Positions 1-64,000 of a stretch of 64,000 bases of DNA are shown one piece after another (within the stretch, counting starts at the first letter, position 1; the number at the start of each line of letters is the position of its first letter). The DNA comes from a candidate division FCPU426 bacterium (GTDB taxonomy: Bacteria; Oederibacteriota; Muellerivitia; Muellerivitales; Muellerivitaceae): the NCBI GenBank assembly GCA_963719085.1, contig CAVRAL010000004.1, forward strand, positions 960,001-1,024,000, given 5' to 3'. The position numbers were made by a program, and so were the translations under genes. The notes beneath the pieces are model-generated. The model was not told where the DNA came from, searched no databases, and worked only from the letters and a program-made list of their open reading frames with translations.

Positions 1-235
1 GCTCAGCCTCTCGGCGGCGGGCCGGCTTTATTGGAACAAGCAAATGATCGATTTCAATGAGTTGAAATTAAGGCTCCAAGGGCTGAAGGCGACCGACCCG
101 GACCCGAAAGTTTTCATCCACGCCGACGCGAAGGCCGATTACGGGGATGTGGTCCAGATCCTCGATGGGTTGCGGGAAGCGGGCATTCAGAAAGTGGCTT
201 TGCGCACCAAGGCCCGCGAGCCCCTGTCGCCATGA
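1..235 (+). CDS. exbD: ExbD/TolR biopolymer transport protein, C-terminal part (5' truncated by window edge)
   Basis: Frame is open from base 2; VFIHADAKADYGDVVQILDGLREAGIQKVAL is the ExbD/TolR C-terminal motif; ATGA overlap with the TonB gene. Confidence 0.85.
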   Translation, partial: LSLSAAGRLYWNKQMIDFNELKLRLQGLKATDPDPKVFIHADAKADYGDVVQILDGLREAGIQKVALRTKAREPLSP

Positions 236-783
236 GCCTCCTGGGAGTGGACGCGCGCTTTCTTTTGGCCGCGGCGGTTTTGCACGCGCTGGTTTTGTGG
301 GCCGGAAATTTCGGCGGCCAAAGGGCCCAATATGGAATCGCCGCTTCCGTCGGATCCTCGGCGGTTCAGCCGGCCCCCCTGAAGCCGGAAGAATCGGATA
401 ATTTAACTCTGGACTTAAGCGATCAGGCTTGGGACGCGCCGCGCCGAAGGCAAAGGCCCGCGCCTCGGGCGGCTCAGCCGATTGGCACGGGGGAGACTAA
501 AGAATCCCCTGGATACCTGCTGAATCCCCATCCGCCTTATCCGGAAGAAGCCCGCCAGCTTCGCCAAGCCGGACAGGTCCTTTTAAGGGTGAAGGTCGAC
601 GACCAAGGAGCGGTGGAATCCGTGGAGCTGGCGAAAAGCTCCGGTTATCCTTTGCTCGACGAGTCGGCGCTTAAAACCGTGGAAAGTGAGTGGAAATTTC
701 AACCCGCCCGTTTGGCCGGGGTGGCCGTGTCGTCCACCGTGGATGTGCCGATTGTTTTCAGCCTGACGGACGGAGCCCCTTAG
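232..783 (+). CDS. tonB: TonB family energy transducer
   Basis: N-terminal TM helix with LH, Pro-rich linker, TonB_C motifs PPYPEEAR, GQVLLRVKVD, SSGYPLLDESAL, WKFQPA. Confidence 0.9.
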   Translation: MSLLGVDARFLLAAAVLHALVLWAGNFGGQRAQYGIAASVGSSAVQPAPLKPEESDNLTLDLSDQAWDAPRRRQRPAPRAAQPIGTGETKESPGYLLNPHPPYPEEARQLRQAGQVLLRVKVDDQGAVESVELAKSSGYPLLDESALKTVESEWKFQPARLAGVAVSSTVDVPIVFSLTDGAP

Positions 784-787
784 CGCG

Positions 788-826
788 TAAAAAAAGCCCC
801 GGCCTTTTTTAAAGACCGGGGCTTTT
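788..826. terminator. Bidirectional intrinsic terminator between tonB and aconitase
   Basis: AAAAAAAGCCCCGG-loop-CCGGGGCTTTT between convergent stops. Confidence 0.8.
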
Positions 827-856
827 GATTATCCAACGCGACTTTAGAAAATGGGG

Positions 857-2842
857 TTATTTCTTGGCTTTGGCCTTAGGCTTGGCCGCCGCTCCCGCGG
901 GAGCCGCGCTTTGCTGCTTGGTCCAATTGAGCAGGCCCCCCGCCGTGATAATTTCTTTCTGCCGCTCGGTCAAGCCATGGGTGACTTGGAGGGTCTTGCC
1001 CGTGGTCAGGTTTTTCAGCGGGAAAGGATGATCGGCCTTCATGACCTGCTTGAGGTCGGGAACCTCGATTTGGTCGCCTTGGGAGATGGCCTCGTAATCG
1101 GCCGCCTGGATGAAGGTCAAGGGCAGGATGCCGAAGTTGATGAGATTGGCCCGGTGGATCCGCGCGAAGCTCTTTACCAGCACCGCCCGCAGGCCCAAAT
1201 ACATGGGCGCCAGGGCCGCGTGTTCCCGGGACGATCCTTGGCCGTAATTGTCGCCGCCCACGACGAACCCGCCGCCCAGTTCTTTGGCGCGCTTCGGGAA
1301 AGTGGGATCGATGATGTTAAACACGAATTCCGAGATGGCCGGGATATTCGAGCGCAAGGGAAGCACCTTGGATCCCGCCGGCATAATGTGGTCGGTGGTG
1401 ATATTGTCGCCCACCTTCAAAAGCACCGGGCCTTCCAGTTTTTCGCTCAAGGCTTCTTTAATCGGCAGCGGTTTGATGTTGGGGCCGCGGACGACCTCCA
1501 CTTTTTTCGGGTCCTTCGCGGGCGGGATGATGCCGTCATCGTCCCAGGTAAACTTGTCGGGCACCTCGACTTTGGGCGGTTTGCCCAAGCTGCGGGGGTC
1601 GGTGATTTTGCCGGTCAAGGCGCAAGCCACGCAAACTTCCGGTGAGGTCAAATAAACCTTGGCGTCCCGGGTTCCCGAGCGGCCCTCGAAATTACGGTTG
1701 AAACTGCGGATGGAAACGGCTCCCGAGGACGGCGCCTGTCCCATGCCGATGCAGGGCCCGCAAGCGGACTCGATGATGCGCGCGCCCGAGGCGATGATAT
1801 CGGCCAAGGCGCCGTTTTTAGCGATCATCTCGAAAACTTGCTTGGAACCGGGGGTAACCGTCATGGACACGTTGGGGTGGATATGTTTGCCCTTGAGCAT
1901 CTTGGCCACCATCATCAGGTCGCGGTAAGAGCTGTTGGTGCAGGAACCTACGCAAACCTGTTGGACATCGATGTTCTTGAGCTTCGCTACCTCAATCACG
2001 TTGTCCGGGCTGTGGGGCTGGGCGATCAGGGGCTCAAGCTTGTTCAAGTCGATGATGAGTTCCTCATCATAAGTAGCGCCCGTATCGGCGGCTAAGGGCG
2101 CCCAATCTTTGCCCCGGCCTTGGGCCTTCATATACTCCCGGGTGTTCTCATCCGAAGGGAAGACGGAGGTGGTGGCCCCCAGCTCGGCCCCCATATTGGT
2201 GATGGTGGCTCGCTCCGTGGCCGACAGGCTTTTCACGCCTTGGCCCGTATATTCCAAAATTTTTCCCACGCCGCCCTTGACCGTCAGTTGGCGCAAAACT
2301 TCCAGGATGACATCCTTGGCGGTGACCCAAGGCTGAAGCTTGCCCTTGAGCTCCACGCGAAGCACCTTCGGCATGGTCATATAGAAGGGGCCGCCGCCCA
2401 TGGCGACCGCCACGTCCAAACCGCCGGCGCCGATGGCAAGCTCGCCCAAACCGCCGCAAGTGGGGGTATGGGAATCGGAGCCTAAAAGGGTCATGCCGGG
2501 AACCGCGAAGCGTTCCAAATGAACCTGATGGCAGATGCCGTTGCCGGGCCGGGAGAAATAGATGCCGTGTTTGGCGGCCACCGACTGCAGGTAGCGGTGG
2601 TCATCGGCGTTCTCAAAGCCGGTTTGGAGCATATTGTGGTCCACGTAAGAAACCGAGAGTTTGGTTTGGACCTGGGGAACGCCAATGGCCTCAAACTGAA
2701 GGTAGGCCATCGTGCCGGTGGCGTCTTGAGTCAAGGTTTGGTCAATCTTGATGCCGACTTCCTCGCCGGCGATGGGTTTGCCCGAAACCAGGTGGGCCTG
2801 AATAATCTTTTGAACTAAATTCAACCGGGGAGTGGCAGCCAT
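857..2842 (-). CDS. Aconitate hydratase (short, about 660 aa type)
   Basis: TQDATGT, DHN, GICHQVH, GSDSHT, Fe-S ligands GSCTN and CGPCIG, FNRNFEGR, ITTDHI, YGQGSSREHA. Confidence 0.95.
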   Translation of the reverse strand: MAATPRLNLVQKIIQAHLVSGKPIAGEEVGIKIDQTLTQDATGTMAYLQFEAIGVPQVQTKLSVSYVDHNMLQTGFENADDHRYLQSVAAKHGIYFSRPGNGICHQVHLERFAVPGMTLLGSDSHTPTCGGLGELAIGAGGLDVAVAMGGGPFYMTMPKVLRVELKGKLQPWVTAKDVILEVLRQLTVKGGVGKILEYTGQGVKSLSATERATITNMGAELGATTSVFPSDENTREYMKAQGRGKDWAPLAADTGATYDEELIIDLNKLEPLIAQPHSPDNVIEVAKLKNIDVQQVCVGSCTNSSYRDLMMVAKMLKGKHIHPNVSMTVTPGSKQVFEMIAKNGALADIIASGARIIESACGPCIGMGQAPSSGAVSIRSFNRNFEGRSGTRDAKVYLTSPEVCVACALTGKITDPRSLGKPPKVEVPDKFTWDDDGIIPPAKDPKKVEVVRGPNIKPLPIKEALSEKLEGPVLLKVGDNITTDHIMPAGSKVLPLRSNIPAISEFVFNIIDPTFPKRAKELGGGFVVGGDNYGQGSSREHAALAPMYLGLRAVLVKSFARIHRANLINFGILPLTFIQAADYEAISQGDQIEVPDLKQVMKADHPFPLKNLTTGKTLQVTHGLTERQKEIITAGGLLNWTKQQSAAPAGAAAKPKAKAKK

Positions 2843-3038
2843 GGACAGCCTCCATCGTTAATTTCTGAATCTAAGGATTATTCGTCAAGAAAGGAACGTT
2901 CCTATTATGGGAGGGGCCCTTTGACGAATTCAACCCAAAAGCCCCGGCTGGTTCTTGAATTTGGCCCTTAAAATCCCCAAACTAACCCCGGTGAGCCGTT
3001 TTCACGCCTGTTTTTCAAATGAATCCTAAGGAAATTCC

Positions 3039-3260
3039 ATGGCCCAAGCCCTTTTCAAAATAAAAGGAATGACCTGCAATCATTGCGTTCAAACCCTGCA
3101 ATCGGTTTTAACCCAAGTGCCGGGGGTGAAAGAGGCTGTGGTGAGTTTAAAGGACCACCAAGCGACCCTCCTATATGAGGGTCAATTGGAAGCTAAAGCC
3201 GTATTGGACGCGGTGGCCGAAGCCGGTTATGAAGCCGCTTTGGCTCAGACCCGGCCTTAA
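3039..3260 (+). CDS. copZ: Copper chaperone (HMA domain)
   Basis: GMTCNHC metal-binding motif, 73 aa, directly upstream of the P1B ATPase. Confidence 0.9.
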   Translation: MAQALFKIKGMTCNHCVQTLQSVLTQVPGVKEAVVSLKDHQATLLYEGQLEAKAVLDAVAEAGYEAALAQTRP

Positions 3261-3302
3261 GGATTTAAAAGTTTTCTTTTGATTAAAGGACAACAAGACA
3301 TC

Positions 3303-5561
3303 ATGCCTTTGGTTTCCGAAAGCCCCGCGCGCGCCGCTTCCCCCGACCATCCGGTCATTCTTTCCATTGAGGGCATGACTTGCGCCTCCTGCGCGGCCCG
3401 AATTGAGCGAAAACTTAAAAGCACTCCCGGCGTGCGGGAAGCCAGCGTCAATTTCGCCTCCCAAAAAGCTTATGTGGGAATCGCGCCTGACTTCGGCGGC
3501 CTTCAAAGGCTGGAACAGGCTGTCGCGGCGGCGGGCTATGGGGCGAAGGTCTATCATCCCAACCAGGAGAACCGTCCCTCTTTTTCCTTCCGGCAGGAAG
3601 AACACCGGCTGAGGAAGCGGCTGATCGTCGGGGCGGTTTTTACCCTGCCCTTTTTAGTCAATCACGCGGTTGGAATGTTTGGCCCCTTTGAGCTGCCGGT
3701 CATTCTCCAATTCGCCTTGGCTTTGCCCGTTTATTTTGTGACCGGGTGGGGGTTTCACCGATCGGCCCTCAACCGCCTTCGGCATGGGGAGGTGACCATG
3801 GACACGCTGGTGTCGCTGGGGTCCACCGTGGCTTTCGCCGCGTCCTTGCCGGCTTTGGCGGGCGGGCACGCTTCCGCGCCGGTTTATTTTGACGCCGCCT
3901 CCCTCATTCTTTTTTTCGTGGCCTTGGGCCGTTACCTGGAAAGCATGACCAAACGCCGGGCGGGAAACGCGCTGGAACTTTTAATGGACCTGCGGCCCCA
4001 ATCGGCCCATATCTTAAAAACCAGTTATCAAGTCGACGTCCCTTTGGAAGCCGTGGGGCCGGGCGATCTTCTTTATGTCCGGCCCGGGGAACAGATCCCG
4101 GTCGACGGTGAGGTGGTGGAAGGCAAGGGCTGGGTGGATGAGTCGCTGTTAACGGGCGAATCCGCTCCCGTGGAAAAACGCCCGGGCCGGCCCGTTTACG
4201 GCGGAACCTTGAACGGTCAAACTCCCTTGACCTTGCGGGTGGAACAAGTGGGGGAAGAAAGCGCGCTGGGCCGGCTCATCCAGTTGGTGGAAGAAGCGCA
4301 AGGGTCCAAGGCGCCCATTCAAGTTTTGGCTGACCGCGCGGCGCTTGTCTTTGTGCCGGCGGTTCTTCTGATAGCCCTGGCCACCTTTCTCGGATGGGTT
4401 TTTCTCGCGGGCGCGCCTTGGAGCCGCGCGCTGGAGCAGGCGGTTTCAGTTTTGGTCATCGCCTGTCCCTGCGCGTTGGGGTTGGCCACGCCGGTGGCGC
4501 TCATGGCGGGCGTGGGTATCGCGGCGCGCCGGGGCATCCTGATCCGCCGGGCGGAAGTTTTGGAGAAGTCCGAAAGCCTTCAAGATTTGGTTTTCGACAA
4601 GACCGGAACCTTGACCGAAGGCCGCCCCCGGCTGGTCGATCTTTTGGTGACCGAGGGGTGGAGCGAGGAAAAAGTTTTGCGTTACGCCGGCGCGTTAGAA
4701 AAAGGGGTGAACCATCCCCTGGCCGCGGCGGTTTTGCGGGAGGCCATGCTGCTCGATCTGGTTTTGCCGGCCACGGAAAACGTGACCGAGGTGCCGGGGG
4801 CTGGCGTGAAAGGCTGGGTGGAGGGACATCAAGTGGCGGTGGGGACCAAGGCTTTTGTGGAATCGATCGAGGGCGTGATTCCCTCGCCGCAGGTTCGCGC
4901 CAACGCGGAAGCCTACCGGCAAGCGGGCCAAACAGTTTCGCTGATGGCCATCGAGGGGCAAGTCGTGGGGGTTTTCGCCATGGAAGACCCGGTGCGGCTT
5001 CGCGCCAAGGAAGTGGTGGGAGAGCTTAAAAAATTGGGGCTTCAAACCCATCTATTGACCGGCGACGGACCGGTCGTGGCGGCGCGGGTGGCGGCGCGGG
5101 TGGGCGTGGACGCCTTTCAGGCATCGGTGAGCCCCGCTGAAAAATTGGACTATGTGCGAAAACTCCAGGCCGAGGGAAAAAAAGTGGCCATGGTGGGCGA
5201 CGGTTATAACGACGCGCCGGCTTTGGCGGCGGCGGATTTGGGGATCGCCATGGGCTCGGGTACGGACGTGGCCAAGGCCTCCTCGGACATTATTCTTTTG
5301 CACGGGGAAATGGAAAAGGTGGTGGAAGCCCTGACCCTTTGCCGGCAAACCATGCGGGTCATCCGGCAAAATCTTTTTTGGGCTTTTGGTTACAACTTAA
5401 TGGCCCTGCCCTTGGCCATTTTCGCGAAGGTGCCGCCCTCGCTGGCGGCGCTGGCCATGGCGCTGTCCTCGCTTTCGGTGGTCTTGAACGCCTTAAGACT
5501 TTATCGGATTCCCGCCGGGCCCCGGCCGGAGATTTCGGAGGATTTCAGCCCCGCTTCTTGA
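3303..5561 (+). CDS. copA: Cu(I)-translocating P1B-type ATPase
   Basis: [33 protein letters not shown] and MALSS motifs; ATG 3303 preferred over TTG 3279. Confidence 0.93.
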
Positions 5562-5635
5562 CAGCCCCGGGAGGCCTTTTTATCCTACCTGCACTTCACC
5601 TCGTTGGTGAACCCATCCCTTGAGCGAGGTGTTCC

Positions 5636-6772
5636 ATGAAACGTTCCTTTTTAACGATTGGGTTATTTTTTGTGGCGGCGGGGTTTCTGACCTCCTGCGG
5701 CCCCAAGGTCAATCCCAATGAAATCGTGATCGGGGAATACGGCGCGCTCACGGGGGCCGCGGCCACTTTCGGCCAATCCAACCACGAGGGCGTGCTATTG
5801 GCGGTGGAAGAGATCAACGCCGCCGGAGGCATCAATGGAAAAACCTTAAGAGTGATCAGCCTGGATGATGAGGGCAAGCCCGAGGAAGCCGCCTTGGCGG
5901 TGACCAAACTGATCACCGAAGACAACGCCCAGGTCATCATCGGGGAAGTGGCCAGCTCCAATTCTTTGGCCGCGGCGCCCATCTGCCAACAGCACCAGAT
6001 CCCCATGATTTCTCCCTCGTCCACCAATGTCCAAGTCACCCAGGTGGGGGATTATATTTTCCGCATGTGCTTCATTGACCCCTTTCAAGGCCAGGTCATG
6101 GCGGATTTCGCCATGGGAAAACTCAAAGCCAAGACCGCCGCGGTGTTCCGGGACCAAAAGAGCGATTACAGCATGGGATTGGCCGACGCCTTCGTGAAGC
6201 GCTTTAAGGAGAAGGGCGGCGTGATTGTGACCGACCAGAGCTATGTCCAGGGGGACATCGACTTTAAGTCCCAGCTCACCACCATGCGGGGGAAGAAACC
6301 CAATGTTGTTTTCATCCCCGGCTACTACACCGAAGTGGCTTTGATCGCCAAGCAAGCCCGGGAATTGGGAGTCAAGGTTCCTCTGTTGGGGGGGGACGGC
6401 TGGGATTCCTCGAAACTTTTTGAGATCGGCGGAGCGGCTCTCGACGGCTGTTATTTCTCCAACCATTATTCGGCCACCGCGCCGGACCCCAAGGTGCAGG
6501 CTTTCGTGAAAAAATACCAAGAACACTATCAGCATATCCCGGATGGTTTGGGGACGCTGGCTTATGACGCCACCGGTTTTTTGGGGGTCGCGCTTAAAAG
6601 CGCCAAAAGTTTTTCCGGGCCGGATATCCGCGACGCTTTAGCCGGAGTGAAGAACTATCCTGGAGTGACGGGGACGATTACGCTGGACGCGAATCGCAAT
6701 CCCATTAAGTCGGCGGTGGTGTTGAAAATCGAGGATGGAAAAGCCGCGTATGTGACGACGGTCAAGCCTTAA
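5636..6772 (+). CDS. livK: Branched-chain amino acid ABC transporter substrate-binding lipoprotein
   Basis: Lipobox LTSC, AVEEINAAGGINGK, GEVASS, GGDGWD; Leu-binding periplasmic fold. Confidence 0.88.
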   Translation: MKRSFLTIGLFFVAAGFLTSCGPKVNPNEIVIGEYGALTGAAATFGQSNHEGVLLAVEEINAAGGINGKTLRVISLDDEGKPEEAALAVTKLITEDNAQVIIGEVASSNSLAAAPICQQHQIPMISPSSTNVQVTQVGDYIFRMCFIDPFQGQVMADFAMGKLKAKTAAVFRDQKSDYSMGLADAFVKRFKEKGGVIVTDQSYVQGDIDFKSQLTTMRGKKPNVVFIPGYYTEVALIAKQARELGVKVPLLGGDGWDSSKLFEIGGAALDGCYFSNHYSATAPDPKVQAFVKKYQEHYQHIPDGLGTLAYDATGFLGVALKSAKSFSGPDIRDALAGVKNYPGVTGTITLDANRNPIKSAVVLKIEDGKAAYVTTVKP

Positions 6773-7205
6773 AAGACGAAAAAAGCCACCCCAAGGGGAA
6801 GTAGGGTTGGTTTAAAAATCCACAAGCTGATTTCTTTTGATCGCGGGCGGCCTTTTTTCAAAAAACCGCACCCTTGTTGTCCGAAGTCCGCCCCGGCAGG
6901 TCTTGGCGGGCGCGCTGAATTGGTTGCCTTTCACCGCGGCCGATTCGATCATCGTGAATTCATTGAAAAACCCAGCGGTAGGCGTTTGGCTTGGGCCTTG
7001 CGGCCCCGCCCGAGGTCTGTTTTTTTTCGCGGTTGAGAGTGTGATCTTTTTTCACTGTCACGTTTTTTTTCGCCCGATTTTTGGGAGCCGCGGTTCTATT
7101 TTCCCCTTCCCGGGATTTTGAAACCACTTTACAAACTGTTTTCTTGAAAAGGCTTTTTGGTTTTGATTCTATAGAGGGGCTTGCCGACGACCACTGGAGG
7201 AGCCA

Positions 7206-8480
7206 ATGGCTAAAGGAACGCTCATGCACAAAACCAACCCCGGCTCATTCGACCTGCAGGAAGTCATCGATGGCGAGTTGATTGAATCCCATTTCCAACC
7301 GATCGTCTCGCTCAAGCGCAAACGGGTCGTGGGATACGAGGGCTTGAGCCGGGGCATTCATCCCGTGGATCAATCCCTGATCTCGCCGGTGGCCTTGTTC
7401 GTCGAAGCCGGCGTCCAGGGGCTTCAATTGGAACTGGACCGCCTCTGCCGCAAAAAGGCGATGGAAAGTTTCAGGTCCCTTCCCGGCAACGCCTCTGATT
7501 TTATTTTATCCCTGAACCTGGACGCTTCCGTGATGGACCAAGGCGCGGCGGGATCGGGCCATTTACGCAATCAGGTCATGGAAATGGGCCTCAATCCCAG
7601 TAATATCGCCATCGAGATCATTGAATCCAATGTAGACGACATGAAAGAGCTTCAAAAATTCGTCCACACCTACCGCGGTTACGGCTTTCTCATCGCCTTG
7701 GATGACGTGGGCGCGGGTCATTCCAACTTGAACCGGATTCCGCTTATCCGGCCCGACATCCTGAAAATCGACCGCTATTTGATCCAGGACATCCAAGGCG
7801 ATTTTTACAAGAAGGAAGTTTTGAAATCGCTTTTAAGCATGGCGCGGCACTTGGGCACCCTGATCATCGCCGAGGGGGTGGAAACCGAGGAAGAGTGTAT
7901 GACCTTGTTGGACATGGGCGTGGATATGATTCAGGGTTATTTTTTCGCCAAGCCCCTGCCGCCGGCCAAGCTCGACAACGCGGCGGTGCTCGATAAGGTG
8001 GAGCGCTTGGGAACGGCGTTTAAACAGAAGCTCATTCGCAAAATCGACCGCCGGCGCTTCAACATGGATAAGTATTATTCCATGATTTTGGAAATGCAGA
8101 TTGATTTGGAAAAAGCCCCTCCCGCGCAGTTTGACGCCCAGTTGGAAACCATGATCCTGAAATTTCCCCAGGCCGAGGCGCTTTATGTTTTGGATGAGAG
8201 CGGCCTGCAGGTAACCGAGACGGTGTTCGACCCGCGCGCCAAGACCCGGCGCAACCCGGTCATGTTCCATCCCGCGTTAAAGGGATCGGACCATACCTTG
8301 AAGGATTATTTTTATTTCCTGATGGAGGCCGATTTAGGGAAGGCGAGTTTCGTGACGGAGCCCTACCTGTCCATGGCCTCGGGCAACGTCTGCGTGACCT
8401 TGTCGGCGCTTTTCAAGGATTCGGAGCAGAAAAAGTACATTCTCTGCATCGACATCAGCACCGAAGGCCTATCGGTTTAA
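7206..8480 (+). CDS. EAL-domain c-di-GMP phosphodiesterase with YkuI-like C-terminal sensor domain
   Basis: HFQPIV, YEGLSR (EAL variant), IEIIE, ALDDVGAGHS, KIDR, AEGVE, QGYFF; C-terminal TEPYLSMASG. Confidence 0.88.
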   Translation: MAKGTLMHKTNPGSFDLQEVIDGELIESHFQPIVSLKRKRVVGYEGLSRGIHPVDQSLISPVALFVEAGVQGLQLELDRLCRKKAMESFRSLPGNASDFILSLNLDASVMDQGAAGSGHLRNQVMEMGLNPSNIAIEIIESNVDDMKELQKFVHTYRGYGFLIALDDVGAGHSNLNRIPLIRPDILKIDRYLIQDIQGDFYKKEVLKSLLSMARHLGTLIIAEGVETEEECMTLLDMGVDMIQGYFFAKPLPPAKLDNAAVLDKVERLGTAFKQKLIRKIDRRRFNMDKYYSMILEMQIDLEKAPPAQFDAQLETMILKFPQAEALYVLDESGLQVTETVFDPRAKTRRNPVMFHPALKGSDHTLKDYFYFLMEADLGKASFVTEPYLSMASGNVCVTLSALFKDSEQKKYILCIDISTEGLSV

Positions 8481-8647
8481 AAAAATCGGAATCATTCAAA
8501 TCGCAAAGCAAGACCGTCCAAACATTGATCGAGGCTGATAAGGCCCGATTTTTTCGCTTCAAATATCAGCCTTCATCGGGATTCATCATTGTTTCAAAAA
8601 CGGGCCTTGCTCGCTTTGTCAAAAGCATGGTTCCGAAACAAATTAAT

Positions 8648-8810
8648 AATGATGGACGCCGATGCCCCACATCTCGTTTATTAAAATTGTTCAAGTGGAT
8701 GTGGGACAATACCGCCCTCTTTAAAGCCTTAAAGGAAGGGCGGCAAGAACGCGGATGAAATTCTTCGGTTGATGTTTATTCGATATCGGCGTTTATCCGC
8801 GCTCATCATT
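8648..8810. repeat. Palindromic intergenic element, copy 1 (AATGATGGACG...ATCGGCGTTYATCYGCG..ATCATT family)
   Basis: Ends AATGATG and CATCATT are reverse complements; internal hairpin 8712-8743; shares both end motifs with 22447-22529. Confidence 0.55.
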
Positions 8811-8824
8811 GTAAAATGCCCGCC

Positions 8825-9964
8825 TTATTGCAGTTCCAAAAGGCTGATCTCCGGCGGAAGGCCGAACCTGAAAGGGATCATCCAAAAACCCGTGCCGACC
8901 GTCACGTAAAGCTGGCAGCCCTGTTTCTCATAATGGCCCATGTGCCAGGGCGTGAAAGCTTTCGCCAAAGACCAATCCAAAAACCGGATTCCCAATTGTC
9001 CCCCGTGGGTGTGGCCGCTCAAGGTCAGTTCCACCTTGTGCCGCACGGCTTCCTCAAAGGCGTGGGGTTGATGGGCCAGAAGCACCGTGGGGGCGTTCTT
9101 GGGCCGGCCTTTAAGGGTTTTAGCCAGGTCCGGGGACAGGTCCTGGAAGCGCGCGTGCCGGTTCGCGGCGTAATCCGAAAGTCCGGCGATCCAAAGGGCG
9201 GATTTTCCCCGGCGAAGGGCGAAGCCTTGATTGACTAAAATCCGCAAGGCGCTGCCTTTCAGCTCCGCGATGGTCTCGTGGCCGCCCCCATAAAGGTCGT
9301 GATTGCCCAGGATGGCCACCATGGGAACTTTCGATTGGGCCTGTTTTAAACACCGTAAAAACTTAGGGATGTAATAAGCGTTGTCATCGGTGATGTCCCC
9401 GGCGATCACGATGAGGTCCGGGTGATTGCGAAGCGCGATTTTAATAAATTGCCGGAGGCGCGAGGGCCTGGTGAAAAGTCCCACGTGCAGGTCCGACAGC
9501 ATGGCGATTTTGAATCCCCGGAACGCGCGGGGCAGGCGGGGAATCCCGACCTTCACCCGGGCCACGTGCCATCCCACCAGGGCCTGGGCCATCCCGATGA
9601 TCCAAACGACCGCGAGAAAAACAAGATAGGCGTTAGCCAGCGGATGGGTGAAGGCCGTAAAGGATACGAATCCCATCGAACAACGCAGGCCCCAGAAGAA
9701 AGTATCCAAGACCAAAAAGAGGGAAAACAAAACCATGAAAAGGGTCCACATAAACCAAGGCGGGCCCAAATAGGCCCGGGCCCAACGCAAACGGGTGGTG
9801 GTTTTTCGCCGGAAAATTTTGGGGACGAAGATCCAAAGAATGTTGCCAAAAAAACAAGCGAGTAAAAACCAATGAAAATAAGAGGGGTAAAGGACCCCCG
9901 TGGCGGCCAAGGTCGTGACATTAAATAAGAGGAAGGCACCGATGATCAGAAAAAGTTTGATCAT
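8825..9964 (-). CDS. Membrane-anchored metallophosphoesterase (YkuE/YaeI-like)
   Basis: N-terminal TM helices, SDLH, GDITD, GNHD, LAHQP, SGHTHGGQ, PPEI; ORF can extend upstream to 10045. Confidence 0.9.
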   Translation of the reverse strand: MIKLFLIIGAFLLFNVTTLAATGVLYPSYFHWFLLACFFGNILWIFVPKIFRRKTTTRLRWARAYLGPPWFMWTLFMVLFSLFLVLDTFFWGLRCSMGFVSFTAFTHPLANAYLVFLAVVWIIGMAQALVGWHVARVKVGIPRLPRAFRGFKIAMLSDLHVGLFTRPSRLRQFIKIALRNHPDLIVIAGDITDDNAYYIPKFLRCLKQAQSKVPMVAILGNHDLYGGGHETIAELKGSALRILVNQGFALRRGKSALWIAGLSDYAANRHARFQDLSPDLAKTLKGRPKNAPTVLLAHQPHAFEEAVRHKVELTLSGHTHGGQLGIRFLDWSLAKAFTPWHMGHYEKQGCQLYVTVGTGFWMIPFRFGLPPEISLLELQ

Positions 9965-10129
9965 GGCTTTGGGAGTGGGCAAGGCCGGTCCGTTTCTTTT
10001 TAAGGTTTCTTTTCTTACTATTCGGCGTTCCCGGGCCTTTGTCAAGGCAAGCCGGCGGCCTCGTTTTTATATTGGGGGTTGGGGGTTTCAAGGTACAATC
10101 GGGCCCAACGCCAGTCCTGAAGGAACGCG

Positions 10130-11032
10130 ATGGAAGGATTTTTCCAGCTGCTTTTAAATGGAACCGCCCTAGGCTCCATTTACGCCTTGATTGCCTTGGG
10201 TTACACCTTGGTTTACGGCATTTTGAGCCTCATTAATTTCGCCCATGGGGACTTGGTCATGGTGGGCGCCTATACGGGCCTTTTCGCCGCCCTGGCCTTG
10301 GGCGCGGCCGACCATCCTTCCCCGGGCCGTTTTTTTCTGGTGCTTTTAATCGCCATGCTGGTCTCCGCCTTGGTGGGGCTCGCCATTGAGCGATTCGCTT
10401 ACCGTCCCCTGCGCAACGTGCCGCGGCTTAACCTTTTGATCACGGCGGTGGGAGTCTCGCTTTTACTGGAAAACCTCGGCCAAGTGTTCTTTGGCGCCAC
10501 CCCCCGGGTGTTTCCCGACATCATGCCGTCCGTCAATCTTTTTCAATTCGACCAGATCGGGATCAGCAACCAGCAAGTGGTTGTTTTCGGGACCGCGTTG
10601 GTTTTGATGGTTATTTTGGAATGGATCGTTCAGAAGACCCAGCTGGGGCGCGCCATGCGGGCGGTGTCCCACTCCCATGAGACGGCGGCCTTGGTGGGCA
10701 TCCCCACGGATTTCATCATCGCTTTTACCTTTGCCATCGGCTCGGCCTTGGCGGCGGCGGCGGGCATTTTAGTCGGGATTTCCTATCCCCGGGTGGATCC
10801 CTTAATGGGCATCATGATCGGCATGAAGGCTTTCGTGGCCGCGGTTTTGGGCGGCATCGGCAGTATCCGGGGCGCCGTGGTGGGCGGGTTTCTTATGGGC
10901 ATCCTGGAGGCTATGGTAGTAGGTTACGGCTCGTCCACTTACCGGGACGCTTTGGCCTTCATTACTTTAATTCTCATCCTTCTTTTCAAACCGGCGGGGC
11001 TTTTTGGCAAGTACCAGCCGGAAAAAGTTTGA
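10130..11032 (+). CDS. livH: Branched-chain amino acid ABC permease
   Basis: GSIYALIALGYTLVYGILSLINFAHG, GRAMRAVS, KAFVAAVLGGIG. Confidence 0.93.
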   Translation: MEGFFQLLLNGTALGSIYALIALGYTLVYGILSLINFAHGDLVMVGAYTGLFAALALGAADHPSPGRFFLVLLIAMLVSALVGLAIERFAYRPLRNVPRLNLLITAVGVSLLLENLGQVFFGATPRVFPDIMPSVNLFQFDQIGISNQQVVVFGTALVLMVILEWIVQKTQLGRAMRAVSHSHETAALVGIPTDFIIAFTFAIGSALAAAAGILVGISYPRVDPLMGIMIGMKAFVAAVLGGIGSIRGAVVGGFLMGILEAMVVGYGSSTYRDALAFITLILILLFKPAGLFGKYQPEKV

Positions 11033-11034
11033 TC

Positions 11035-12000
11035 ATGAACAACCTGCGTTGGTTCCTCATCCTCGTCGGCCTGGCGGCCATGACCCAAGGTTTTGTTTTG
11101 GTGCTGCCGGCCTATTTCAGGGATCTTTTCACGATCGCCTCCATCAACGCGATTCTCGCGGTTTCCCTCAACTTGGTGAACGGGTTGTCGGGGCAATTTT
11201 CTTTGGGCCAAGCTGGTTTCATGGCCGTGGGCGCCTATACCTCGGCCTCAGTTGATTTATTCTGGATCTCGTCTTGGCATGGAAGCGCTTTTGGAAATCA
11301 GGCGGCCTTTGTGGTTTCACTCCTGGCGGCGGCCTTGGCCGGCGGGTTGGTGGGTTACTTGGTGGGGCTTCCCACCCTTCGGCTCAAGGGTGATTACTTG
11401 GCCATCGCGACGTTGGGCGTGGGCGAGATTATCCGGGTGGTCATCCTCAACATCAACGCGGTGGGCGGCGCCCGCGGGCTTTTCGGCATCCCCTCGGCGA
11501 CCAGCGCCTTTATGACGACCCTCATCCTTTTAACCTGCGTGCTGGCCACCCACCGGTTTGTCCATTCCACGCATGGCCGGGCGCTTTTGGCGGTGCGGGA
11601 AAATGAGATCGCGGCCGAGGCCATGGGCGTGGATACGACGGCCTATAAAGTGAAAGCTTTCGTGGCGTCTTCCGCCGTGGCGGCGGTCGCGGGCGGGTTG
11701 TTCGCCCATTACCTTTGCTATATCAATCCCGGTTCCTTTGATTTCATGAAGTCGGTTGAGATCGTCATTATGGTGGTTTTGGGCGGGATGGGTTCGGTGT
11801 CGGGATCGGTGTTGGCGGCGTTTGTTTTAACCCTCCTGCCGGAAGCCCTGCGGCCCCTGCAGGCGGTGACCCATGTGGACCTTCGCATGGTGATTTACGC
11901 GCTTCTTCTTATTCTCATGATGATCCTTCGGCCCCAGGGGATTTTTGGCCGCAAGGAAATTTGGCAAATGATTATGCTCAAACGAAGGAAACGGGAATGA
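11035..12000 (+). CDS. livM: Branched-chain amino acid ABC permease
   Basis: GQFSLGQAGF, LRLKGDYLAIATLG, AVRENEIAAEAMG; ATGA overlap with livG. Confidence 0.92.
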   Translation: MNNLRWFLILVGLAAMTQGFVLVLPAYFRDLFTIASINAILAVSLNLVNGLSGQFSLGQAGFMAVGAYTSASVDLFWISSWHGSAFGNQAAFVVSLLAAALAGGLVGYLVGLPTLRLKGDYLAIATLGVGEIIRVVILNINAVGGARGLFGIPSATSAFMTTLILLTCVLATHRFVHSTHGRALLAVRENEIAAEAMGVDTTAYKVKAFVASSAVAAVAGGLFAHYLCYINPGSFDFMKSVEIVIMVVLGGMGSVSGSVLAAFVLTLLPEALRPLQAVTHVDLRMVIYALLLILMMILRPQGIFGRKEIWQMIMLKRRKRE

Positions 12001-12779
12001 GCGCGGCCCCGGTGCTGGACATTCAAAAGGTGACCCTGGCCTTTGGCGGCCTGGTCGCGGTCGACCGCCTTTCGATGGGCTTGAACGAGGGGGAACTGGT
12101 CGGGCTCATCGGGCCTAACGGCGCGGGTAAAACCACGGTTTTCAATATTTTGTCCGGCATCTACCGGCCCCAATCCGGCGACGTCCGGGTTTTTGGCAAG
12201 CCCATCTTGGGACTCAAGCCCCACCAGATCACCCACTTGGGGCTGGTCCGGACCTTCCAAAATATCCGGCTGTTCAAGGAACTGTCGGTCGAGACCAATA
12301 TCCAGGTGGCCTTTCATCACGGGCAGCCTTATAGCGTGGCGGCGGCTTTGCTCCAAACCCGAAGGTACCGTTATTTTGAGAAGGCTTTTGGGGAAGAGAC
12401 GGAGCGGCTGATGGAAACGCTGGAACTGACCCACCGCCGGGGCGCCCTCGCGGGGGCCCTGCCCTATGGGGATCAGAAAAAGCTGGAGATCGCCCGGGCC
12501 CTGGCCACCGGCGCGCGAATCTTGCTTTTGGACGAGCCCGCCGCGGGCATGAATCCCCAGGAATCCCAATGGCTGGTCCAGGCCATCCAGCGCATCCGCA
12601 AAGAATTCAACCTGACCATTCTGGTGATCGAGCACGACATGAAATTCGTGATGGGCCTTTGCGAAAGGATCGTGGCCGTGGACCACGGCGTGAAGATCGC
12701 CGAAGGTTCCCCGGCCCACATCCAAAAAGACACAAAAGTCATCGAAGCGTATTTAGGAAAAAAGAAAAGCAAAGGCTGA
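11997..12779 (+). CDS. livG: Branched-chain amino acid ABC ATPase
   Basis: FGGLVAV, GPNGAGKT, RTFQNIRLF, LPYG, LLDEPAAG, EHDM. Confidence 0.94.
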   Translation: MSAAPVLDIQKVTLAFGGLVAVDRLSMGLNEGELVGLIGPNGAGKTTVFNILSGIYRPQSGDVRVFGKPILGLKPHQITHLGLVRTFQNIRLFKELSVETNIQVAFHHGQPYSVAAALLQTRRYRYFEKAFGEETERLMETLELTHRRGALAGALPYGDQKKLEIARALATGARILLLDEPAAGMNPQESQWLVQAIQRIRKEFNLTILVIEHDMKFVMGLCERIVAVDHGVKIAEGSPAHIQKDTKVIEAYLGKKKSKG

Positions 12780-13265
12780 TTTTCACCACCAAGGCACCAA
12801 GACACCAAGAAAGGCGTTATAAATGGAAAGGGAACCGCTTGATCCATCCTTGGACCCGATTGCACAGCAGATCGTTGACTCGGCTTTCAAGGTTCATTCC
12901 GTCTTGGGACCCGGGTTATTGGAACAAATTTACGAAACATGCATAGCCAAGGAATTGGTCAAGAGGGGGTTGCGGGTAGATCGCCAACTTGAAGTTCCAG
13001 TTTCATATGATGGGGAAAAGTTAGACACGGGGTTTCGGTTGGACTTGCTGGTGGATGAAAAAGTTATTATTGAAGTGAAAGCCGTGGAAAGCCTGGCGTC
13101 TGTCCATCACGCGCAAATTTTGACTTATCTAAAATTATCGGGACGACGATTGGGTTTATTGATTAACTTTAACGTTCCCGTTATTCGACAGGGAATCAAA
13201 CGAGTTGTTCTTTGAGGGGGTCGCTTTGAATTTCTTGGTGCCTTGGTGCCTTGGTGGTGAAAATC
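12778..13265. mobile_element. GxxExxY cassette bounded by 35-bp inverted repeats, inserted between livG and livF
   Basis: Left IR 12778-12812 GATTTTCACCACCAAGGCACCAAGACACCAAGAAA matches the reverse complement of right IR 13231-13265 at 34/35; excision restores GGC-TGA-GGTG. Confidence 0.75.
12823..13215 (+). CDS. GxxExxY protein (PD-(D/E)XK nuclease superfamily)
   Basis: VHSVLGPGLLEQIYE, RLDLLVDEKVIIEVKA, AQILTYLK, GLLINFN; more AT-rich than the flanks. Confidence 0.92.
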   Translation: MEREPLDPSLDPIAQQIVDSAFKVHSVLGPGLLEQIYETCIAKELVKRGLRVDRQLEVPVSYDGEKLDTGFRLDLLVDEKVIIEVKAVESLASVHHAQILTYLKLSGRRLGLLINFNVPVIRQGIKRVVL

Positions 13266-13278
13266 GAGGTGATCTTTG

Positions 13279-13995
13279 ATGGGTCATTTGTTGGAAATCA
13301 AGGATTTGTCTGTTTTTTATGACGGGGTTCAGGCCTTGAAGGGCGTCAGCCTGAGCGTGCCGCAAGACGGGATTGTATGTTTGATTGGCGGTAACGGCGC
13401 GGGGAAATCGACCGTGCTGCGGACCGTTTCGGGGCTTAAGCGGCCGACCAGCGGAGAAATTTTATTTAAGGGAGAATCGATCAGCGAGGCTGCTCCACAC
13501 AAGTTAGTGGAAAAGGGGTTGGTTCAATGCCCCGAAGGCCGGGGTATTTTCCCGAAGCTGACGGTTGAGGAAAATCTCGATTTGGGCGCTTACGTGCGCA
13601 AGGACCCGGCGGAAATCAAAAAAGACCTGGAAGAGGTTTACGCGCTTTTTGAGAGGCTCAAGGAGCGCCGCAAGCAATCGGCGGGAACCTTGTCGGGCGG
13701 GGAACAACAAATGTTGGCCATTGGCCGGGCGCTCATGGCGCGGCCCCAATTGCTTTTATTGGATGAGCCTTCTTTAGGCTTGGCGCCCCAAATGATCGAG
13801 ACCATTTTTGAGACCATTGTCGACATCAACCGCCGGGGCACCACGATCCTTTTGGTGGAACAAAACGCCCAGATGGCCCTGGAAATTTCCAACAAGGCTT
13901 ATGTGATGGAAACGGGAACGATTCTTTTGCAAGGCAAGGCGTCCGAAGTCGCGCAAAACCCCAAGGTTCAGCAAGCTTATCTCGGTGAATCTTAA
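13279..13995 (+). CDS. livF: Branched-chain amino acid ABC ATPase
   Basis: GGNGAGKS, PEGRGIF, LSGGEQQMLAIGRAL, LDEPSLGLAP, VEQNA; RBS GAGGTG at 13266. Confidence 0.94.
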   Translation: MGHLLEIKDLSVFYDGVQALKGVSLSVPQDGIVCLIGGNGAGKSTVLRTVSGLKRPTSGEILFKGESISEAAPHKLVEKGLVQCPEGRGIFPKLTVEENLDLGAYVRKDPAEIKKDLEEVYALFERLKERRKQSAGTLSGGEQQMLAIGRALMARPQLLLLDEPSLGLAPQMIETIFETIVDINRRGTTILLVEQNAQMALEISNKAYVMETGTILLQGKASEVAQNPKVQQAYLGES

Positions 13996-14057
13996 AAATT
14001 TTCCTTAAAATTAGAGCTCCGCTTGATTGCTTGTTTTGATCTGGGGGGGCCTTTAAG

Positions 14058-15509
14058 ATGACCCGCTCACTATTTGTCCGGGAGAAGGTTTTGAAAAGCG
14101 TTTTTGAAAGCAAGCTGTTTAAATTTCTGTCCTCGGTCAAATTGGCCCTGCCCATGATCCTTATCCTGGCGGCGCTTTTGGCCGCCGGCACGATCGTGGA
14201 ATCGCTTTATTCCACTCCCGTGGCCAAGCGGTTCGTTTACGGTACCTGGTGGTTCGGAGGTTTTCTTTTTCTTTTAGGGCTCAATGTTTTTTGTTCCGCC
14301 CTGTCCCGGCTTCCTTGGAAAAAGCATCACACGGGTTTTGTCATCACCCACTTGGGCATCCTTTGCGTTTTGGCCGGGTCGCTCATCACCCGCCAATCGG
14401 GCACGGACGGTCAAATCGCTTTGGCCGAAGGCGCGCAAGGCTCCATTTTTCAGGAAGATAAGCCGATCCTTTCTTGCCGCATTGATTCGAATCCGGCTCG
14501 AGCGATCCCAGCGGGGTTTATGTTTTTGGAACCGAGGCCCTCGATTCCCTTTACTTACGCCATCCCGCCGGACGGCGTTTTAAAAATCGACCGGGTTTAT
14601 TTGAACGCCCAAAGGGTTGTGGGCGCCCGGGCGGCCGGACCGCAAGACTCAATTGGAGTTGAGGCGGTTCATTTGAAGCTTCAAAGCTCTTTTGTCCAAC
14701 AAGACAACTGGTTGTTTTTGGGCAAGGATGGCTATGACCGGGTAGATTTGGGACCGGCTTCGGTCTATTTCTCGACGCCTGGAAGCTGGAAAAGCCTGTT
14801 TCGTAAAGAAGGAGCTCATTTTCCTTCGAACGCCCTCGTTTTGCTGAAGGCTCCCTCAGGGGGTTTTGAGTTTCAAGTCCGGCGCCGGGATGTTTGGGGT
14901 CCGGTCCAATCGCTCCAGGTTGGAGTTTTAGAATCGACCGGCTGGATGGACATGCAATTCCAAATTACCGAAGCCATGTCTAACGCGATGCCCGATATCA
15001 CCTATGCCCCCAGCCCCTTGGCTTATCAAAAAGACCCCCAGCCCGCGCTTCACTTTGAGGCCCAAGACGGTCCGCGCCGGGCCGAAGGCTGGCTTGGGTT
15101 TGAGGATCAAATCAATTTTTCTTTGAACGGACGGACTTGGGCCCTCACTTACGGGCCCCGGCAGGCGTCCCTGCCCTTTACGCTTTTCTTGCGCAAGTTC
15201 AACTTAGGGCTGGATCCTGGTACGGAAAACCCCGCTTCCTATGCCAGCGATATCGCCACCTCGACGGGCGGTTCCGCTCCAGGTACGCCTTATACCATCA
15301 GCATGAACCATCCTTTGCATAAGGCAGGCTATACCCTCTATCAGGCTAGTTATTTCCCCTTGGGGGATGGAAAATACACCTCAGTTTTTTCCGTAGGACG
15401 GGATCCGGGGCTGCCTTTGAAATATGGCGGGGCCTTGATCATGGTTTTGGGCATTATTTTCATGTTTTGGTTTAAAAATCCGGCCTGGAAAAAGAAGGAC
15501 GTGAAATGA
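14058..15509 (+). CDS. ccsB: Cytochrome c biogenesis protein ResB/CcsB (system II)
   Basis: FLSSVKLA, GTIVES, WWF, THLG, ISMNHPL, YQASY, DPG plus C-terminal TM; alternative TTG start near 14091. Confidence 0.85.
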   Translation: MTRSLFVREKVLKSVFESKLFKFLSSVKLALPMILILAALLAAGTIVESLYSTPVAKRFVYGTWWFGGFLFLLGLNVFCSALSRLPWKKHHTGFVITHLGILCVLAGSLITRQSGTDGQIALAEGAQGSIFQEDKPILSCRIDSNPARAIPAGFMFLEPRPSIPFTYAIPPDGVLKIDRVYLNAQRVVGARAAGPQDSIGVEAVHLKLQSSFVQQDNWLFLGKDGYDRVDLGPASVYFSTPGSWKSLFRKEGAHFPSNALVLLKAPSGGFEFQVRRRDVWGPVQSLQVGVLESTGWMDMQFQITEAMSNAMPDITYAPSPLAYQKDPQPALHFEAQDGPRRAEGWLGFEDQINFSLNGRTWALTYGPRQASLPFTLFLRKFNLGLDPGTENPASYASDIATSTGGSAPGTPYTISMNHPLHKAGYTLYQASYFPLGDGKYTSVFSVGRDPGLPLKYGGALIMVLGIIFMFWFKNPAWKKKDVK

Positions 15510-17284
15510 TCAGGCTTCTAGAAGCGGTAAACCAACAAAAACTTCGCACGCGAAGACGCAAAGACGCCAAGGAAACCTTTTCTTTCATAAAGTCAAAAAT
15601 ATTTGACGATTTTTTTCTATTAAGGCCCTTCTTGGCGTCTTGGCGTCTTTGCGTGGGTAGTTTGTTTTGGTTAGTCGTAATTTTGGTTCCGGCTTTTGGC
15701 GCGGAAACGTTCGACTTTTCAACCCTCCAGCTTTTGCCCATCCAGAACGGCGGCCGGGTCAAGCCTCTGGATAGTTTCGCGCGTGAAAGCGCCCGGCAGG
15801 TGACGGGCCATGAAAACTATCAAGGCCTCTCTTCCATGGATTTACTGATGAATTGGATCGCCAAGCCGGATGACTGGAGCGGCCAAAATTTTATCCTGGT
15901 GGAAAACCTTGAGCTCAAAAAAAAGTTGGGGGTGCCGGCCGCCCAAACCGCGGTGTCCCCTGAATTTTTATTGAAGAACAGCGGCTTCCTGGATTTCGTT
16001 AAAGCCGTTCTTCAAAAACAACAGGACAAGGTCGCGTTGAACCCGTTGGAAAAGGAAACCCTGGCCCTCTTTGGCCGTCTGCAAAAGTTTGGGGACATCG
16101 AGTCCGGCGACGCTTTGGCCTTCATCCCCGTGCCCGACTCCCCCAACTGGCTTTCCATGGGCGAACTGCGCCGGGCTTATGACAAGGCCCCGAAAAAGAT
16201 GCCTCCAGTCGCCCAGCTTTTACTTTTTCGTTTCGCCGAGGTGCTGAAGGCTTACGCCGAAAATAACCCCGCTGATTTTACGGCCCAGAGCCTGCAGCTC
16301 GAGGCCATGCTCAAACCGGCGCAAGAAAATCCGCAGGTGAGGCCCGGCCGGTTGGCGTTGGAAGTGACCTATAACCAGTTGAAGCCTTTTCGTTGGGCTT
16401 GGATTTTACATTTGACGGCGGCCCTATTGATCGCGCTCTCAATTCTTTTGAGCCGGGTTTGGCTCTTCCGGATCGGACTTGTCTTTTTTGGAGGCGGAAT
16501 TTTGGTCAGCGCTTTTGGCTTCGCGGCCCGGTGTTTGATCGCGGGCCGCCCGCCGGTTTCCAATATGTACGAATCGCTCATCTGGGTGACTTTCGGAATG
16601 ACGCTTTTCGCGGCTTTGTTCGAGATTCTATTTAAAAACCGCTCTTTTGTTTTGGCCGGCTCCATTCTGGCGGTGGCGGGGTTTGTTTTGGCGGACAACG
16701 TGCCGTCGGTTTTGGACCCTTCCATTCAACCGCTGGAGCCCGTGCTTCGAAGCAATTTCTGGTTGACGATCCATGTGCTCACCATCACGCTCAGCTACGC
16801 GGCGTTTCTTTTGTCCCTCGGCATCGGTCATGTGGGCCTTTGGACGCTTTTTCGACATCCCAAGGATAGACAAAAACTCAAAGACCAAGCCCAGCTGCTT
16901 TACCGGGTGGTGCAGGTGGGGATCGTGCTTTTGGCTTCCGGCACTATTTTGGGAGGGGTTTGGGCCAGCTATTCCTGGGGCAGGTTTTGGGGATGGGACC
17001 CGAAAGAAACCTGGGCCTTGATCGCGCTATTGGGCTACGTGGCGCTGTTACACGGCAAGATGGCCGGTTGGCTTCAAGAGCGGGGATTCATTATGGGTGT
17101 GGTCTGCGCCTTTCTCGGGGTGCTCATGGCCTGGTACGGCGTTAATTTCGTTTTAGGCGTGGGACTGCACAGCTATGGTTTTTCCAAAGGCGGATTGCCT
17201 TATGTGATCTCATTTGTGGCCGCGGAGTTTATCTTAGTGGCGTTGGCGGGGGTTTTATCTTCTCCTCGAAAGGAAGCGCGATGA
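15506..17284 (+). CDS. ccsA: Cytochrome c biogenesis protein CcsA/ResC with N-terminal periplasmic extension
   Basis: GRVKPLDSFAR, PVSNMYES, LRSNFWLTIHV, WWD domain GGVWASYSWGRFWGWDPKETW, GLHSY. Confidence 0.92.
   Translation: MIRLLEAVNQQKLRTRRRKDAKETFSFIKSKIFDDFFLLRPFLASWRLCVGSLFWLVVILVPAFGAETFDFSTLQLLPIQNGGRVKPLDSFARESARQVTGHENYQGLSSMDLLMNWIAKPDDWSGQNFILVENLELKKKLGVPAAQTAVSPEFLLKNSGFLDFVKAVLQKQQDKVALNPLEKETLALFGRLQKFGDIESGDALAFIPVPDSPNWLSMGELRRAYDKAPKKMPPVAQLLLFRFAEVLKAYAENNPADFTAQSLQLEAMLKPAQENPQVRPGRLALEVTYNQLKPFRWAWILHLTAALLIALSILLSRVWLFRIGLVFFGGGILVSAFGFAARCLIAGRPPVSNMYESLIWVTFGMTLFAALFEILFKNRSFVLAGSILAVAGFVLADNVPSVLDPSIQPLEPVLRSNFWLTIHVLTITLSYAAFLLSLGIGHVGLWTLFRHPKDRQKLKDQAQLLYRVVQVGIVLLASGTILGGVWASYSWGRFWGWDPKETWALIALLGYVALLHGKMAGWLQERGFIMGVVCAFLGVLMAWYGVNFVLGVGLHSYGFSKGGLPYVISFVAAEFILVALAGVLSSPRKEAR
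15530..15672. mobile_element. MITE/REP-like palindromic element within the 5' end of ccsA
   Basis: 44-bp arms 15530-15573 and 15629-15672 are reverse complements at 37/44; each carries three octamer units (GACGCCAA-like); AT-rich core. Confidence 0.65.
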
Positions 17285-17952
17285 AACTCATTATTACCGG
17301 GGCTACCGGCACGGCGGGGTCCAAGACCCTGGAAGCGGCTTTGGCGGACAAGCGGGTTAAGAAGGTGACGGTTCTTTCGAGAAAGCTCCTCAATGTGAAG
17401 CACCCTAAGTTGAAGCTTATCTTGATGGATGATTTTTCCAATTATTCGAAAGTTAAAAAAGACCTGAAGGGCCAGGACGCCTGTCTTTGGTGTTTGGGTA
17501 TCTCCCAAAACGCCGTGGACGAGGCGGAGTATATCCGCATTACCTACGATTACACCTTGGCGGCGGCGAAGGCGATGAAGGCCGCCAGCCCGAAAATCAC
17601 CTTTTGTTTTTTAAGCGGGGACGGAGCGGCCACCAGCGAAAAAAGCCCGATGTTGTTTGGGCGGATCAAAGGGAAAACCGAAAACGCCCTGGGCCGGATG
17701 GGGTTCAAGCGCCTGTACCATTTCAGGCCCGGTTACATCCATCCTACCAAGGACCAGCCGAAGAAGCTGGTTTATGAACGGATTTTTGAGCCGCTGACGC
17801 CCTTGCTACACCGGTTCCTGCCCAGCATGATCATTTCCTCGGCGGACTTGGGCAAAGCCATGGTGCAAGCGGCTTACGCGGGCGCGCCGAAGACGATTCT
17901 GAACAATTTGGATATTCGGGAATTGGCGGCAAAATCGCCGGCGAAAGATTAA
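17281..17952 (+). CDS. NAD(P)H-binding Rossmann protein (atypical SDR/epimerase family)
   Basis: IITGATGTAG, ACLWCLG, KGKTENAL, FRPGYI. Confidence 0.85.
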   Translation: MKLIITGATGTAGSKTLEAALADKRVKKVTVLSRKLLNVKHPKLKLILMDDFSNYSKVKKDLKGQDACLWCLGISQNAVDEAEYIRITYDYTLAAAKAMKAASPKITFCFLSGDGAATSEKSPMLFGRIKGKTENALGRMGFKRLYHFRPGYIHPTKDQPKKLVYERIFEPLTPLLHRFLPSMIISSADLGKAMVQAAYAGAPKTILNNLDIRELAAKSPAKD

Positions 17953-18049
17953 CCAACATCCCGAGATTTTAATTCCTTCCGCTGAAGCTCCAGGAAAATC
18001 TTCGGGATTCAAGCCCGCTTTGAAACGAAAGACTTATGGAAGCGGGCTA

Positions 18050-19567
18050 TCAAAACCCATACAACTTCCCGAATTTTTTCTCTAAATAGTTCAAAAAGAA
18101 ATCGCTGCTCAGCGGCTTGCCGGTGACTTTTTCGCAAAGCTCGCCCGCCAGATATTTTTGGCCTTCGGCGTGGATTTTTTCATTCAGCCACTTTTTCAAT
18201 GGCGAAAAATCCCCCTTTTTAAACTTATCCTCAAAAGGCCCGGCTTCTCTTGACGCGGCATCAAAGAACTGAGCCGAATAAAGATTTCCCAAAGTATAGG
18301 TCGGGAAGTAGCCGAAACTTCCATGGCTCCAATGCACGTCCTGCAAACAGCCTTTGGAATCATTCGGCGGGGTGACGCCTAAAGATTCTTTCATTGCCTT
18401 GTTCCAGGCCTCTGGCACATCGGCGGCCTTGAGTTTTCCCGAGATCAGGGACACCTCAATGTCGTAGCGCAGGGCCACGTGCAGGTTATAGGTGACTTCG
18501 TCGGATTCGGTGCGGATGAAGGACGGCGCCGAATGGTTGATGGCGAAATAAAAGTCTTCCAGGCTGAGGTCGTCAAAGATGCCGGGGAAAGTCTTTTTCA
18601 ACTCTGGAAAGGCGAAAGTCCAAAAGGCAAGGCCGCGGCCCACCAGGTTTTCCCAAAGCCGGGACTGGGATTCGTGAATCCCCAAGGACACCGCGGAAGC
18701 CCGGGGCGTGCCGTAATGGCCGTTTGAAGGCAAGCCTTGGTCGTAAAGGCCGTGGCCGCCTTCGTGCAAGGTGCTGAAAAAAGAATTCTCGAAATTAGTT
18801 TCCTCGAACCGGGTGGTAATACGGGTGTCCCCCGGCCCCAGCCCGGTGGTAAAGGGATGGGCTGAGATATCAATGCGGCCCCGGTTAAAGTCGAAGCCGA
18901 TCACCTCAGCCAAGCGGCGGCAAAAGTCCTGTTGGGCGGGGATGGGGCAGGCGCGTTTTAAAATTGAGAGATTGGGTTGTTTCTTAGACGAGGTGATTTT
19001 TACCACCAGTTCGGCCAGGCGTTTTTTTAAAGGCGGGAATAAAACATTGAGCTGGGCGGTGGTCAGGCCCGGTTCGTAATCTTCCAGCAAGGCGTCATAA
19101 GGATTGTCCTTGTAGCCGTAGCATTTGGCCTGTTCCTGGGTGAGGGTGATGATCTTTTCGAGCCAAGGTTGGAATTTGGAAAATTGGTTTTGTTTGCGGG
19201 CTTCCACCCACTCGACCTGGGCATTGGAAGTGACCCGGGCCATTTCTTCCACCAAGGCTTGAGGAATTTTTTTAGACCTTTCGTAGGAGCGGGCCCATTC
19301 CCGGATATTGACCGCGCTGTCGCTTAAAGGGTCCTGGGTCAGGCTCTTGGCGGTGGCGGCTTGGGCTAAGAGATCACCCACGGCCGGATCAGTGAATTTT
19401 TGATGGCACATGCCCGCCAAAAGCGAAAGCTGGTCCGCGCGGTAAGGCGCGTTGGCGCCGGGCATGTAAACTTCCTGGTCCCAGCCCAGGACCCCGGCCG
19501 TGTTGCCGAGTAGGGCCAATTCCTTCATGCGTTCCAAAAGATTTTCGTAAGCTTGTTCGGGTGTCAT
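18050..19567 (-). CDS. Carboxypeptidase Taq (M32 family)
   Basis: LGWDQEVYMP, HPF, HEGGH zinc motif, HESQS, IRTESDE, GCLQDVHW, YFPTY. Confidence 0.95.
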   Translation of the reverse strand: MTPEQAYENLLERMKELALLGNTAGVLGWDQEVYMPGANAPYRADQLSLLAGMCHQKFTDPAVGDLLAQAATAKSLTQDPLSDSAVNIREWARSYERSKKIPQALVEEMARVTSNAQVEWVEARKQNQFSKFQPWLEKIITLTQEQAKCYGYKDNPYDALLEDYEPGLTTAQLNVLFPPLKKRLAELVVKITSSKKQPNLSILKRACPIPAQQDFCRRLAEVIGFDFNRGRIDISAHPFTTGLGPGDTRITTRFEETNFENSFFSTLHEGGHGLYDQGLPSNGHYGTPRASAVSLGIHESQSRLWENLVGRGLAFWTFAFPELKKTFPGIFDDLSLEDFYFAINHSAPSFIRTESDEVTYNLHVALRYDIEVSLISGKLKAADVPEAWNKAMKESLGVTPPNDSKGCLQDVHWSHGSFGYFPTYTLGNLYSAQFFDAASREAGPFEDKFKKGDFSPLKKWLNEKIHAEGQKYLAGELCEKVTGKPLSSDFFLNYLEKKFGKLYGF

Positions 19568-19661
19568 GGGGTCCTCGCTTGGGATGATGAAAACGTGATT
19601 TTACAGGGTTTGATCGCGGGACTAAAGAGTCCTATTAGATTTCTGAAAGCCGGTTTACTCC

Positions 19662-19692
19662 AAAATAAAAAGCCCCGGGTTGGGCCCGGGGC
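19662..19692 (-). terminator. Intrinsic terminator after the hypothetical gene
   Basis: Minus strand GCCCCGGG-loop-CCCGGGGC followed by TTTTTATTT. Confidence 0.7.
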
Positions 19693-19699
19693 CGCCTTA

Positions 19700-20131
19700 T
19701 TAAACGGCTTTTTCCCATCTTTGGATGATCTTGCGGTCGATCCTCGCCAGGGCTTCGGCGTCCTGGGGCGCGGCCCAATCCGGGCCGGTGAGGGCCAGGT
19801 CGGGATCATTCATGGCGATCCCCAGCCCCTCAACGTAATCGGGTTGGCTCACAAAAAATTGCCGACGATAGGGGAGTAGAAATCCGCCGTTTTGCCGGTG
19901 CAGGGTCCGCGCTTCTTCGTAGGTCTTGCACCAGTGATTCGGCAAACTTCCGGTGGGCCGCCAATAAAGGTCTTTTTCAACGGGCGATCGCCGCAGCTCG
20001 CGCCAAGAAGAATGGCCGGAAAGGCGGGCCAGCTTGTCCAAGGCGTCCTTGAGGCTGAAGGTTTCGCCGTTTTTTTTCTTGGCTTTGACCAGCAATTTGG
20101 CTTTGAGTTTCAACTTTTCCAGGTGGGACAT
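19700..20131 (-). CDS. Hypothetical protein (143 aa)
   Basis: Plausible ATG at 20131, helical N-terminus (ALDKLARLSGHSSWREL), GGFLLPYRRQFFV; terminator downstream. Confidence 0.6.
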   Translation of the reverse strand: MSHLEKLKLKAKLLVKAKKKNGETFSLKDALDKLARLSGHSSWRELRRSPVEKDLYWRPTGSLPNHWCKTYEEARTLHRQNGGFLLPYRRQFFVSQPDYVEGLGIAMNDPDLALTGPDWAAPQDAEALARIDRKIIQRWEKAV

Positions 20132-20291
20132 CGAGTGACTCCTTTGTCGTGCATCTACCGTTTGCTCGGGAACGGTAGACAAAGGTGATCAATTGTTTTG
20201 GGAAGGTGAGATTCTCTTGGCGAGCGAAAGGCGCCCTTCAAAGCCTTGGAACCAATTTAGGGACTTCCCCCCGCTTTGTCAAATCCGGCCT

Positions 20292-21263
20292 TCAGGCGGC
20301 GAAAGTTTCCTGGATGAATTTAATGTCCCCGGGCGTGAGGGGTTTGTCCGCGCCGGAAAGGTTCACCTGGACCTGATTCAAGTTGCGGAATCCCGGGATG
20401 ACGCAAGCCACTTGAGGGACCGCCAATAGATATTGCAAAGCCACCCGGGCCAAGTCTTTCACTTCGCTCCCAAAACGGGCCTTTAGTTTTTCAATCTTAG
20501 GCGTGACTTTCAAAAGGGCCTCCGACGTAAAACGCTGATCGCCCAGCCGGTGGTCGCCCGCCTCGAACTTAGGCGGGTTCTTGGGGTCGAACTTGCCCAA
20601 AAGCACCCCTTGATTCAGCGGCGAAAAGGCCACGAAGCTCATTTTCCTCTCTTCCAAAAGCTTTCGAACCGGGGAACCTTCCCGAATATATTGGTCATCC
20701 ATGATATTGGCCCAGCTTTGAAGCACGTCAGGCTGCACCTTGGGCACCAGGCGGGTGAAGTCGGCGGCCGAATAGGCGGATTGGCCGATGAGCCGGATTT
20801 TTCCCTCTTTCTTCAACTGGCGCATGACGGCCACGGCATCCTCCAAGTAGATGTCATTTTTGCCGAAGTCGCCGTGGTGGAAATAGTAAAGATCGATGGT
20901 TTCCCGTTGGAGGTTGATGAGGGACTGCTCGCATTGGTGGCGGATATGGGCGGGTTCATAAGCGTTCGCCGCGGTTCCCGGGAACCAACCGACTTTGGTG
21001 GCCAGGATCATTTTTTTCGAGCGGCCGCCCAAAACCCGGGCCAGCAGCTGCTCAGCCTTGCCGTTGCCGTAAACATCCGCGTTATCGAAATGGTTGACGC
21101 CTGAGTCCAGCGCGTGGTCCACGGCTTTTTTTACCTCGGCCTCATTCACGTCGGCCCAGCCATTCGGGCTGCCGTTGACCCAGTTGAGCCCGCCTAAGGT
21201 CCAACAGCCCAGGCTGATTTCCGAGACTTCGATGCCCGATGTTCCCAGCACGCGATAACGCAT
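20292..21263 (-). CDS. Aldo/keto reductase
   Basis: VSEISLGCW, FDNADVYGNG, ATKVG, IDLYYFH, GKIRLIG, SPLNQG, VIPG. Confidence 0.93.
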   Translation of the reverse strand: MRYRVLGTSGIEVSEISLGCWTLGGLNWVNGSPNGWADVNEAEVKKAVDHALDSGVNHFDNADVYGNGKAEQLLARVLGGRSKKMILATKVGWFPGTAANAYEPAHIRHQCEQSLINLQRETIDLYYFHHGDFGKNDIYLEDAVAVMRQLKKEGKIRLIGQSAYSAADFTRLVPKVQPDVLQSWANIMDDQYIREGSPVRKLLEERKMSFVAFSPLNQGVLLGKFDPKNPPKFEAGDHRLGDQRFTSEALLKVTPKIEKLKARFGSEVKDLARVALQYLLAVPQVACVIPGFRNLNQVQVNLSGADKPLTPGDIKFIQETFAA

Positions 21264-21451
21264 TCGATCTCCTAAAAGTGCAGTTTTTTTGCCTTGAGGG
21301 CTTCATGGTACCAAAGGGAAGCTCTCATTTCGACGAAAGTGGGTAATTTTTTCTCACCGGTCCCGGGCTATCTTTTTCGGTGCTTTGGGTTGGCGCCATT
21401 GTTGTTTTAAAATAAGACCAGTTTTTTTCATTAAACCCAGGAGCCGCCAAC

Positions 21452-21856
21452 ATGAAAAAGCGCTCGGAGTATAAAATCCTGATCGCGGAGGACGAGATTG
21501 GTATTCAAAAGGTCTACGAAAAAACATTCGCCCAAGAAGGCTATCAAACCGTCATGGCGGCAACCGGCGGGGAAGTCATGGCCGAATTGGCGGAAACCCG
21601 TTTCGACCTGCTTATTACCGACCTGAAGCTGGATCATACCAGCGCGCTGGAGGTATTGCCCTTTATCAGCAAACAGTATCCGAGCCTGCCGATCATCGTG
21701 GTATCCGGGCATTATGACCAGTTGGGGGATACTTTCAGCCGCAAGGGCTACAACATCCGGCTGTTCTTCAACAAGCCCTTGAGCACGAGCGTTCTGAAGA
21801 GCGCCGTGCGCAATCTTTTGGGCATTCCCGAGGATGTCCCGTCGGCGGAAGTTTGA
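21452..21856 (+). CDS. Single-domain response regulator (receiver), copy 1
   Basis: ILIAEDE, FDLLITD, IIVVSG, FNKP. Confidence 0.9.
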   Translation: MKKRSEYKILIAEDEIGIQKVYEKTFAQEGYQTVMAATGGEVMAELAETRFDLLITDLKLDHTSALEVLPFISKQYPSLPIIVVSGHYDQLGDTFSRKGYNIRLFFNKPLSTSVLKSAVRNLLGIPEDVPSAEV

Positions 21857-21994
21857 ACCGGATTGAACCGGGTCATTTCGGGAGTCCTGGGTTCTTTTTT
21901 CCCAAAAATGACCCGATTTTGTCGGTTTCCCTGATTTCAAATTGGCACATGGCTTGCTTTATCTAAAGGTGATTCACATCAAACTTTAGGGAGT

Positions 21995-22414
21995 ATGGCC
22001 ATGAAGAAGATATCCGATTTCCGTATTTTAATCGCTGAGGACGAAGCCGGCATCCGCCGGGTTTATGAGAAGGCTTTCGCCGAGGATGGTTATGAAATCG
22101 TGATGGCCACTTCGGGCGGGGAAGTCATGGCCGAATTGGAAGAAAGCCGTTTCGATCTTTTGATCTCCGACTTGAAGCTGGAACACACCAGCGCCTTGGA
22201 CGTGCTGCCTTATATCCGCAAGCAGCATCCGAACCTTCCGATCATCATCGTGTCGGGCCATTACGCCCAATTGAGCGAGGATTTTAAAAGACGGGGTTAC
22301 AACGTGAAGATGTTCTTCAACAAGCCCTTGAGCTTGAATGTGCTGCGCGAAGCCGTCCGCGAAATCCTGGGAATTCCGGAAGAAGCCGAATCGAAGAAGC
22401 CGTCATTCTTTTAA
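21995..22414 (+). CDS. Single-domain response regulator (receiver), copy 2
   Basis: ILIAEDE, FDLLISD, IIIVSG, FNKP; paralog of the upstream gene. Confidence 0.9.
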   Translation: MAMKKISDFRILIAEDEAGIRRVYEKAFAEDGYEIVMATSGGEVMAELEESRFDLLISDLKLEHTSALDVLPYIRKQHPNLPIIIVSGHYAQLSEDFKRRGYNVKMFFNKPLSLNVLREAVREILGIPEEAESKKPSFF

Positions 22415-22446
22415 GAACTTCCGGCAAAATTAAAAGGCACTTGAGC

Positions 22447-22529
22447 AATGATGGACGTTGATCAACACGGATTTTTATGAAACATGGGATTGGATCATTT
22501 TTTATCGGCGTTCATCTGCGGTTATCATT
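22447..22529. repeat. Palindromic intergenic element, copy 2
   Basis: AATGATGGACGTTGATCAACACGGAT ... ATCGGCGTTCATCTGCGGTTATCATT; same end motifs as 8648-8810. Confidence 0.55.
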
Positions 22530-22560
22530 ACTGAAAAGGTTTTTGTTAAAGGTTTAGAAC

Positions 22561-23502
22561 TTAAATATGGGCGGCTCTCGTTAGGCGGTCATTGATCGCT
22601 CGGCCCAAGCCTTGTTGGGGAACCCGAAGGGCCACAATTTGATCCAGCCCCAACTCATCCAACCGGCGCATGGCCGCGAAAAGATTGGAAGCGGCTTCGC
22701 GCAAGTCCCCGCTGGAAGATAAAATCTCAACCGCCTGGAAGGGCGAAAAATCAGAGGGCGGGCCGAGCGAAAGCAGGCCCGTTTTTTTATTTTTATCCAG
22801 TTCGGGTATCCGCTCGGCCAGCGCCAAGGGCGTCCGGGGCGCGTAATGACTTTCCAATTGTCCCGGCGCTTGGGGCGCTGCGGAGCTATGGCCGCCCACG
22901 CTCACCGGGCCGATGACCGCCTCAATGTCCTCCAAAGACAATCCGCCGGGTCTTAGAAGGACCGGCGCTTCGCCCGTGAACGAAATGACCGTTGATTCCA
23001 CCCCCACGGAACAGGGGCCTCCATCCAAAATCAAATCAATCTTATCACCCAAGGACCGGCGCACATGCTGGGCGGTGGTGGGACTGATGCCGCCAAAAAG
23101 ATTGGCGCTGGGCGCGGCCAAGGGCCGGCCAGAGGCGAGGATTAACTCTAAGGCTAAGGGGTGATTCGGAACCCGTAAGGCCACCGAAGGAAGCGACGAG
23201 GTGACCAAGTCGGGGATGACGGGCCCTTTAGGAAGGACCAGGGTTAAGGGTCCGGGCCAAAATTTTTCCGCCAGTTTGAGCGCGGCTTGGGGAAACCGGG
23301 TCACCAGAATTTCCGCTTGCCGCAAATCCGACACATGCACGATGAGGGGGTCAAATTGGGGGCGGTTTTTGACCTCAAACACCCGGGCCACGGCTAAAGG
23401 ATTGGTCGCGTCGGCGCCCAGGCCGTAAACCGTTTCGGTCGGGAACGCCACCAACCCGCCGTCCTGGATGATTCGCGCGGCTTTTTGGATTTCGGAGTTC
23501 AA
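22561..23502 (-). CDS. sua5: L-threonylcarbamoyladenylate synthase, Sua5-type
   Basis: VAFPTETVYGLGA, KNRP, FWPGPLT, APSAN, GVESTV, Sua5 linker APGQLESHYAP, AINDRL. Confidence 0.93.
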   Translation of the reverse strand: MNSEIQKAARIIQDGGLVAFPTETVYGLGADATNPLAVARVFEVKNRPQFDPLIVHVSDLRQAEILVTRFPQAALKLAEKFWPGPLTLVLPKGPVIPDLVTSSLPSVALRVPNHPLALELILASGRPLAAPSANLFGGISPTTAQHVRRSLGDKIDLILDGGPCSVGVESTVISFTGEAPVLLRPGGLSLEDIEAVIGPVSVGGHSSAAPQAPGQLESHYAPRTPLALAERIPELDKNKKTGLLSLGPPSDFSPFQAVEILSSSGDLREAASNLFAAMRRLDELGLDQIVALRVPQQGLGRAINDRLTRAAHI

Positions 23503-23541
23503 GGGGGAGCTTTCGATTTTACTGAAAATAAAGCCTCGCGC

Positions 23542-26364
23542 TCAGCCCGTGTTCTTCAGGCCGGCGGCGATGCCGTTGATGGTCAAAAGGATGGCGTCTT
23601 CCAAGTGGGACTTTTCTTCCTCGGACGGGTTGTTGCGGGCCCGGCGAAGCAGCTCAATCTGGATGAAGCTCAAAGGGTCGATGTAGGGATTGCGCAGTTT
23701 GATGGAATGGGAAAGGTCCGGCTCCCGTTCCAACAACTCACGGACCTGGGATACCTGGCAGATCACCCCGACCGTGCGGTTATATTCACCCTCAATACGG
23801 CCGAAAATTTCCCGGCCCAAAGCCTGGTCCGGGACGAGTTCGGCGTAGCGGCGCGCGATATCCATGTCGGCCTTGGCCAAAATCATTTGGGCGTTATCCA
23901 AGAGCCTTTGGAAGAAGGGCCATTGGTTATACATTTCCTGCAGGGTGGCCAGGCCTTGCGGGTCGGTTTTCAAATAGTCCTCAATGGCGGTGCCGATGCC
24001 GAACCAACCTTGAATGGTATGGCGGCTTTGCATCCAACTAAAGACCCAGGGAATGGCCCGAAGGTCGTCGATGCTGCGTTTGGCGCCCCGGCTCGCCGGG
24101 CGGCTGGCGATGCGGTGCTGGCTGATCTCGTTGATGGGCGTGGCCGCGCTGAAATATTCCAAGAACCGGGGATGGTCGTAAATGAGGCCCCGGTACATTT
24201 TGTAGGAAGTCTGCGCCAGTTTTTCCAACACCTGTTCCCAGGTGCGGCGCGGCACCACTTCCCGGGGCGGGAAAGACCCGCGGAGGACGGCGTTCACGAT
24301 TTGTTCTAAATGGCCCCGGGCGTTGTCCGGTTCGCTGTAAAGGTCGCTGATCACTTCGCCTTGCTCCGTGATCTTGATGCTGCCCCGGATGGTGCGGGGC
24401 GGCTGGGCCAAAATCGCTTTGTTGGCCGGGCCGCCGCCGCGGCCGATACTGCCGCCGCGGCCGTGAAAAAGTTTTAAGGCCACCACATGATTGTCCGCCA
24501 CCCGCACCAACTCCACTTGGGCGCGGTAGAGGGCCCAGTTGGCGGCCAAGTAGCCGCCTTCCTTGTTGGAGTCGCTGTAGCCCAACATGACTTCCTGCTG
24601 GTTGTTCCTGAATTCCAAGTGCTTGCGATAAATCGGGATGTTGAAAAGCTGGTCCAAAAATTGGCCCGCGTTCCTTAAATCCAGGCTGGTTTCCAATAGC
24701 GGCACCACGTTGATGCGGCTATAGGAATCGGGTTTGAAAAGCCCGGCCTCGCGGAAGAATAAAAGAACCGCCAGGACATCGCTGATGTTTTTGGTCATGG
24801 AAATAATGTAGCTTTCGGTGGCCTGGGGATCGAGGTTTTCCAACACATGGTTGGCCATGCGGAAAGTCTCGATGGTCTCCAAGGTTTCCGGGGTGAAGGG
24901 CGTGCGTTCGGGGATCAGGGGGCGGTTGCTTTCCAATTCCTTGACGAGGAGCTCAATCTTTTTTTCCTCCGGCAAGCCGGCGTAATCCTCGGCCAGACCC
25001 ACATACTTGAATATCTCGGCGATGGCCGACGTGTGGCGGCCGCTATGCTGGCGCAAGTCTAATTTGGCCAATTGCAGGCCGAAGACCTGGACCCGGGTGC
25101 GGATGTCTTCCAAAAAGCCGTCGGCCAAGGCGGTGCCCTTATGGGCGCGCAGGCTCTCGTCCATCACCTCCAAGTCCTCCAGCAGATGGCCCATATGGGC
25201 GTACCAGCTTCCGGGTGCCAGGGAGTTTTCGGCGCCGGTGCCCGTGGTTTTGTAATTTTCGGTATAAGCCAGGGTTCTTTGCAATTTCTCGAAAATGAAA
25301 CTGCATTTTTGGCGGTACATCTCATTGGGCGTGCGCTGGTTTAGGCGGTCCGCCAGCTCGGGGAAAAGCAAAGAGTCCAGTTCCAAGGATTGGCGCAAAC
25401 GGTCGCTGATGGGAACCTGGCGGCAGGAGGAACTGAGCCGGTCGCTCAAAAGCTCCATCGACGTGGAGTAATACTGCAGGGCGCAGCGGCGCATGATTTT
25501 GAGCGTGTCCACGGTGACTTCGGGCGTGACAAAGGGGTTTCCATCCCGATCCCCGCCCATCCAGGAACCAAAAGCCAGGAAAGGCCTGGATTCCCAGGGG
25601 GTTTTGGAAAATTCCTCTTTCAGCGACTTTTCCAGGTCCCGGTAAAGTTTGGGCACGATTTTAAAGAGGGTTTCCTCGAAATAATAAAGATGGCCTTTCA
25701 CCTCGTCCAAAACATCGGGGCGAAATTGGCGGATCTCATCGGTTTGCCAAAGCGAGACCAGTTCTTCCACGATATGCTGCATCAGTTCCTGACGCTCTTC
25801 CGGCAAGGCGTCCTCGCTGGTCATACGCCGGGCGGACTTGGCGATGCGGTGCAGTTTTTCCAGCGTGGTCGGCCGCTTGGATTCGGTTGGGTGAGCGGTA
25901 AAGACCATGGTGATCCGGGCCGTATCCAAAAGGCCCTGAATTTTTTTGGGGGGAATCCCCTGTTTGCGCAAGGTTTGGACGGCGGCGGGAATGGAGCCTT
26001 CCCGTTTGGCCTGGGGGTCTTTCAGGACAATCTCGCGGGCTTGGTGGCTCTGGTCGAGTTTTTCCGCCAGGTTGATCAAACCAAAATAATGGGTGAAGGC
26101 CTTCGTCAGCTGGTTGAGCTTGTCGACCGAAAGTTTCGAGAAAATTTGATTGAGCGATTCCACGATGGCCGGGGAAGGCTGGGTACGGAGGTCCTTGCAA
26201 AGGATGCGCACCTTTTCCACCCGCGAAAGGGTTTCAGGGCCTTCTTGGTCGGAAATGACTTGGCCCAAGGTGCCGGCGAGGATCCGAACCAAATGGGGCA
26301 GGGCATAGGGATCCGATTGAGGAATGGAATTGAGGCCGAGTTGTTTAATTTCTTCTTGGAACAT
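23542..26364 (-). CDS. ppc: Phosphoenolpyruvate carboxylase
   Basis: VFTAHPTE, WMGGDRDGNP, QEVMLGYSDSNK, FHGRGGSIGRGGG, LRAIPWVFSW, IAAGLKNTG. Confidence 0.97.
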   Translation of the reverse strand: MFQEEIKQLGLNSIPQSDPYALPHLVRILAGTLGQVISDQEGPETLSRVEKVRILCKDLRTQPSPAIVESLNQIFSKLSVDKLNQLTKAFTHYFGLINLAEKLDQSHQAREIVLKDPQAKREGSIPAAVQTLRKQGIPPKKIQGLLDTARITMVFTAHPTESKRPTTLEKLHRIAKSARRMTSEDALPEERQELMQHIVEELVSLWQTDEIRQFRPDVLDEVKGHLYYFEETLFKIVPKLYRDLEKSLKEEFSKTPWESRPFLAFGSWMGGDRDGNPFVTPEVTVDTLKIMRRCALQYYSTSMELLSDRLSSSCRQVPISDRLRQSLELDSLLFPELADRLNQRTPNEMYRQKCSFIFEKLQRTLAYTENYKTTGTGAENSLAPGSWYAHMGHLLEDLEVMDESLRAHKGTALADGFLEDIRTRVQVFGLQLAKLDLRQHSGRHTSAIAEIFKYVGLAEDYAGLPEEKKIELLVKELESNRPLIPERTPFTPETLETIETFRMANHVLENLDPQATESYIISMTKNISDVLAVLLFFREAGLFKPDSYSRINVVPLLETSLDLRNAGQFLDQLFNIPIYRKHLEFRNNQQEVMLGYSDSNKEGGYLAANWALYRAQVELVRVADNHVVALKLFHGRGGSIGRGGGPANKAILAQPPRTIRGSIKITEQGEVISDLYSEPDNARGHLEQIVNAVLRGSFPPREVVPRRTWEQVLEKLAQTSYKMYRGLIYDHPRFLEYFSAATPINEISQHRIASRPASRGAKRSIDDLRAIPWVFSWMQSRHTIQGWFGIGTAIEDYLKTDPQGLATLQEMYNQWPFFQRLLDNAQMILAKADMDIARRYAELVPDQALGREIFGRIEGEYNRTVGVICQVSQVRELLEREPDLSHSIKLRNPYIDPLSFIQIELLRRARNNPSEEEKSHLEDAILLTINGIAAGLKNTG

Positions 26365-26549
26365 ATTTTTTTCCAGTACTTAAATAAAGCCCCCGCCCTA
26401 AAGGGCGTTTCCATTTAAAAAGCTAAGGCTCTTTAAAGGGTGGTCCTCTAAAGGGGATTCCCGTAATTAAAGCTTCTGTCATTTTTAAAGGGTCAGCCGA
26501 CCACCCAATAAAAAGCGCCAGCTTTATATTACGGAAGTCCCTTCAGGGA

Positions 26550-27041
26550 TTACGCCAGCTTTTCCGCCAGGATCTTTGCCGCTTGGTCCTCGCGGAATTT
26601 TTTTAACTTGGCTTTTAAGTCGGAATCTTGGGTCGCCAAGATGGCAATGGCTAAAAGAGCGGCGTTGACCGCCCCGGCCTTGCCGATGGCGAAGGTTCCC
26701 ACGGGAATCCCCGCGGGCATTTGAACTGTCGAAAGAAGGGAGTCCAAACCGTCCAATTTACTTTCCATCGGGACGCCCAGAACGGGTAACAGGGTATGGG
26801 CCGCGCAGACGCCGGCTAAATGCGCCGCGCCGCCGGCCGCCGCGATCACGACCTTCACGCCCCGGCCTTCGGCGCCCGAGACATACTCGGAGGTCTGGTG
26901 GGGGGTTCGATGGGCGGATAAGACCCGGCTTTCATGGGCGACGCCAAATTGGGTCAGCGTGTCGGAAGCGTTTTTCATGACTTCCCAGTCGCTTTTACTT
27001 CCCATCAAAATGTTCACTAGAAGTGGGGTATTCGCGGTCAT
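26550..27041 (-). CDS. purE: N5-carboxyaminoimidazole ribonucleotide mutase
   Basis: [36 protein letters not shown]; start at ATG 27041 (the track ORF over-extends). Confidence 0.95.
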
Positions 27042-27182
27042 TCCAAAAGCCTTTCGTTGGTGGAATCCACTAAAATCCCACTGAGTTTCGCCTGGGACGG
27101 GAAAAAATGCAACTGCGCAGAGGGGTTGGGGGCGATGAACTTCCATCTTTCGCGCTTCCTGGCCCTGCTGTAGAATGCCTCC

Positions 27183-27893
27183 ATGGAAACAACCCTTATG
27201 ACCAGTCAAACCTTTATCTTGATCTACAAGGCCATCACCCAAGGGCTCATCATCGGTTTTTGCACCGCGGCCCTGATCGGCCCCATTAACTTCATGGCGG
27301 TGCGCCGGGGCATTATGGGTGGGTTCCCGCAGACCTTCCTCGTTGGGGCAGGCGCGGCCTTGATTGACGCCACTTGCGCTTACGCGGTGTTCGCCGGCTT
27401 GTTAAAAGAGGGTTTTTCAGGGCTTTGGAAGATCATTTTGTGGGGCATTTGCGTGGTCTTCCTCTTATATATGGCCTATGCCTTCTTAAATGAAGTCCGG
27501 GATAACCCGGAAATCATGGAAAACTCCAAGGTCCAGCGTCAGACCCAGTTCGTGGATAACTCCTTCTTTATGGGATTACTTTTAGCCGGCAGTAATCCCT
27601 TCACCCTCATCTATTGGATCGGGATGGTCAGTACCCTTCAGTTGTCGGGCAATATCGATTTAACCGGGGGGGCGGCCACCTCTTTTTTCTCGGCGATCCT
27701 GGTCAGTGAACTGGTTTGGTTTTCCTGCCTAGGGGTGGGGGTGCATTACAGCCGGAATCTTTTCAACCGTAATATTCTGAAGGTCATTACCTGGTTCTCC
27801 GGCATCTTGCTCATTTTCTATTGTTGTTTCATGGCCGTGAAGGTGTTCATGAACCTGGTGCACACCGGCGGCACCCCCTTTATCAACCCCTGA
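27183..27893 (+). CDS. LysE family transporter
   Basis: [21 protein letters not shown]; about six TM helices. Confidence 0.85.
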
Positions 27894-27962
27894 CAAAAGG
27901 CAATTTTAAGTCGAAACATTCCAGAACTTAAAACGCATAACTTCGAACTCAAAACTATTATG

Positions 27963-28142
27963 TTAATCCTGTTCCCGGCCGACCTCAAATTCCTCAAGCT
28001 CGCCCTGCCGGACCCGGGCTTTTAACGTAATGGGACGGCAGCAATTCTCGCAGTCCGTGGTCCATTCTTGAAGCCCGGAGACCGGATCCAGGGGCGAGAA
28101 GTTGGGATGGCCGCAATAGGGGCACTCGAATTCAAGATTCAT
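27963..28142 (-). CDS. CPXCG motif-containing cysteine-rich small protein (59 aa), absent from the ORF track
   Basis: Manual translation MNLEFECPYCGHPNFSPLDPVSGLQEWTTDCENCCRPITLKARVRQGELEEFEVGREQD. Confidence 0.85.
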   Translation of the reverse strand: MNLEFECPYCGHPNFSPLDPVSGLQEWTTDCENCCRPITLKARVRQGELEEFEVGREQD

Positions 28143-28167
28143 TTTTTCCGCCGGTAAGTAAAAGGGG

Positions 28168-28827
28168 TTAGTAGGTAGGCGAGGGTTGGATCAGCGGATC
28201 GCCGTTGAAAAAGCGGTCGAAGTTGACGATATCCAAACTGTCCATCGAATCCGGGTCGCCGGTTTGGACCAGGCTCCCGGCTTTCCAGTCCCAAACGGAG
28301 GCGTCGGCATTGAAGTGATGCTCGCCATCCTTATCAAAGACGCTGATCTTCCCCCGGATGTGTTGGACCTGAAGATGGTCCTGGACGGGGTCATAAGAAA
28401 TGATCAGCTGCGAGTTGGCCAGCGAGGTCACCACCGATCCGGTATGAATCTCAAAATAACTTTGTTGGGACGAGGAGTCGTTGGCCTTCAACAAAAGGGT
28501 CCCGTGCTTGAGGATGATCCGGATTTCCCGGTCCCCGCCTTCCTGATCCAATTGGTCGAAAGCGGCCTGGGTGCCGCCTGAAAAGCCGATCTCGTCCCCC
28601 TTGTGGGTTTTCACGATGGCCCAGCTTTTGTCGTAGACGGTCACCGCGTCGCCTTCTTCCACGATGCTACCGGTTTGAAGGGCCGTGGCGGGGGAACCGT
28701 CGGCTTTTTCGACCATGATGGTGCCGTCCAGCTGCTTCACCGCGGCGTCCTTGTAAACGGTGGACGCTCCCACGAAGGAAGGGAGAAGGATCAGGCCCAA
28801 TAAAAAGGCGATAGTTGAGCGAAGCAT
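28168..28827 (-). CDS. Secreted FecR-like domain protein
   Basis: Signal peptide, RBS AAGGAG, beta-rich LQTGSIVEEGDAVTV...LKHGTL...FEIHTGS pattern. Confidence 0.65.
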   Translation of the reverse strand: MLRSTIAFLLGLILLPSFVGASTVYKDAAVKQLDGTIMVEKADGSPATALQTGSIVEEGDAVTVYDKSWAIVKTHKGDEIGFSGGTQAAFDQLDQEGGDREIRIILKHGTLLLKANDSSSQQSYFEIHTGSVVTSLANSQLIISYDPVQDHLQVQHIRGKISVFDKDGEHHFNADASVWDWKAGSLVQTGDPDSMDSLDIVNFDRFFNGDPLIQPSPTY

Positions 28828-28973
28828 GAAAAGCTCCTTAAAATGAGAGGACTTAAAAATTGCCGGATTCTACCGATGGCATCAGTTTAACTTTTTTTGC
28901 TTTCCCGGTAAAGGTTTAGCGGCTGGGTGTGGTGAAATAGGCCGGGAGTTTGAGCGTGAATAAAGGAGAACAA

Positions 28974-30713
28974 ATGCGATCTGTCCCTGTGGCCCTCATC
29001 ACCGGTTGTTCCACCGGCATTGGATATGAGGCTGCCCTTAGGCTCGCCCGAAAGGGGTTTGTGGTTTTCGCGACCATGCGCGATCTGACGAAGGCGGGCC
29101 CTTTGAAAAGGGACGCCCAGGGCCTGGACCTTCGTTTCCTTCAACTCGACGTGGACAAGCCGGCCTCAGCGCGCCGGGCTGTGGCCAAGGTCATCGCCCA
29201 GGCCGGGCAAATTGATCTTCTCATTAACAACGCCGGCTATGGCGCCTTTGGGGCTTTGGAGGATTTCACCGACGCCGAAATCAAGGCCCAATATCAAACC
29301 AATGTTTTGGGTTTGACGCGGGTGACCCGCGAGGTTCTGCCCTTTATGCGCGCGCGCCGCTTGGGCCGAATCATTCATATCGGGTCCTTGGCCGGAAAAA
29401 TGACCTTCGCCGGGATCGGTCTTTATTGTTCCAGTAAACACGCGGTGGAAGCCGTGACGGAGTCCTTGCGGATGGAAACGCGCCCCTTCGGTGTTCAGGT
29501 GGCCGTGGTGGAACCGGGCTCCATGAATACCGCGTTCAAGGCGAACCGGCGGAAGAACGGCGTCTTTCAAAAAGGGAAATCGGCTTATCAGGGAAGCCTT
29601 CAAAAGATCCTCGATTTCGGAAACGAGCAATCGGCCCGGGCGCCGGGCGCCTCCCAGGTGGTGGACGTTTTGGAAAAAGCGATCGGAGACAAGGTGATGA
29701 AAACCCGCTACCCGGTGGGGTTTGACGCTTTCGTTTATCCCTTGATCCGATGGGGAATGCCCGAAGTGCTCTGGGATCATTTGATGCGCCGGGTGGATGA
29801 AAAGTTTAAGGCCGGGACGTCCTTGAAAAAAGCGGCGCTTTCGAGCGCGCCGGCCAGCGCGCCGGTCGCCCTCGTGACCGGCGCCACATCGGGATTTGGT
29901 TTGGAGACGGCCAAACTGCTCGCTCAAAACGGCTTTCGGGTTTACGGGACCTATCGAAATCCCCACAAACTGGACGCCCTGAGAGCCTTGGCCCAGGAAA
30001 ACTCAAACCTGTTTCCGCTTTTTATGGACGTGACGCGGCCCTTGACGGTCACCCAAGGAGTGGCCCGCCTGATCCAAAAAGAAAAACGTTTGGATCTTTT
30101 AGTGAACAACGCGGGGTTCGTCATGGCCGGGTTTCTCGAGGAGCTGTCCGACGAGGAACTGGCCGGCCAGTTTGAGACCAATGTCTTCGGTCTCTTGCGG
30201 GTGACCCGGGCGGTTTTGCCCGTGATGCGCCGCCAACAGAGCGGAAAAATCGTGAATGTGGGAAGTATCTCGGGCCGGGTTTCGTTCCCCGGGCTGGGCG
30301 CCTACGCGGCGTCCAAATTCGCCGTGCGCTCCTTGAACGAAGGCCTGCGGCAGGAAGCGCGGCCCTTCGGCGTTCAAGTTTGTGAAATCGCGCCGGGGTC
30401 CTATGGCACCCAGGTCTTGAACTCGACCCGTTACGGGGCTAAGGTCAAGGCTTCCGGATCGCCCTATCAAGGTTTTACGCTCCAAATGGAAGCGTTGGTA
30501 AAAAAAGAATTCGCCAAGGGCCGCGACCCGAAAGAAGTGGCCGAGCTCATCCTCAAAGCCGCGCGAAGCGCGTCGCCCCGGCCGGTTTACTTGGCGGGGC
30601 CGGACGCGAAATTTATGAACTTGATGAAATGGCTGCTGCCGGACGCGGTTTGGGAGTGGGGTTTAAAAAAGATTTTTACTTGGAGCCGGACTCCGGTTGA
30701 GCCGAAGGATTGA
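28974..30713 (+). CDS. Tandem double short-chain dehydrogenase/reductase
   Basis: Two domains, each with TGxxxGxG, NNAG and YxxxK (YCSSK, YAASK); RBS AAGGAG before ATG 28974. Confidence 0.9.
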   Translation: MRSVPVALITGCSTGIGYEAALRLARKGFVVFATMRDLTKAGPLKRDAQGLDLRFLQLDVDKPASARRAVAKVIAQAGQIDLLINNAGYGAFGALEDFTDAEIKAQYQTNVLGLTRVTREVLPFMRARRLGRIIHIGSLAGKMTFAGIGLYCSSKHAVEAVTESLRMETRPFGVQVAVVEPGSMNTAFKANRRKNGVFQKGKSAYQGSLQKILDFGNEQSARAPGASQVVDVLEKAIGDKVMKTRYPVGFDAFVYPLIRWGMPEVLWDHLMRRVDEKFKAGTSLKKAALSSAPASAPVALVTGATSGFGLETAKLLAQNGFRVYGTYRNPHKLDALRALAQENSNLFPLFMDVTRPLTVTQGVARLIQKEKRLDLLVNNAGFVMAGFLEELSDEELAGQFETNVFGLLRVTRAVLPVMRRQQSGKIVNVGSISGRVSFPGLGAYAASKFAVRSLNEGLRQEARPFGVQVCEIAPGSYGTQVLNSTRYGAKVKASGSPYQGFTLQMEALVKKEFAKGRDPKEVAELILKAARSASPRPVYLAGPDAKFMNLMKWLLPDAVWEWGLKKIFTWSRTPVEPKD

Positions 30714-32319
30714 GCGCCGCGGCTGTGGAAGCGGCTTGGCAGACAAAGAGTGTGGCGGAAAGCGGGGGTAGGTCCAGGTCGAATTGATTTTGATGAAGTT
30801 TATCCTGGCGGACGAGTCTCAAGTCCGGCGATTTCGCGTCAAATCCATAAGCCTGGTAGCTTTCGTAAATCCGGGCCCCGTCAATTTGAAACCGGCCGTG
30901 AATCGAGTCTTTTTGGTTTTTGTTCAATACCACAATCCAAAGTTTGTCAGGGGATTTTGAATCCACCGCCGCGTAAACCGAGGAGTGGATTATGTCTTCC
31001 GAACCGGCTGAGACGGCGGTGTCGCCAAAGGTTGACTTTTGTCCGTCGTAATTTCGGTAAAGTTTAAACGCCGCCTGGTTATAAGGCTTTAAATCCCCCC
31101 AATAACTCGCCAGGAAGATCTCGTATTTTCCGAAAATCCCCAAAACGTCCGCTTGGGCCAATCCGCCGGAAACATGATCACCCGCCCCATAGTCATACTC
31201 GCTGAACGAAAGTTTCGTGCCGGGATAATGCCGGTCGATTTTCGCTTTCAGCCAAGGGATCAGTTGGATCGGTTGGCCCTGGGTGGAATATTGGGTGATC
31301 CAGCTCTTTTCCACATAGCCCGGGTCCCAAAGGCTTCGGGGCGCCTGCAAACGCGCTTCCACGGATTCGGGGGAAATGTCGCCTAAGGTGATTCGCTTAC
31401 CGCCGCCCACCGCTTCCGGATACCAATGCAAGTCCAGCACGTGAAGCAGGCGCCGGCCATGCCGTTTTTCCAGTTCCTTCATTTGATCCAAATAGTAGTC
31501 CACATAGGTGGTGTAGGTTTTATTGAACCGCGCGCTATCGGGAGCGTCTTGAAGGGTTAAAAATTCCTGCCAGCCATACATCACCGGTCCCAGAATTTGG
31601 GCGGAAGGGTCGACCTTCAGGACCGCGCCGGCGAGCGCCTCTGTTTTTTCGACCATTTCCTGATAAGTGGGTTTGGCCGGATGCAGGCGCGGGTGGGTAG
31701 TGGGCCAAAGGGCCGGTTCGTTGTCCAGGTCATAAAACTGGACCCCGCCTTGGGAGGCGGGATGAAAATTCGCCACCAGGAAATTCACGAATTCATCGTC
31801 ATAAACGGTTTTAGCCTTCGGATCGGGTGAAAGGGTAAAGGGGGCGTTTTTTCGGGGATTCTCGGCTACCCAACGGCCGCTGGGCGCGGTTTGCGCCTCG
31901 GTCACATCTCCTAGTTTATCGGCGGCCACGAAACCCGCCATCGGCAGGGTGATAAGCGAGGCCATGCCTAAACTTTGGTTTTGATCCACGAAATGCCGGA
32001 CCGCGGCGCCGGGCTTATCGCAGTCGGTGTCCTTGAGGTGATCGGCGCAAAGCCAATCGTCGCTTTCCTGATGCCAGTCATTGCCGGCGTTGGAGGCGTT
32101 GGTCACCCAGTTATAGCCGGTCAGGCGGTTTCCCCCCAGCCGGCGAAGAGTGGCGTTCAAATCATCGGGATCCTGGTCGTTCAAGCCGTAAATATAAGGG
32201 CTGATGGGTCCGATCACCTCGGCGGGCATGATCAGAAAATGAATGTCGGCGGCGCGCGAGAAAGCGGGGAAGAAAACGCTTAAAAATAAGAGGGTGAGTG
32301 AGAGCCCGGCAAAATTCAC
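30676..32319 (-). CDS. Glycoside hydrolase family 44 (endoglucanase/xyloglucanase), no CTD
   Basis: ISPYIYG, RRLGGNRLTGYNW, LDNEPALW, LDLHWYP, FSEYDYG, QADVLGIFG. Confidence 0.9.
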   Translation of the reverse strand: MNFAGLSLTLLFLSVFFPAFSRAADIHFLIMPAEVIGPISPYIYGLNDQDPDDLNATLRRLGGNRLTGYNWVTNASNAGNDWHQESDDWLCADHLKDTDCDKPGAAVRHFVDQNQSLGMASLITLPMAGFVAADKLGDVTEAQTAPSGRWVAENPRKNAPFTLSPDPKAKTVYDDEFVNFLVANFHPASQGGVQFYDLDNEPALWPTTHPRLHPAKPTYQEMVEKTEALAGAVLKVDPSAQILGPVMYGWQEFLTLQDAPDSARFNKTYTTYVDYYLDQMKELEKRHGRRLLHVLDLHWYPEAVGGGKRITLGDISPESVEARLQAPRSLWDPGYVEKSWITQYSTQGQPIQLIPWLKAKIDRHYPGTKLSFSEYDYGAGDHVSGGLAQADVLGIFGKYEIFLASYWGDLKPYNQAAFKLYRNYDGQKSTFGDTAVSAGSEDIIHSSVYAAVDSKSPDKLWIVVLNKNQKDSIHGRFQIDGARIYESYQAYGFDAKSPDLRLVRQDKLHQNQFDLDLPPLSATLFVCQAASTAAALNPSAQPESGSK

Positions 32320-32344
32320 GCGTGGATCCTTTGGCCTAGGCGCC

Positions 32345-33661
32345 TCAATAATAGCTGTTGGCCCGGCGCTCGCCGACGATGTGATAATCCTTTTTTTCGA
32401 TAGCTTGAACCACCCGGGGCCTGTCGTGGTAAAGCGAAAACTGAGCGTAGTTTCGGCAAGCGTAAGAAATTTGAAAGACGAAAGCCGCGGCCAGATAAAC
32501 CCGGGTGAAAATTTTCCATTGGGGATTCGAGGAGAAGTGGTGATACACGTATAAAGAGTAAAGAAAAACCAGGGGGAAGTTGATGTAGTAAATATGCGAT
32601 AGCGGCCATTTCACCGTGAACCAAAAGCTGATCCAAACCATCAAAAGATTGGCTAAAAGCAACCAACGCAGAATGGGCCAGTCCTTGAGCTCCGTTTTTT
32701 TTCGGAACCAAAAAACTAAAAGAACAATGGCTTGAAGATAGCCCAGGATCCACAGAAAAGCCCCTGGAATCAGGGTAAAGAGAGAACCATCTAAAAATTG
32801 AATCCGCAGCTGGGTATTGATGCCCAAATAGCGGGGCATCTCGTAACAAGCCAGGGTCAGGTACCTGGCCAAGATGGTGAAAAACTGGATGAAGTTTCCA
32901 AAGTTAAAGGAAGAAGCGAAACCTGTGCCGCCGTGGCCCTGGGGTATGCCGAACTTTAAAAGCGTGGGAGCCATAAAGGCGAAGGCCGGAAGGGCGCCCA
33001 GCGCGGCGAAAACCACCCCAGGGATAACGGAGGAAGGTTTTTCTCGAAATTGAAGCAGCAGGGACAATCCTAAAAACCCGGTTAAATACATCCAGGACAT
33101 ATGAAATTGCATGACCCAAAAGATGGCGAAACCCATCAGCGCGTTGGCTTGCCAAGGGCGCAGAACGCCGATTTTGAAACCAGGCACGGTTTCAAAGAAG
33201 CCTATATAGAAAAGAATGCTTCCGAATAGGCACCAGGAAGGGTTGATGATGCTGGTGGACTCATGAAGGTTCCAGGGCAACACAACCAGGGAGGCGAAGA
33301 TGAACCAAGGGGAAAGATTCGGCACCTTTTTGGAGCAATACCAGGTAAAGAGGGCGATGGCGAAAAGGGATAATAGGTTTAAAAAGATATAAGGAGCTTC
33401 TGGAATGGGAAGCGCCCGTATGGGCAGGCTGATCAGAAGCCCTTCCAAGGCGCCGGGAATTTGGGTGGTGTAGCTGGTTTCGGAACCGTTCACATCGGGG
33501 CCGTAATAGGGCCAGGTATCGGTGGTATAGGTTTTCAACCCAATGAGATAGGTCTGGATTTCATCGGGGCTCCAAAAAGGCATGGTGAGTCCGAAACCCA
33601 GACGGAACAGATAGGCGGCCAGCAGAGCCAGGATGATTTTTTGGGTTTTAGAAAGCTTCAA
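32345..33661 (-). CDS. Polytopic membrane protein, probable GT-C fold glycosyltransferase
   Basis: About 11 TM segments, DE motif (SPDEIQTY) after TM1, QFH motif. Confidence 0.55.
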   Translation of the reverse strand: MKLSKTQKIILALLAAYLFRLGFGLTMPFWSPDEIQTYLIGLKTYTTDTWPYYGPDVNGSETSYTTQIPGALEGLLISLPIRALPIPEAPYIFLNLLSLFAIALFTWYCSKKVPNLSPWFIFASLVVLPWNLHESTSIINPSWCLFGSILFYIGFFETVPGFKIGVLRPWQANALMGFAIFWVMQFHMSWMYLTGFLGLSLLLQFREKPSSVIPGVVFAALGALPAFAFMAPTLLKFGIPQGHGGTGFASSFNFGNFIQFFTILARYLTLACYEMPRYLGINTQLRIQFLDGSLFTLIPGAFLWILGYLQAIVLLVFWFRKKTELKDWPILRWLLLANLLMVWISFWFTVKWPLSHIYYINFPLVFLYSLYVYHHFSSNPQWKIFTRVYLAAAFVFQISYACRNYAQFSLYHDRPRVVQAIEKKDYHIVGERRANSYY

Positions 33662-33852
33662 ATTTTGGGGCCTTTTTTATTAATGGAAACTCATGCGACC
33701 TGACAAAAAGCGTGAGCGAGCGACCAAAAGTTTAGCAGGTCGGGCGTTCGGGCAAAAGGGCGAATTTTCGGCCCCGGACCGGGCTCGGATGGGGCCTGAA
33801 GTGGTATAGTAAAGGCGTTTTCCCTTTCCCACGCCTCCGGAAGGAGCCGGAC

Positions 33853-36800
33853 TTGACCGTCTTCTTATTTTCCGAAATTGACCATCCCGCCCTTTTTGAA
33901 GAAAGGGAAGCCCCCGAGACCGAGAATCTTCTCGCGGCCCAATATTTTCTTTTAGAGGAAATTTTCCACTCCCACGGAGCCACTTGGCTCAAACGCACGC
34001 CCACGGGGGTCTTCGCTTCCTATACGGAAGGCAAGCCTGTGGACGCCGCGCTGGCGGCCCTCGGGGAGTTTCAAAAACGCCAATGGGGAAGCTGGGGACA
34101 GACCCCTTTAAAGATCGCCTTGCACGCGGGAAACGCCGATCAATGGGATCAGGATTATCTGGGCCCGGATGTTTTACATAACCGAAAACTTTTGGACGCG
34201 GCTTGGGGAGGCCAGATTCTTTTAACGCCGGCGCTTTTAGAAGCCGCGGCCCTTCCCCCCCAAGCCTCGGCGAAGGATCTGGGTGTCCACCTGCTCAAGG
34301 ACTTGGCCCGCCCCCAGTCGGTTTATCTTTTACAGCACCCGTCCCTGTCCGCGCGGGAGTTCCCTCCGCTCAAGTCTTTGGCCGCCTATCCCAATAACCT
34401 CACGTACCAATCCACGCCTTTCTTTGGCCGCGAGGAGGAAGCCAGGCAAATTGAGGAGACCATCCTAAAAGACCCCGGCCGGTTGGTCACGCTGGCGGGC
34501 CCGGGTGGTTTTGGAAAAACCAGGCTGGCGCTCCAGAGTGCGGCGGATTTGGTGGACCACTTTCCCAACGGCGCCTTCTTCATTCCCTTGGCGCCCTTGA
34601 GCTCGGACCAGTTCATCGTGGAAAAGATCGCCAGCATCCTCCAGTTCGCCTTTAACGGCTTGGACGACCCCAAACAACAGCTCTTCCAGTTTTTGAAAGA
34701 AAAAAACCTGCTTTTGGTCATGGACAACTTCGAGCACATCCTGGAAGGCGCCAGTTTGGTCGGGGAAATTTTGAAAGCGGCGCCTTTCATCCGTGTTTTA
34801 GTGACCACCCGCGAAAAGTTGAAACTTCCCCTGGAAAAGGTTTTGGAAATCCGGGGACTCCGTTACCCCGCGGGCGCGGACGCTCATTGGCAGGCCTATA
34901 GCGCGGTTCAATTGTTCCTTAAGAGTGTCCGCAAGCAGGACGAGAATTTTAAACTCAATCCCGGGGACAGCGCGGCCATCGTGCGCATCTGCCAGATTTT
35001 GGAAGGGATGCCCTTGGGGATCGAGCTGGCCTCCACCTGGATTAAGACGCTGCCCTTGTCCGAGATTTCTGAAAAAATACAAAGCAACCGGGAAACGGTG
35101 GCCTTGGTTATGCCGCACCTTCCCAGCCGCCACCAAAGCCTGCGGGCCGTATTCGAGTATTCCTGGGTTTTATTAAGCGAGGATCAACGGCGGGTGCTGC
35201 GGACCGCTTCCGTGTTTCGCGGCGGGTTTTCTTTGGACGCGGCCCGTCAAATCGCCGGGGCCAGTCCCGCCAGTTTGAAGCAGCTGGAAGACAAGTTTTT
35301 GGTCCGGCACAAACCCCATGATCGCTTTGAGCTCCACGAGCTTTTGAAGTATTACGCCAAAGAAAAGCTTTTTGACACCCCTTCGGAAAAGGAAAAGGTC
35401 CAGGCGGCCCATTGCGCTTATTTCGCCAAACTGCTCCGTCGTAAAGAAAAAAAACTGATGGGGTCGTCCCAGCGCAAGACCCTGGAGGAACTGTTGGAAG
35501 AGATAGATAACATCCGGGAAAGCTGGACTTGGGCCGTGGACCGGGGCCTGGAAAAGCACCTGATGGATATGATGGACAGCCTGTTCACCATCCTTGGCAC
35601 CAAGACCTGGCTGGTCGAGGGCCGGGAACTTTTTTCCCGGGCGGTGGAGGTCCTGCGTAAACGCGCCTCCCAGCGTTCCAAGGCGGCGGGCACTTGGCTC
35701 CTTTTGGGAAAACTTTTGGCCCGCTGGGCTTCTTTCGAGCATCAATTGGGCGACCTGAAAAAGGCCAAGACACTTTATGAGGAGAGTTTGAGATCCATTA
35801 AGCGATCCAAAAACCGCAAGGCTTTGGGTTTTACCTTGAGCGGTTTAGGTTTGGAAGTCGAGGGGTTGGGCGGATACCGGCAATCCTTGGATTATTACCG
35901 CAAGGCCTTGGCCATTTATCGCGCGGAAAAAGACAAGGCGGGTTTGGCTTGGGCTTTGAATAATTTGGGCCAGCTTTCGCGCCGGATGGGCGATCATCGC
36001 GGGGCTCTGCGCCTGTGCCGGGAAGCCCTGCGCTATTACGAGTCGGTGGAGGATCCCCAAGGCCTCGGCTGGTCGCATAATTTGATCGGAGACATTTTGC
36101 ATGAGCTGGGGGATTACGAGGAAGCCCGGCAGCATTACCAACGGGGGCTTTCGGTTTATGTGGAAAGCGGCGACCGCAAGGGGGTCGCCTGGTCTTTCAC
36201 CAATCTGGGCCGGGTGATTGAGGCCACCGGTGATTTCAACGGCGCCCGTCAAATGTTCCGGGAAGGAATGGCCCTCGATAAAGAATTTGGGGAGCGGCGG
36301 GCGATGGCTTGGGCCTCGCTTTTAATGGGCCAGACTTGCTGGGCCTTGGGGGATTACGAGGAAGCCCAGCGGCATTACGAGGAGGGCGCTCGGCTTTATC
36401 AGGAAACGGGAGACCCCCGGGGTTTGGCCTGGAGCATGGATCTGCAGGGAAACCTGGCGGTGGCCCTGAGGGACTTTGAGGGGGCGGATCAGTTTTATGA
36501 CAAGAGCCAGGCTCTTTTAAAAAAAGAGGGGCCCAACGCGCTCAACCACGGGTGGCATTGCTATCACAAGGGAACGGTGGATTTTTTCAGGGGGCGTATC
36601 GGGCCCGCGCGGAAGTGGTTCGAGAAGGGTTTGGTGTTTTTTAAGAAAGTGAACGATCCGCTCGGTCAAGTGACCAGCTTGACCCATTTGGGGGAAGCGG
36701 CCCTCGAGCAGGGCCAAGTGGCGCGGGCGGAAAAATTTTTCGCCCAGGCGCTTCAGCTGGCCCTGCCCATCCGGCTGATCCCGCACGTGGTCGACTTGTT

Positions 36801-37092
36801 GGTGGCTTTGGCGAAATTGCTCAAGGCCAAAAACGACGAGCGCAGCGCCTTGGTTTTTTTAGTCGCGGCCTTGAACCAGCCCACCTGCCGCCGTCAAACC
36901 AAGGACAAGATCGTTCAGTTCGCCACCAAGCTGGAGGCTCAGTTTTCCACCGATGAGGTCCAAGACGCGGTCCAACAAGCCAAAGCCGCCCGGGTGGAGG
37001 ATTTGGCTCAGGCCTGGTTGAACCGTCCCAAGGCGGGCGCCAAACCTAAACGCAAATCGAAGGCCAAGAAAACCAAAAAGAAACGCGCTTAA
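33853..37092 (+). CDS. Degenerate class III cyclase + STAND/NB-ARC-like ATPase + TPR protein
   Basis: IALHAG...YLGPDV...AWGGQILL, GPGGFGKTRL, LLVMDNFEH, GMPLGIELA, long TPR array. Confidence 0.85.
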   Translation: MTVFLFSEIDHPALFEEREAPETENLLAAQYFLLEEIFHSHGATWLKRTPTGVFASYTEGKPVDAALAALGEFQKRQWGSWGQTPLKIALHAGNADQWDQDYLGPDVLHNRKLLDAAWGGQILLTPALLEAAALPPQASAKDLGVHLLKDLARPQSVYLLQHPSLSAREFPPLKSLAAYPNNLTYQSTPFFGREEEARQIEETILKDPGRLVTLAGPGGFGKTRLALQSAADLVDHFPNGAFFIPLAPLSSDQFIVEKIASILQFAFNGLDDPKQQLFQFLKEKNLLLVMDNFEHILEGASLVGEILKAAPFIRVLVTTREKLKLPLEKVLEIRGLRYPAGADAHWQAYSAVQLFLKSVRKQDENFKLNPGDSAAIVRICQILEGMPLGIELASTWIKTLPLSEISEKIQSNRETVALVMPHLPSRHQSLRAVFEYSWVLLSEDQRRVLRTASVFRGGFSLDAARQIAGASPASLKQLEDKFLVRHKPHDRFELHELLKYYAKEKLFDTPSEKEKVQAAHCAYFAKLLRRKEKKLMGSSQRKTLEELLEEIDNIRESWTWAVDRGLEKHLMDMMDSLFTILGTKTWLVEGRELFSRAVEVLRKRASQRSKAAGTWLLLGKLLARWASFEHQLGDLKKAKTLYEESLRSIKRSKNRKALGFTLSGLGLEVEGLGGYRQSLDYYRKALAIYRAEKDKAGLAWALNNLGQLSRRMGDHRGALRLCREALRYYESVEDPQGLGWSHNLIGDILHELGDYEEARQHYQRGLSVYVESGDRKGVAWSFTNLGRVIEATGDFNGARQMFREGMALDKEFGERRAMAWASLLMGQTCWALGDYEEAQRHYEEGARLYQETGDPRGLAWSMDLQGNLAVALRDFEGADQFYDKSQALLKKEGPNALNHGWHCYHKGTVDFFRGRIGPARKWFEKGLVFFKKVNDPLGQVTSLTHLGEAALEQGQVARAEKFFAQALQLALPIRLIPHVVDLLVALAKLLKAKNDERSALVFLVAALNQPTCRRQTKDKIVQFATKLEAQFSTDEVQDAVQQAKAARVEDLAQAWLNRPKAGAKPKRKSKAKKTKKKRA

Positions 37093-37108
37093 AATCCCAG
37101 CAGGCCGC

Positions 37109-37816
37109 CTACCAGTTCAGTTGCTTTCCATCGTGATAAATAAAGGTTCCCGTTTGGGCCTGGGTCAAGGCTTTGACCGACTTGACGATCGGCGTGGCGG
37201 CTTCCAAAGGTTTCAGCGGCGCGTTGGGGCCGCCCATATCGGTCTGCACCCATCCCGGATCCAGCACGAAAGACGCGATGTGGAGGCGTTTTAAATCAAA
37301 GGCCATGGTCCGGCTGAGCATATTGAGCGCGGTTTTAGAGACGCCGTAGGCGTAAAACCCGCCCTCAGCTTTTCCGGCCAAAGAGGCCAAGCCGGAGGTG
37401 AAGTGCACCACGCGGGCGTTGGATGATTTTTTGAGCAAGGGCAAAAAAGCGCGGGTGGTGCGCAAGGGGCCCAGCACATTGATCTCAAAAGCTTCCCGGC
37501 ATTTGGCCAGGTCGACTTCTTCCAGGGGCGCGTCCGCCGGCGGGGGAGAGATGCCGGCGATATTCATCAGGATGTCGATTTGCGTTACCGCCTTGGACGT
37601 TTCTTGGGCGGCCCTTTCCACCGACGCGTCGGACGAGGCGTCGTAGGGAACCAGACTCAGCTTGTCCCCATACTGATCCTTCAACTTCTTTAATTCCCCC
37701 GTATGCGCGGCGTCGCGCACGCCGGCGATGACCCGGTCCCCTTCCTTCAAAGCCACTTGAGTCACGGCCAATCCTAATCCCCGGCTGGCTCCGGTCACGA
37801 AAAAAGTAAGGGACAT
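37109..37816 (-). CDS. SDR oxidoreductase (C-factor-like)
   Basis: VTGASRGLG, YGVSK, PGWVQTDMGG; ATG 37816 with RBS GAGG. Confidence 0.9.
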   Translation of the reverse strand: MSLTFFVTGASRGLGLAVTQVALKEGDRVIAGVRDAAHTGELKKLKDQYGDKLSLVPYDASSDASVERAAQETSKAVTQIDILMNIAGISPPPADAPLEEVDLAKCREAFEINVLGPLRTTRAFLPLLKKSSNARVVHFTSGLASLAGKAEGGFYAYGVSKTALNMLSRTMAFDLKRLHIASFVLDPGWVQTDMGGPNAPLKPLEAATPIVKSVKALTQAQTGTFIYHDGKQLNW

Positions 37817-38041
37817 GGTTTCCTCATTGAATTGATTTTTAAATCTTGAACCGCAAGAAGTGTAAAGCAGAGCCGGTCGGAATGGAAGCCGGCGGGTTGA
37901 AACGTGAAACCGAAAAAACTGAGCCGCTTCCGCCCCCAACCGCAAAAAGCTGGGGTAAACTGAGCTGGAGATCAGAGTTTATTCCAGCCAGTCCACGATC
38001 CTCGGCACTCCGCGGGGATTTTCTTTTTTGGGAGCCTAAGT

Positions 38042-40801
38042 TTGAAACGTTTTCTGAAAAAAATCGGAATGGTTCTGGCGCTGCTGGGCCTTCCTTGGAG
38101 CGCCTGGGCCGGCGCCAATTATGGACCGGGGAATTTTTCCTTTCCCCAAAACAAGGACAATCCTTACGGCATCCACGCCTCGGTTTATAACAACCAGGAT
38201 GTGATCGACGCCTATAACAAATGGTACGCCGATTGCGTTACCTCCACGGGCGCCGGAGGATTTCTTCGCCTGCAAAGGCCTAACGACTCCGGGCTTAATC
38301 TCAACTCCACCGTGTCGGAAGGCATTGGTTACGCCATGGTCATCGCCGTTTACATGAACGACGAAAACCTCTTCGATAACATTTGGAAATATGAGCAGCT
38401 GCATTTGGACGGCAATAAACTCATGAACTGGTACATCGACGCCAGCGGGGCGACCGATGGAACCGGCGGGGCGACGGACGCGGACGAGGATATGGCTTGG
38501 GCGCTTCTGATGGCCTCCCGCCAATGGGGCGGCAGCGGGACCCTCGGCGGCACTTACCTCAATTACGCCGTCAGCCAGATCAACAATATCTACGCCACCG
38601 AACTCAACAGCGGGATTCCGGACGGCGGAGACAGCTTCACCCCGATCAATCCCTCGTATTTCGCTCCGGCTTATTACCGTGAATTCGCCGCCGCCACGGG
38701 GCAAAGCGGCTGGTTGACGGTCGCGGCCAACTGTTACACCGTGCTCAATAATAATTTGGGGCAAGGCTACGGCAACGCCGCCAATGGCCTGGACTCCGCT
38801 TGGTGCACCAGCGCGGGCGTTTCCACCGCGACCAACGCCGCCCCCTATGACTATCAATATGATGCTTGCCGCACGCCTTTCCGCACTACGGAGGATTATC
38901 TGTGGTTTGGAACGGCCGCTTCGCAAAGCTACGCCACGCTGACCAGCAACTTTTTCTCGGGGGTAGGCGCTGTTTCCATCGTGGACGGTTATTACCTCAA
39001 CGGGACGCCGCACCCCCATTTGCCCACCCTGACGGTTTCCCAAAACCCCGGCACCCAGTCGGCGGCTTTTGTGGGTCCCGCGGGCGTGGGCGGCATGGTT
39101 TCCCACGCTTATCAGTCGTTTTTGGACAACGACTATCAGGATTTGGTGGGCTCCAAACTTTTGGTGGGGGGGACTTATTATGACGAATCCTGGACGGTCA
39201 TGTCGCTCTTGATGATGAGCGGCAATTTTCTGGACTACAATCTTTACACCACGCCCACTCCCACGCCGACCTTGACGGCTTATTCGCCGCTGACCATCCG
39301 GGTGGACGCCGGATCGGTGACCAACGTGGTCGACAGCGCGGGGGCCACTTGGTATGCCGACCAGCAGTTCGGCGGAGCCAACACCTGGGGCTATGACTCG
39401 ACCGACAAGGGAAGCACCTCGACCTACACCTCGGCCATTACCGGCGCGGCGGCGGGCCAGCAAGCGCTTTACCAAACCGAGCGCTGGGGTAATCCGCTCT
39501 ACCGGTTTACCGTGCCGAACGGCTATTACGTGGTCACGCTCAAGTTCGCCGAGAATTACGACGCCGATTCCCATGTGGGGGGGCGGGTCTTCAGCGTGGC
39601 GGCGGAAGGGACGCCCGTTATCACCAACTTGGATGTTTATAAAACGGTGGGAGAACACAAGGCTTATGACGTGCCCGTCACCGTGGTGGTCACCGATGGG
39701 GAATTGGATTTAGCTTTCAGCGCCACCGCCGATTCCTCCATCGTGGACGCTATCCAGGTATTGCGGGTGACTACGCCCCCGACCCCCACGGTGACAGCGA
39801 CCAAAACCATTACGCCCACCAATACGCCTACCATTGGCTCTCCCACCGCCACGATGACGGGAACCCCGCCCACGGCTACTCCGACCCCGACATTTACGTC
39901 GACCGCCTCACCTACGGTTTCGGCGTCGCCTACGGCCACGGCGACCCCGAGCCCGACCCTGACTTTCACCGTGACCCTCACGGCGACCATGACTAAAACC
40001 TTTACCTGGACCCCGACACTCACAGCAACTCCGTCCTCGACGAAGACGATGACCGCGACCTTGACCGCCACCAATTCTTTTACCCCCACGATCACCCGAA
40101 CCCCGACTTCTACGCCCTCGGTAACTTTGACGGCAACCGCGTCCGTAACCCCGACCATCACGATGACAAGAACTTCGACCCCAACCCCGACTTTGACACT
40201 GACGCCGACGATGTCCTTTACGTCGACCGCTTCAACGACTCCCACCCCGACGACGACGGTCTATCCCTCGGCCACCGCGACCTTGACCTTCACCCCGACC
40301 AAGACATTGTCCCCCACGCCGACCTTGACCCCTTCGCCGTCTCCCAGCGCCACGGTTTCACCGGTGCCGACCGCCAGCGCGACAAAAACCCCGACGGTCA
40401 CGCCAATGCCAAGCCCGACTTCAACTTGGACCGTTACCTTGACCGCGACTCTGGTCCCCACCGACACCCTGACGCCCACTCCGATCGCGACTTTGACTTT
40501 TACCGGCACTCCAGCCGCCCCGGTGGGAGTACCGGTGATTTATCCCAATCCCGCCAAAGGCGGTCAGGCCGTTTCGATCCAGCTTCCGGATTTTCCCGGG
40601 ACGGCCGTGATCGGGGTTAAGGTTTTCACGACGGCGTTTCGAAAAGTAAATCAGTTCAGCGCGATCAATCAAACCGGCGGAGCGAAACTATCGCTGCCTT
40701 TGAGTGACCAGGGGGGGACGCCCCTGGCGGATGGCCTTTACTATGTGATGGTGACTACGCCCAACGGACGGTCTATCGGCAAATTGTTGATTCTTCGTTG
40801 A
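38042..40801 (+). CDS. Secreted GH8 glucanase + malectin domain + Thr/Pro linker + T9SS-like CTD
   Basis: TVSEGIGYAM, ATDADEDMA, NPSYFAP, YDACR; malectin LYQTERWG/LKFAE; CTD YPNP...FTTAFRKV...GLYYV...KLLILR. Confidence 0.88.
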   Translation: MKRFLKKIGMVLALLGLPWSAWAGANYGPGNFSFPQNKDNPYGIHASVYNNQDVIDAYNKWYADCVTSTGAGGFLRLQRPNDSGLNLNSTVSEGIGYAMVIAVYMNDENLFDNIWKYEQLHLDGNKLMNWYIDASGATDGTGGATDADEDMAWALLMASRQWGGSGTLGGTYLNYAVSQINNIYATELNSGIPDGGDSFTPINPSYFAPAYYREFAAATGQSGWLTVAANCYTVLNNNLGQGYGNAANGLDSAWCTSAGVSTATNAAPYDYQYDACRTPFRTTEDYLWFGTAASQSYATLTSNFFSGVGAVSIVDGYYLNGTPHPHLPTLTVSQNPGTQSAAFVGPAGVGGMVSHAYQSFLDNDYQDLVGSKLLVGGTYYDESWTVMSLLMMSGNFLDYNLYTTPTPTPTLTAYSPLTIRVDAGSVTNVVDSAGATWYADQQFGGANTWGYDSTDKGSTSTYTSAITGAAAGQQALYQTERWGNPLYRFTVPNGYYVVTLKFAENYDADSHVGGRVFSVAAEGTPVITNLDVYKTVGEHKAYDVPVTVVVTDGELDLAFSATADSSIVDAIQVLRVTTPPTPTVTATKTITPTNTPTIGSPTATMTGTPPTATPTPTFTSTASPTVSASPTATATPSPTLTFTVTLTATMTKTFTWTPTLTATPSSTKTMTATLTATNSFTPTITRTPTSTPSVTLTATASVTPTITMTRTSTPTPTLTLTPTMSFTSTASTTPTPTTTVYPSATATLTFTPTKTLSPTPTLTPSPSPSATVSPVPTASATKTPTVTPMPSPTSTWTVTLTATLVPTDTLTPTPIATLTFTGTPAAPVGVPVIYPNPAKGGQAVSIQLPDFPGTAVIGVKVFTTAFRKVNQFSAINQTGGAKLSLPLSDQGGTPLADGLYYVMVTTPNGRSIGKLLILR

Positions 40802-40810
40802 GAAGATAAA

Positions 40811-40826
40811 CTTTATTAATTCTTTA
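40811..40826 (-). promoter_or_regulatory. TAAAG-N6-TAAAG direct repeat (putative OmpR-family box)
   Basis: CTTTAttaattCTTTA on +, 11-bp period, in the intergenic region upstream of GH74; AT-rich context, so it could be chance. Confidence 0.35.
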
Positions 40827-40997
40827 ATGGCAGTCAAAAATATCGATTTAACCGCTTCTTTTACCGATGAGAGCTGGATTGGGCTTTGCTTACCAGTGCC
40901 TGTATTTTTCAAGAGTTTTAAATTTAGGGTAAACTCTGCACTTGTCCTATTTGAGAAAAAACGTTTGCGAGACTTAAATCGTTTGAAGACGACCGGA

Positions 40998-43900
40998 ATG
41001 AATTTAACAAAAAAAAGACACTTCCTATATGTTGCCCTAATTCTGACCGCTTTAAGCGGTTCGAGGGCCTTTGCCCAAACCTACACTTGGAAAAATGTGA
41101 CGGTTCCAGCTGGAGGTTTCGTTTCCGGCATCGAATTCAGTCCGGCTCAAAGCGGGCTGGTCTACGCGCGTACCGATATTGGCGGGGTTTATCGCTGGGA
41201 CAATACGAACAGCGTTTGGATTCCTTTAACCGATATGTTTAGTAATGCCCAGTACAACAATTATGGCGGCGAAAGCTTGGCCCCTGATCCAACCAACGCG
41301 AATATCGTTTATGTGGCCGCAGGGATGTATATATTCAACGGTAATGGCGTAATCCTGCGTTCCACGGACCAAGGTAATACCTGGACCAGCAATGCTATTG
41401 CGGTGCCTATGGGCGGAAATTACGACGGTCGCAATGCGGGTGAGCGCTTGGTCGTGGATCCTAATCTTGACACCACCCTCTATTTCGCCAGTCGAAGCAA
41501 CGGACTGTGGAAAAGCACGAACTCCGCTACGAGTTGGAACCAAGTTACCGCGTTTCCGGTGACTGGAGACGCCACCTACGGATTGAGTTACGTGACGATC
41601 CTTCCCGGCGGGAATCCGGGATCGGGGGCCGAGACGATCTTTGTTGGTGTGGAAGCCATGGCTTCCGGAAACAGCAACCTCTATCGGTCTACCAACGCAG
41701 GCGCCAGCTGGACCCTGGTTCCGGGTGGGCCCACCAATATGATCACCCCACACGCGGACTTGGGCATAGACGGCAATTTGTGGATGGTCTATGACAGTGG
41801 TGGTTACGGTCCCAACGGAATTACTACAGGACAGATTTGGAAATTAAACACCAGTACTTTGGCTTGGACTCATGTTGCTTTGCCGAACCCGGCTGCGGGT
41901 AGCGGCGGTTATGGCGGCATCAGTGTGGATGCCCAAAACGCACAGCATGTGGTGGTCACCACACTGGATTGGTGGGGCGGTCCGGACCATATCTACGCGA
42001 CCACCAATGGCGGGACTAGTTGGTCCATCATTGGAAATGTCCAAAATAGTTGGGATGGTTATGCCGCTCCCTTCGCCTTTTACGACAACAACGGCGCGAT
42101 CTGGACCCGCTTTTGCTCCACCTATGACGGGGGTGTGGGCTGGCAGGGAGACATCCGCATCGATCCCTTCAACTCCGGCCACGCCATCTACACGACCGGC
42201 GGCGGGGTTTGGGACAGCTCCAACATTACGGCCGTAACCCAGCCCGCCGGCGTGACTTGGACCTTCAAAGATTATGGCCTGGAAGAAACCGCCGTCACTG
42301 ACATGATGCCTTCGGCGGCGGGTGGAGTTTTCTTCAGCGCTTTTGGGGATATCTCCGGTATGCGGCATACCAACCTGACCCAGTCGCCGGCCGGGGGGAT
42401 GTATTGTAATCCGTCTTTCACAAACACCACGGGCATTGATTACGCCGAGTCCGGCCCCGCGACCATGGTGCGGGTGGGAAACTCGGGCACGGCTTCCACT
42501 GACGGGGCCTACTCCATCAATAACGGCGCCAGCTGGACTCCTTTTGCCGCCATGCCGGTGGGCTATGGCACCGCCAACGAAATGCAGTCCGTGGCCATTT
42601 CCGCCAACGGAGCCAATATCGTTGCCGTTCCCGTGAACGGGTATGGCACGCCCAGTTATTCCACCAACTTGGGAGCCAGCTGGGCGGCCTGCGCGGGATT
42701 GCCGAATGGTTCCCAGATTGCTTCGGATCGGGTGAACTCCAATATCTTTTACGCCACCTCCGGAACGACTCTTTATGTTAGTACCAACGGCGGCGCAAGC
42801 TTCGCCTCCGCGGGTACCTTTGCCGGCGGTGGGCGCCCTCGGGCGGTTTTCGGCATTGCCGGTGAAGTTTGGGTTCCGGCGGGCAACAGCGGGCTGTACC
42901 AGTTTACGAATGTGGGTTTGGGGGTGGTGACTACTACGAAAATTGCCAATGTTTCCAGCGCGGCGGCGGTGGGTTTTGGGAAGGCCGCCAGCGGCTTCAC
43001 CCATCCGGCGGTTTATGTGGTGGGGACGGTGAGCGGAACCTATGGATTCTTCCGTTGTGATGACGGCGTGGGCACAACTTGGACAAGGATCAATGACAAT
43101 AACCACCAGTACGGCGCGGTTGGGTTCGCCTCAGGTGATGAGACGGTCTACGGCCGGATGTATGTAGGCACTAACGGACGAGGGATTCTTTATGGTGACA
43201 CCAGTGTTACAACCCCCACGCCGACCCCGACCGCCACACGGACGGCTACTGCTACACCAACGCCCACTTTAACCGTCACCAAAACCCAAACCCCGACCGC
43301 GTCACCGACTCTAACCCCCACTCTGACGATGACAAAAACCTTTACATTGACCGCTACGCCTTCTTTAACTCCGACTTCGTCTCCCACCTCGACTCGGACG
43401 GTGACCCCTACTGTATCCCCGACGGCTAGCTTGACGGCAACCACGACCCGCACTCCGACGATGACCGCGATGCCGACGATGACGTTGACGCCGTCGCAGA
43501 CCACAACGCCGGTAGCGAGCGTTACCAATACCTATACGCCGACCGTGACAGCGACTCCCTCCGTGACCTCAACTAGGACCGCCTCGCCTACGGCTACGGC
43601 GTCGCCTACGGCCACACTTTCCGCGACCTCGACGGCGACTCGAACCCAGAGCGCGACGCCTTCCACGACCAAAACGCCGACGGTGACGACGACGCCGACG
43701 GTGACCTTGACGCCCCAATTTACCTTTACGGTGACTTTGTCTTTCACGCCCACCCCATCGACCACCTGGACCCTGTCGCCCACGGCGACCGCGACCCCTA
43801 CGGCCACCTCCACCAAGACCGCGACTTCCACCGCGACCGCCACCTTTACCCCGACCCGCACCATGACGCCGCCTTTTACCGCCACTCCGACGCCTACCAG

Positions 43901-44633
43901 CACCTCGACGGCGACCGCTCTACCCACCTCGACCTTGACGCCCTTGCCCACGGTGAGCCTGCAGTTGAATACGTCGTCTTCCTCGGCGGATGCGGGGCAA
44001 AGCTATAGCTATACCTGGGAGATTACGGTGACAGGAAGTTCGCCGCAGAACGGGACGCTGACCCAAAGCCTGCCGGCGGGAGTGACGGTGACGGGATTCT
44101 CCGGGTCTTCGGGGGTGGTGAATGGAAACCAAATCACGTGGAACCTGAACAACCTGCCGGTGGGAGTGACTCAATTGCAGGTGAATGTGGAGATTGACGG
44201 TTCGGTGGCGGGAGGGACGGAGCTTTCAAGCCAAGGGACGCTGAGCTATACGGGAGGCTCGGCCTCGTCCAACAGCGCCTCGGTGAGCGTGGTGGCTTTG
44301 ACCTCAACGCCCACCTCGACGCCGACCTTGACGTTTACGCCGACGCCGGAGCCTATAGGGGGAGTGCCGGTGTTGTACCCGAACCCGGTGAGCGGCCCGG
44401 GCCCGGTGAACATCCAATTGCCGACCTATCCGGGGACGAGCAAGGTGACGGTGCAAGTGTTCACGACGGCGTTTAGGATGGTGAACGAATTCTCGGTGAC
44501 CCAGGCGGGGGGAAGCGTGGTGTCCCTGCCCTTGACGGACCGGAACAACCGGCCCTTGGCGAACGGGCTTTATTACGTGCTGGTCAACTCGCCGGCGGGT
44601 AAATCGATTCTCAAACTGCTGATCCTGCGCTGA
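40998..44633 (+). CDS. Secreted GH74 xyloglucanase + Thr/Pro linker + DUF11-like Ig domain + T9SS-like CTD
   Basis: [32 protein letters not shown] repeats (STxxGxSW), GTNGRG; ATG 40998 gives a signal peptide. Confidence 0.9.
43430..44614 (+). repeat. 1185-bp direct repeat, copy A (linker-DUF11-CTD block)
   Basis: Matches 46534-47718 (offset 3104) with about 5 substitutions seen. Confidence 0.93.
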
Positions 44634-44878
44634 GGTCTGTTTAGAACTCAGCACGCCAAGGCTTGTGTCTCATCTTGAAGATTCGGCACAAGCGGCGCTG
44701 AGGCACAAGCCGAAGCGCAAGGGTTGGTCATGCCAATTCCGAATGGGAATTGGCTCATCCTGCGCTGAGGTCTGTTTAGAACTCAGCACGGCAAAGCTTA
44801 TGCCTCGGCATAGCCAGCGCTGACCGTTGTATCGGTCAGCACGGCAAGATATGTCTCCTTTTGAAAATTCGACATAGG
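44622..44878. repeat. Structured intergenic repeat cluster (REP/BIME-like)
   Basis: 34-bp exact repeat at 44622-44655 and 44757-44790; three GCGCTGA...TCAGCACG hairpins and several further stem-loops. Confidence 0.7.
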
Positions 44879-45076
44879 TAGTTTTAAGCCTGTTTGTAAT
44901 TGACTTTTATTCCAAAAAAGTTGACTTTTTTTATGCCGGATAAGTCTGTACGTTAAAGCGCCATATTTTAACGGTTCAAATTTCCTCTGAAAAATTAGGT
45001 GTTTTTCCCTCTATATACTGATTGTTGGTAGACTTAGCTCATCGTCATCCATATCGGCTGAAACCGAAGGGGATTT

Positions 45077-47737
45077 ATGTCGTTTTTTGCCCATAACCAA
45101 AAATCGTTTTTTGCCGCCAAACCGTTGCTGAGCGGGCTCCTTTTTTTGGCCATGATGGTTTTTGGCTTTTCAACCGCTTTCGCGCTTCCGCCCCAATTAA
45201 AAGTTCAAGGCAATGAATTGGTCACCGCCAGCGGCGGTTGTACGGTTCGCTTGACCGGCGTCAATGTGGATTCCACCGAATGGGACGCCGCGGGTGAGTA
45301 TCCGTCCGGGGGGAGCTTCATGACCCAGGTACAGGAAGCCGTCCAATATTGGAATGTCAATTTGATCCGTGTGGCCATCGACCAGGATTGGTGGGACGGA
45401 TTCGCCCAAAGCTCCCGGGGCGCCACCAGTCAGGCGAATTATCAAGCCATGATTGATTCGGTCGTCGCCTACTGTAATACCAACAATATCTATTGTGACT
45501 TGGACCTGCATTGGTCCGGGGACGGAACCACGGGATCGGCCATCCAGCAATATTCCATGCCCGATGACAACAGCGTGACCTTTTGGACCAGTATGGCCGC
45601 GCGTTACGCCAACAACCCTTCCGTTTTATTCGATCTTTTCAATGAGCCTTTCACCAATTCCTGGACCGTCTGGCTCAATGGGGGGACGACCAGCGAGGGG
45701 TTCCATACGCCGGGGTTTCAGTCTTTGCTGAATACGATACGCAATACTTCCAGCGGCGGGGGCGCCTATGCCAGCGGCACAAAGGCGGAAAATGTCTGCA
45801 TCGTCGGCGGTCAACAGTATTCTTATTACTACGTGGGCATGAGTCCGGTGGTGGATGTGGCGGGCGGCAACGGGGTGGTCTATTCGGCGCATATCTATAA
45901 CAACAAAGGCACCAACAATGCCACCGGCTGGCAGACCAACATTGATCCGGCGCTCACTTATGGTCCGGTACTCGTTGAGGAATTCGGGAACTCGAACGCC
46001 GAAACCGACAATGGAGCCTTCGTGAATACTTTGTTGCCTTGGATTAACGGCACAAACGACAAGAATTATGTTTACAGCGCCATGGCCTGGGATCTGGATC
46101 TTTCGGCGGGCCCGTCTTTGATTACCACATGGTCCTCAACCCTTTCGGCGCCGGTTTCCACGGGAACCACCGGTTGGGTATTAACCAACTTTGAAGGGCA
46201 ACAGATTTACGCTTGGTTGAAGGGGATAACTTATCCGACTTGTTCCTCGGGGCCCACCGCCACGCCGACCGTGGCCTTTACTAAAACTTTTACATCCACC
46301 ATGACCTTGACCCCAACCCAAACTCCGACGGCCACGGCTACCCGGACGCCGACTTTAACGCCCACTGCCACCCGGACCGCGACGGTCACCCCAACAGCGA
46401 CCGCCACGATTGTTTTGACGGCTACCCCAACGAAGACCGCTTCTCCCACAACCACTGCGACGCCAACCCAAACCGCCACGAAGACAGCGACTTTGACGCC
46501 AACGTTTACGATGACCCCAACACCGACCCACACCTTGACGGCAACCACGACCCGCACTCCGACGATGACCGCGACGCCGACGATGACGTTGACGCCGTCG
46601 CAGACCACAACGCCGGTAGCGAGCGTTACCAATACCTATACGCCGACCGTGACAGCGACTCCCTCCGTGACCTCAACTAGGACCGCCTCGCCTACGGCTA
46701 CGGCGTCGCCTACGGCCACACTTTCCGCGACCTCGACGGCGACTCGAACCCAGAGCGCGACGCCTTCCACGACCAAAACGCCGACGGTGACGACGACGCC
46801 GACGGTGACCTTGACGCCCCAATTTACCTTTACGGTGACTTTGTCTTTCACGCCCACCCCATCGACCACCTGGACCCTGTCGCCCACGGCGACCGCGACC
46901 CCTACGGCCACCTCCACCAAGACGGCGACTTCCACCGCGACCGCCACCTTTACCCCGACCCGCACCATGACGCCGCCTTTTACCGCCACTCCGACGCCTA
47001 CCAGCACCTCGACGGCGACCGCTCTACCCACCTCGACCTTGACGCCCTTGCCCACGGTGAGCCTGCAGTTGAATACGTCGTCTTCCTCGGCGGACGCGGG
47101 GCAAAGCTATAGCTATACCTGGGAGATTACGGTGACAGGAAGTTCGCCGCAGAACGGGACGCTGACCCAAAGCCTGCCGGCGGGAGTGACGGTGACGGGA
47201 TTCTCCGGGTCTTCGGGGGTGGTGAATGGAAACCAAATCACGTGGAACCTGAACAACCTGCCGGTGGGAGTGACTCAATTGCAGGTGAATGTGGAGATTG
47301 ACGGTTCGGTGGCGGGAGGGACGGAGCTTTCAAGCCAAGGGACGCTGAGCTATACGGGAGGCTCGGCCTCGTCCAACAGCGCCTCGGTGAGTGTGGTGGC
47401 TTTGACCTCAACGCCCACCTCGACGCCGACCTTGACGTTTACGCCGACGCCGGAGCCTATAGGGGGAGTGCCGGTGTTGTACCCGAACCCGGTGAGCGGC
47501 CCGGGCCCGGTGAACATCCAATTGCCGACCTATCCGGGGACGAGCAAGGTGACGGTGCAAGTGTTCACGACGGCGTTTAGGATGGTGAACGAATTCTCGG
47601 TGACCCAAGCGGGGGGAAGCGTGGTGTCCCTGCCCTTGACGGACCGGAACAACCGGCCCTTGGCGAACGGGCTTTATTACGTGCTGGTCAACTCGCCGGC
47701 GGGTAAATCGATTCTCAAGCTTTTAATACTTAGGTAA
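45077..47737 (+). CDS. Secreted GH5 cellulase-family enzyme + Thr/Pro linker + DUF11-like domain + T9SS-like CTD
   Basis: LTGVN, NLIRV, DLDLHW, FDLFNEP (acid/base), HIY, VEEFG (nucleophile). Confidence 0.9.
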   Translation: MSFFAHNQKSFFAAKPLLSGLLFLAMMVFGFSTAFALPPQLKVQGNELVTASGGCTVRLTGVNVDSTEWDAAGEYPSGGSFMTQVQEAVQYWNVNLIRVAIDQDWWDGFAQSSRGATSQANYQAMIDSVVAYCNTNNIYCDLDLHWSGDGTTGSAIQQYSMPDDNSVTFWTSMAARYANNPSVLFDLFNEPFTNSWTVWLNGGTTSEGFHTPGFQSLLNTIRNTSSGGGAYASGTKAENVCIVGGQQYSYYYVGMSPVVDVAGGNGVVYSAHIYNNKGTNNATGWQTNIDPALTYGPVLVEEFGNSNAETDNGAFVNTLLPWINGTNDKNYVYSAMAWDLDLSAGPSLITTWSSTLSAPVSTGTTGWVLTNFEGQQIYAWLKGITYPTCSSGPTATPTVAFTKTFTSTMTLTPTQTPTATATRTPTLTPTATRTATVTPTATATIVLTATPTKTASPTTTATPTQTATKTATLTPTFTMTPTPTHTLTATTTRTPTMTATPTMTLTPSQTTTPVASVTNTYTPTVTATPSVTSTRTASPTATASPTATLSATSTATRTQSATPSTTKTPTVTTTPTVTLTPQFTFTVTLSFTPTPSTTWTLSPTATATPTATSTKTATSTATATFTPTRTMTPPFTATPTPTSTSTATALPTSTLTPLPTVSLQLNTSSSSADAGQSYSYTWEITVTGSSPQNGTLTQSLPAGVTVTGFSGSSGVVNGNQITWNLNNLPVGVTQLQVNVEIDGSVAGGTELSSQGTLSYTGGSASSNSASVSVVALTSTPTSTPTLTFTPTPEPIGGVPVLYPNPVSGPGPVNIQLPTYPGTSKVTVQVFTTAFRMVNEFSVTQAGGSVVSLPLTDRNNRPLANGLYYVLVNSPAGKSILKLLILR
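46534..47718 (+). repeat. 1185-bp direct repeat, copy B
   Basis: Near-identical to 43430-44614. Confidence 0.93.
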
Positions 47738-47749
47738 CGGTTGTCAGTT

Positions 47750-47794
47750 AATAAATAAAGGCCGGCCCCATTAAGGGTCGGTCTTTTTTATTTT
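47750..47794. terminator. Bidirectional intrinsic terminator
   Basis: A-rich run, GGCCGGCCC-loop-GGGTCGGTC, then TTTTTTATTTT, between convergent genes. Confidence 0.75.
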
Positions 47795-47797
47795 GGG

Positions 47798-49255
47798 CTA
47801 ACGCATGACCGTGACGGTGCTTCGGTGTGTCGCCCCATCCACTTGGATAATGAAAACGTAAACTCCGGGAGCCACGCTATTTCCGGCGTCATCCAGCCCA
47901 TCCCACGTCAACACTTGAGAAGCCTGAAAGTCGATGGATCTTATTTTACGCCGCCTTAAATCCGTCACCACCAAGTGGCCCGGGCCGTGATAGGGGTTCA
48001 GGTTAAAGTGAGTCAAGTCATTGGGCGGATGGCCGGGGGTAAAGGGGTTGGGGCTCACAAAGGGCGTGGACAAGGGCGGCGGAATGGAACAAGCGGAAAG
48101 CGCCAGGGCGCCAAAGGTTCGGGAATCAACATTATCAAAAAAAGTCCCGTTCCAAATGAGCTCTCCCGCCCGGCACCCCGCGTCGCTTTCATAAACACCT
48201 AGGTCGAAACCCAGCGTCGTTCCAGCGGAAGGCGTCAGGCCTAAAGTGGTCCAGGGAATGGCCGCTTCCAAGGTATATCCGTTGGATAGGGTGGTGGTTG
48301 AAAAAAGGACCCCGGTGGTGCGGTTTTGACGTTCGCCTACCACGGGGTTGTTCCAACCGAAGGTGAAACCGAAATCATCCGCTTGGTTGGTTGGGCCCAA
48401 GATGTTGTCGGTATTCAGGAAAACCTCGACCGTGTCGTTGTTAAAAGCTTGTGACGCGGCGTTGGAGAGGTTGTTTTTAATGACCGTGACGCCGATGTAA
48501 AGATATTGGTTATCCCACAAGGTCTTGAATTGAGCTGAAGTGCCGGCCGTGGACCCATCGGCCGTTTGTGTGACGGGTATCCAGGGGCCCTGCCAGGCGG
48601 GTTCCGAAAAGATTCCATCCTCGGTTAAAGTCGCGGGCTGGCAGGAGATGCCGGACGCCAAGGCGGTTCGGGCGGGGGAAATGGGCGCCTCGGGCTGCCC
48701 TGAATAAAGATAGCCGATATTGATCAACTGAAAGCCGGGAGCGGTCGAGTATTTCCAGCTCAAATTCACCGCGTTGGCGCCCGTGGCCGCTGTGTAGTCC
48801 ATTTCAATCGGGACCGGAGTTGCGGCGGGGAGGGTCGCGACGGCCGTATAAGTCGCGGAAAAAGGGCCGGGCCATTGGCTGATGAGGACACTATTGTTAA
48901 TGAGCAGGCTGACACCGCCATTTTGCGGGGAGAGACTGAAGGTATAGGGGGCGCTTCCGGCGACCGGCGGCACCAGAAATCCAGTGAAGCGGGCGCTGAA
49001 ATTATCCTTGTTGATGACCCCGTCTTCCGGGGAGCAATTAAACCAGTTGAAATTCGTACTTTCTTCCGTCCGGGTATAGGCGGGGGCGCCTGTTAGTGTG
49101 GAGTTGTTGTAATAAGAAGCCAGCAAGCCGTCACCGATGGCTGGAAGGGGAGTGGAGGTGGGAGTAGGTGTTTGCGCCACCGAAGTCATTGGGATGAAAA
49201 AAACAAAGACCCATAGCATTTTGAAGAGTCTTGAATCGAGGCTGGCGCGGTTCAT
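47798..49255 (-). CDS. Secreted PA14 + CBM9-like sugar-binding protein with FlgD/T9SS-like CTD, no catalytic domain
   Basis: PA14: GLLASYYNN, NFSARFTG; CBM9-like: LWDNQYLYIG, DTVEVF, YTLEAAIPW, LGFD; CTD: SPNPFTP, WDGLD, PGVYV. Confidence 0.8.
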   Translation of the reverse strand: MNRASLDSRLFKMLWVFVFFIPMTSVAQTPTPTSTPLPAIGDGLLASYYNNSTLTGAPAYTRTEESTNFNWFNCSPEDGVINKDNFSARFTGFLVPPVAGSAPYTFSLSPQNGGVSLLINNSVLISQWPGPFSATYTAVATLPAATPVPIEMDYTAATGANAVNLSWKYSTAPGFQLINIGYLYSGQPEAPISPARTALASGISCQPATLTEDGIFSEPAWQGPWIPVTQTADGSTAGTSAQFKTLWDNQYLYIGVTVIKNNLSNAASQAFNNDTVEVFLNTDNILGPTNQADDFGFTFGWNNPVVGERQNRTTGVLFSTTTLSNGYTLEAAIPWTTLGLTPSAGTTLGFDLGVYESDAGCRAGELIWNGTFFDNVDSRTFGALALSACSIPPPLSTPFVSPNPFTPGHPPNDLTHFNLNPYHGPGHLVVTDLRRRKIRSIDFQASQVLTWDGLDDAGNSVAPGVYVFIIQVDGATHRSTVTVMR

Positions 49256-49938
49256 GGCATAATCCGATAACCAATTTGGGGAATGGTCTCGATCTTACGG
49301 CCGGCGGGACCCAGTTTTCCCCGCAAGTGCCCCAAATGCACGTCGACGACCCGGGGAACCAAATAAGTGTTGGGGCCCCAGGCGAACTTGACGATCTCTT
49401 CCCGGGTCAGGGCTTTTTCGGGATGGGATAAAAGCACCCGTAGAATGTCAAATTCCCGGGCCGTGAGTTCCACGGATTTTTCCTTATAAAGCACTTTGTG
49501 GGAATGCAGGGAAAGTTTTAGGTCGCCTAAAATGAGCGCTTGTTCCGGCGGGGCGAATTCAGGATTCTGACGCCTTAAAATGACTCGGATGCGGGCCTCG
49601 AATTCCCGCTCATTAAAAGGTTTGGTCAAGTAATCGTCGGCACCCGCTTCCAGCCCCGCCACAATGTCATCCGAGGAGGCCCGGGCGGTCAGGATGAAAA
49701 CAGGAAGATCCCGGGTCGAGTTTTCTTTTTTGAGGCGGCGGCACAGGTCCAAACCGTCCCCGTCAGGAAGATTCAGGTCCAGCACCAAAAGATCGGGTTT
49801 GGCTTTTTGGACCGCTTCCCACCCCTCTTTCGAATTCGTGGCGGTTTCCACCCGGTAGTTTTCGGCCAAAAGCAGGTCCCGGGTCAAGGTTAAAACGGAA
49901 GGGTCGTCCTCCACGATTAAAATAAAGGGGCCGCTCAT
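49252..49938 (-). CDS. OmpR/PhoB-family response regulator
   Basis: IVEDD, LVLDLNLP, GADDYLTKPF, winged helix LTAREF...VDVHLGHLR...GY. Confidence 0.95.
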   Translation of the reverse strand: MSGPFILIVEDDPSVLTLTRDLLLAENYRVETATNSKEGWEAVQKAKPDLLVLDLNLPDGDGLDLCRRLKKENSTRDLPVFILTARASSDDIVAGLEAGADDYLTKPFNEREFEARIRVILRRQNPEFAPPEQALILGDLKLSLHSHKVLYKEKSVELTAREFDILRVLLSHPEKALTREEIVKFAWGPNTYLVPRVVDVHLGHLRGKLGPAGRKIETIPQIGYRIMP

Positions 49939-51350
49939 GAGTGCGCTCCTGTCGGATACCATCGAGTGGGATCGGGTTGTTTGGGCAGCTTGACGGTAAA
50001 CCGGGTGCCTTGTCCCAAGGCGCTTTTCACGTCCACCCCGCCGCCTAGGGCGCCGGTCAGCCCCTTCACAATGGAAAGCCCCAATCCGCTGCCTTCCCGG
50101 GTTTGAAAATCTTTGGGTTGTTTCACCCGGAAAAATTTATCGAAGATCAGTTCGTGATATTGCGGGTCAATGCCGATGCCCGTATCGCTCACTTCCAAAA
50201 TAAAATCACCGTTGGCCTCCGTCACGATCATCTCAATGACGCCGTGATCGGTGAACTTGATGGCGTTGGAAAGAAGGTTCTGCGCGATTTGCCGGAACAT
50301 GGTGACATCCGAGATTAAAGAGATGTAGGGGGCTTTTTTGGTCAAGGTGAGGGCGAGTCCCTTCGCTTGGGCTTGGGATTGATAAAGAGCGGTCAACTCA
50401 TTTAAATGTGTCATCACGTCCACCGCTTCCAAATAAGGTTCCACCTTGGCTGCCTCGATGCGGGCCACGGTTAAAAGATTGTTGATGAATCCGATGAGGT
50501 GGGTCGTGTTGTTGGAAATCATGAGCAGGTATTCACCCTGCTTGTCGGTGAGGGTGCCGCCTTTTCCATTCTGCAAAAAATTGGCGGCGCTTCGAATCGC
50601 GTGCAAAGGGGTCCCCAGGTCATGGGTGACGCCGGACACGAAATCCCTTTTCATGGCGTCCAGTTCCTTCAGTTGAAGCACCATGCCGTTGAAGTCCCGG
50701 GCCAGGTCCCCGATCTCGTCCCCGCGGGCGACTTGGACCAGCGAGTCCAGTTTTCCCTGGCGGACCAAGCGGGTGCCTTCGCTGATTTTTTTCAAAGGTT
50801 TCACCAGGGCTTTAGCGACCAGCCAAGACACCAGCCAGCCCAAGACCAAAGTAACCCCGGCCGTGAAGGCGCCTAAGCCCATCCACCGGCGCAATTGGGT
50901 TTGAATTTCTTTTTCCAGGGCTTGGGCGGAATAGCCGATCTCCACCCAACCCGCGGGGCCGTTTCCCGCCTGCACCTTTTGATAAAGAGAGGCGACCCGG
51001 GTGCCGTTGACGAGCCGGATGGATTGGGTTGATTCGGCGGCTCGGGGAGGCAGCGTGAGGGAAGGCGGCTGGATGATCCGCGAGCCCGTCACGGGATTAA
51101 AAAAAGCCGTATAAACAATGTCGGGATTTTGCGAGGCCAGGCGCATGAAATTAAGGACCGCCACATCCTCCCGTTGAAGCGCGGCTTCCCGCGCGGCCAG
51201 CGCGAAAGAGGCCAAATATTGTTTTTGGTCGGTTTCAGCTTGGTGTTTTAAAACCCAACGGGCGCCCGCGTAAAACAAGACAAAGACCGCCGCCAGCGTG
51301 AAAAGAACCAGTCCGGCGTGGCTTAAAAGAAAACGTTCCTTTAATTTCAT
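49935..51350 (-). CDS. Sensor histidine kinase (2 TM, periplasmic domain, HAMP, HisKA, HATPase)
   Basis: DEIGDLARDFN, VTHDLGTPL, NLLSNAIKFT, DTGIGI, GSGLGL. Confidence 0.95.
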   Translation of the reverse strand: MKLKERFLLSHAGLVLFTLAAVFVLFYAGARWVLKHQAETDQKQYLASFALAAREAALQREDVAVLNFMRLASQNPDIVYTAFFNPVTGSRIIQPPSLTLPPRAAESTQSIRLVNGTRVASLYQKVQAGNGPAGWVEIGYSAQALEKEIQTQLRRWMGLGAFTAGVTLVLGWLVSWLVAKALVKPLKKISEGTRLVRQGKLDSLVQVARGDEIGDLARDFNGMVLQLKELDAMKRDFVSGVTHDLGTPLHAIRSAANFLQNGKGGTLTDKQGEYLLMISNNTTHLIGFINNLLTVARIEAAKVEPYLEAVDVMTHLNELTALYQSQAQAKGLALTLTKKAPYISLISDVTMFRQIAQNLLSNAIKFTDHGVIEMIVTEANGDFILEVSDTGIGIDPQYHELIFDKFFRVKQPKDFQTREGSGLGLSIVKGLTGALGGGVDVKSALGQGTRFTVKLPKQPDPTRWYPTGAHS

Positions 51351-53197
51351 GGGGTGCCCGCTCCCGCTTCCAGTTTGGCCCGGACCAAGTTGTTTTGGGC
51401 GTTCAAATTATTGGGGTCAATTTTCAAAGTCTCCTGCCAGTCCTTCACGGCTTCGGCGTTATCTCCGCTTAAATAAGCCCGCAGGCCTTTTTGATAAAGA
51501 TCCTGGGCTTGGCGGGATTGATCGGCGCTCAACTTTTCCGCGGCCCCCGGAGCGGTTTCACTTAGTTTAGCGCCGGCTTGGGCGTTGGAAGGATCCAGCG
51601 CGATCACTTTTTTCCAGTCTTCCCGGGCCAGGTCGGGGCGGCCTTTTTGAGCGTAAAGGTCGGCTTCCAATAAAAGCCGGTCGACCTGGGGATTGGCGGC
51701 GGCCGGGGCGGAGGTTTTTGAAAGCGACCGCGCCAGCTGGGCAAACCAAGGATCGTTCGGATAAAGGGTTTGGCCCTGGGTTAAAAGCTCACCGGCTGTT
51801 TTTCGGTCTCCCTGGGCCAGCGCGGCGAAGGCCCGTGAAAGCAGGTCGTGGGCTTGGGGTTCCGCCGCCGGTCCGGGCGCGGCCGGCTGGTTTTTCAAGC
51901 GAACCGCGGCCGCTTGGTATTGGGGCTGGGTGGGATCCAATTGGGCGGCCCAATCGTCATCCCGCTGGGCTTCCGTCAAGGATCCCTGGGACTCGGCGGT
52001 TTGGCCTAGGGCGAAATACTGCGCGGCTCTTTCCTGGTTGTAATGGGTCAGGGCATCCTGCTTTTCCGAAAGCACCGAAGCGTCATTGGGTTTTATTTTC
52101 AAAGCTTCCAAGTAATACCAAAGCGCGGACCGCCAATTTTTAGCCTGGGCCGCGTCCCGGGCTTTTTCCAAAAACCAACCATAGGGGCCGGCGGTTTGGG
52201 GCGCGACAGGGGGGGAGCCCTTGAAAGTGAGCTCGAGCTCGTAATTGGCCGGAAGGCCCTCGGAATCGATGGAAGGCTCGGTCCCCCAGGAAAAAAGATA
52301 GGCATAGTCCAATTGCAAAAAGGAATTGCTCCATCCGATCCCTAACGCCCCTTGGTTAGCGTCCCCGCCGGCCCGCAAGGCCAGGCCTAAGAAAGGAAGC
52401 CGCCATTCGGCCCCCCCTTGGGTTTCCAGCCCCGCTCCCAGGTCTTGCTGGGACAGGGTCAAGTTCAAGGAACCGGCATCGGCGAGGGAAAGGTCATAGG
52501 CCGCGCCCCAGCGCCAAGCGATAGGGAAGCGGTAAACCCCGATCACGCCTAAGTTGGGTTGGGTGAGATCGTCCGCGGATAAACCCAGGGTTAACGAGGG
52601 AAGGGGTTGATAAAGAATCCCCGCGCCCAGTGAAAAAGCTCCGCCGGAATAATTGGAAACGCCTAGGGAAGAATTAAGGATATAAGCCTGTTTGAGATAG
52701 GAAAATGAGAATCCTATTTGAAAATGTCCGAGTGTTTTTAGCTCGGTGAGGTCCCGCCCCCAAGCCAATTGAAATCGGTCTTGCTGAAGGTTGTTGGACC
52801 CAAAGTGGTCCCAAGCAAGCCCGGCGACGCCCAGATCTTCCAAGGGTAGGGCGGCGGTTAAACCGCTGGTGGAAAGCGAGTCTTGTTCCAAGCCGGGCTC
52901 CAGCGCTTGGTACCGGGCAGAGAGATTCAGGCGGTCGATTAAGCCCAGTCCCGCCGGGTTGAAATAAAAACTTTCAGAACCTTCCGGATCGGCGACCAAA
53001 TTTCCCCCCATGCCCGCCGCGCGGGCGGGCGGATCGAAATCCAAAAAAGCCTCTCGGGATGGAGCGGGCGCCAACAAGATCGCCCACCCGGCCATCGGTG
53101 CCAGAAAAAAGGTGAAAAAACGACGATAACGGAAAACGTTTTTGTTCAAAGCCGGCCCGATTGAAGTAATTTTTTCTTCCCGATCCACGGGTGCCAT
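51347..53197 (-). CDS. PorV/FadL-like outer-membrane beta-barrel fused to C-terminal TPR repeats
   Basis: FLDFDPPARAAGMGG...FYFNPAGL N-terminal motif, amphipathic strands ending LRAG...LDYAY; TPRs with W.E.LKIDP.N; start uncertain. Confidence 0.75.
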   Translation of the reverse strand: MAPVDREEKITSIGPALNKNVFRYRRFFTFFLAPMAGWAILLAPAPSREAFLDFDPPARAAGMGGNLVADPEGSESFYFNPAGLGLIDRLNLSARYQALEPGLEQDSLSTSGLTAALPLEDLGVAGLAWDHFGSNNLQQDRFQLAWGRDLTELKTLGHFQIGFSFSYLKQAYILNSSLGVSNYSGGAFSLGAGILYQPLPSLTLGLSADDLTQPNLGVIGVYRFPIAWRWGAAYDLSLADAGSLNLTLSQQDLGAGLETQGGAEWRLPFLGLALRAGGDANQGALGIGWSNSFLQLDYAYLFSWGTEPSIDSEGLPANYELELTFKGSPPVAPQTAGPYGWFLEKARDAAQAKNWRSALWYYLEALKIKPNDASVLSEKQDALTHYNQERAAQYFALGQTAESQGSLTEAQRDDDWAAQLDPTQPQYQAAAVRLKNQPAAPGPAAEPQAHDLLSRAFAALAQGDRKTAGELLTQGQTLYPNDPWFAQLARSLSKTSAPAAANPQVDRLLLEADLYAQKGRPDLAREDWKKVIALDPSNAQAGAKLSETAPGAAEKLSADQSRQAQDLYQKGLRAYLSGDNAEAVKDWQETLKIDPNNLNAQNNLVRAKLEAGAGTP

Positions 53198-53300
53198 TCT
53201 AAATCTTCAAGCCATTCTAAGTCTTTTTAAACTGCGGCTTTAAAAACTTCGCGGCTTAGGCCCATTTCAAAAGCCCTTTATTAACGATATCCAAGCAAAA

Positions 53301-53320
53301 AAACTTTATCGAAACTTTAT
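53301..53320 (-). promoter_or_regulatory. TAAAG-N6-TAAAG box facing the barrel/kinase/regulator operon
   Basis: AAACTTTATcgAAACTTTAT, 11-bp period. Confidence 0.55.
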
Positions 53321-53368
53321 GGGGGAGGGGGATGCCGAGCTTAGTCTTTTAAGCCGGGTCGGTTCGAT

Positions 53369-53384
53369 TAAAGAAGCCGTAAAG
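53369..53384 (+). promoter_or_regulatory. TAAAG-N6-TAAAG box facing the first PL4 gene
   Basis: TAAAGaagccgTAAAG; TGnTATGAT -10-like element at about 53420-53428. Confidence 0.55.
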
Positions 53385-53493
53385 AGTGCTTTGGGTGGCT
53401 GGGCAAAAAAGTCCACGCTGTTATGATCCGCCTTAAGTGGTTGACGCCGCTTGAAATTTATTTTCTTCCATCGGGAAGCTTTGAGGAAATCTT

Positions 53494-56400
53494 ATGCGCC
53501 TGACTAAAAATGTTTTGAGCTTGGGTTTGAAGACGGCCTTTTTGACGACGGTTTTCCTGGCGGCCTTCACGAACTTATCCTACGCCAATGTTCCCGGGGG
53601 CGGCACGGGTACGGGAGCCAATGTGACCGTGACCCAAAATGGCGCGAACGTCGTGCTGTCCAACGGCATCGTCACCTTCACGATCGACACGACCAACGCC
53701 AATATCACGAACTTCACCTACAACGGAACGAACCTTCTAGCCGGAGGAAGCGGCGGGGGTCACTTTTACATTGACGGCTCGGGTGGACCTACCTTCAACA
53801 ATCCTACTTACACCCTGACGGTGAATCCCGCGGATAACGGCGGCAACCAGGCGGAAGTGTGGCTCCAACAAACGGGCAGCCCCATGGACGCCGCGGCCTA
53901 TTTCGACCTGTTGCGCGGACAACAAGGTTTTTACGACACGGTGATCCTCACCCACCAAGCCAGCTATCCCGACTACCCCGGCGCTGAACTGCGTACGAAC
54001 GTCTATGTGGGTTCCATATTCAACTGGCTGGCCGTGGACCCCTATCGGTTCCGGGAGATGGGATCACCAAGCGACTCATCCATCGCCGTGCCGGGCGCGC
54101 CCAAGGAAGTGACCCAGTGGACCAGTGGGATTTATAACGGGCTTACGGAATGTAAGTATGGTTACAGCGATCCGCTGGGCCAACTCAACGTATGGGGCTG
54201 GGCTTCCACGACCGCTCCCTACGGCATCTGGCAGACGGTTCCCAGCCACGAATACTATGACGGCGGGCCCATGCACCGGGAACTCACCGAGCACATCGGC
54301 AACACCCTGTTGAACATGTTCGGGGGCGGTCATTACGGCTTCGGCTCGGACGGGGACCAACCCGCGGGAACCTTCTCATCCAAGACTTTTGGTCCCGCCT
54401 TTGTTTACGCCAACAAATATGCCGGTTCCTCCAGCGATCCTGTTTCCCTGAAAGCCCAAGTCCTTTGGGCGGATGCCCAAGCCCAGGCGGCGGCGGAGCA
54501 GGCCGCATGGCCTTATACTTGGTTCAAACCCCAACCGATTGCCGGCATGACCGGATCCGCTTATCCCCAGGCCAGCGCCCGCGGCACAGTGAACGGAACC
54601 TTCGCCATTAACGACGCTTTCAATCCAAGCGCCTCGCCCGTGAGCATGTGGATTGGTTTGGCTCCGGTTGACGGCGGGATTGATTTCCAACAGCAGTACC
54701 TGACTTGCCAGTTCTGGGTTAAGACCGGACCCGGCGGCAGCTTCACCATCCCCAACGTTCTGCCGGGAACTTATAATTTGTGGGCCTTTGGTCCGGGCGC
54801 GGCCGGCACCTTTGAAAAGACAAACGTTACCGTGGCCGCCGGCCAGGCCTTGAGCCTTGGCACGGTGACCTGGACTCCCCCCCGCTTAGGGGCCACGGTG
54901 TGGCAGATTGGAATTCCGGACCGCAATTCGAATGAATTCAACAACGGCGAACATTTATTGACGCCTTATACCGGCGTATTGCCGGGCTATGCCGGTGGCG
55001 CGCCGTTCAATACCCCGGCGGCCTGGGGCGCGTTCATGGGTTACTCGAACCAATACCCCAATGGGGTCAGTTTCGTGGCCGGGACCAGCAACTATGCCAC
55101 TGACTGGAATTATGTCCAGCCCACGGTACCCTCCGGAAGCTCCTTTGTCGGATCGACTTCCAAGATCTTTTTTAATTTGGTCACGGCACCCACGGCGGCC
55201 CAACAGGCGAGGCTTTATATTGCTTTCGCGGCGGTCAACAGTGGGGCTTGCATCCTCACCGTCAATGGGGTGGTCCAGACCGGTACGGTTATGGGATCCA
55301 CGGATGGCATCTACGGCGCCATTGGCAATTCGGCTAATGGATTTGTCCCGCCTAACCATAGTTTCGACACTCCCTTACGCCTGGGTTCGAATGGGGCCTG
55401 GGGCGATGCCTACCTGAATTTTCCGGGAACAAGCCTGAAGGCGGGCCGGAATGAGATTGACATCACTCTTCGTCCCACCGGCGGCGCCAGTCTGGGACAA
55501 GGTTTTGAATACGATTATTTGCGCTTGGAACTGACCGGATATGTTTCAGGAACACCCACTTCCACACCGGTGGTTTCCGCTCCCACCAATACACCGACCC
55601 GGACTTTGACATCGACTCCGACTTCAACGGCCACTGCTACGAGAACGGCGACTGCGACAAGCACCGCCACGCCTACCAAGACATCCACGAATACACCGAC
55701 TCGAACCGCCACCATGACTTCAACGGTTACCGCGACGGTAACTAAAACGATTACACCCGTCCCCCCAACCGCTACTCCAACACCTGTGCCGCCCACTGTT
55801 ACCAGAACCCCTACTTTGTTGGTGTCGGCTACGGAAACCGCTACGCCCACCTGGACCTTGAGTCCGGTTCCGCCAACCGTGACCGCCTCGCCTACGGCTA
55901 CACCTTCGTTGACTTCGACATCGACGGTGACGCGCACACCGGTGCCGCCCACGGCTACATTAACGAAAACATTGACGCCGGTTCCTCCGACGGCGACTCA
56001 TACATTGGTTCCGCCGACTTCGACGCTAACTTCGACTCCCACGGTGACCAGGACACCCTTACCGCCCACATTGACGCCCACCTTGGTTCCGACCAATACG
56101 CCTACGGGCACGGGATCCTTGACGGTGTATTTGTTGTCGGGAGTCACGACGAATACCACCAACAGCCCCCATCCCCAGATTGAGGTGAAGAACACGGGGA
56201 CGGCGCCCTTGAACCTGAATAATGTGGAAGTGCGCTACTGGTTCAACTGCGACTGCACGGGCCAATCGATCCAAACCTGGGTGGACTGGGCGGGATGGAT
56301 GCCCGCGGGAAGCACGGTCACGGCGGATGTGCTGACCTCGGTGGTGGCCACGACTTTGGGAGGCCAGACCGATTACGTGAGCTATAAGTTCGCGGGGAAC

Positions 56401-56949
56401 CTGACGCTGCAGCCGGGCCAGAGCGTGCAAATCCAAAGCCGTTTCAACAAGAGCGATTGGAGCAACATGCTTCAGAATAACGACTGGAGCTACACGGCTT
56501 CGACCAGCTTCACCTTGTCGACCAAAATCACCGGATACCTGAACGGATCCCTGATTTGGGGACAGGAACCGGTTGTGACGGCTCCCGCCGCGCAGACGGA
56601 AAACCTTTTGGCTTTCCCGAACCCTTCCACGGGGACGGGAGTGAACCTGTCGGTCAACCTGGGCGGCGCGAGCGCTTCTTCCATTGGGGCCAAATCCGTG
56701 AGTACGTCGCCGGGAATCGATCCGGACGCGCTCGTTACCTTCCGGGCCTATAGCCTGGACGGCCAATTGGTTTGGGTGAAGACCGTGACGGCGGAAAGTT
56801 TGGAATCTTCCGGCACTCACAGCCTCTACTGGAACGAGCGGAACTTGGAAAACCAGTCCTTGTCCAGCGGGATGTACATCGTGGTCGTCGCGGTGAAGTC
56901 GGGGACCCAGTCCAACACCGCGACCACGAAGGTCGTGATTTTAAAATAA
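53494..56949 (+). CDS. Secreted rhamnogalacturonan lyase (PL4) + Thr/Pro linker + CBM3 + T9SS-like CTD
   Basis: ECKYGYS, HEYYDGGPMHRELT, MFGGGHYG, GTYNLWAF, WQIGIPDR, YDYLRLE; CBM3 VKNTG...VRYWF...KSDWSN..QNNDWSY. Confidence 0.88.
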   Translation: MRLTKNVLSLGLKTAFLTTVFLAAFTNLSYANVPGGGTGTGANVTVTQNGANVVLSNGIVTFTIDTTNANITNFTYNGTNLLAGGSGGGHFYIDGSGGPTFNNPTYTLTVNPADNGGNQAEVWLQQTGSPMDAAAYFDLLRGQQGFYDTVILTHQASYPDYPGAELRTNVYVGSIFNWLAVDPYRFREMGSPSDSSIAVPGAPKEVTQWTSGIYNGLTECKYGYSDPLGQLNVWGWASTTAPYGIWQTVPSHEYYDGGPMHRELTEHIGNTLLNMFGGGHYGFGSDGDQPAGTFSSKTFGPAFVYANKYAGSSSDPVSLKAQVLWADAQAQAAAEQAAWPYTWFKPQPIAGMTGSAYPQASARGTVNGTFAINDAFNPSASPVSMWIGLAPVDGGIDFQQQYLTCQFWVKTGPGGSFTIPNVLPGTYNLWAFGPGAAGTFEKTNVTVAAGQALSLGTVTWTPPRLGATVWQIGIPDRNSNEFNNGEHLLTPYTGVLPGYAGGAPFNTPAAWGAFMGYSNQYPNGVSFVAGTSNYATDWNYVQPTVPSGSSFVGSTSKIFFNLVTAPTAAQQARLYIAFAAVNSGACILTVNGVVQTGTVMGSTDGIYGAIGNSANGFVPPNHSFDTPLRLGSNGAWGDAYLNFPGTSLKAGRNEIDITLRPTGGASLGQGFEYDYLRLELTGYVSGTPTSTPVVSAPTNTPTRTLTSTPTSTATATRTATATSTATPTKTSTNTPTRTATMTSTVTATVTKTITPVPPTATPTPVPPTVTRTPTLLVSATETATPTWTLSPVPPTVTASPTATPSLTSTSTVTRTPVPPTATLTKTLTPVPPTATHTLVPPTSTLTSTPTVTRTPLPPTLTPTLVPTNTPTGTGSLTVYLLSGVTTNTTNSPHPQIEVKNTGTAPLNLNNVEVRYWFNCDCTGQSIQTWVDWAGWMPAGSTVTADVLTSVVATTLGGQTDYVSYKFAGNLTLQPGQSVQIQSRFNKSDWSNMLQNNDWSYTASTSFTLSTKITGYLNGSLIWGQEPVVTAPAAQTENLLAFPNPSTGTGVNLSVNLGGASASSIGAKSVSTSPGIDPDALVTFRAYSLDGQLVWVKTVTAESLESSGTHSLYWNERNLENQSLSSGMYIVVVAVKSGTQSNTATTKVVILK
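56107..56949 (+). repeat. CBM3-CTD repeat block, copy A
   Basis: 56107-56599 near-identical to 59055-59547 (offset 2948); CTD part patchily similar to the stop. Confidence 0.9.
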
Positions 56950-57014
56950 AAATGAAATTTGGCCGGGCTTAAACGGAAGCGCGGGTTTGAAAACCGGCAA
57001 GAGGAGGCTCGAAA

Positions 57015-59891
57015 ATGAAAATTTTTAAGACCGGGTTTTTAAGCGTGGCCATTCTGCTTTTGGCGGGGAATTTTTTCGCCCTGCGAGCCCAAACCAACAT
57101 CACCGTCAACGCTTCGACGGCGGTGGGGACGGTTCCATCAGAAATTTACGGCAATAATATGGCCCCCTGGGTCGGCACCAACAACGGGTCCGATTCAACC
57201 TATAACACCGCCATGCAGGTTTCGGGAAGCCGAAATATCCGCTGGCCGGGGGGGTCTTGGGCCGATATCTTGAACTGGAACAACATCACCTGCAAAGACA
57301 GCTTTGACGTCACGACTTCCCAATATATTTCCTTCCTGCAGAAATTCGGCGGGGTCATGCATCCGATCGTGAATTTCAGCGGCAATTGGTGCGGCACCCA
57401 ATTTACCCACGCGCAGGCGGTGAGCCTGGCCGCCGCCTGGGTCAGTTGGAACATCACCAACGCCGGATCGGCCCGCGCCAAATATTGGGATGTGGGCAAT
57501 GAAAATTACGGCAGTTGGGAACAGGGGGGACAGGGATCGGCCGGAAGCACCCTGACGGGAACCGTTTACGGGAATTATTTTGTCGATTATTACAAGGCGA
57601 TGAAGGCCGCCGATCCCACCATTCTGGTCGGGGCGGTGGTTTCCCCGGGCTCCGGCGATTACAACGGCTGGACACAAAAGGTCTTGACCGCCTGTAAAAA
57701 CGGGGGGGTCACTCCCGATTATTTGATTGTCCACCAATACCCCGGCCCTTCGGGGACCGGTTCCACGGTGGACTCCCAATCCTTGGCCAATCTTTCCCTG
57801 CCCGGCAGCTCCAAGGCCAGCTTGGACAGCCTGGTCTCCCAAACCTTTGGAAGCGCGGAGGTCGGCAAGATTAAGTATTACAATGACGAATACAACATCA
57901 ACAACGGGCTCAGCATCCTGATGAACGAGTATGTCAACGCGATGTTCTGTTCCCAATGGATGCTGGAGTCGGCTAAAAACGGCTGGATCGGCTGTAACCT
58001 GTGGGCCACCAAGAATGGCGGCTCCCCCGATTTTGGTTTCATCAACACCAGCACGGACGTGCCTTTCCCGAATTACTATGTTTTCCCTATGCTGTCCGGG
58101 AAGTTCGGCCAGAATATGGTCGCCTGCAACAGCTCGGCCTCCATCGTGCGTTCTTACGCGGCCACCGACGCTTCCGGCAACTTGACCCTCTATATGGTGA
58201 ACAACAACCCGACGGCTTCCGAAAACGCGACAATCTCCATCGCGGGATTTAATCCCGCCGCTTCCGGCAACGCCTGGGTGATGTTGCCCTCGGGCACGTC
58301 TTCCACGGGGGCTCCCCAGGAAGCGCCGGGCCTGCAGATCAATGGCCACGCGAATCCGACGCCCGCCAGCCTTGCTTCTATCGCGGGTACGGTTCAAGCC
58401 ACTGGATCGAATTTCACCCTGAGCCTTCAGCCCAACGAAATGTTGCTGATGGTCATTCCGCCTTCAACGGCCCGCCCGACAGCCACCTTTACGCCGCTTC
58501 CGCCGACGGCGACTCGCACGTCAACAGCCGTACCTACAAAGACCTGGACTCCGTCCTCTACGGCCACACCTTCTGCGACGAAGACAAATACACCAGTTCC
58601 GCCAACGGCCACTTCGACGAAGACCTTGACCTCCACGCCGACGGCAACTTGGACGGCAACCGCTAGCGCGACGAAGACGATTACACCCGTTCCGCCAACG
58701 GTAACTTCGACCGCAAGTGCGACCAAAACGGCCACGGTTCCGCCTTTCACCGCCACTTCCACATCTACTGAAACCTTGGCGGTGTCCGTGACCGTGACGG
58801 ATACGCCTACCTGGACCCCAAGTCCCGTTCCGCCAACCTTAACCGCCTCGCCTACGGCTTCGGCGACGCCTTTGCCGCCAACGGCAACCTCGACCACGAC
58901 AGCGACGGTGACGCGCACACCGGTGCCGCCCACGGCTACCTTTACGGCGACCTTGACGAGGACGCCGATTCCACCGACAGCGACTTTCACGAGGACCTCA
59001 GTGCCACCGACTTCGACGCCCACTCTGGCGCCGACGAATACGGCGACTCCCGCCGGCACGGGATCCTTGACGGTGTATTTGTTGTCGGGAGTCACGGCGA
59101 ATACCACCAACAGCCCTCATCCCCAGATTGAGGTGAAGAACACGGGGACGGCGCCCTTGAACCTGAATAATGTGGAAGTGCGCTACTGGTTCAACTGCGA
59201 CTGCACGGGCCAATCGATCCAAACCTGGGTGGACTGGGCGGGATGGATGCCCGCGGGAAGCACGGTCACGGCGGATGTGCTGACCTCGGTGGTGGCCACG
59301 ACTTTGGGTGGCCAGACCGATTACGTGAGCTATAAGTTCGCGGGGAACCTGACGCTGCAGCCGGGCCAGAGCGTGCAAATCCAAAGCCGCTTCAACAAGA
59401 GCGATTGGAGCAACATGCTTCAGAATAACGACTGGAGCTACTCGGCTTCGACCAGCTTCACCTTGTCGACCAAAATCACCGGATACCTGAACGGATCCCT
59501 GATTTGGGGCCAGGAACCGGTTGTGACGGCTCCGGCCGCGCAGACGGCCAATGTGGTGGCATTCCCGAACCCTTCCACGGGGAACGGAGTGAACCTGTCG
59601 GTGAATGTGACCGGAAGCGCCTCCTCGATCGGGGCGAAAGCCGTCAGCACATCGCCGGGAATTGATCCGAGCGGGGTCCTGACCTTCCGGGCTTACAGCT
59701 TGGACGGACAATTGGTCTGGGTGAAGACCGTGGAGGAGAGCAGTTTCGAGTCCTCGGGCCACAGCCTCTACTGGAACGAGCGGAACTTGGAAAACCAGTC
59801 CTTGTCCAGCGGGATGTACATCGTGGTCGTCGCGGTGAAGTCCGGGGTTCAGTCCAGCACCTCGACCGTGAAAGTCGCGATTTTAAAATAA
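57015..59891 (+). CDS. Secreted clan GH-A glycoside hydrolase (GH51-like) + Thr/Pro linker + CBM3 + T9SS-like CTD
   Basis: IRWPGGS, KYWDVGNENYG, VHQYP, DEYN; C-terminal beta-sandwich; family uncertain. Confidence 0.75.
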   Translation: MKIFKTGFLSVAILLLAGNFFALRAQTNITVNASTAVGTVPSEIYGNNMAPWVGTNNGSDSTYNTAMQVSGSRNIRWPGGSWADILNWNNITCKDSFDVTTSQYISFLQKFGGVMHPIVNFSGNWCGTQFTHAQAVSLAAAWVSWNITNAGSARAKYWDVGNENYGSWEQGGQGSAGSTLTGTVYGNYFVDYYKAMKAADPTILVGAVVSPGSGDYNGWTQKVLTACKNGGVTPDYLIVHQYPGPSGTGSTVDSQSLANLSLPGSSKASLDSLVSQTFGSAEVGKIKYYNDEYNINNGLSILMNEYVNAMFCSQWMLESAKNGWIGCNLWATKNGGSPDFGFINTSTDVPFPNYYVFPMLSGKFGQNMVACNSSASIVRSYAATDASGNLTLYMVNNNPTASENATISIAGFNPAASGNAWVMLPSGTSSTGAPQEAPGLQINGHANPTPASLASIAGTVQATGSNFTLSLQPNEMLLMVIPPSTARPTATFTPLPPTATRTSTAVPTKTWTPSSTATPSATKTNTPVPPTATSTKTLTSTPTATWTATASATKTITPVPPTVTSTASATKTATVPPFTATSTSTETLAVSVTVTDTPTWTPSPVPPTLTASPTASATPLPPTATSTTTATVTRTPVPPTATFTATLTRTPIPPTATFTRTSVPPTSTPTLAPTNTATPAGTGSLTVYLLSGVTANTTNSPHPQIEVKNTGTAPLNLNNVEVRYWFNCDCTGQSIQTWVDWAGWMPAGSTVTADVLTSVVATTLGGQTDYVSYKFAGNLTLQPGQSVQIQSRFNKSDWSNMLQNNDWSYSASTSFTLSTKITGYLNGSLIWGQEPVVTAPAAQTANVVAFPNPSTGNGVNLSVNVTGSASSIGAKAVSTSPGIDPSGVLTFRAYSLDGQLVWVKTVEESSFESSGHSLYWNERNLENQSLSSGMYIVVVAVKSGVQSSTSTVKVAILK
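59055..59891 (+). repeat. CBM3-CTD repeat block, copy B
   Basis: Matches 56107-56949. Confidence 0.9.
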
Positions 59892-59915
59892 CGGTAAGAA
59901 AAGATTTGGTGATAA

Positions 59916-62753
59916 GTGATGAACTGGTTTGGCCCCGCTCGAAGGATCTCGATCATCTTTTCTTGTGTTCTGTCATTGGGCGCCGGTTCCGTATGGGCCG
60001 GTTCATTACCGGCCTTTCCCGGGGCGCAAGGGTTTGGCGCCACGGCCACGGGTGGCCGCGGCGGGACGGTCTACCACGTCACCAACCTGAATGATTCGGG
60101 CGCGGGATCTTTCCGCGACGCGGTCAGCGCTGGAAACCGCGTAGTGGTCTTCGATGTCGGCGGCTACATCGTCCTCAAATCGGCGGTTTCGCTGAGCAGT
60201 AACCTCACGATTGAGGGCCAGACGGCCCCGGGCGGGGGCATCGGCCTCATGGCGGGCGAAGCGTCGCTGAGCGGAAAAACCAATATCATCATCCGCAATG
60301 TTCGTTTTCGCCAAGGCAACGAGGATCCCGATGCCGGCAAAAGCGCCTTCAATATGGGGAATGGGAGCGATATTATCCTGGATCATTGCTCGTTTGAATA
60401 CGGGCAGTGGGACAGTGTGGACGCCGTCGGCACGGTCAATTTCACCGTGCAAAATTGCATCATCGCCGATCCCATCGGCCAGCAATTCGGCGCGCATGTG
60501 GAAGTCGGCCCCGGCACCTTCTACCGAAATCTCTGGGTCAACGCCCATAACCGACAACCCTTAGCCAAATCCGACACTCAGTACATCAATAACGTCATCT
60601 ACGATTACCAGGCGGCATATACCACGGCCAACACAGGCGGGGCCTTTTCCCACGACATTGTGGGCAACTATTTCATTACCGGACCCAGAACCACCAGCAC
60701 GGGTGACACCTACTACCAGGTCGACGCCAACCAAAGCGCCTACGCCGCCGGCAATTACCTGGACAGCAACCGGGACGGCGTTCTCAATGGGTCGCCCTAC
60801 AACACCGTGGGCAGCGCCGCCGTCCTTAGCGCGCCTTGGGCGCCCACCACCTCGTCCATTCCCACGCTGAGCGCGGTCCCCGCGTCTGATTGCCAGACGG
60901 GCGTCTATGCCAGCGTGACCGAATCCTGCGGCGCTTTTCCGCGCGACGCGGTTGACAATTTTGTGCTCGGTGACGTGGGCTCTCTGGGACTCACGGGAAC
61001 GATTTACACGAATCAGGCCAGCACCGGCTTGGCGAACAACGGCTACGGAACCTTGGCCGGCGGAACACCATTCGCGGACACCAGCGGAGACGGCATTGCC
61101 GATTACTGGGCCCAGGCCAACGGAATCAGCGCCACTAATTCGGCGGCTGGTGCCGCCATTTATGGGACGAGCGGTTACACCAATCTGGAGGTCTACGCGA
61201 ACAGCTTGGTATTGCCTGCGCCTTGGGTCGGGGGGGATCTTCCGGGCACGCCGATCCAGGGCGCGAGTTCCTACAATTCATTCACCAACCAGTGGCTGTT
61301 GACGGGAAGCGGCACCGCTTCCTCATCGGCTATCACGCAGGGACAGTTCGCGTCCCAACCCTGGACGGCGGACGGCATCCTGGGAGCGGAACTGTTGAGC
61401 CTCGCGGGTTCCGCCGCCGAGGGCGGGCTTTTGTTGAGGAGCGGGACAGGCCCCGGAACCGCTTACGTTGCCTTGGCCCAAAGCGGATCGGGTACTTTGT
61501 TCTTCATTTGGCAGAGCGCGGGTGGAAGTCCGCAAAGCGTTCAAGTAAGCCATGCCCTGTCGACGATCTATTTGGAAATCATCGCCGCTGCTGGATCTTA
61601 CGCGGGTTACTACAGTACCAATGGGACGACTTACACCTTGTTGGGAAAAGCGAATGTCAGTTTAGGCTCCGGAACCCAGGCGGGCCTGGTGTTGGCCTCG
61701 GGAAACGCGACGGCGCTTGGGACAGCTTCTTTTACCAATCTGGGCATTAGTTTTTCAGGCTGTGCCACACCGACTCCCGTCAGCGCGGGCCCGACTCCGT
61801 CGCCGACCGCGACGCCCACCCGCACAAGTACGTTCACAGCGACGCCTACGAAGACCCTCACCCGCACCGCCACGGCGACGCTGACGCCAACCCATACCGT
61901 CAGCGCGACGCCGACAAAGACCTCAACCCCGACCGCCACCAGAACGCCAACGGCAACCGCGACCAAGACAATGTCTCCAACAGCGACTTTGACCGTTTCT
62001 TTAACCCCGACTATGACGACGACTAAAAGCCCAACGAAGACTCCAACTGTTACTTTGACGGCAAGTCCGACCGTGACGCTTACCTTAACGCCCAGCCTAA
62101 CCACGTCCTCTACGCCGACGAAAACCGCGACTAGGACGGTGACTTCGACGGCATCCCCCACGGGGACGGTGACAAAAACACAAACGCCGGTTTCTTCGGC
62201 GACGGTGGCCGACAGTTTTACTTCAACTCCTTCCGCCACCGCTTCGCCCACTCGGACTTCCTCTTCAACTCCGACTCCAACCGCGACATTGACCAGCACG
62301 ACGACCGCGAGCTTTACTCTGACGCAAACCCCGGTCTTTACCCAGACGTCTACTCCGACCTTTACACAGACCCTAACCCCGACCGCCAGCCCGACGGAAA
62401 CCTTGTCCCTGACGCCAACGCCAACTGTGATCTTACCCGCCACCGCCACGCCGACCTTGGGGCAGGGTCCTCCTATCACGACGCCCATTCCTTTCCCCAA
62501 CCCGGCGCCGGGTTCGACGGTGACGATTTCTTTCACGCTGCGGGATAACTCGCCTTGGCTCCACATCGAAATTTTCACCACGGCCTTCCGCAAGGTGAAT
62601 CAGGTCGATCTGTCAAACCTGTCGGCGGGCGCCCAGCTTGTTTCCATTCCATTGACCGATGGCCATGGAGCGCCCCTGGCTAACGGTGTTTATTACATCG
62701 TCGTCGTGAACCAACAAAGTAGGGCCATTGGGAAACTCTTAATTATCAAATAA
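59916..62753 (+). CDS. Secreted pectate lyase (PL1-like) + beta-sandwich domain + Thr/Pro linker + T9SS-like CTD
   Basis: AFPGAQGFG, GGRGG, VTNLNDSGAGSFRDA, GQTAPG, IILDHCSF, NRQP, DTSGDGIADYW; CTD FPNP...FTTAFRKV...KLLIIK. Confidence 0.88.
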   Translation: MMNWFGPARRISIIFSCVLSLGAGSVWAGSLPAFPGAQGFGATATGGRGGTVYHVTNLNDSGAGSFRDAVSAGNRVVVFDVGGYIVLKSAVSLSSNLTIEGQTAPGGGIGLMAGEASLSGKTNIIIRNVRFRQGNEDPDAGKSAFNMGNGSDIILDHCSFEYGQWDSVDAVGTVNFTVQNCIIADPIGQQFGAHVEVGPGTFYRNLWVNAHNRQPLAKSDTQYINNVIYDYQAAYTTANTGGAFSHDIVGNYFITGPRTTSTGDTYYQVDANQSAYAAGNYLDSNRDGVLNGSPYNTVGSAAVLSAPWAPTTSSIPTLSAVPASDCQTGVYASVTESCGAFPRDAVDNFVLGDVGSLGLTGTIYTNQASTGLANNGYGTLAGGTPFADTSGDGIADYWAQANGISATNSAAGAAIYGTSGYTNLEVYANSLVLPAPWVGGDLPGTPIQGASSYNSFTNQWLLTGSGTASSSAITQGQFASQPWTADGILGAELLSLAGSAAEGGLLLRSGTGPGTAYVALAQSGSGTLFFIWQSAGGSPQSVQVSHALSTIYLEIIAAAGSYAGYYSTNGTTYTLLGKANVSLGSGTQAGLVLASGNATALGTASFTNLGISFSGCATPTPVSAGPTPSPTATPTRTSTFTATPTKTLTRTATATLTPTHTVSATPTKTSTPTATRTPTATATKTMSPTATLTVSLTPTMTTTKSPTKTPTVTLTASPTVTLTLTPSLTTSSTPTKTATRTVTSTASPTGTVTKTQTPVSSATVADSFTSTPSATASPTRTSSSTPTPTATLTSTTTASFTLTQTPVFTQTSTPTFTQTLTPTASPTETLSLTPTPTVILPATATPTLGQGPPITTPIPFPNPAPGSTVTISFTLRDNSPWLHIEIFTTAFRKVNQVDLSNLSAGAQLVSIPLTDGHGAPLANGVYYIVVVNQQSRAIGKLLIIK

Positions 62754-62795
62754 AACCGGTTCAATGAGATTCGGTTATTGGTCATCGCCTTCTTA

Positions 62796-62813
62796 TAAAG
62801 AAACCTTAAAGAA
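62796..62813 (+). promoter_or_regulatory. TAAAG-N6-TAAAG box upstream of the second PL4 gene
   Basis: TAAAGAAacctTAAAGAA; also TTAAG-N6-TTAAG at 62830-62845 and TATCAT at 62848. Confidence 0.55.
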
Positions 62814-62916
62814 GCTCAAGATGAGCTTTTTAAGCTTTTTTTAAGGCTATCATTCTTTCAACGACTGAAATCGTTTTTGAATTCTAGATAGCTTCGGGCC
62901 CTTGAAGAGGATCTCG

Positions 62917-64000
62917 TTGAGACTAAAAAACAACAAATTTATTCACGGTTTAACGCTGGCGGGCCGGCTTTTGACTTTCTTCTTTATCGGGATTGTCTCA
63001 GCTCACGCCAACGTGCCCGGCGGCGGCACCGGCACCGGCGCCAATGTGACCGTCACCGACAACGGCGGGACCGTGGTTCTCGCGAACGGCATTGTTTCCT
63101 TCACGATCAATAAGACCAGCGGTAATATTTCCAACTTCACTTATAACGGCACCAACCTTCTGGCTGGCGGCAACGGCGGAGGGTCCTTTTATTTCGACGG
63201 TTCCGGCGGGCCCGGTCTGACGAACACCGTCTATACGTTGACTGTGAATCCCGCCAACAACGGCGGCAACCAAGCGGAAGTGTGGCTTCAATCAACGGCC
63301 AGTCCCATGGACATGGCCGTCTATTACGATTTGCTTCGCGGACAACAGGGCATCTACGATACGGTGATCTTTACCCACCAGACCGGTTATCCGGACTACC
63401 CCGGCGCCGAACTGCGTTCCAATATGTATGTGGGCTCCATCTTCGATTGGTTGTGCGTGGATCCTTACCGTTTCCGACAAATGGCTCCTCCCAATACCGC
63501 GGTGACCACGGTGGCCGGAGCACCGCCGGAAGTGATGCAATACACCGCCGGGCCCTATAACGGACTGACGAATTGCAAATATTCCTACAGCTCTCCCCTG
63601 GGCCGGCTCGATACCTGGGGTTGGGCCTCCTCGACCTCGAAATACGGCGTTTGGCAAACCGTTCCCAGCCACGAATACTATGACGGCGGCCCCATGCATC
63701 GGGAACTCACCGAACATATCGGAAACACGCTCTTGAATATGTTTGGAGGCGGCCATTATGGATTCGGTTCGGACGGGGATGAGCCCGCCGGCAGTTTCGT
63801 CTCCAAGACCATCGGTCCCGCTTTCATTTACGCCAACCAGTACACGGGTCCGGCCAGTGATCCCGTTTCTCTCAAGGCCCGGGTCCTTTGGGCCGACGCG
63901 CAGGCGCAGGCCCAAGCGGAACAATCGGCCTGGCCCTACACTTGGTTCAATCCCCAGCCGGTGACCGGAGCGACCGGTACGGTTTATCCCCAGGCCGCCG
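62917..64000 (+). CDS. Second PL4 rhamnogalacturonan lyase paralog (3' truncated by window edge; absent from the ORF track)
   Basis: TTG 62917 after GAGG; MRLKNNKF...ANVPGGGTGTGANVTV; colinear with the 53494 gene incl. HEYYDGGPMHRELTEHIGNTLLNMFGGGHYG. Confidence 0.9.
   Translation, partial: MRLKNNKFIHGLTLAGRLLTFFFIGIVSAHANVPGGGTGTGANVTVTDNGGTVVLANGIVSFTINKTSGNISNFTYNGTNLLAGGNGGGSFYFDGSGGPGLTNTVYTLTVNPANNGGNQAEVWLQSTASPMDMAVYYDLLRGQQGIYDTVIFTHQTGYPDYPGAELRSNMYVGSIFDWLCVDPYRFRQMAPPNTAVTTVAGAPPEVMQYTAGPYNGLTNCKYSYSSPLGRLDTWGWASSTSKYGVWQTVPSHEYYDGGPMHRELTEHIGNTLLNMFGGGHYGFGSDGDEPAGSFVSKTIGPAFIYANQYTGPASDPVSLKARVLWADAQAQAQAEQSAWPYTWFNPQPVTGATGTVYPQAA

Follow-up and report, generated by a model that had tools for sequence, protein, structure and literature searches.

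The 488-bp segment between a livG-like and a livF-like gene, in an operon of this genome for an amino-acid transporter, is an inserted hairpin cassette, in which a small GxxExxY nuclease gene lies between inverted arrays of short repeat units. The cassette is one member of a widespread and apparently still undescribed class of hairpin elements that pairs each small gene family with arms of its own; no description of this kind of cassette was found in the literature searched. We favour the view that the segment is a selfish element, similar to a REPtron or to an rRNA intervening sequence (IVS), and that its nuclease acts on the cognate arms, at a probability of roughly 45%. The features of the locus are listed below; the window is the whole 64,000-nt stretch of DNA that was analysed.

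11961..12779, + strand: livG-like ABC ATPase gene (ORF; ABC_tran and BCA_ABC_TP_C domains; LivG model)
12778..12812, no strand: left arm, a TTTTCACC terminus and then three octamer units (CACCAAG[G/A])
12823..13215, + strand: GxxExxY / PD-(D/E)XK gene, 130 aa (PF13366 and TIGR04256 matches)
13231..13265, no strand: right arm, the complement of the left arm at 34/35 positions
12778..13265, + strand: whole inserted cassette, 488 bp (comparison with relatives)
13266..13278, + strand: new livF ribosome-binding region, GAGGTGA and 6 nt before the ATG at 13279 (read from the sequence)
13276..13995, + strand: livF-like ABC ATPase gene (ORF with domain and profile matches; likely start, the ATG at 13279)

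The products of the flanking genes matched the LivG model (E 5.6e-84) and the LivF model (E 6.5e-74) under the equivalog cut-offs and are therefore called liv-type ABC ATPases. A repeat search recovered the arm pair as originally described, with 35 nt each, 97% complementarity (34/35) and a distance of 418 nt; each arm has three units of the CACCAAG[G/A] type. The last three codons of the livG-like gene (SKG) and its stop codon abut and overlap the left arm. Directly 3' of the right arm lies the livF ribosome-binding region, and such a spacer is absent from the relatives. The GxxExxY gene has the orientation of the operon, and its G+C content (45.3%) confirms that the cargo is more AT-rich than livG (58.1%), livF (53.2%) and the window (56.1%). 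Without positions 12778-13265, the junction reads ...AAAGGCTGAGGTGATCTTTGATG, as had been predicted. However, the empty sites of relatives are ATGA overlaps and do not match this reconstruction; compared with the overlap state, the extra DNA amounts to about 490-500 nt. The proposed GA duplication comprises just 2 nt, overlaps the repeat itself and is indistinguishable from chance.

livG and livF directly adjoin or overlap each other in 10 of 19 relatives, one of them the congeneric genome G001, and no sequence separates the two genes there. Because the site is empty in these genomes, the 488-bp segment is an insertion, in agreement with the original prediction. The relatives are about 79% identical, which is too diverged to fix the insertion boundaries. 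Six of the remaining relatives have other inserts of about 68-452 nt and three have short spacers. At the same junction, genome G019 carries a gene for a 114-aa protein of the 23S-rRNA-IVS-protein family (PF05635; E 1.4e-26) within TTTTAAGT-type arms, and a gene-less hairpin with arms of this type was found in G006. The junctions of the dcw cluster gave a similar picture, with arm families that differ between genomes. We conclude that the livG/livF junction has apparently been colonised repeatedly.

Contigs from four runs (Logan) contained neither a livG-livF joint free of the element nor a circle, and the excised circles and empty-site allele suggested earlier were thus not recovered from them; occupied junctions were covered at 100% identity in runs X1 and X2. 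Seven candidate joints across 12809-13235 had other letters or flanks and were assigned to other short hairpins. A search for a strain-level empty site in metagenomes with a 20-nt livG word returned 29 loci, all at most 64% identical upstream, and these were rejected as unrelated liv genes. The ends of 34 elements showed no consistent direct repeats (here only the ambiguous 2-nt GA). Direct repeats around single arms were not general (means 5.0 and 5.5, control 4.85), and solo-terminus footprints in the genome were not in excess (8 versus 6 in the control).

The absence of a recognisable transposase held up in a genome-wide search, in which none was found bracketed by octamer arms. Matches to the RAYT family (PF01797, HUH/Y1), which was detected in control genomes, numbered zero in this 99%-complete genome, as did matches to PF01609. 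The single match to PF00665 was located 24 kb from the nearest arm.

GxxExxY proteins form a very large family. The 130-aa product matched PF13366 PDDEXK_3 (E 9.1e-43; 145.8 bits, cut-off 22) and TIGR04256 GxxExxY (E 1.7e-43; 147.7 bits, cut-off 35), and the eponymous motif reads G31-L-L-E34-Q-I-Y37. Residues G31, E34, Y37, D74 and K86 were invariant among 77 sequences and E84 was present in at least 90% of them; with the catalytic D, E and K conserved, the enzyme is predicted to be intact. In the AlphaFold2 model (pLDDT 95.9), helices and strands are ordered as expected for a restriction-endonuclease-like alpha/beta core. The folds nearest to the model were those of Cas4, lambda exonuclease and Hjc (best Foldseek E 9.1e-4, TM about 0.5). 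By the model, GxxExxY has its core fold and a catalytic D...E-x-K arrangement in common with these nucleases, but the likeness is weak and GxxExxY has no Fe-S cysteine cluster or extra domain. By sequence, no useful solved relative was obtained (best match E 0.95). The sole defence-model match with PADLOC was weak (Cas4b, E 0.0067), as was the match to phrog_5928 in PHROGs (E 0.0041). Literature searches brought up no account of a GxxExxY function. The longer GxxExxY 'fusions' that we examined were read-through products with arm-encoded linkers and were rejected as informative domain fusions; for annotation, this means that the cassettes yield read-through 'fusion' proteins and spurious ORFs.

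The octamer arms are not private to the GxxExxY gene at livG/livF. Runs of three octamer cores occurred 84 times in the genome and once in the reversed genome, and they formed about 70 octamer-arm hairpins (70 paired elements), confirming that many gene-less hairpins carry the same arms as the cassette. Fifty-five of the 70 elements lie in co-oriented gaps, 10 in convergent gaps, 2 in divergent gaps and 3 inside ORF calls; genome-wide, 347 of 2595 gaps are divergent. Stop codon and element were a median of 24 nt apart, and many elements have A-rich and T-rich outer flanks. This placement after stops, the avoidance of divergent promoter gaps and the flanks would suit an ordinary host regulatory hairpin (terminator or attenuator) that is immobile and encloses a resident gene by chance. 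However, this reading is largely refuted by the empty sites in relatives. Moreover, other families fill the same junction elsewhere, the same unit type surrounds GxxExxY genes in many phyla, and a terminator scan gave 1 site against 1.7 expected. We regard a resident host hairpin as very improbable.

Only 3 of the 70 octamer hairpins carry a GxxExxY gene. Arm pairs up to 3 kb apart enclosed only GxxExxY, one 154-aa ORF that had no Pfam match, or housekeeping genes located between two separate hairpins. The four GxxExxY genes of this genome are all bracketed by inverted repeats. The arms of the paralogue on contig C5 are of the decamer type, and the decamer clade has gene-less arms of its own here (43 matches versus 0 in the control). 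When the loops of 65 gene-less hairpins were compared with cassette interiors, there were 4 matches versus 5 in the control; internal deletion of cassettes was therefore rejected as the origin of the gene-less hairpins. Among themselves, too, most loops were unrelated (similarity in 13 of 2080 pairs). These loop data are at odds with the simple copy-and-decay of a MITE. At orthologous sites in genera-level relatives, the arms are kept and the loops are randomised; arms retained in this way could serve the host.

The association of GxxExxY genes with inverted repeats extended to many phyla. At a flanking-repeat score of 12 or more, 57 of 75 GxxExxY loci had flanking inverted repeats; this score was reached once among 138 shifted windows and once among 75 shuffles. 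Shifted and shuffled windows were used as controls because the loci share a motif, which makes cross-locus shuffling a poor control for inverted repeats. The enrichment foreseen by the original prediction was therefore present both in this genome and across phyla. At least two CRCNRAG units per side were detected at 48 of 75 loci (1 of 138 shifted controls). Unit polarity was reversed in 8 of 75 loci, some loci had a hairpin-gene-hairpin layout, and the upstream neighbour was co-oriented with the GxxExxY gene in 56 of 73 loci.

The predicted co-variation of arm and protein was likewise observed, as arm type follows the GxxExxY clade. In a protein tree of 29 cassettes of relatives and the 4 found here, the cassettes with decamer (GATR) arms fell on one side of a single branch (support 87/80), and 500 label shuffles never gave a clustering as tight as this. 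One genome can harbour both the octamer-arm and the decamer-arm GxxExxY clade, and the arms of four-helix-bundle cassettes in the same genomes consist of other units, namely AGTTAGG, ACAGTCG or TTTTAAGT. Within the family, AGTTAGG arms were in greater excess where four-helix-bundle genes were more numerous (rho 0.53, uncorrected for kinship), and the cross-correlations were -0.04 and 0.13. For octamer arms, excess and number of GxxExxY copies were not significantly correlated (rho 0.23, p 0.27).

The co-variation is also consistent with a homing-type spread, in which the nuclease would cut cognate gene-less hairpins and repair would copy the gene in via arm homology, so that the gene invades loops and does not move the hairpins. 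In keeping with this, the gene sits in a loop whose arms are identical in type to those of many gene-less hairpins, and the unrelated gene-less loops are as expected if these had never borne a gene. The homing endonuclease I-Bth0305I was among the weak fold matches of the GxxExxY model. However, homing leaves the repeated arrival of hairpins at the same junctions unexplained, and the rarity of the gene among octamer hairpins, the reversed unit polarity and the hairpin-gene-hairpin layouts speak against it. We consider it unlikely.

Unrelated cargos were found in the same architecture: the PF05635 gene of G019, the 154-aa ORF of this genome and, in G015, a 136-aa ORF that had no Pfam match. PADLOC and PHROGs returned nothing for the 154-aa, 136-aa and 114-aa cargos, and PF05635 had no match above cut-off in this genome. 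In G001, 92 arm matches were detected (6 in the control), and no GxxExxY gene was found in this assembly, which is only 82% complete. These observations, together with the weak Cas4b match, would fit a passenger role, in which GxxExxY rides in the loop and serves another purpose such as defence, addiction or nucleic-acid processing, and an unknown host or other factor moves or maintains the hairpins. A shared external mobiliser, however, would not lead one to expect separate arm families for the separate cargo families of the same genomes, or an arm type that changes with the GxxExxY clade. The transposase families searched yielded no candidate enzyme. A passenger role thus appears rather unlikely to us.

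The arms formed a 35-bp terminal stem in the minimum-energy RNA structure (z -4.14), and no promoter-like site was found in positions 12500-13500. In the intervening sequence of Coxiella, terminal inverted repeats pair into a 28-bp stem, tandem heptamers precede the ORF, and RNase III excises the element (PMC4990558). By analogy, the cassette might act at the RNA level: RNase III would cut the long double-stranded stem and free the cassette RNA, and the protein would not function in DNA movement. The co-orientation of the cassette with the host genes and the IVS-protein cassette at the same junction in G019 are compatible with this. On the other hand, the stem mismatches were not biased toward G·U on the transcribed strand (36 versus 30 of the opposite kind, p 0.54; 1392 paired columns of 55 elements). 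RNA processing also explains neither the arrival of the DNA nor the cargo-specific arm type, and we judge a purely RNA-level element to be distinctly unlikely.

The explanation that we prefer, a selfish cassette with a nuclease specific for its arms, starts from three observations: the segment was inserted, its repeats belong to a family, and cargo is coupled to arm type. From these we infer how the arms would be cut and the element would move. The promoter-less GxxExxY gene, wedged between inverted unit arrays after the livG stop codon, would be read through from the liv operon. The cassette would represent, with a gene on board, the same family that occupies about 70 intergenic gaps as gene-less hairpins, for the most part some 24 nt past a stop codon. 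Its nuclease would recognise arrays of the cognate units, most probably in a single-stranded state or after they have folded into a hairpin or cruciform, and would cut there. Host repair or ligation could finish excision, insertion or copying. By arm cutting and host repair, the cassettes would thus spread as the autonomous partners of their cognate, non-autonomous gene-less hairpins, as RAYT does with REPINs.

Several findings weigh against this explanation. To our knowledge, a hydrolytic nuclease cannot by itself rejoin DNA. There is no definable target-site duplication, no empty-site contig and no excess of footprints. The octamer-arm excess lacks a significant correlation with GxxExxY copy number, and two ORFs without family match occur in the same architecture. 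A simple equation of the nuclease with a transposase is disfavoured by the non-nuclease four-helix-bundle cargo, which shares architecture and junction in G019, and by the arm matches in G001, in whose 82%-complete assembly no GxxExxY gene was found. Of the minimal mobile element that was originally proposed, the insertion, the bracketing by repeats, the co-variation and the gene-less copies are thus supported; the GA duplication was not confirmed, and neither an empty allele nor footprints came to light.

Tentatively, GxxExxY cassettes, IVS-protein cassettes and gene-less hairpins might be one large cross-phylum class of mobile DNA, in which, per lineage, a small non-transposase protein would read an array of 7-10-nt units particular to it and make hairpins spread into post-stop gaps. 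If so, mobility would be achieved by a PD-(D/E)XK nuclease together with host repair, and the origin of rRNA intervening sequences would be explained as well. GxxExxY is now tied to a specific and countable DNA partner, and its function can be tested directly at the bench. If the link is causal, a new enzyme class would join the few proteins that move bacterial repeats, the dense intergenic hairpins of many phyla would be explained, and these hairpins would be connected with a question now 30 years old, the origin of the rRNA intervening sequences.

MITEs and ERIC- or Correia-type repeats are short, gene-less, palindromic intergenic elements that occur in many copies near gene ends, and the gene-less hairpins resemble them in all of these respects. 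Unlike MITEs with their insertion sequences, the hairpins have no definable target duplication and no parent insertion sequence with a DDE transposase here. They also differ in that their loops are not conserved and that a cognate small gene exists which does not encode a transposase.

REPINs and the RAYT transposase have been described together as a 'REPtron' (Bertels and Rainey 2011, PMC3116915). The likeness comprises a single small gene flanked by inverted copies of a short repeat, many gene-less, hairpin-forming extragenic doublets of the same repeat, distinct repeat groups paired with distinct gene copies, and the absence of a classical transposase. The differences are that the protein is a PD-(D/E)XK hydrolase and not an HUH/Y1 transposase (with no PF01797 in the genome), that the arms are tandem arrays of 7-10-nt units and not one REP palindrome, and that the gene-less loops are mostly unrelated and excision intermediates were absent from the contigs of the four runs. 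Taking insertion, bracketing, co-variation, gene-less hairpins and the absence of RAYT together, the RAYT/REPIN analogy of the original prediction is apt.

The 23S rRNA intervening sequences of Coxiella, Leptospira and others differ from the cassette in that they interrupt rRNA; the cassette is part of an mRNA operon, with livG-like and livF-like genes on its two sides. Their cargo is the four-helix-bundle S23p (PF05635) and not GxxExxY, and the arm units differ. Both measure about 430-490 nt, hold a single small ORF within the loop, and have a stem that spans about 28-35 bp and tandem short repeats in the arm region, and in both a transcribed unit receives the insert yet stays whole. The two kinds of element also meet at one site, as the livG/livF junction is occupied by a cassette of the IVS-protein family in G019.

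The segment between the livG-like and livF-like genes is bounded by two arms that pair at 34 of 35 positions, as the original prediction had claimed, and encloses a single ORF. Its parts, in window coordinates, are:

12778-12812, left arm, 35 nt
12823-13215, + strand, GxxExxY ORF, 130 aa
13231-13265, right arm, 35 nt

In each arm, three CACCAAG[G/A] octamers come after a TTTTCACC terminus. In profile searches the ORF matched PF13366 PDDEXK_3 (E 9.1e-43) and TIGR04256 GxxExxY (E 1.7e-43). Both flanking genes encode ABC ATPases of the liv type; the top model was LivG for one (E 5.6e-84) and LivF for the other (E 6.5e-74), each match scoring below the equivalog cut-off. The cargo is indeed more AT-rich than its surroundings, with a G+C content of 45.3% vs 58.1% in livG and 53.2% in livF. 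No sigma-70-like promoter was detected within 12500-13500 (0.5 expected), and the GAGGTGA ribosome-binding site of livF sits just 3′ of the right arm. The right arm is also flanked by a 22-nt direct repeat (18/22; 13198-13219 and 13262-13283), one copy forming the final GxxExxY codons and the other the pre-livF junction; repeats of this kind are no common feature, being present in 2 of 46 cassettes vs 1 of 138 controls. Further downstream, a gene-less hairpin of the CGCAAAG-octamer type (15545-15657) lies between a ResB-like gene (14058-15509) and a CcsA-like gene. An ORF call starting at 15506 reads through this hairpin, and the true start of the CcsA-like gene is therefore probably downstream.

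We compared the livG|livF junction across 19 genomes of the same family. Ten had nothing between the two genes, the livG stop overlapping the livF start or livF starting within livG (G001, of the same genus, and G002, G010, G013, G014, G016, G018, G020, G021 and G024), so the predicted empty sites do exist in relatives. Short spacers of about 20-36 nt were present in G005, G009 and G011, and the remaining six carried other inserts of about 68-452 nt. Relative to the overlap state, this genome has about 490-500 extra bases, of which 488 bp are the cassette and no more than ~15 nt a remodelled junction; the livG product terminates as ...KKKSKG* in this genome and as ...KKKK* in relatives. Removal of the 488 bp yields the compact junction that had been reconstructed, but the overlap in relatives indicates that this was not the ancestral state. 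The proposed GA duplication, being only 2 nt long, is indistinguishable from chance, and the relatives, at 79% identity or less, are too diverged to fix the insertion boundaries. We conclude that the 488-bp segment is an inserted cassette.

Other relatives have filled the same junction differently. The insert of G019 carries a 114-aa gene of the four-helix-bundle 23S-rRNA-IVS-protein family (PF05635, E 1.4e-26) within TTTTAAGT-like octamer arms, and G006 has a gene-less hairpin with the same kind of arms. A 136-aa ORF without a match in a Pfam search occupies the junction in G015, and in G004 (locus L042) the insert is 216 nt long and its inverted repeat is of another type, CATTGCGAGGA...TCCTCGCAACG. 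A similar picture emerged from the dcw (mur/fts) cluster, where the comparison covered six gene junctions and the gap after the last gene, in a maximum of six genomes. Most of these sites were filled, with an arm family that differed from genome to genome, and at some junctions two genomes of one genus differed, the site being filled in one and empty in the other. In this genome the cluster contains seven hairpins over 15 kb (L227, contig C1:212500-227500); the same junctions in five relatives (L228-L232) had other arm families or none. At one orthologous dcw junction shared with G001, arms and flanks were kept and the loop was wholly different, meaning that either the arms are selected or the site was hit twice. 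These comparisons show that gaps after stop codons have been colonised repeatedly.

Arrays of three octamer cores occurred 84 times in this genome vs once in the reversed genome, and counting two-unit arms gave 70 paired elements. The repeat family comes in gene-bearing and gene-less forms: 65 of the 70 are short (loop at most 160 nt), and three contain a GxxExxY gene, namely the window cassette and contig C4 283735-284325 and 693682-694148, the last with an in-frame TGA. Of the other two, one (L055, C4:1219844-1220557) has full 45-nt octamer-family arms around a 154-aa ORF that had no match in Pfam, PADLOC or PHROGs and possibly represents a third cargo type; the second is 277 nt long and has no convincing ORF. 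Decamer arms (CGCRGATGAA), a type found 43 times here vs 0 in the control, enclose a further GxxExxY gene, the fourth, on contig C5. Judged by crude gene calls (longest non-overlapping ORFs), 55 of the 70 elements lie in co-oriented gaps, ten in convergent and two in divergent ones (347 of 2595 gaps genome-wide are divergent), and three within ORF calls; a median of 24 nt separates an element from the stop codon upstream of it. The loops of gene-less hairpins do not resemble the interiors of cassettes (4 matches vs 5 in the control) and are mostly dissimilar among themselves (13 of 2080 pairs alike).

The association of gene and repeat extends across many phyla. Among 80 GxxExxY loci, 75 had full flanks, and 57 of these had a flanking inverted repeat (score at least 12), compared with 1 of 138 windows shifted by 900 nt at the same loci and 1 of 75 shuffles. 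At least two CRCNRAG units on each side were found at 48 of 75 loci (shifted windows: 1 of 138), with opposite polarity in eight of the 48. Some loci have a hairpin-gene-hairpin layout. In some Acidobacteriota- or Gemmatimonadales-labelled records (L103, L110, L134, L125, L122) the units are reversed, as CTTTGCG...GTGAG-gene-CTCAC...GCAAAG, or the gene stands between two complete hairpins. Upstream neighbours were co-oriented with the GxxExxY gene at 56 of 73 loci and downstream neighbours at 47 of 71.

Arm type is coupled to cargo family and clade. In one set of related genomes, 29 GxxExxY cassettes had CACNAAG, CACAGAG, CGCGAAG or decamer arms, and 28 four-helix-bundle cassettes (two of 30 loci were left out for short flanks) had AGTTAGG, ACAGTCG, TTTTAAGT or AAAAGT arms. 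A GxxExxY gene of these relatives, L157 (G020 C15), stood out with an inverted-repeat score of 106 nt, much longer than the rest. The anticipated co-variation of repeat and protein was recovered in a tree of 33 GxxExxY proteins: all nine decamer-arm proteins fell on one side of a single branch (support 87/80, rough values from a bootstrap not fully settled), and 0 of 500 label shuffles were equally tight. NAAG-type arms required three changes (shuffled mean 9.4); the labels 'RGAG' and 'other' did not cluster on this tree. Both clades coexist inside single genomes. Across 25 family genomes, with one pattern per arm family and kinship ignored, the AGTTAGG-arm excess rose with four-helix-bundle gene number (rho 0.53, p 0.006), the octamer excess followed GxxExxY number weakly (rho 0.23, p 0.27), and the cross-correlations were -0.04 and 0.13. 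Arms also occur where the gene was not found: G001 has 92 octamer-arm matches (control 6) and no detected GxxExxY gene in its 82%-complete assembly, and this genome has some four-helix-type hairpins with no four-helix-bundle gene found.

The D74/E84/K86 triad and the motif residue E34 are conserved across 77 sequences. The structure model is confident (pLDDT 95.9) and its fold matches are distant only (Cas4 SSO0001, E 9.1e-4; lambda exonuclease; Hjc); sequence search gave no solved relative. Longer homologues were inspected in five of 25 clusters. Four, annotated as long GxxExxY proteins (P0002, P0004, P0009, P0015), are read-through products joined to RNase H, CobU or a sigma-70 factor, with the arm translated as an HQDTKTP-like linker. 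The fifth, P0001 (266 aa), has two GxxExxY domains in tandem; the catalytic residues are missing from the second, a hint that proteins of this family act as dimers.

As originally predicted, no transposase with these arms was found: among the profiles searched in this genome, PF01797 (RAYT/IS200) and PF01609 had no match, and the sole PF00665 match is 24 kb from any arm. In contigs from four sequencing runs, the search for excised circles suggested by the prediction found none, nor was an empty-site allele found there; the genome had no footprints in excess of the control. When the cassette was folded as RNA, the arms formed the terminal stem (z -4.14; 0 of 100 shuffles folded equally well). 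Stem mismatches had no G·U bias on the transcribed strand (36 vs 30, p 0.54), which lends no support to a role of the arms purely at the RNA level. We infer that the GxxExxY nuclease would act on arms of its cognate type and thereby drive their spread, with excision plus insertion, or homing into hairpins, as the possible routes. Several of the findings above do not fit a simple version of this picture: arms in genomes where the matching gene was not found, the unrelated loops of gene-less hairpins, the dcw junction with kept arms and a different loop, and the negative results for circles, empty-site alleles and footprints.

Searches of the full-text literature, subscription journals being outside coverage, found no account of GxxExxY/PDDEXK_3 function or of the cassette, and a further search turned up only work on intervening sequences. 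REPIN/RAYT (PMC3116915) and ORF-bearing 23S rRNA intervening sequences are the closest known systems, the latter combining tandem heptamers and a four-helix-bundle ORF with a terminal stem of 28 bp (PMC4990558). The enzyme that defines REPIN/RAYT (PF01797) was looked for and gave no match here, and the livG|livF cassette lies outside the location that defines the intervening sequences. The cassette therefore belongs to neither system.

Follow-up and report, generated by a model that had tools for sequence, protein, structure and literature searches.

What is known of the sensing of insoluble, non-importable polymers in diderm bacteria comes mostly from TonB-dependent receptors and the uptake of fragments. 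In TonB-dependent transducers (FecA-FecR-FecI; SusC with an anti-sigma factor), as in RcsF/NlpE-type relays, the periplasmic domain of an outer-membrane protein contacts an inner-membrane sensor. Type IX secretion machinery (T9SS) of Bacteroidota comprises the SprA/Sov translocon, the GldM/GldN motor and ring, and the PorU sortase; PorV proper has SprA and numerous type A C-terminal domains (CTDs) as binding partners. In the type B CTD/PorP-SprF pairs and in PG1035-PorP-PorE (PMC9143113, PMC12618676, PMC12635249), the CTD gene lies directly upstream of that of its own barrel, each CTD type has one barrel, the cargo presumably stays bound and the barrel is coupled to a periplasmic partner. The PorA-PorY-PorX-SigP pathway of Porphyromonas gingivalis (PMC7712824, PMC12152298) controls genes tied to type IX secretion by means of a small CTD protein with a lectin-like head, a barrel of the PorV type and a kinase in the membrane. 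PorA relies on the general PorV and works in the periplasm, where its CTD binds PorY in a way that needs basic residues and the last strand (PMC12152298), and PorX works through SigP. The passages on the Treponema pallidum barrels TP0548/TP0859/TP0865 (PMC8407342) describe 14 strands with an NPA hatch, followed at the C terminus by short tails of three TPR-like helices in the periplasm; they present these barrels as proposed importers and mention neither CTD cargo nor a kinase. Finally, RsgI3/SigI3 of Clostridium thermocellum (PMC6852018, PMC4711584) places exchangeable sensing heads, including PA14, on a constant transducer, i.e., a single membrane-anchored anti-sigma factor in a monoderm, and has a PL11 rhamnogalacturonan lyase among its outputs.

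A four-gene cassette and its inheritance

The window, i.e., the whole stretch of 64,000 nucleotides analysed here, contains the following features.

51347-53197, minus strand: PorV/FadL-fold outer-membrane barrel with TPR tail (P0001; ORF, Pfam, NCBIfam, model, fold search)
52220-53053, minus strand: hatch (NPAG motif) and 14-stranded barrel, residues 49-326
51368-52186, minus strand: predicted periplasmic TPR tail made of four loosely linked helical modules, residues 338-610
49935-51350, minus strand: sensor histidine kinase, TM-sensor-TM-HAMP-HisKA-HATPase (P0002; ORF, Pfam)
50886-51254, minus strand: periplasmic single-Cache-like sensor domain; acidic tip (E55, E61, D62) conserved, beta core variable
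49252-49938, minus strand: OmpR/PhoB-family response regulator, D54 invariant (P0003; ORF, Pfam Response_reg-Trans_reg_C)
47798-49255, minus strand: PA14, CBM9-like and cassette-specific CTD protein (P0004; ORF, Pfam; signal peptide by eye)
48734-49132, minus strand: PA14 domain, NG in place of the DcisD motif
48095-48610, minus strand: CBM9-like domain
47801-48064, minus strand: cassette-specific CTD, present once in each cassette of the family
47757-47786, no strand assigned: terminator-like hairpin between the cassette and a convergent GH5 gene

The four ORFs (47798-53197) lie where the initial annotation had placed them, and direct reading of the letters bears out its linkage of the genes by three ATGA stop/start overlaps (51347-51350, 49935-49938, 49252-49255). 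The CAZyme cluster that it had seen around them is equally real, the neighbours being secreted CAZymes by Pfam (GH8, GH5, PL4, CBM3, PL1-like). TTG 53149 is a likelier start of P0001 than ATG 53197, because the latter overlaps a conserved -10-like TAGAAT (53196-53201) and close orthologues begin at the equivalent of the TTG. Gene order is identical in all 38 loci with DNA beyond the TPR, some of them redundant, so by this count its recurrence is more than chance. The CTD gene lies directly upstream of the barrel in 28 of 43 loci; in this window it follows the regulator gene.

Among 30 other genomes of the family, the barrel-TPR (17), the sensor-type kinase (17) and the CTD subtype (16) occur in the same genomes, the 17th CTD gene being cut by a contig end (it is whole in L091), and the remaining 13 lack all three. 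On this neighbourhood survey, which upholds the co-occurrence of the four genes, the cassette is inherited all-or-none within the family. At the distant barrel-TPR-kinase-OmpR locus L137 and at L048, no cassette-type CTD adjoins. A second locus of this genome has as its output a SpoIIE phosphatase with an anti-anti-sigma factor. As to secretion machinery, the genome encodes a SprA-like protein (1948 aa, E 8e-35, below cut-off), profile searches for GldM and GldN were blank, as were their controls, and the PorU model matches only CTD regions.

Compared with the type B pairs, the cassette shares the upstream position of the CTD gene in most loci and the single barrel per CTD type, would likewise keep its cargo bound and couple its barrel to a periplasmic partner, and differs by the fusion of TPRs to the barrel and by having a kinase as the proposed partner where the pairs have PorE or the gliding track. 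P0001 contains no cysteine and does not match TIGR03519 (PorP/SprF), for which two orthologues reach 36 bits against a cut-off of 90.55. P0004 does not match TIGR04131 up to E 1, and its orthologues' CTDs score 12-18 bits against CHU_C (E 0.003-0.2; cut-off 27). A type B CTD profile scan of the genome was blank, its positive control being silent as well. A true type B CTD/PorP pair was rejected, CTD and barrel both falling below the profile cut-offs. Unlike the PorA pathway, the cassette consists of four linked genes; its barrel is dedicated and bears a TPR tail, and its OmpR regulator has a predicted box of its own. Unlike RsgI3, with which it shares a PA14 match, its head is a separate secreted protein in a bacterium with an outer membrane, its PA14 lacks the calcium motif, its transducer is a two-component system and its predicted rhamnogalacturonan lyases are PL4. 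Like the TonB-dependent transducers, it would have an outer-membrane protein whose periplasmic domain touches an inner-membrane sensor; however, the barrel is of another family, the head that would bind the ligand is secreted as a protein of its own, and none of the four genes encodes a TonB receptor, a 22-stranded barrel, FecR or an ECF sigma factor. TonB receptors are encoded elsewhere in this genome. The initial annotation knew of no described system with this layout. Indeed, we found no description of the whole combination in the main texts of the open-access literature, whereas cognate CTD/barrel pairs, barrel-TPR fusions and a kinase-activating CTD protein have each been published.

The barrel, its private CTD and the exchangeable passenger

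The structure model of P0001 shows 14 strands (residues 91-326) followed by helices (338-610). Its best structural match is PorV (6h3i_F; Z 29.2, rmsd 2.8, 268 aligned), which Foldseek also ranks first, with FadL and TodX nearby (Z 26.0-27.0); by sequence, PorV is the nearer (21% vs 15% identity), and the NPA hatch motif is invariant. Pfam finds the TPRs and misses the barrel. PorV_fam (NF033709, the PorV/PorQ family of NCBIfam) matches at E 2e-11 with 44 bits, below its 90-bit cut-off, whereas other barrels of this genome reach up to 183 bits; PorV proper (NF033710) gives 14.5 bits against a cut-off of 250, and there are weak PorP_fam matches among the cassette barrels. Against the PDB, a sequence search returned nothing up to E 10, and a profile search gave PorV no better than at E 0.03. 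Thus, the PorV-like barrel proposed initially holds as a fold, with a family score below cut-off. Because the strand number of the modelled barrel is even, its TPR tail would be periplasmic, as had been presumed. The extracellular loops are better conserved (0.47) than the periplasmic turns (0.27), and the last TPR module is the best conserved of the tail (0.52). Barrel-TPR genes that lack a kinase altogether are frequent in this genome and in its phylum, so a TPR tail alone does not mean signalling. Look-alike barrel-TPR clusters, neighbouring genes aside, occur in Elusimicrobiota, Zixibacteria, Calditrichota and Spirochaetota.

The CTD of P0004 had been said to differ from those of the enzymes and to dock on its own barrel. 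The difference is clear (normalised scores of 0.08-0.13 against the enzymes' CTDs; cassette CTD profile at 131 bits on P0004, next best in the genome 33), and the pairing is supported at the gene level. Indeed, CTD copy number equals cassette number across the family genomes, CTD similarity follows that of the barrel and not of the passenger (Mantel 0.44, 18 pairs), and CTD divergence tracks the barrel (0.56, 23 cassettes), co-divergence figures being overstated here and below, as they are measured among linked genes of kin. These gene-level data point to one private CTD for the cassette barrel, unlike PorV proper. The other PA14-CBM9 protein of this genome has a different CTD, a different barrel and no adjoining kinase.

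On the contrary, the passenger is not conserved. Pfam assigns PA14, CBM9_1 and a weak FlgD_ig to P0004, and other loci carry ConA-like, malectin or legume lectin folds, with the PA14-CBM9 form in 7 of 43 loci tallied (some redundant) and no catalytic family above cut-off in 28 loci. Since the passenger is exchangeable, the conserved unit, as read from the genes, is the CTD, barrel-TPR, kinase and regulator. Such unrelated folds are as compatible with a signal that lacks specificity as with specificities that were swapped. The closest solved relatives of the PA14 domain are clostridial RsgI PA14 sensors (6qdi, E 1e-22; 6qe7, E 8e-19). Sugar-binding PA14 domains of the RsgI and flocculin type are marked by a DcisD calcium motif on strand 5. 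RsgI3 PA14-A carries DcisD, and the RsgI3 module with NG, taken by itself, binds neither calcium nor pectin. At this position, P0004 and most close relatives have QNGG, L031/L091 a single D, and this missing calcium motif speaks against a sugar sensor. In CBM9 domains, two tryptophans act as a clamp; in P0004 an aromatic residue aligns with one of the two, the first position being F/Y and the second not aligning with an aromatic. Of the sugar-binding PA14-CBM9 protein initially put forward, the domains stand; the rarity of this passenger and the DcisD position both count against it, and sugar as the signal is not supported.

The kinase sensor and competing readings of the proposed relay

H243 and the N and G boxes of P0002 are invariant, and P0002/P0003 show HAMP-HisKA and OmpR/PhoB features throughout (H, N and G boxes, receiver Asp, winged helix). 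Pfam sCache_3_2 does not match P0002 and matches 2 of 14 members weakly; the sensor profile matches a true sCache_3_2 protein at E 2e-5 (probability 78%). A fold search with whole P0002 was uninformative on the sensor, the matches being filled by the catalytic domain. Across 99 genomes, each of the 22 strong sensor matches has a barrel-TPR, or the C-terminal end of one, directly in front of it. Weak sensor relatives in HD-GYP and adenylate cyclase operons (20 loci) were rejected as members, most not lying directly behind a barrel-TPR; besides L150, one of the 20 weak or split sensor loci does so (L137). We also set aside a TPR-only protein before a Cache-SpoIIE gene (L074, L147), whose orthologue sits elsewhere in this genome.

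We consider it an even call that the cassette encodes a trans-envelope signalling unit built from type IX secretion parts. The CTD protein would leave the cell by way of Sec and a SprA-type pore and stay docked on its own barrel through its private CTD, a pairing drawn from the genes and from type B/SprF biology. The TPR tail would hang in the periplasm and touch the tip of the sensor domain, and a change in the state of the docked cargo would switch the kinase; this change would most likely be polymer or surface engagement by the exchangeable lectin-fold head, or simply loaded vs empty. The phosphorylated regulator would then bind TCTTTAC repeats and activate the cassette promoter region and secreted CTD proteins. 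The genes, domains, fold, co-inheritance and conserved box are observed, and we infer every contact, the binding of the box and the signal. For the initially proposed relay from TPR to kinase, a complex model lends weak support to a contact of the TPR tail with the sensor domain (0.47 vs 0.20 for the best control), with runs agreeing in at least 62% of contacts and partner pLDDT of at least 76. Of 157 solved pairs, 116 reach the mark for such models, as do 2 of 215 mismatched pairs; at 0.60 or below, it is reached by only 18 of the 157 solved pairs and by both mismatched ones.

The sensor fold itself invites a different reading, which we find rather unlikely: the Cache domain of the kinase would detect a small molecule in the periplasm, the CTD protein and barrel would be mere regulator targets displayed together, and the TPR would bind an anchor or chaperone. 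The Cache fold usually binds small ligands, this genome has at least eight further CTD-barrel pairs (several of them tailed with TPR or OmpA), most of which come without a kinase, and autoregulation alone could hold the genes together. However, the beta core, where the usual pocket forms, is conserved least (0.31) and accommodates large indels, whereas the tip is conserved (0.56); the kinase always comes directly after the TPR, even where the CTD gene moves or the output changes (e.g., to a single-domain regulator and a GGDEF protein, with no box upstream); and sensor divergence tracks the TPR (likewise overstated partial r of 0.47 after kinase core and barrel, 23 cassettes), which also favors the relay. 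Equally at odds with the relay, a CTD residing in the periplasm could be the kinase ligand and the barrel could clear it to the surface, so that the cell would gauge its export capacity and adjust secreted-protein expression. PorA-PorY provides a precedent (PMC12152298), the P0004 CTD has conserved basic residues (R435, R439, R478, R485) and the sensor tip conserved acids, and exchangeable passengers and secreted CTD targets would both be accounted for. We nevertheless judge it unlikely: sensor divergence does not follow that of the CTD once barrel and kinase core are removed (-0.03, 23 cassettes; 0.38 for the tip with only the kinase core removed), the conserved TPR tail is left unexplained, and at L137 no such CTD adjoins the barrel-TPR, kinase and regulator. 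Very improbable, finally, is a FadL-type importer admitting a hydrophobic compound sensed by the kinase, with the CTD gene as a bystander; the proximity of the FadL and TodX folds, the invariant hatch and the importer role proposed for the tailed Treponema barrels (PMC8407342) suit it, yet the sequence is nearer PorV, with PorV_fam and PorP_fam matches, and each barrel has one private, co-diverging CTD.

Returning to the signalling unit, the cassette probably lets a cue of some kind at the cell surface turn on secreted enzymes, through a so far undescribed route. If true, this route by way of a secretion shuttle barrel would put type IX parts to a new use, outside Bacteroidota, and would give a function to the many barrel-TPR fusions of uncultured phyla. 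A wider proposal, possible and more doubtful, is that shuttle barrels act as receptors in a general, undescribed class of surface signalling, with an exchangeable lectin head held outside by its private CTD and polymer binding being passed through the TPR tail to a Cache-HAMP sensor with modular outputs (OmpR regulator; single-domain regulator with diguanylate cyclase; SpoIIE phosphatase with anti-anti-sigma factor). If true, diderms would have in it their counterpart of clostridial RsgI sensing, which would detect insoluble polysaccharide with neither uptake nor TonB.

A direct-repeat box and its predicted targets

The predicted output involves the following features.

53368-53385, minus strand: direct repeat with 11-bp period (TCTTTAC-N4-TCTTTAC), predicted regulator box, between the cassette and a divergent PL4 gene
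53422-53427, plus strand: -10-like hexamer (PL4 gene) lying 36 nt from the box, a spacing shared by three relatives
53494-56949, plus strand: PL4 rhamnogalacturonan lyase with CBM3 and CTD, predicted target
62795-62812, minus strand: second box with 1 mismatch; a -10-like hexamer lies 35 nt away
62902-64000, plus strand: second PL4-like CTD protein, predicted target, running past the window end
40810-40827, plus strand: weaker box-like site before the 40827-44633 gene, no matching -10 spacing

An 11-bp-period direct repeat near the -35 region is a feature of OmpR/PhoB regulons, and the box shows it. We counted 31 exact matches in 14 of the 18 cassette genomes (control 5) vs 4 in 3 of the 13 others (control 3). 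Seventeen of these matches are at a distance from the cassette, and only 5 of these 17 precede large secreted CTD or T/P-rich proteins. Judged by this conservation, the box is a new element that accompanies the cassette and stands ahead of secreted CTD proteins. The regulator may bind it, which here would make the two PL4 rhamnogalacturonan lyases its targets; the predicted box makes this output testable with purified proteins, though the host is uncultured.

In this genome, the box precedes 3 of 58 CTD genes vs 6 of 2317 others (one of three thresholds tried). A whole-genome PWM scan gave 16 sites at a score of at least 14 vs 7 expected, many inside genes, and the median score of CTD genes is not above that of other genes (P 0.30). 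Hence, on these scores, the regulon here is small and does not cover all CAZymes. In the promoter scan, sites were no more numerous than in shuffles. The product of the 40827-44633 gene, for which Pfam gives only Sortilin-Vps10, is presumably GH74-like. The PL4 gene is also divergent from the cassette in L087 and L088.

The four-gene cassette and its inheritance

The cassette is a real, tightly conserved unit and a new variation on known type IX pairing and signalling; there is a fair chance that it is a new class of trans-envelope receptor.

47798..53197, minus strand: cassette of P0001 (barrel-TPR protein), P0002 (kinase), P0003 (regulator) and P0004 (protein with a type IX C-terminal domain, CTD)
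53494..56949, plus strand: rhamnogalacturonan lyase/PL4-like gene with CTD
62902..64000, plus strand: rhamnogalacturonan lyase/PL4-like gene with CTD

The four reading frames and their three ATGA overlaps are present as initially annotated, P0001 more likely starting at TTG 53149 than at the annotated start. Domain searches found TPRs in P0001, and its barrel region matches the PorV_fam profile below the cut-off. The initial annotation had proposed a PorV-like barrel, which the structure model bears out. Built from 22 sequences (pLDDT 75.9), it shows 14 strands followed by helical repeats, with PorV as top structural match (Z 29.2, rmsd 2.8, 268 aligned) and FadL-type barrels next (Z 24.5-27.0). 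In barrels, an even strand number leaves a following tail on the periplasmic side; the TPR tail is thus assigned to the periplasm. P0002 is an intact kinase of the HAMP type; its small periplasmic domain resembles Cache domains and is called the sensor here. P0003 is an OmpR-type regulator, and P0004 carries, in order, PA14, a CBM9-like domain and the CTD.

We surveyed 99 genomes of the phylum, including 30 other family genomes. Near full-length P0001 orthologues occur in 15 of these 30 (split or distant in two more) and, outside the family, in two genomes of another family. With the sensor-region profile, 22 places in 20 genomes scored strongly, all immediately behind a barrel-TPR or its end. 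The cassette CTD subtype is found in 16 of the 30, one per cassette; both two-cassette genomes carry it twice, and none of the 13 family genomes lacking the cassette has it. The expected co-occurrence of the four genes was recovered in a tally of 43 genomic and metagenomic loci, several of them redundant. The kinase comes after the TPR in all 38 loci with enough DNA. In 28 of the 43, the CTD gene immediately precedes the barrel gene; it comes after the regulator in 5 (another two are truncated at contig ends), is of another type in one and of unassigned position in seven. In one sub-clade, a lone receiver domain serves as the regulator, and a GGDEF protein comes next. A second cassette copy (L049, G049:C75) shows many frameshifts and stops, as do its neighbours, possibly on a sequencing-error contig.

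Barrel pairing, exchangeable passengers and proposed contacts

The host genome (3.04 Mb, 99% complete) has a SprA-like gene (match below cut-off), 22 PorV_fam matches spread over about 20 genes, and TonB receptors. GldM and GldN gave no match there, the controls being silent too, and PorU matches are confined to CTD regions. The SprA-like gene (G000:C1:939018-949364, L072) is joined to an FN3/CTD protein; a second, shorter SprA-like match, with LysM, lies at C5:152281-155592. At least 8 CTD genes besides the cassette directly precede a PorV-family barrel in this genome. Private CTD/barrel pairs are therefore a habit of the lineage, and the cassette is distinguished among them by its kinase. 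CTD similarity tracks barrel similarity, with a Mantel value of 0.44 for 18 pairs and of 0.27 for the host genome's 9. The pairing is like that of type B CTDs, each of which stays bound and has its own shuttle, a PorP/SprF protein whose gene lies immediately downstream (PMC12618676, PMC9143113, PMC12635249), but the cassette proteins do not reach those family cut-offs. Other CTD/barrel pairs, with an OmpA domain fused or adjacent (L079:3893-9600, L068:1082-5664, L081:6201-9037), resemble PorP-PorE in one or two genes.

The passenger, i.e., the part ahead of the CTD, is exchangeable. Cassette CTDs (32-82% identical to that of P0004) carry PA14-CBM9, ConA/DUF1349-like (weak Pfam matches; Atlas score 0.93), malectin, legume lectin or Big_7 heads, or heads without an assigned domain; none of 28 scanned passengers, four of them truncated, has a catalytic family above cut-off. 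A second PA14-CBM9 protein of the host (E 4e-58) has a different CTD, a different barrel and no kinase.

Across 24 cassettes, conservation is higher in the outer loops of the barrel (0.47) than in its periplasmic turns (0.27), in the last TPR modules (0.47-0.52) than in the first (0.33-0.39), and at the sensor tip (0.56) than in its beta core (0.31). Across 23 cassettes, CTD and barrel distances correlate at 0.56; after removing kinase core and barrel, sensor distances correlate at 0.47 with those of the TPR and at -0.03 with those of the CTD. P values overstate these relations, since linked genes of kin co-diverge. The postulated TPR-sensor interface gained weak support from complex models (score 0.47, best control 0.20; at least 62% of contacts were common to the runs, and the partner pLDDT was 76 or more). 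The calibration mark was reached by 116/157 solved and 2/215 mismatched pairs, scores up to 0.60 comprising only 18 of the 157 and both of those mismatches. Trans-envelope signalling, in which the CTD cargo would dock on its own barrel, the TPR contact the sensor and the regulator act on TCTTTAC repeats, is to us an evenly balanced proposition.

Input signal and predicted output

The input is the weak link of the signalling reading. Sugar sensing was suggested initially. The closest solved relatives of the P0004 PA14 are the clostridial RsgI sensors. Of these, RsgI3 is a pectin binder, and SigI3 switches on a gene for a rhamnogalacturonan lyase (PMC6852018, PMC4711584), a link strikingly parallel to the PL4 targets predicted here. 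Against sugar sensing, P0004 aligns NG at the DcisD position, as does an RsgI3 module that on its own shows no binding of calcium or pectin (PMC6852018). If P0004 binds sugar, it would have to do so through the CBM9-like domain, where the clamp seems half conserved. The signal could just as well be contact with a surface or occupancy of the barrel. A general class of surface signalling triggered by sugar polymers, with type IX barrels as receptors, seems less likely than not.

For the output, we infer that P0003 binds a repeat of 11-bp period, TCTTTAC-N4-TCTTTAC, found before cassettes (at most 3 mismatches in 14/23 regions) and behind their regulators (at most 1 in 7/7). The three examined cassettes whose regulator lacks a DNA-binding domain show 5-6 mismatches, as do four others. 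The exact pattern has 31 matches in 14/18 cassette genomes (reversed-pattern control, 5), 14 of them in or near cassette regions, the source of the pattern itself, vs 4 matches in 3/13 genomes without cassette (control, 3). Among the 17 distant matches, 5 precede large secreted CTD or T/P-rich proteins (DUF11, beta-propeller and DPBB types) and one a secreted polysaccharide deacetylase. The best boxes in the window lie ahead of both PL4 genes and are separated by 35-36 nt from a -10-like hexamer, a spacing that recurs in three relatives; for forward boxes of other genomes the distance is frequently 32-33 or 42 nt. Both PL4 genes and the gene at 40827-44633 have the top three box scores among the 58 CTD genes of the host (3/58 vs 6/2317, at one of three thresholds tried).

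Known systems and neighbouring observations

In P. gingivalis, the CTD protein PorA is bound to PorV (PMC7712824), and its CTD acts in the periplasm as an activator of PorY (PMC12152298). Treponema barrel-TPR fusions are described as presumed importers (PMC8407342). A dedicated unit of barrel-TPR, kinase, regulator and cargo was not found described in the open-access papers searched, nor in passages of PMC7031533.

Related arrangements were observed. In the host, one unit (G000:C5:217390-226379, L070) combines a large CTD protein, a barrel-TPR, a HATPase_c_2-sCache_3_2-HAMP-SpoIIE-HTH protein, its sensor a distant relative of that of P0002, and STAS proteins. Another (G000:C4:937169-941307, L064) joins a CTD protein and a barrel-TPR with an ECF sigma factor; its remaining protein, 262 aa long, is a putative anti-sigma with a FlgD_ig/CTD-like domain at its end, and at C4:1039394 a gene like it, of 331 aa, lies ahead of a further CTD/barrel pair. 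At L080:124-8964 (G027), three CTD genes come first; the barrel after them carries a fused solute-binding domain of the phosphonate type, and genes for a kinase and a sigma-54 regulator complete the locus. In two other families (L078, L083, L132, L133, L134, L142), a CTD-barrel pair recurs beside a convergent beta-propeller gene and adjoins an sCache-HAMP-HD-GYP and adenylate cyclase operon.

Elsewhere in the window, the 40827 and 45077 proteins (40827-47737) have an identical long C-terminal stalk and CTD, and those of 53494 and 57015 have CBM3 and tail in common; this may come from a duplication or conversion in the recent past, or else mark a risk of misassembly. A 1079-aa NB-ARC/TPR (STAND-type) protein, its N-terminus cyclase-like by eye, lies at 33853-37092, and a short-chain dehydrogenase with two tandem domains in a single ORF at 28950-30713.
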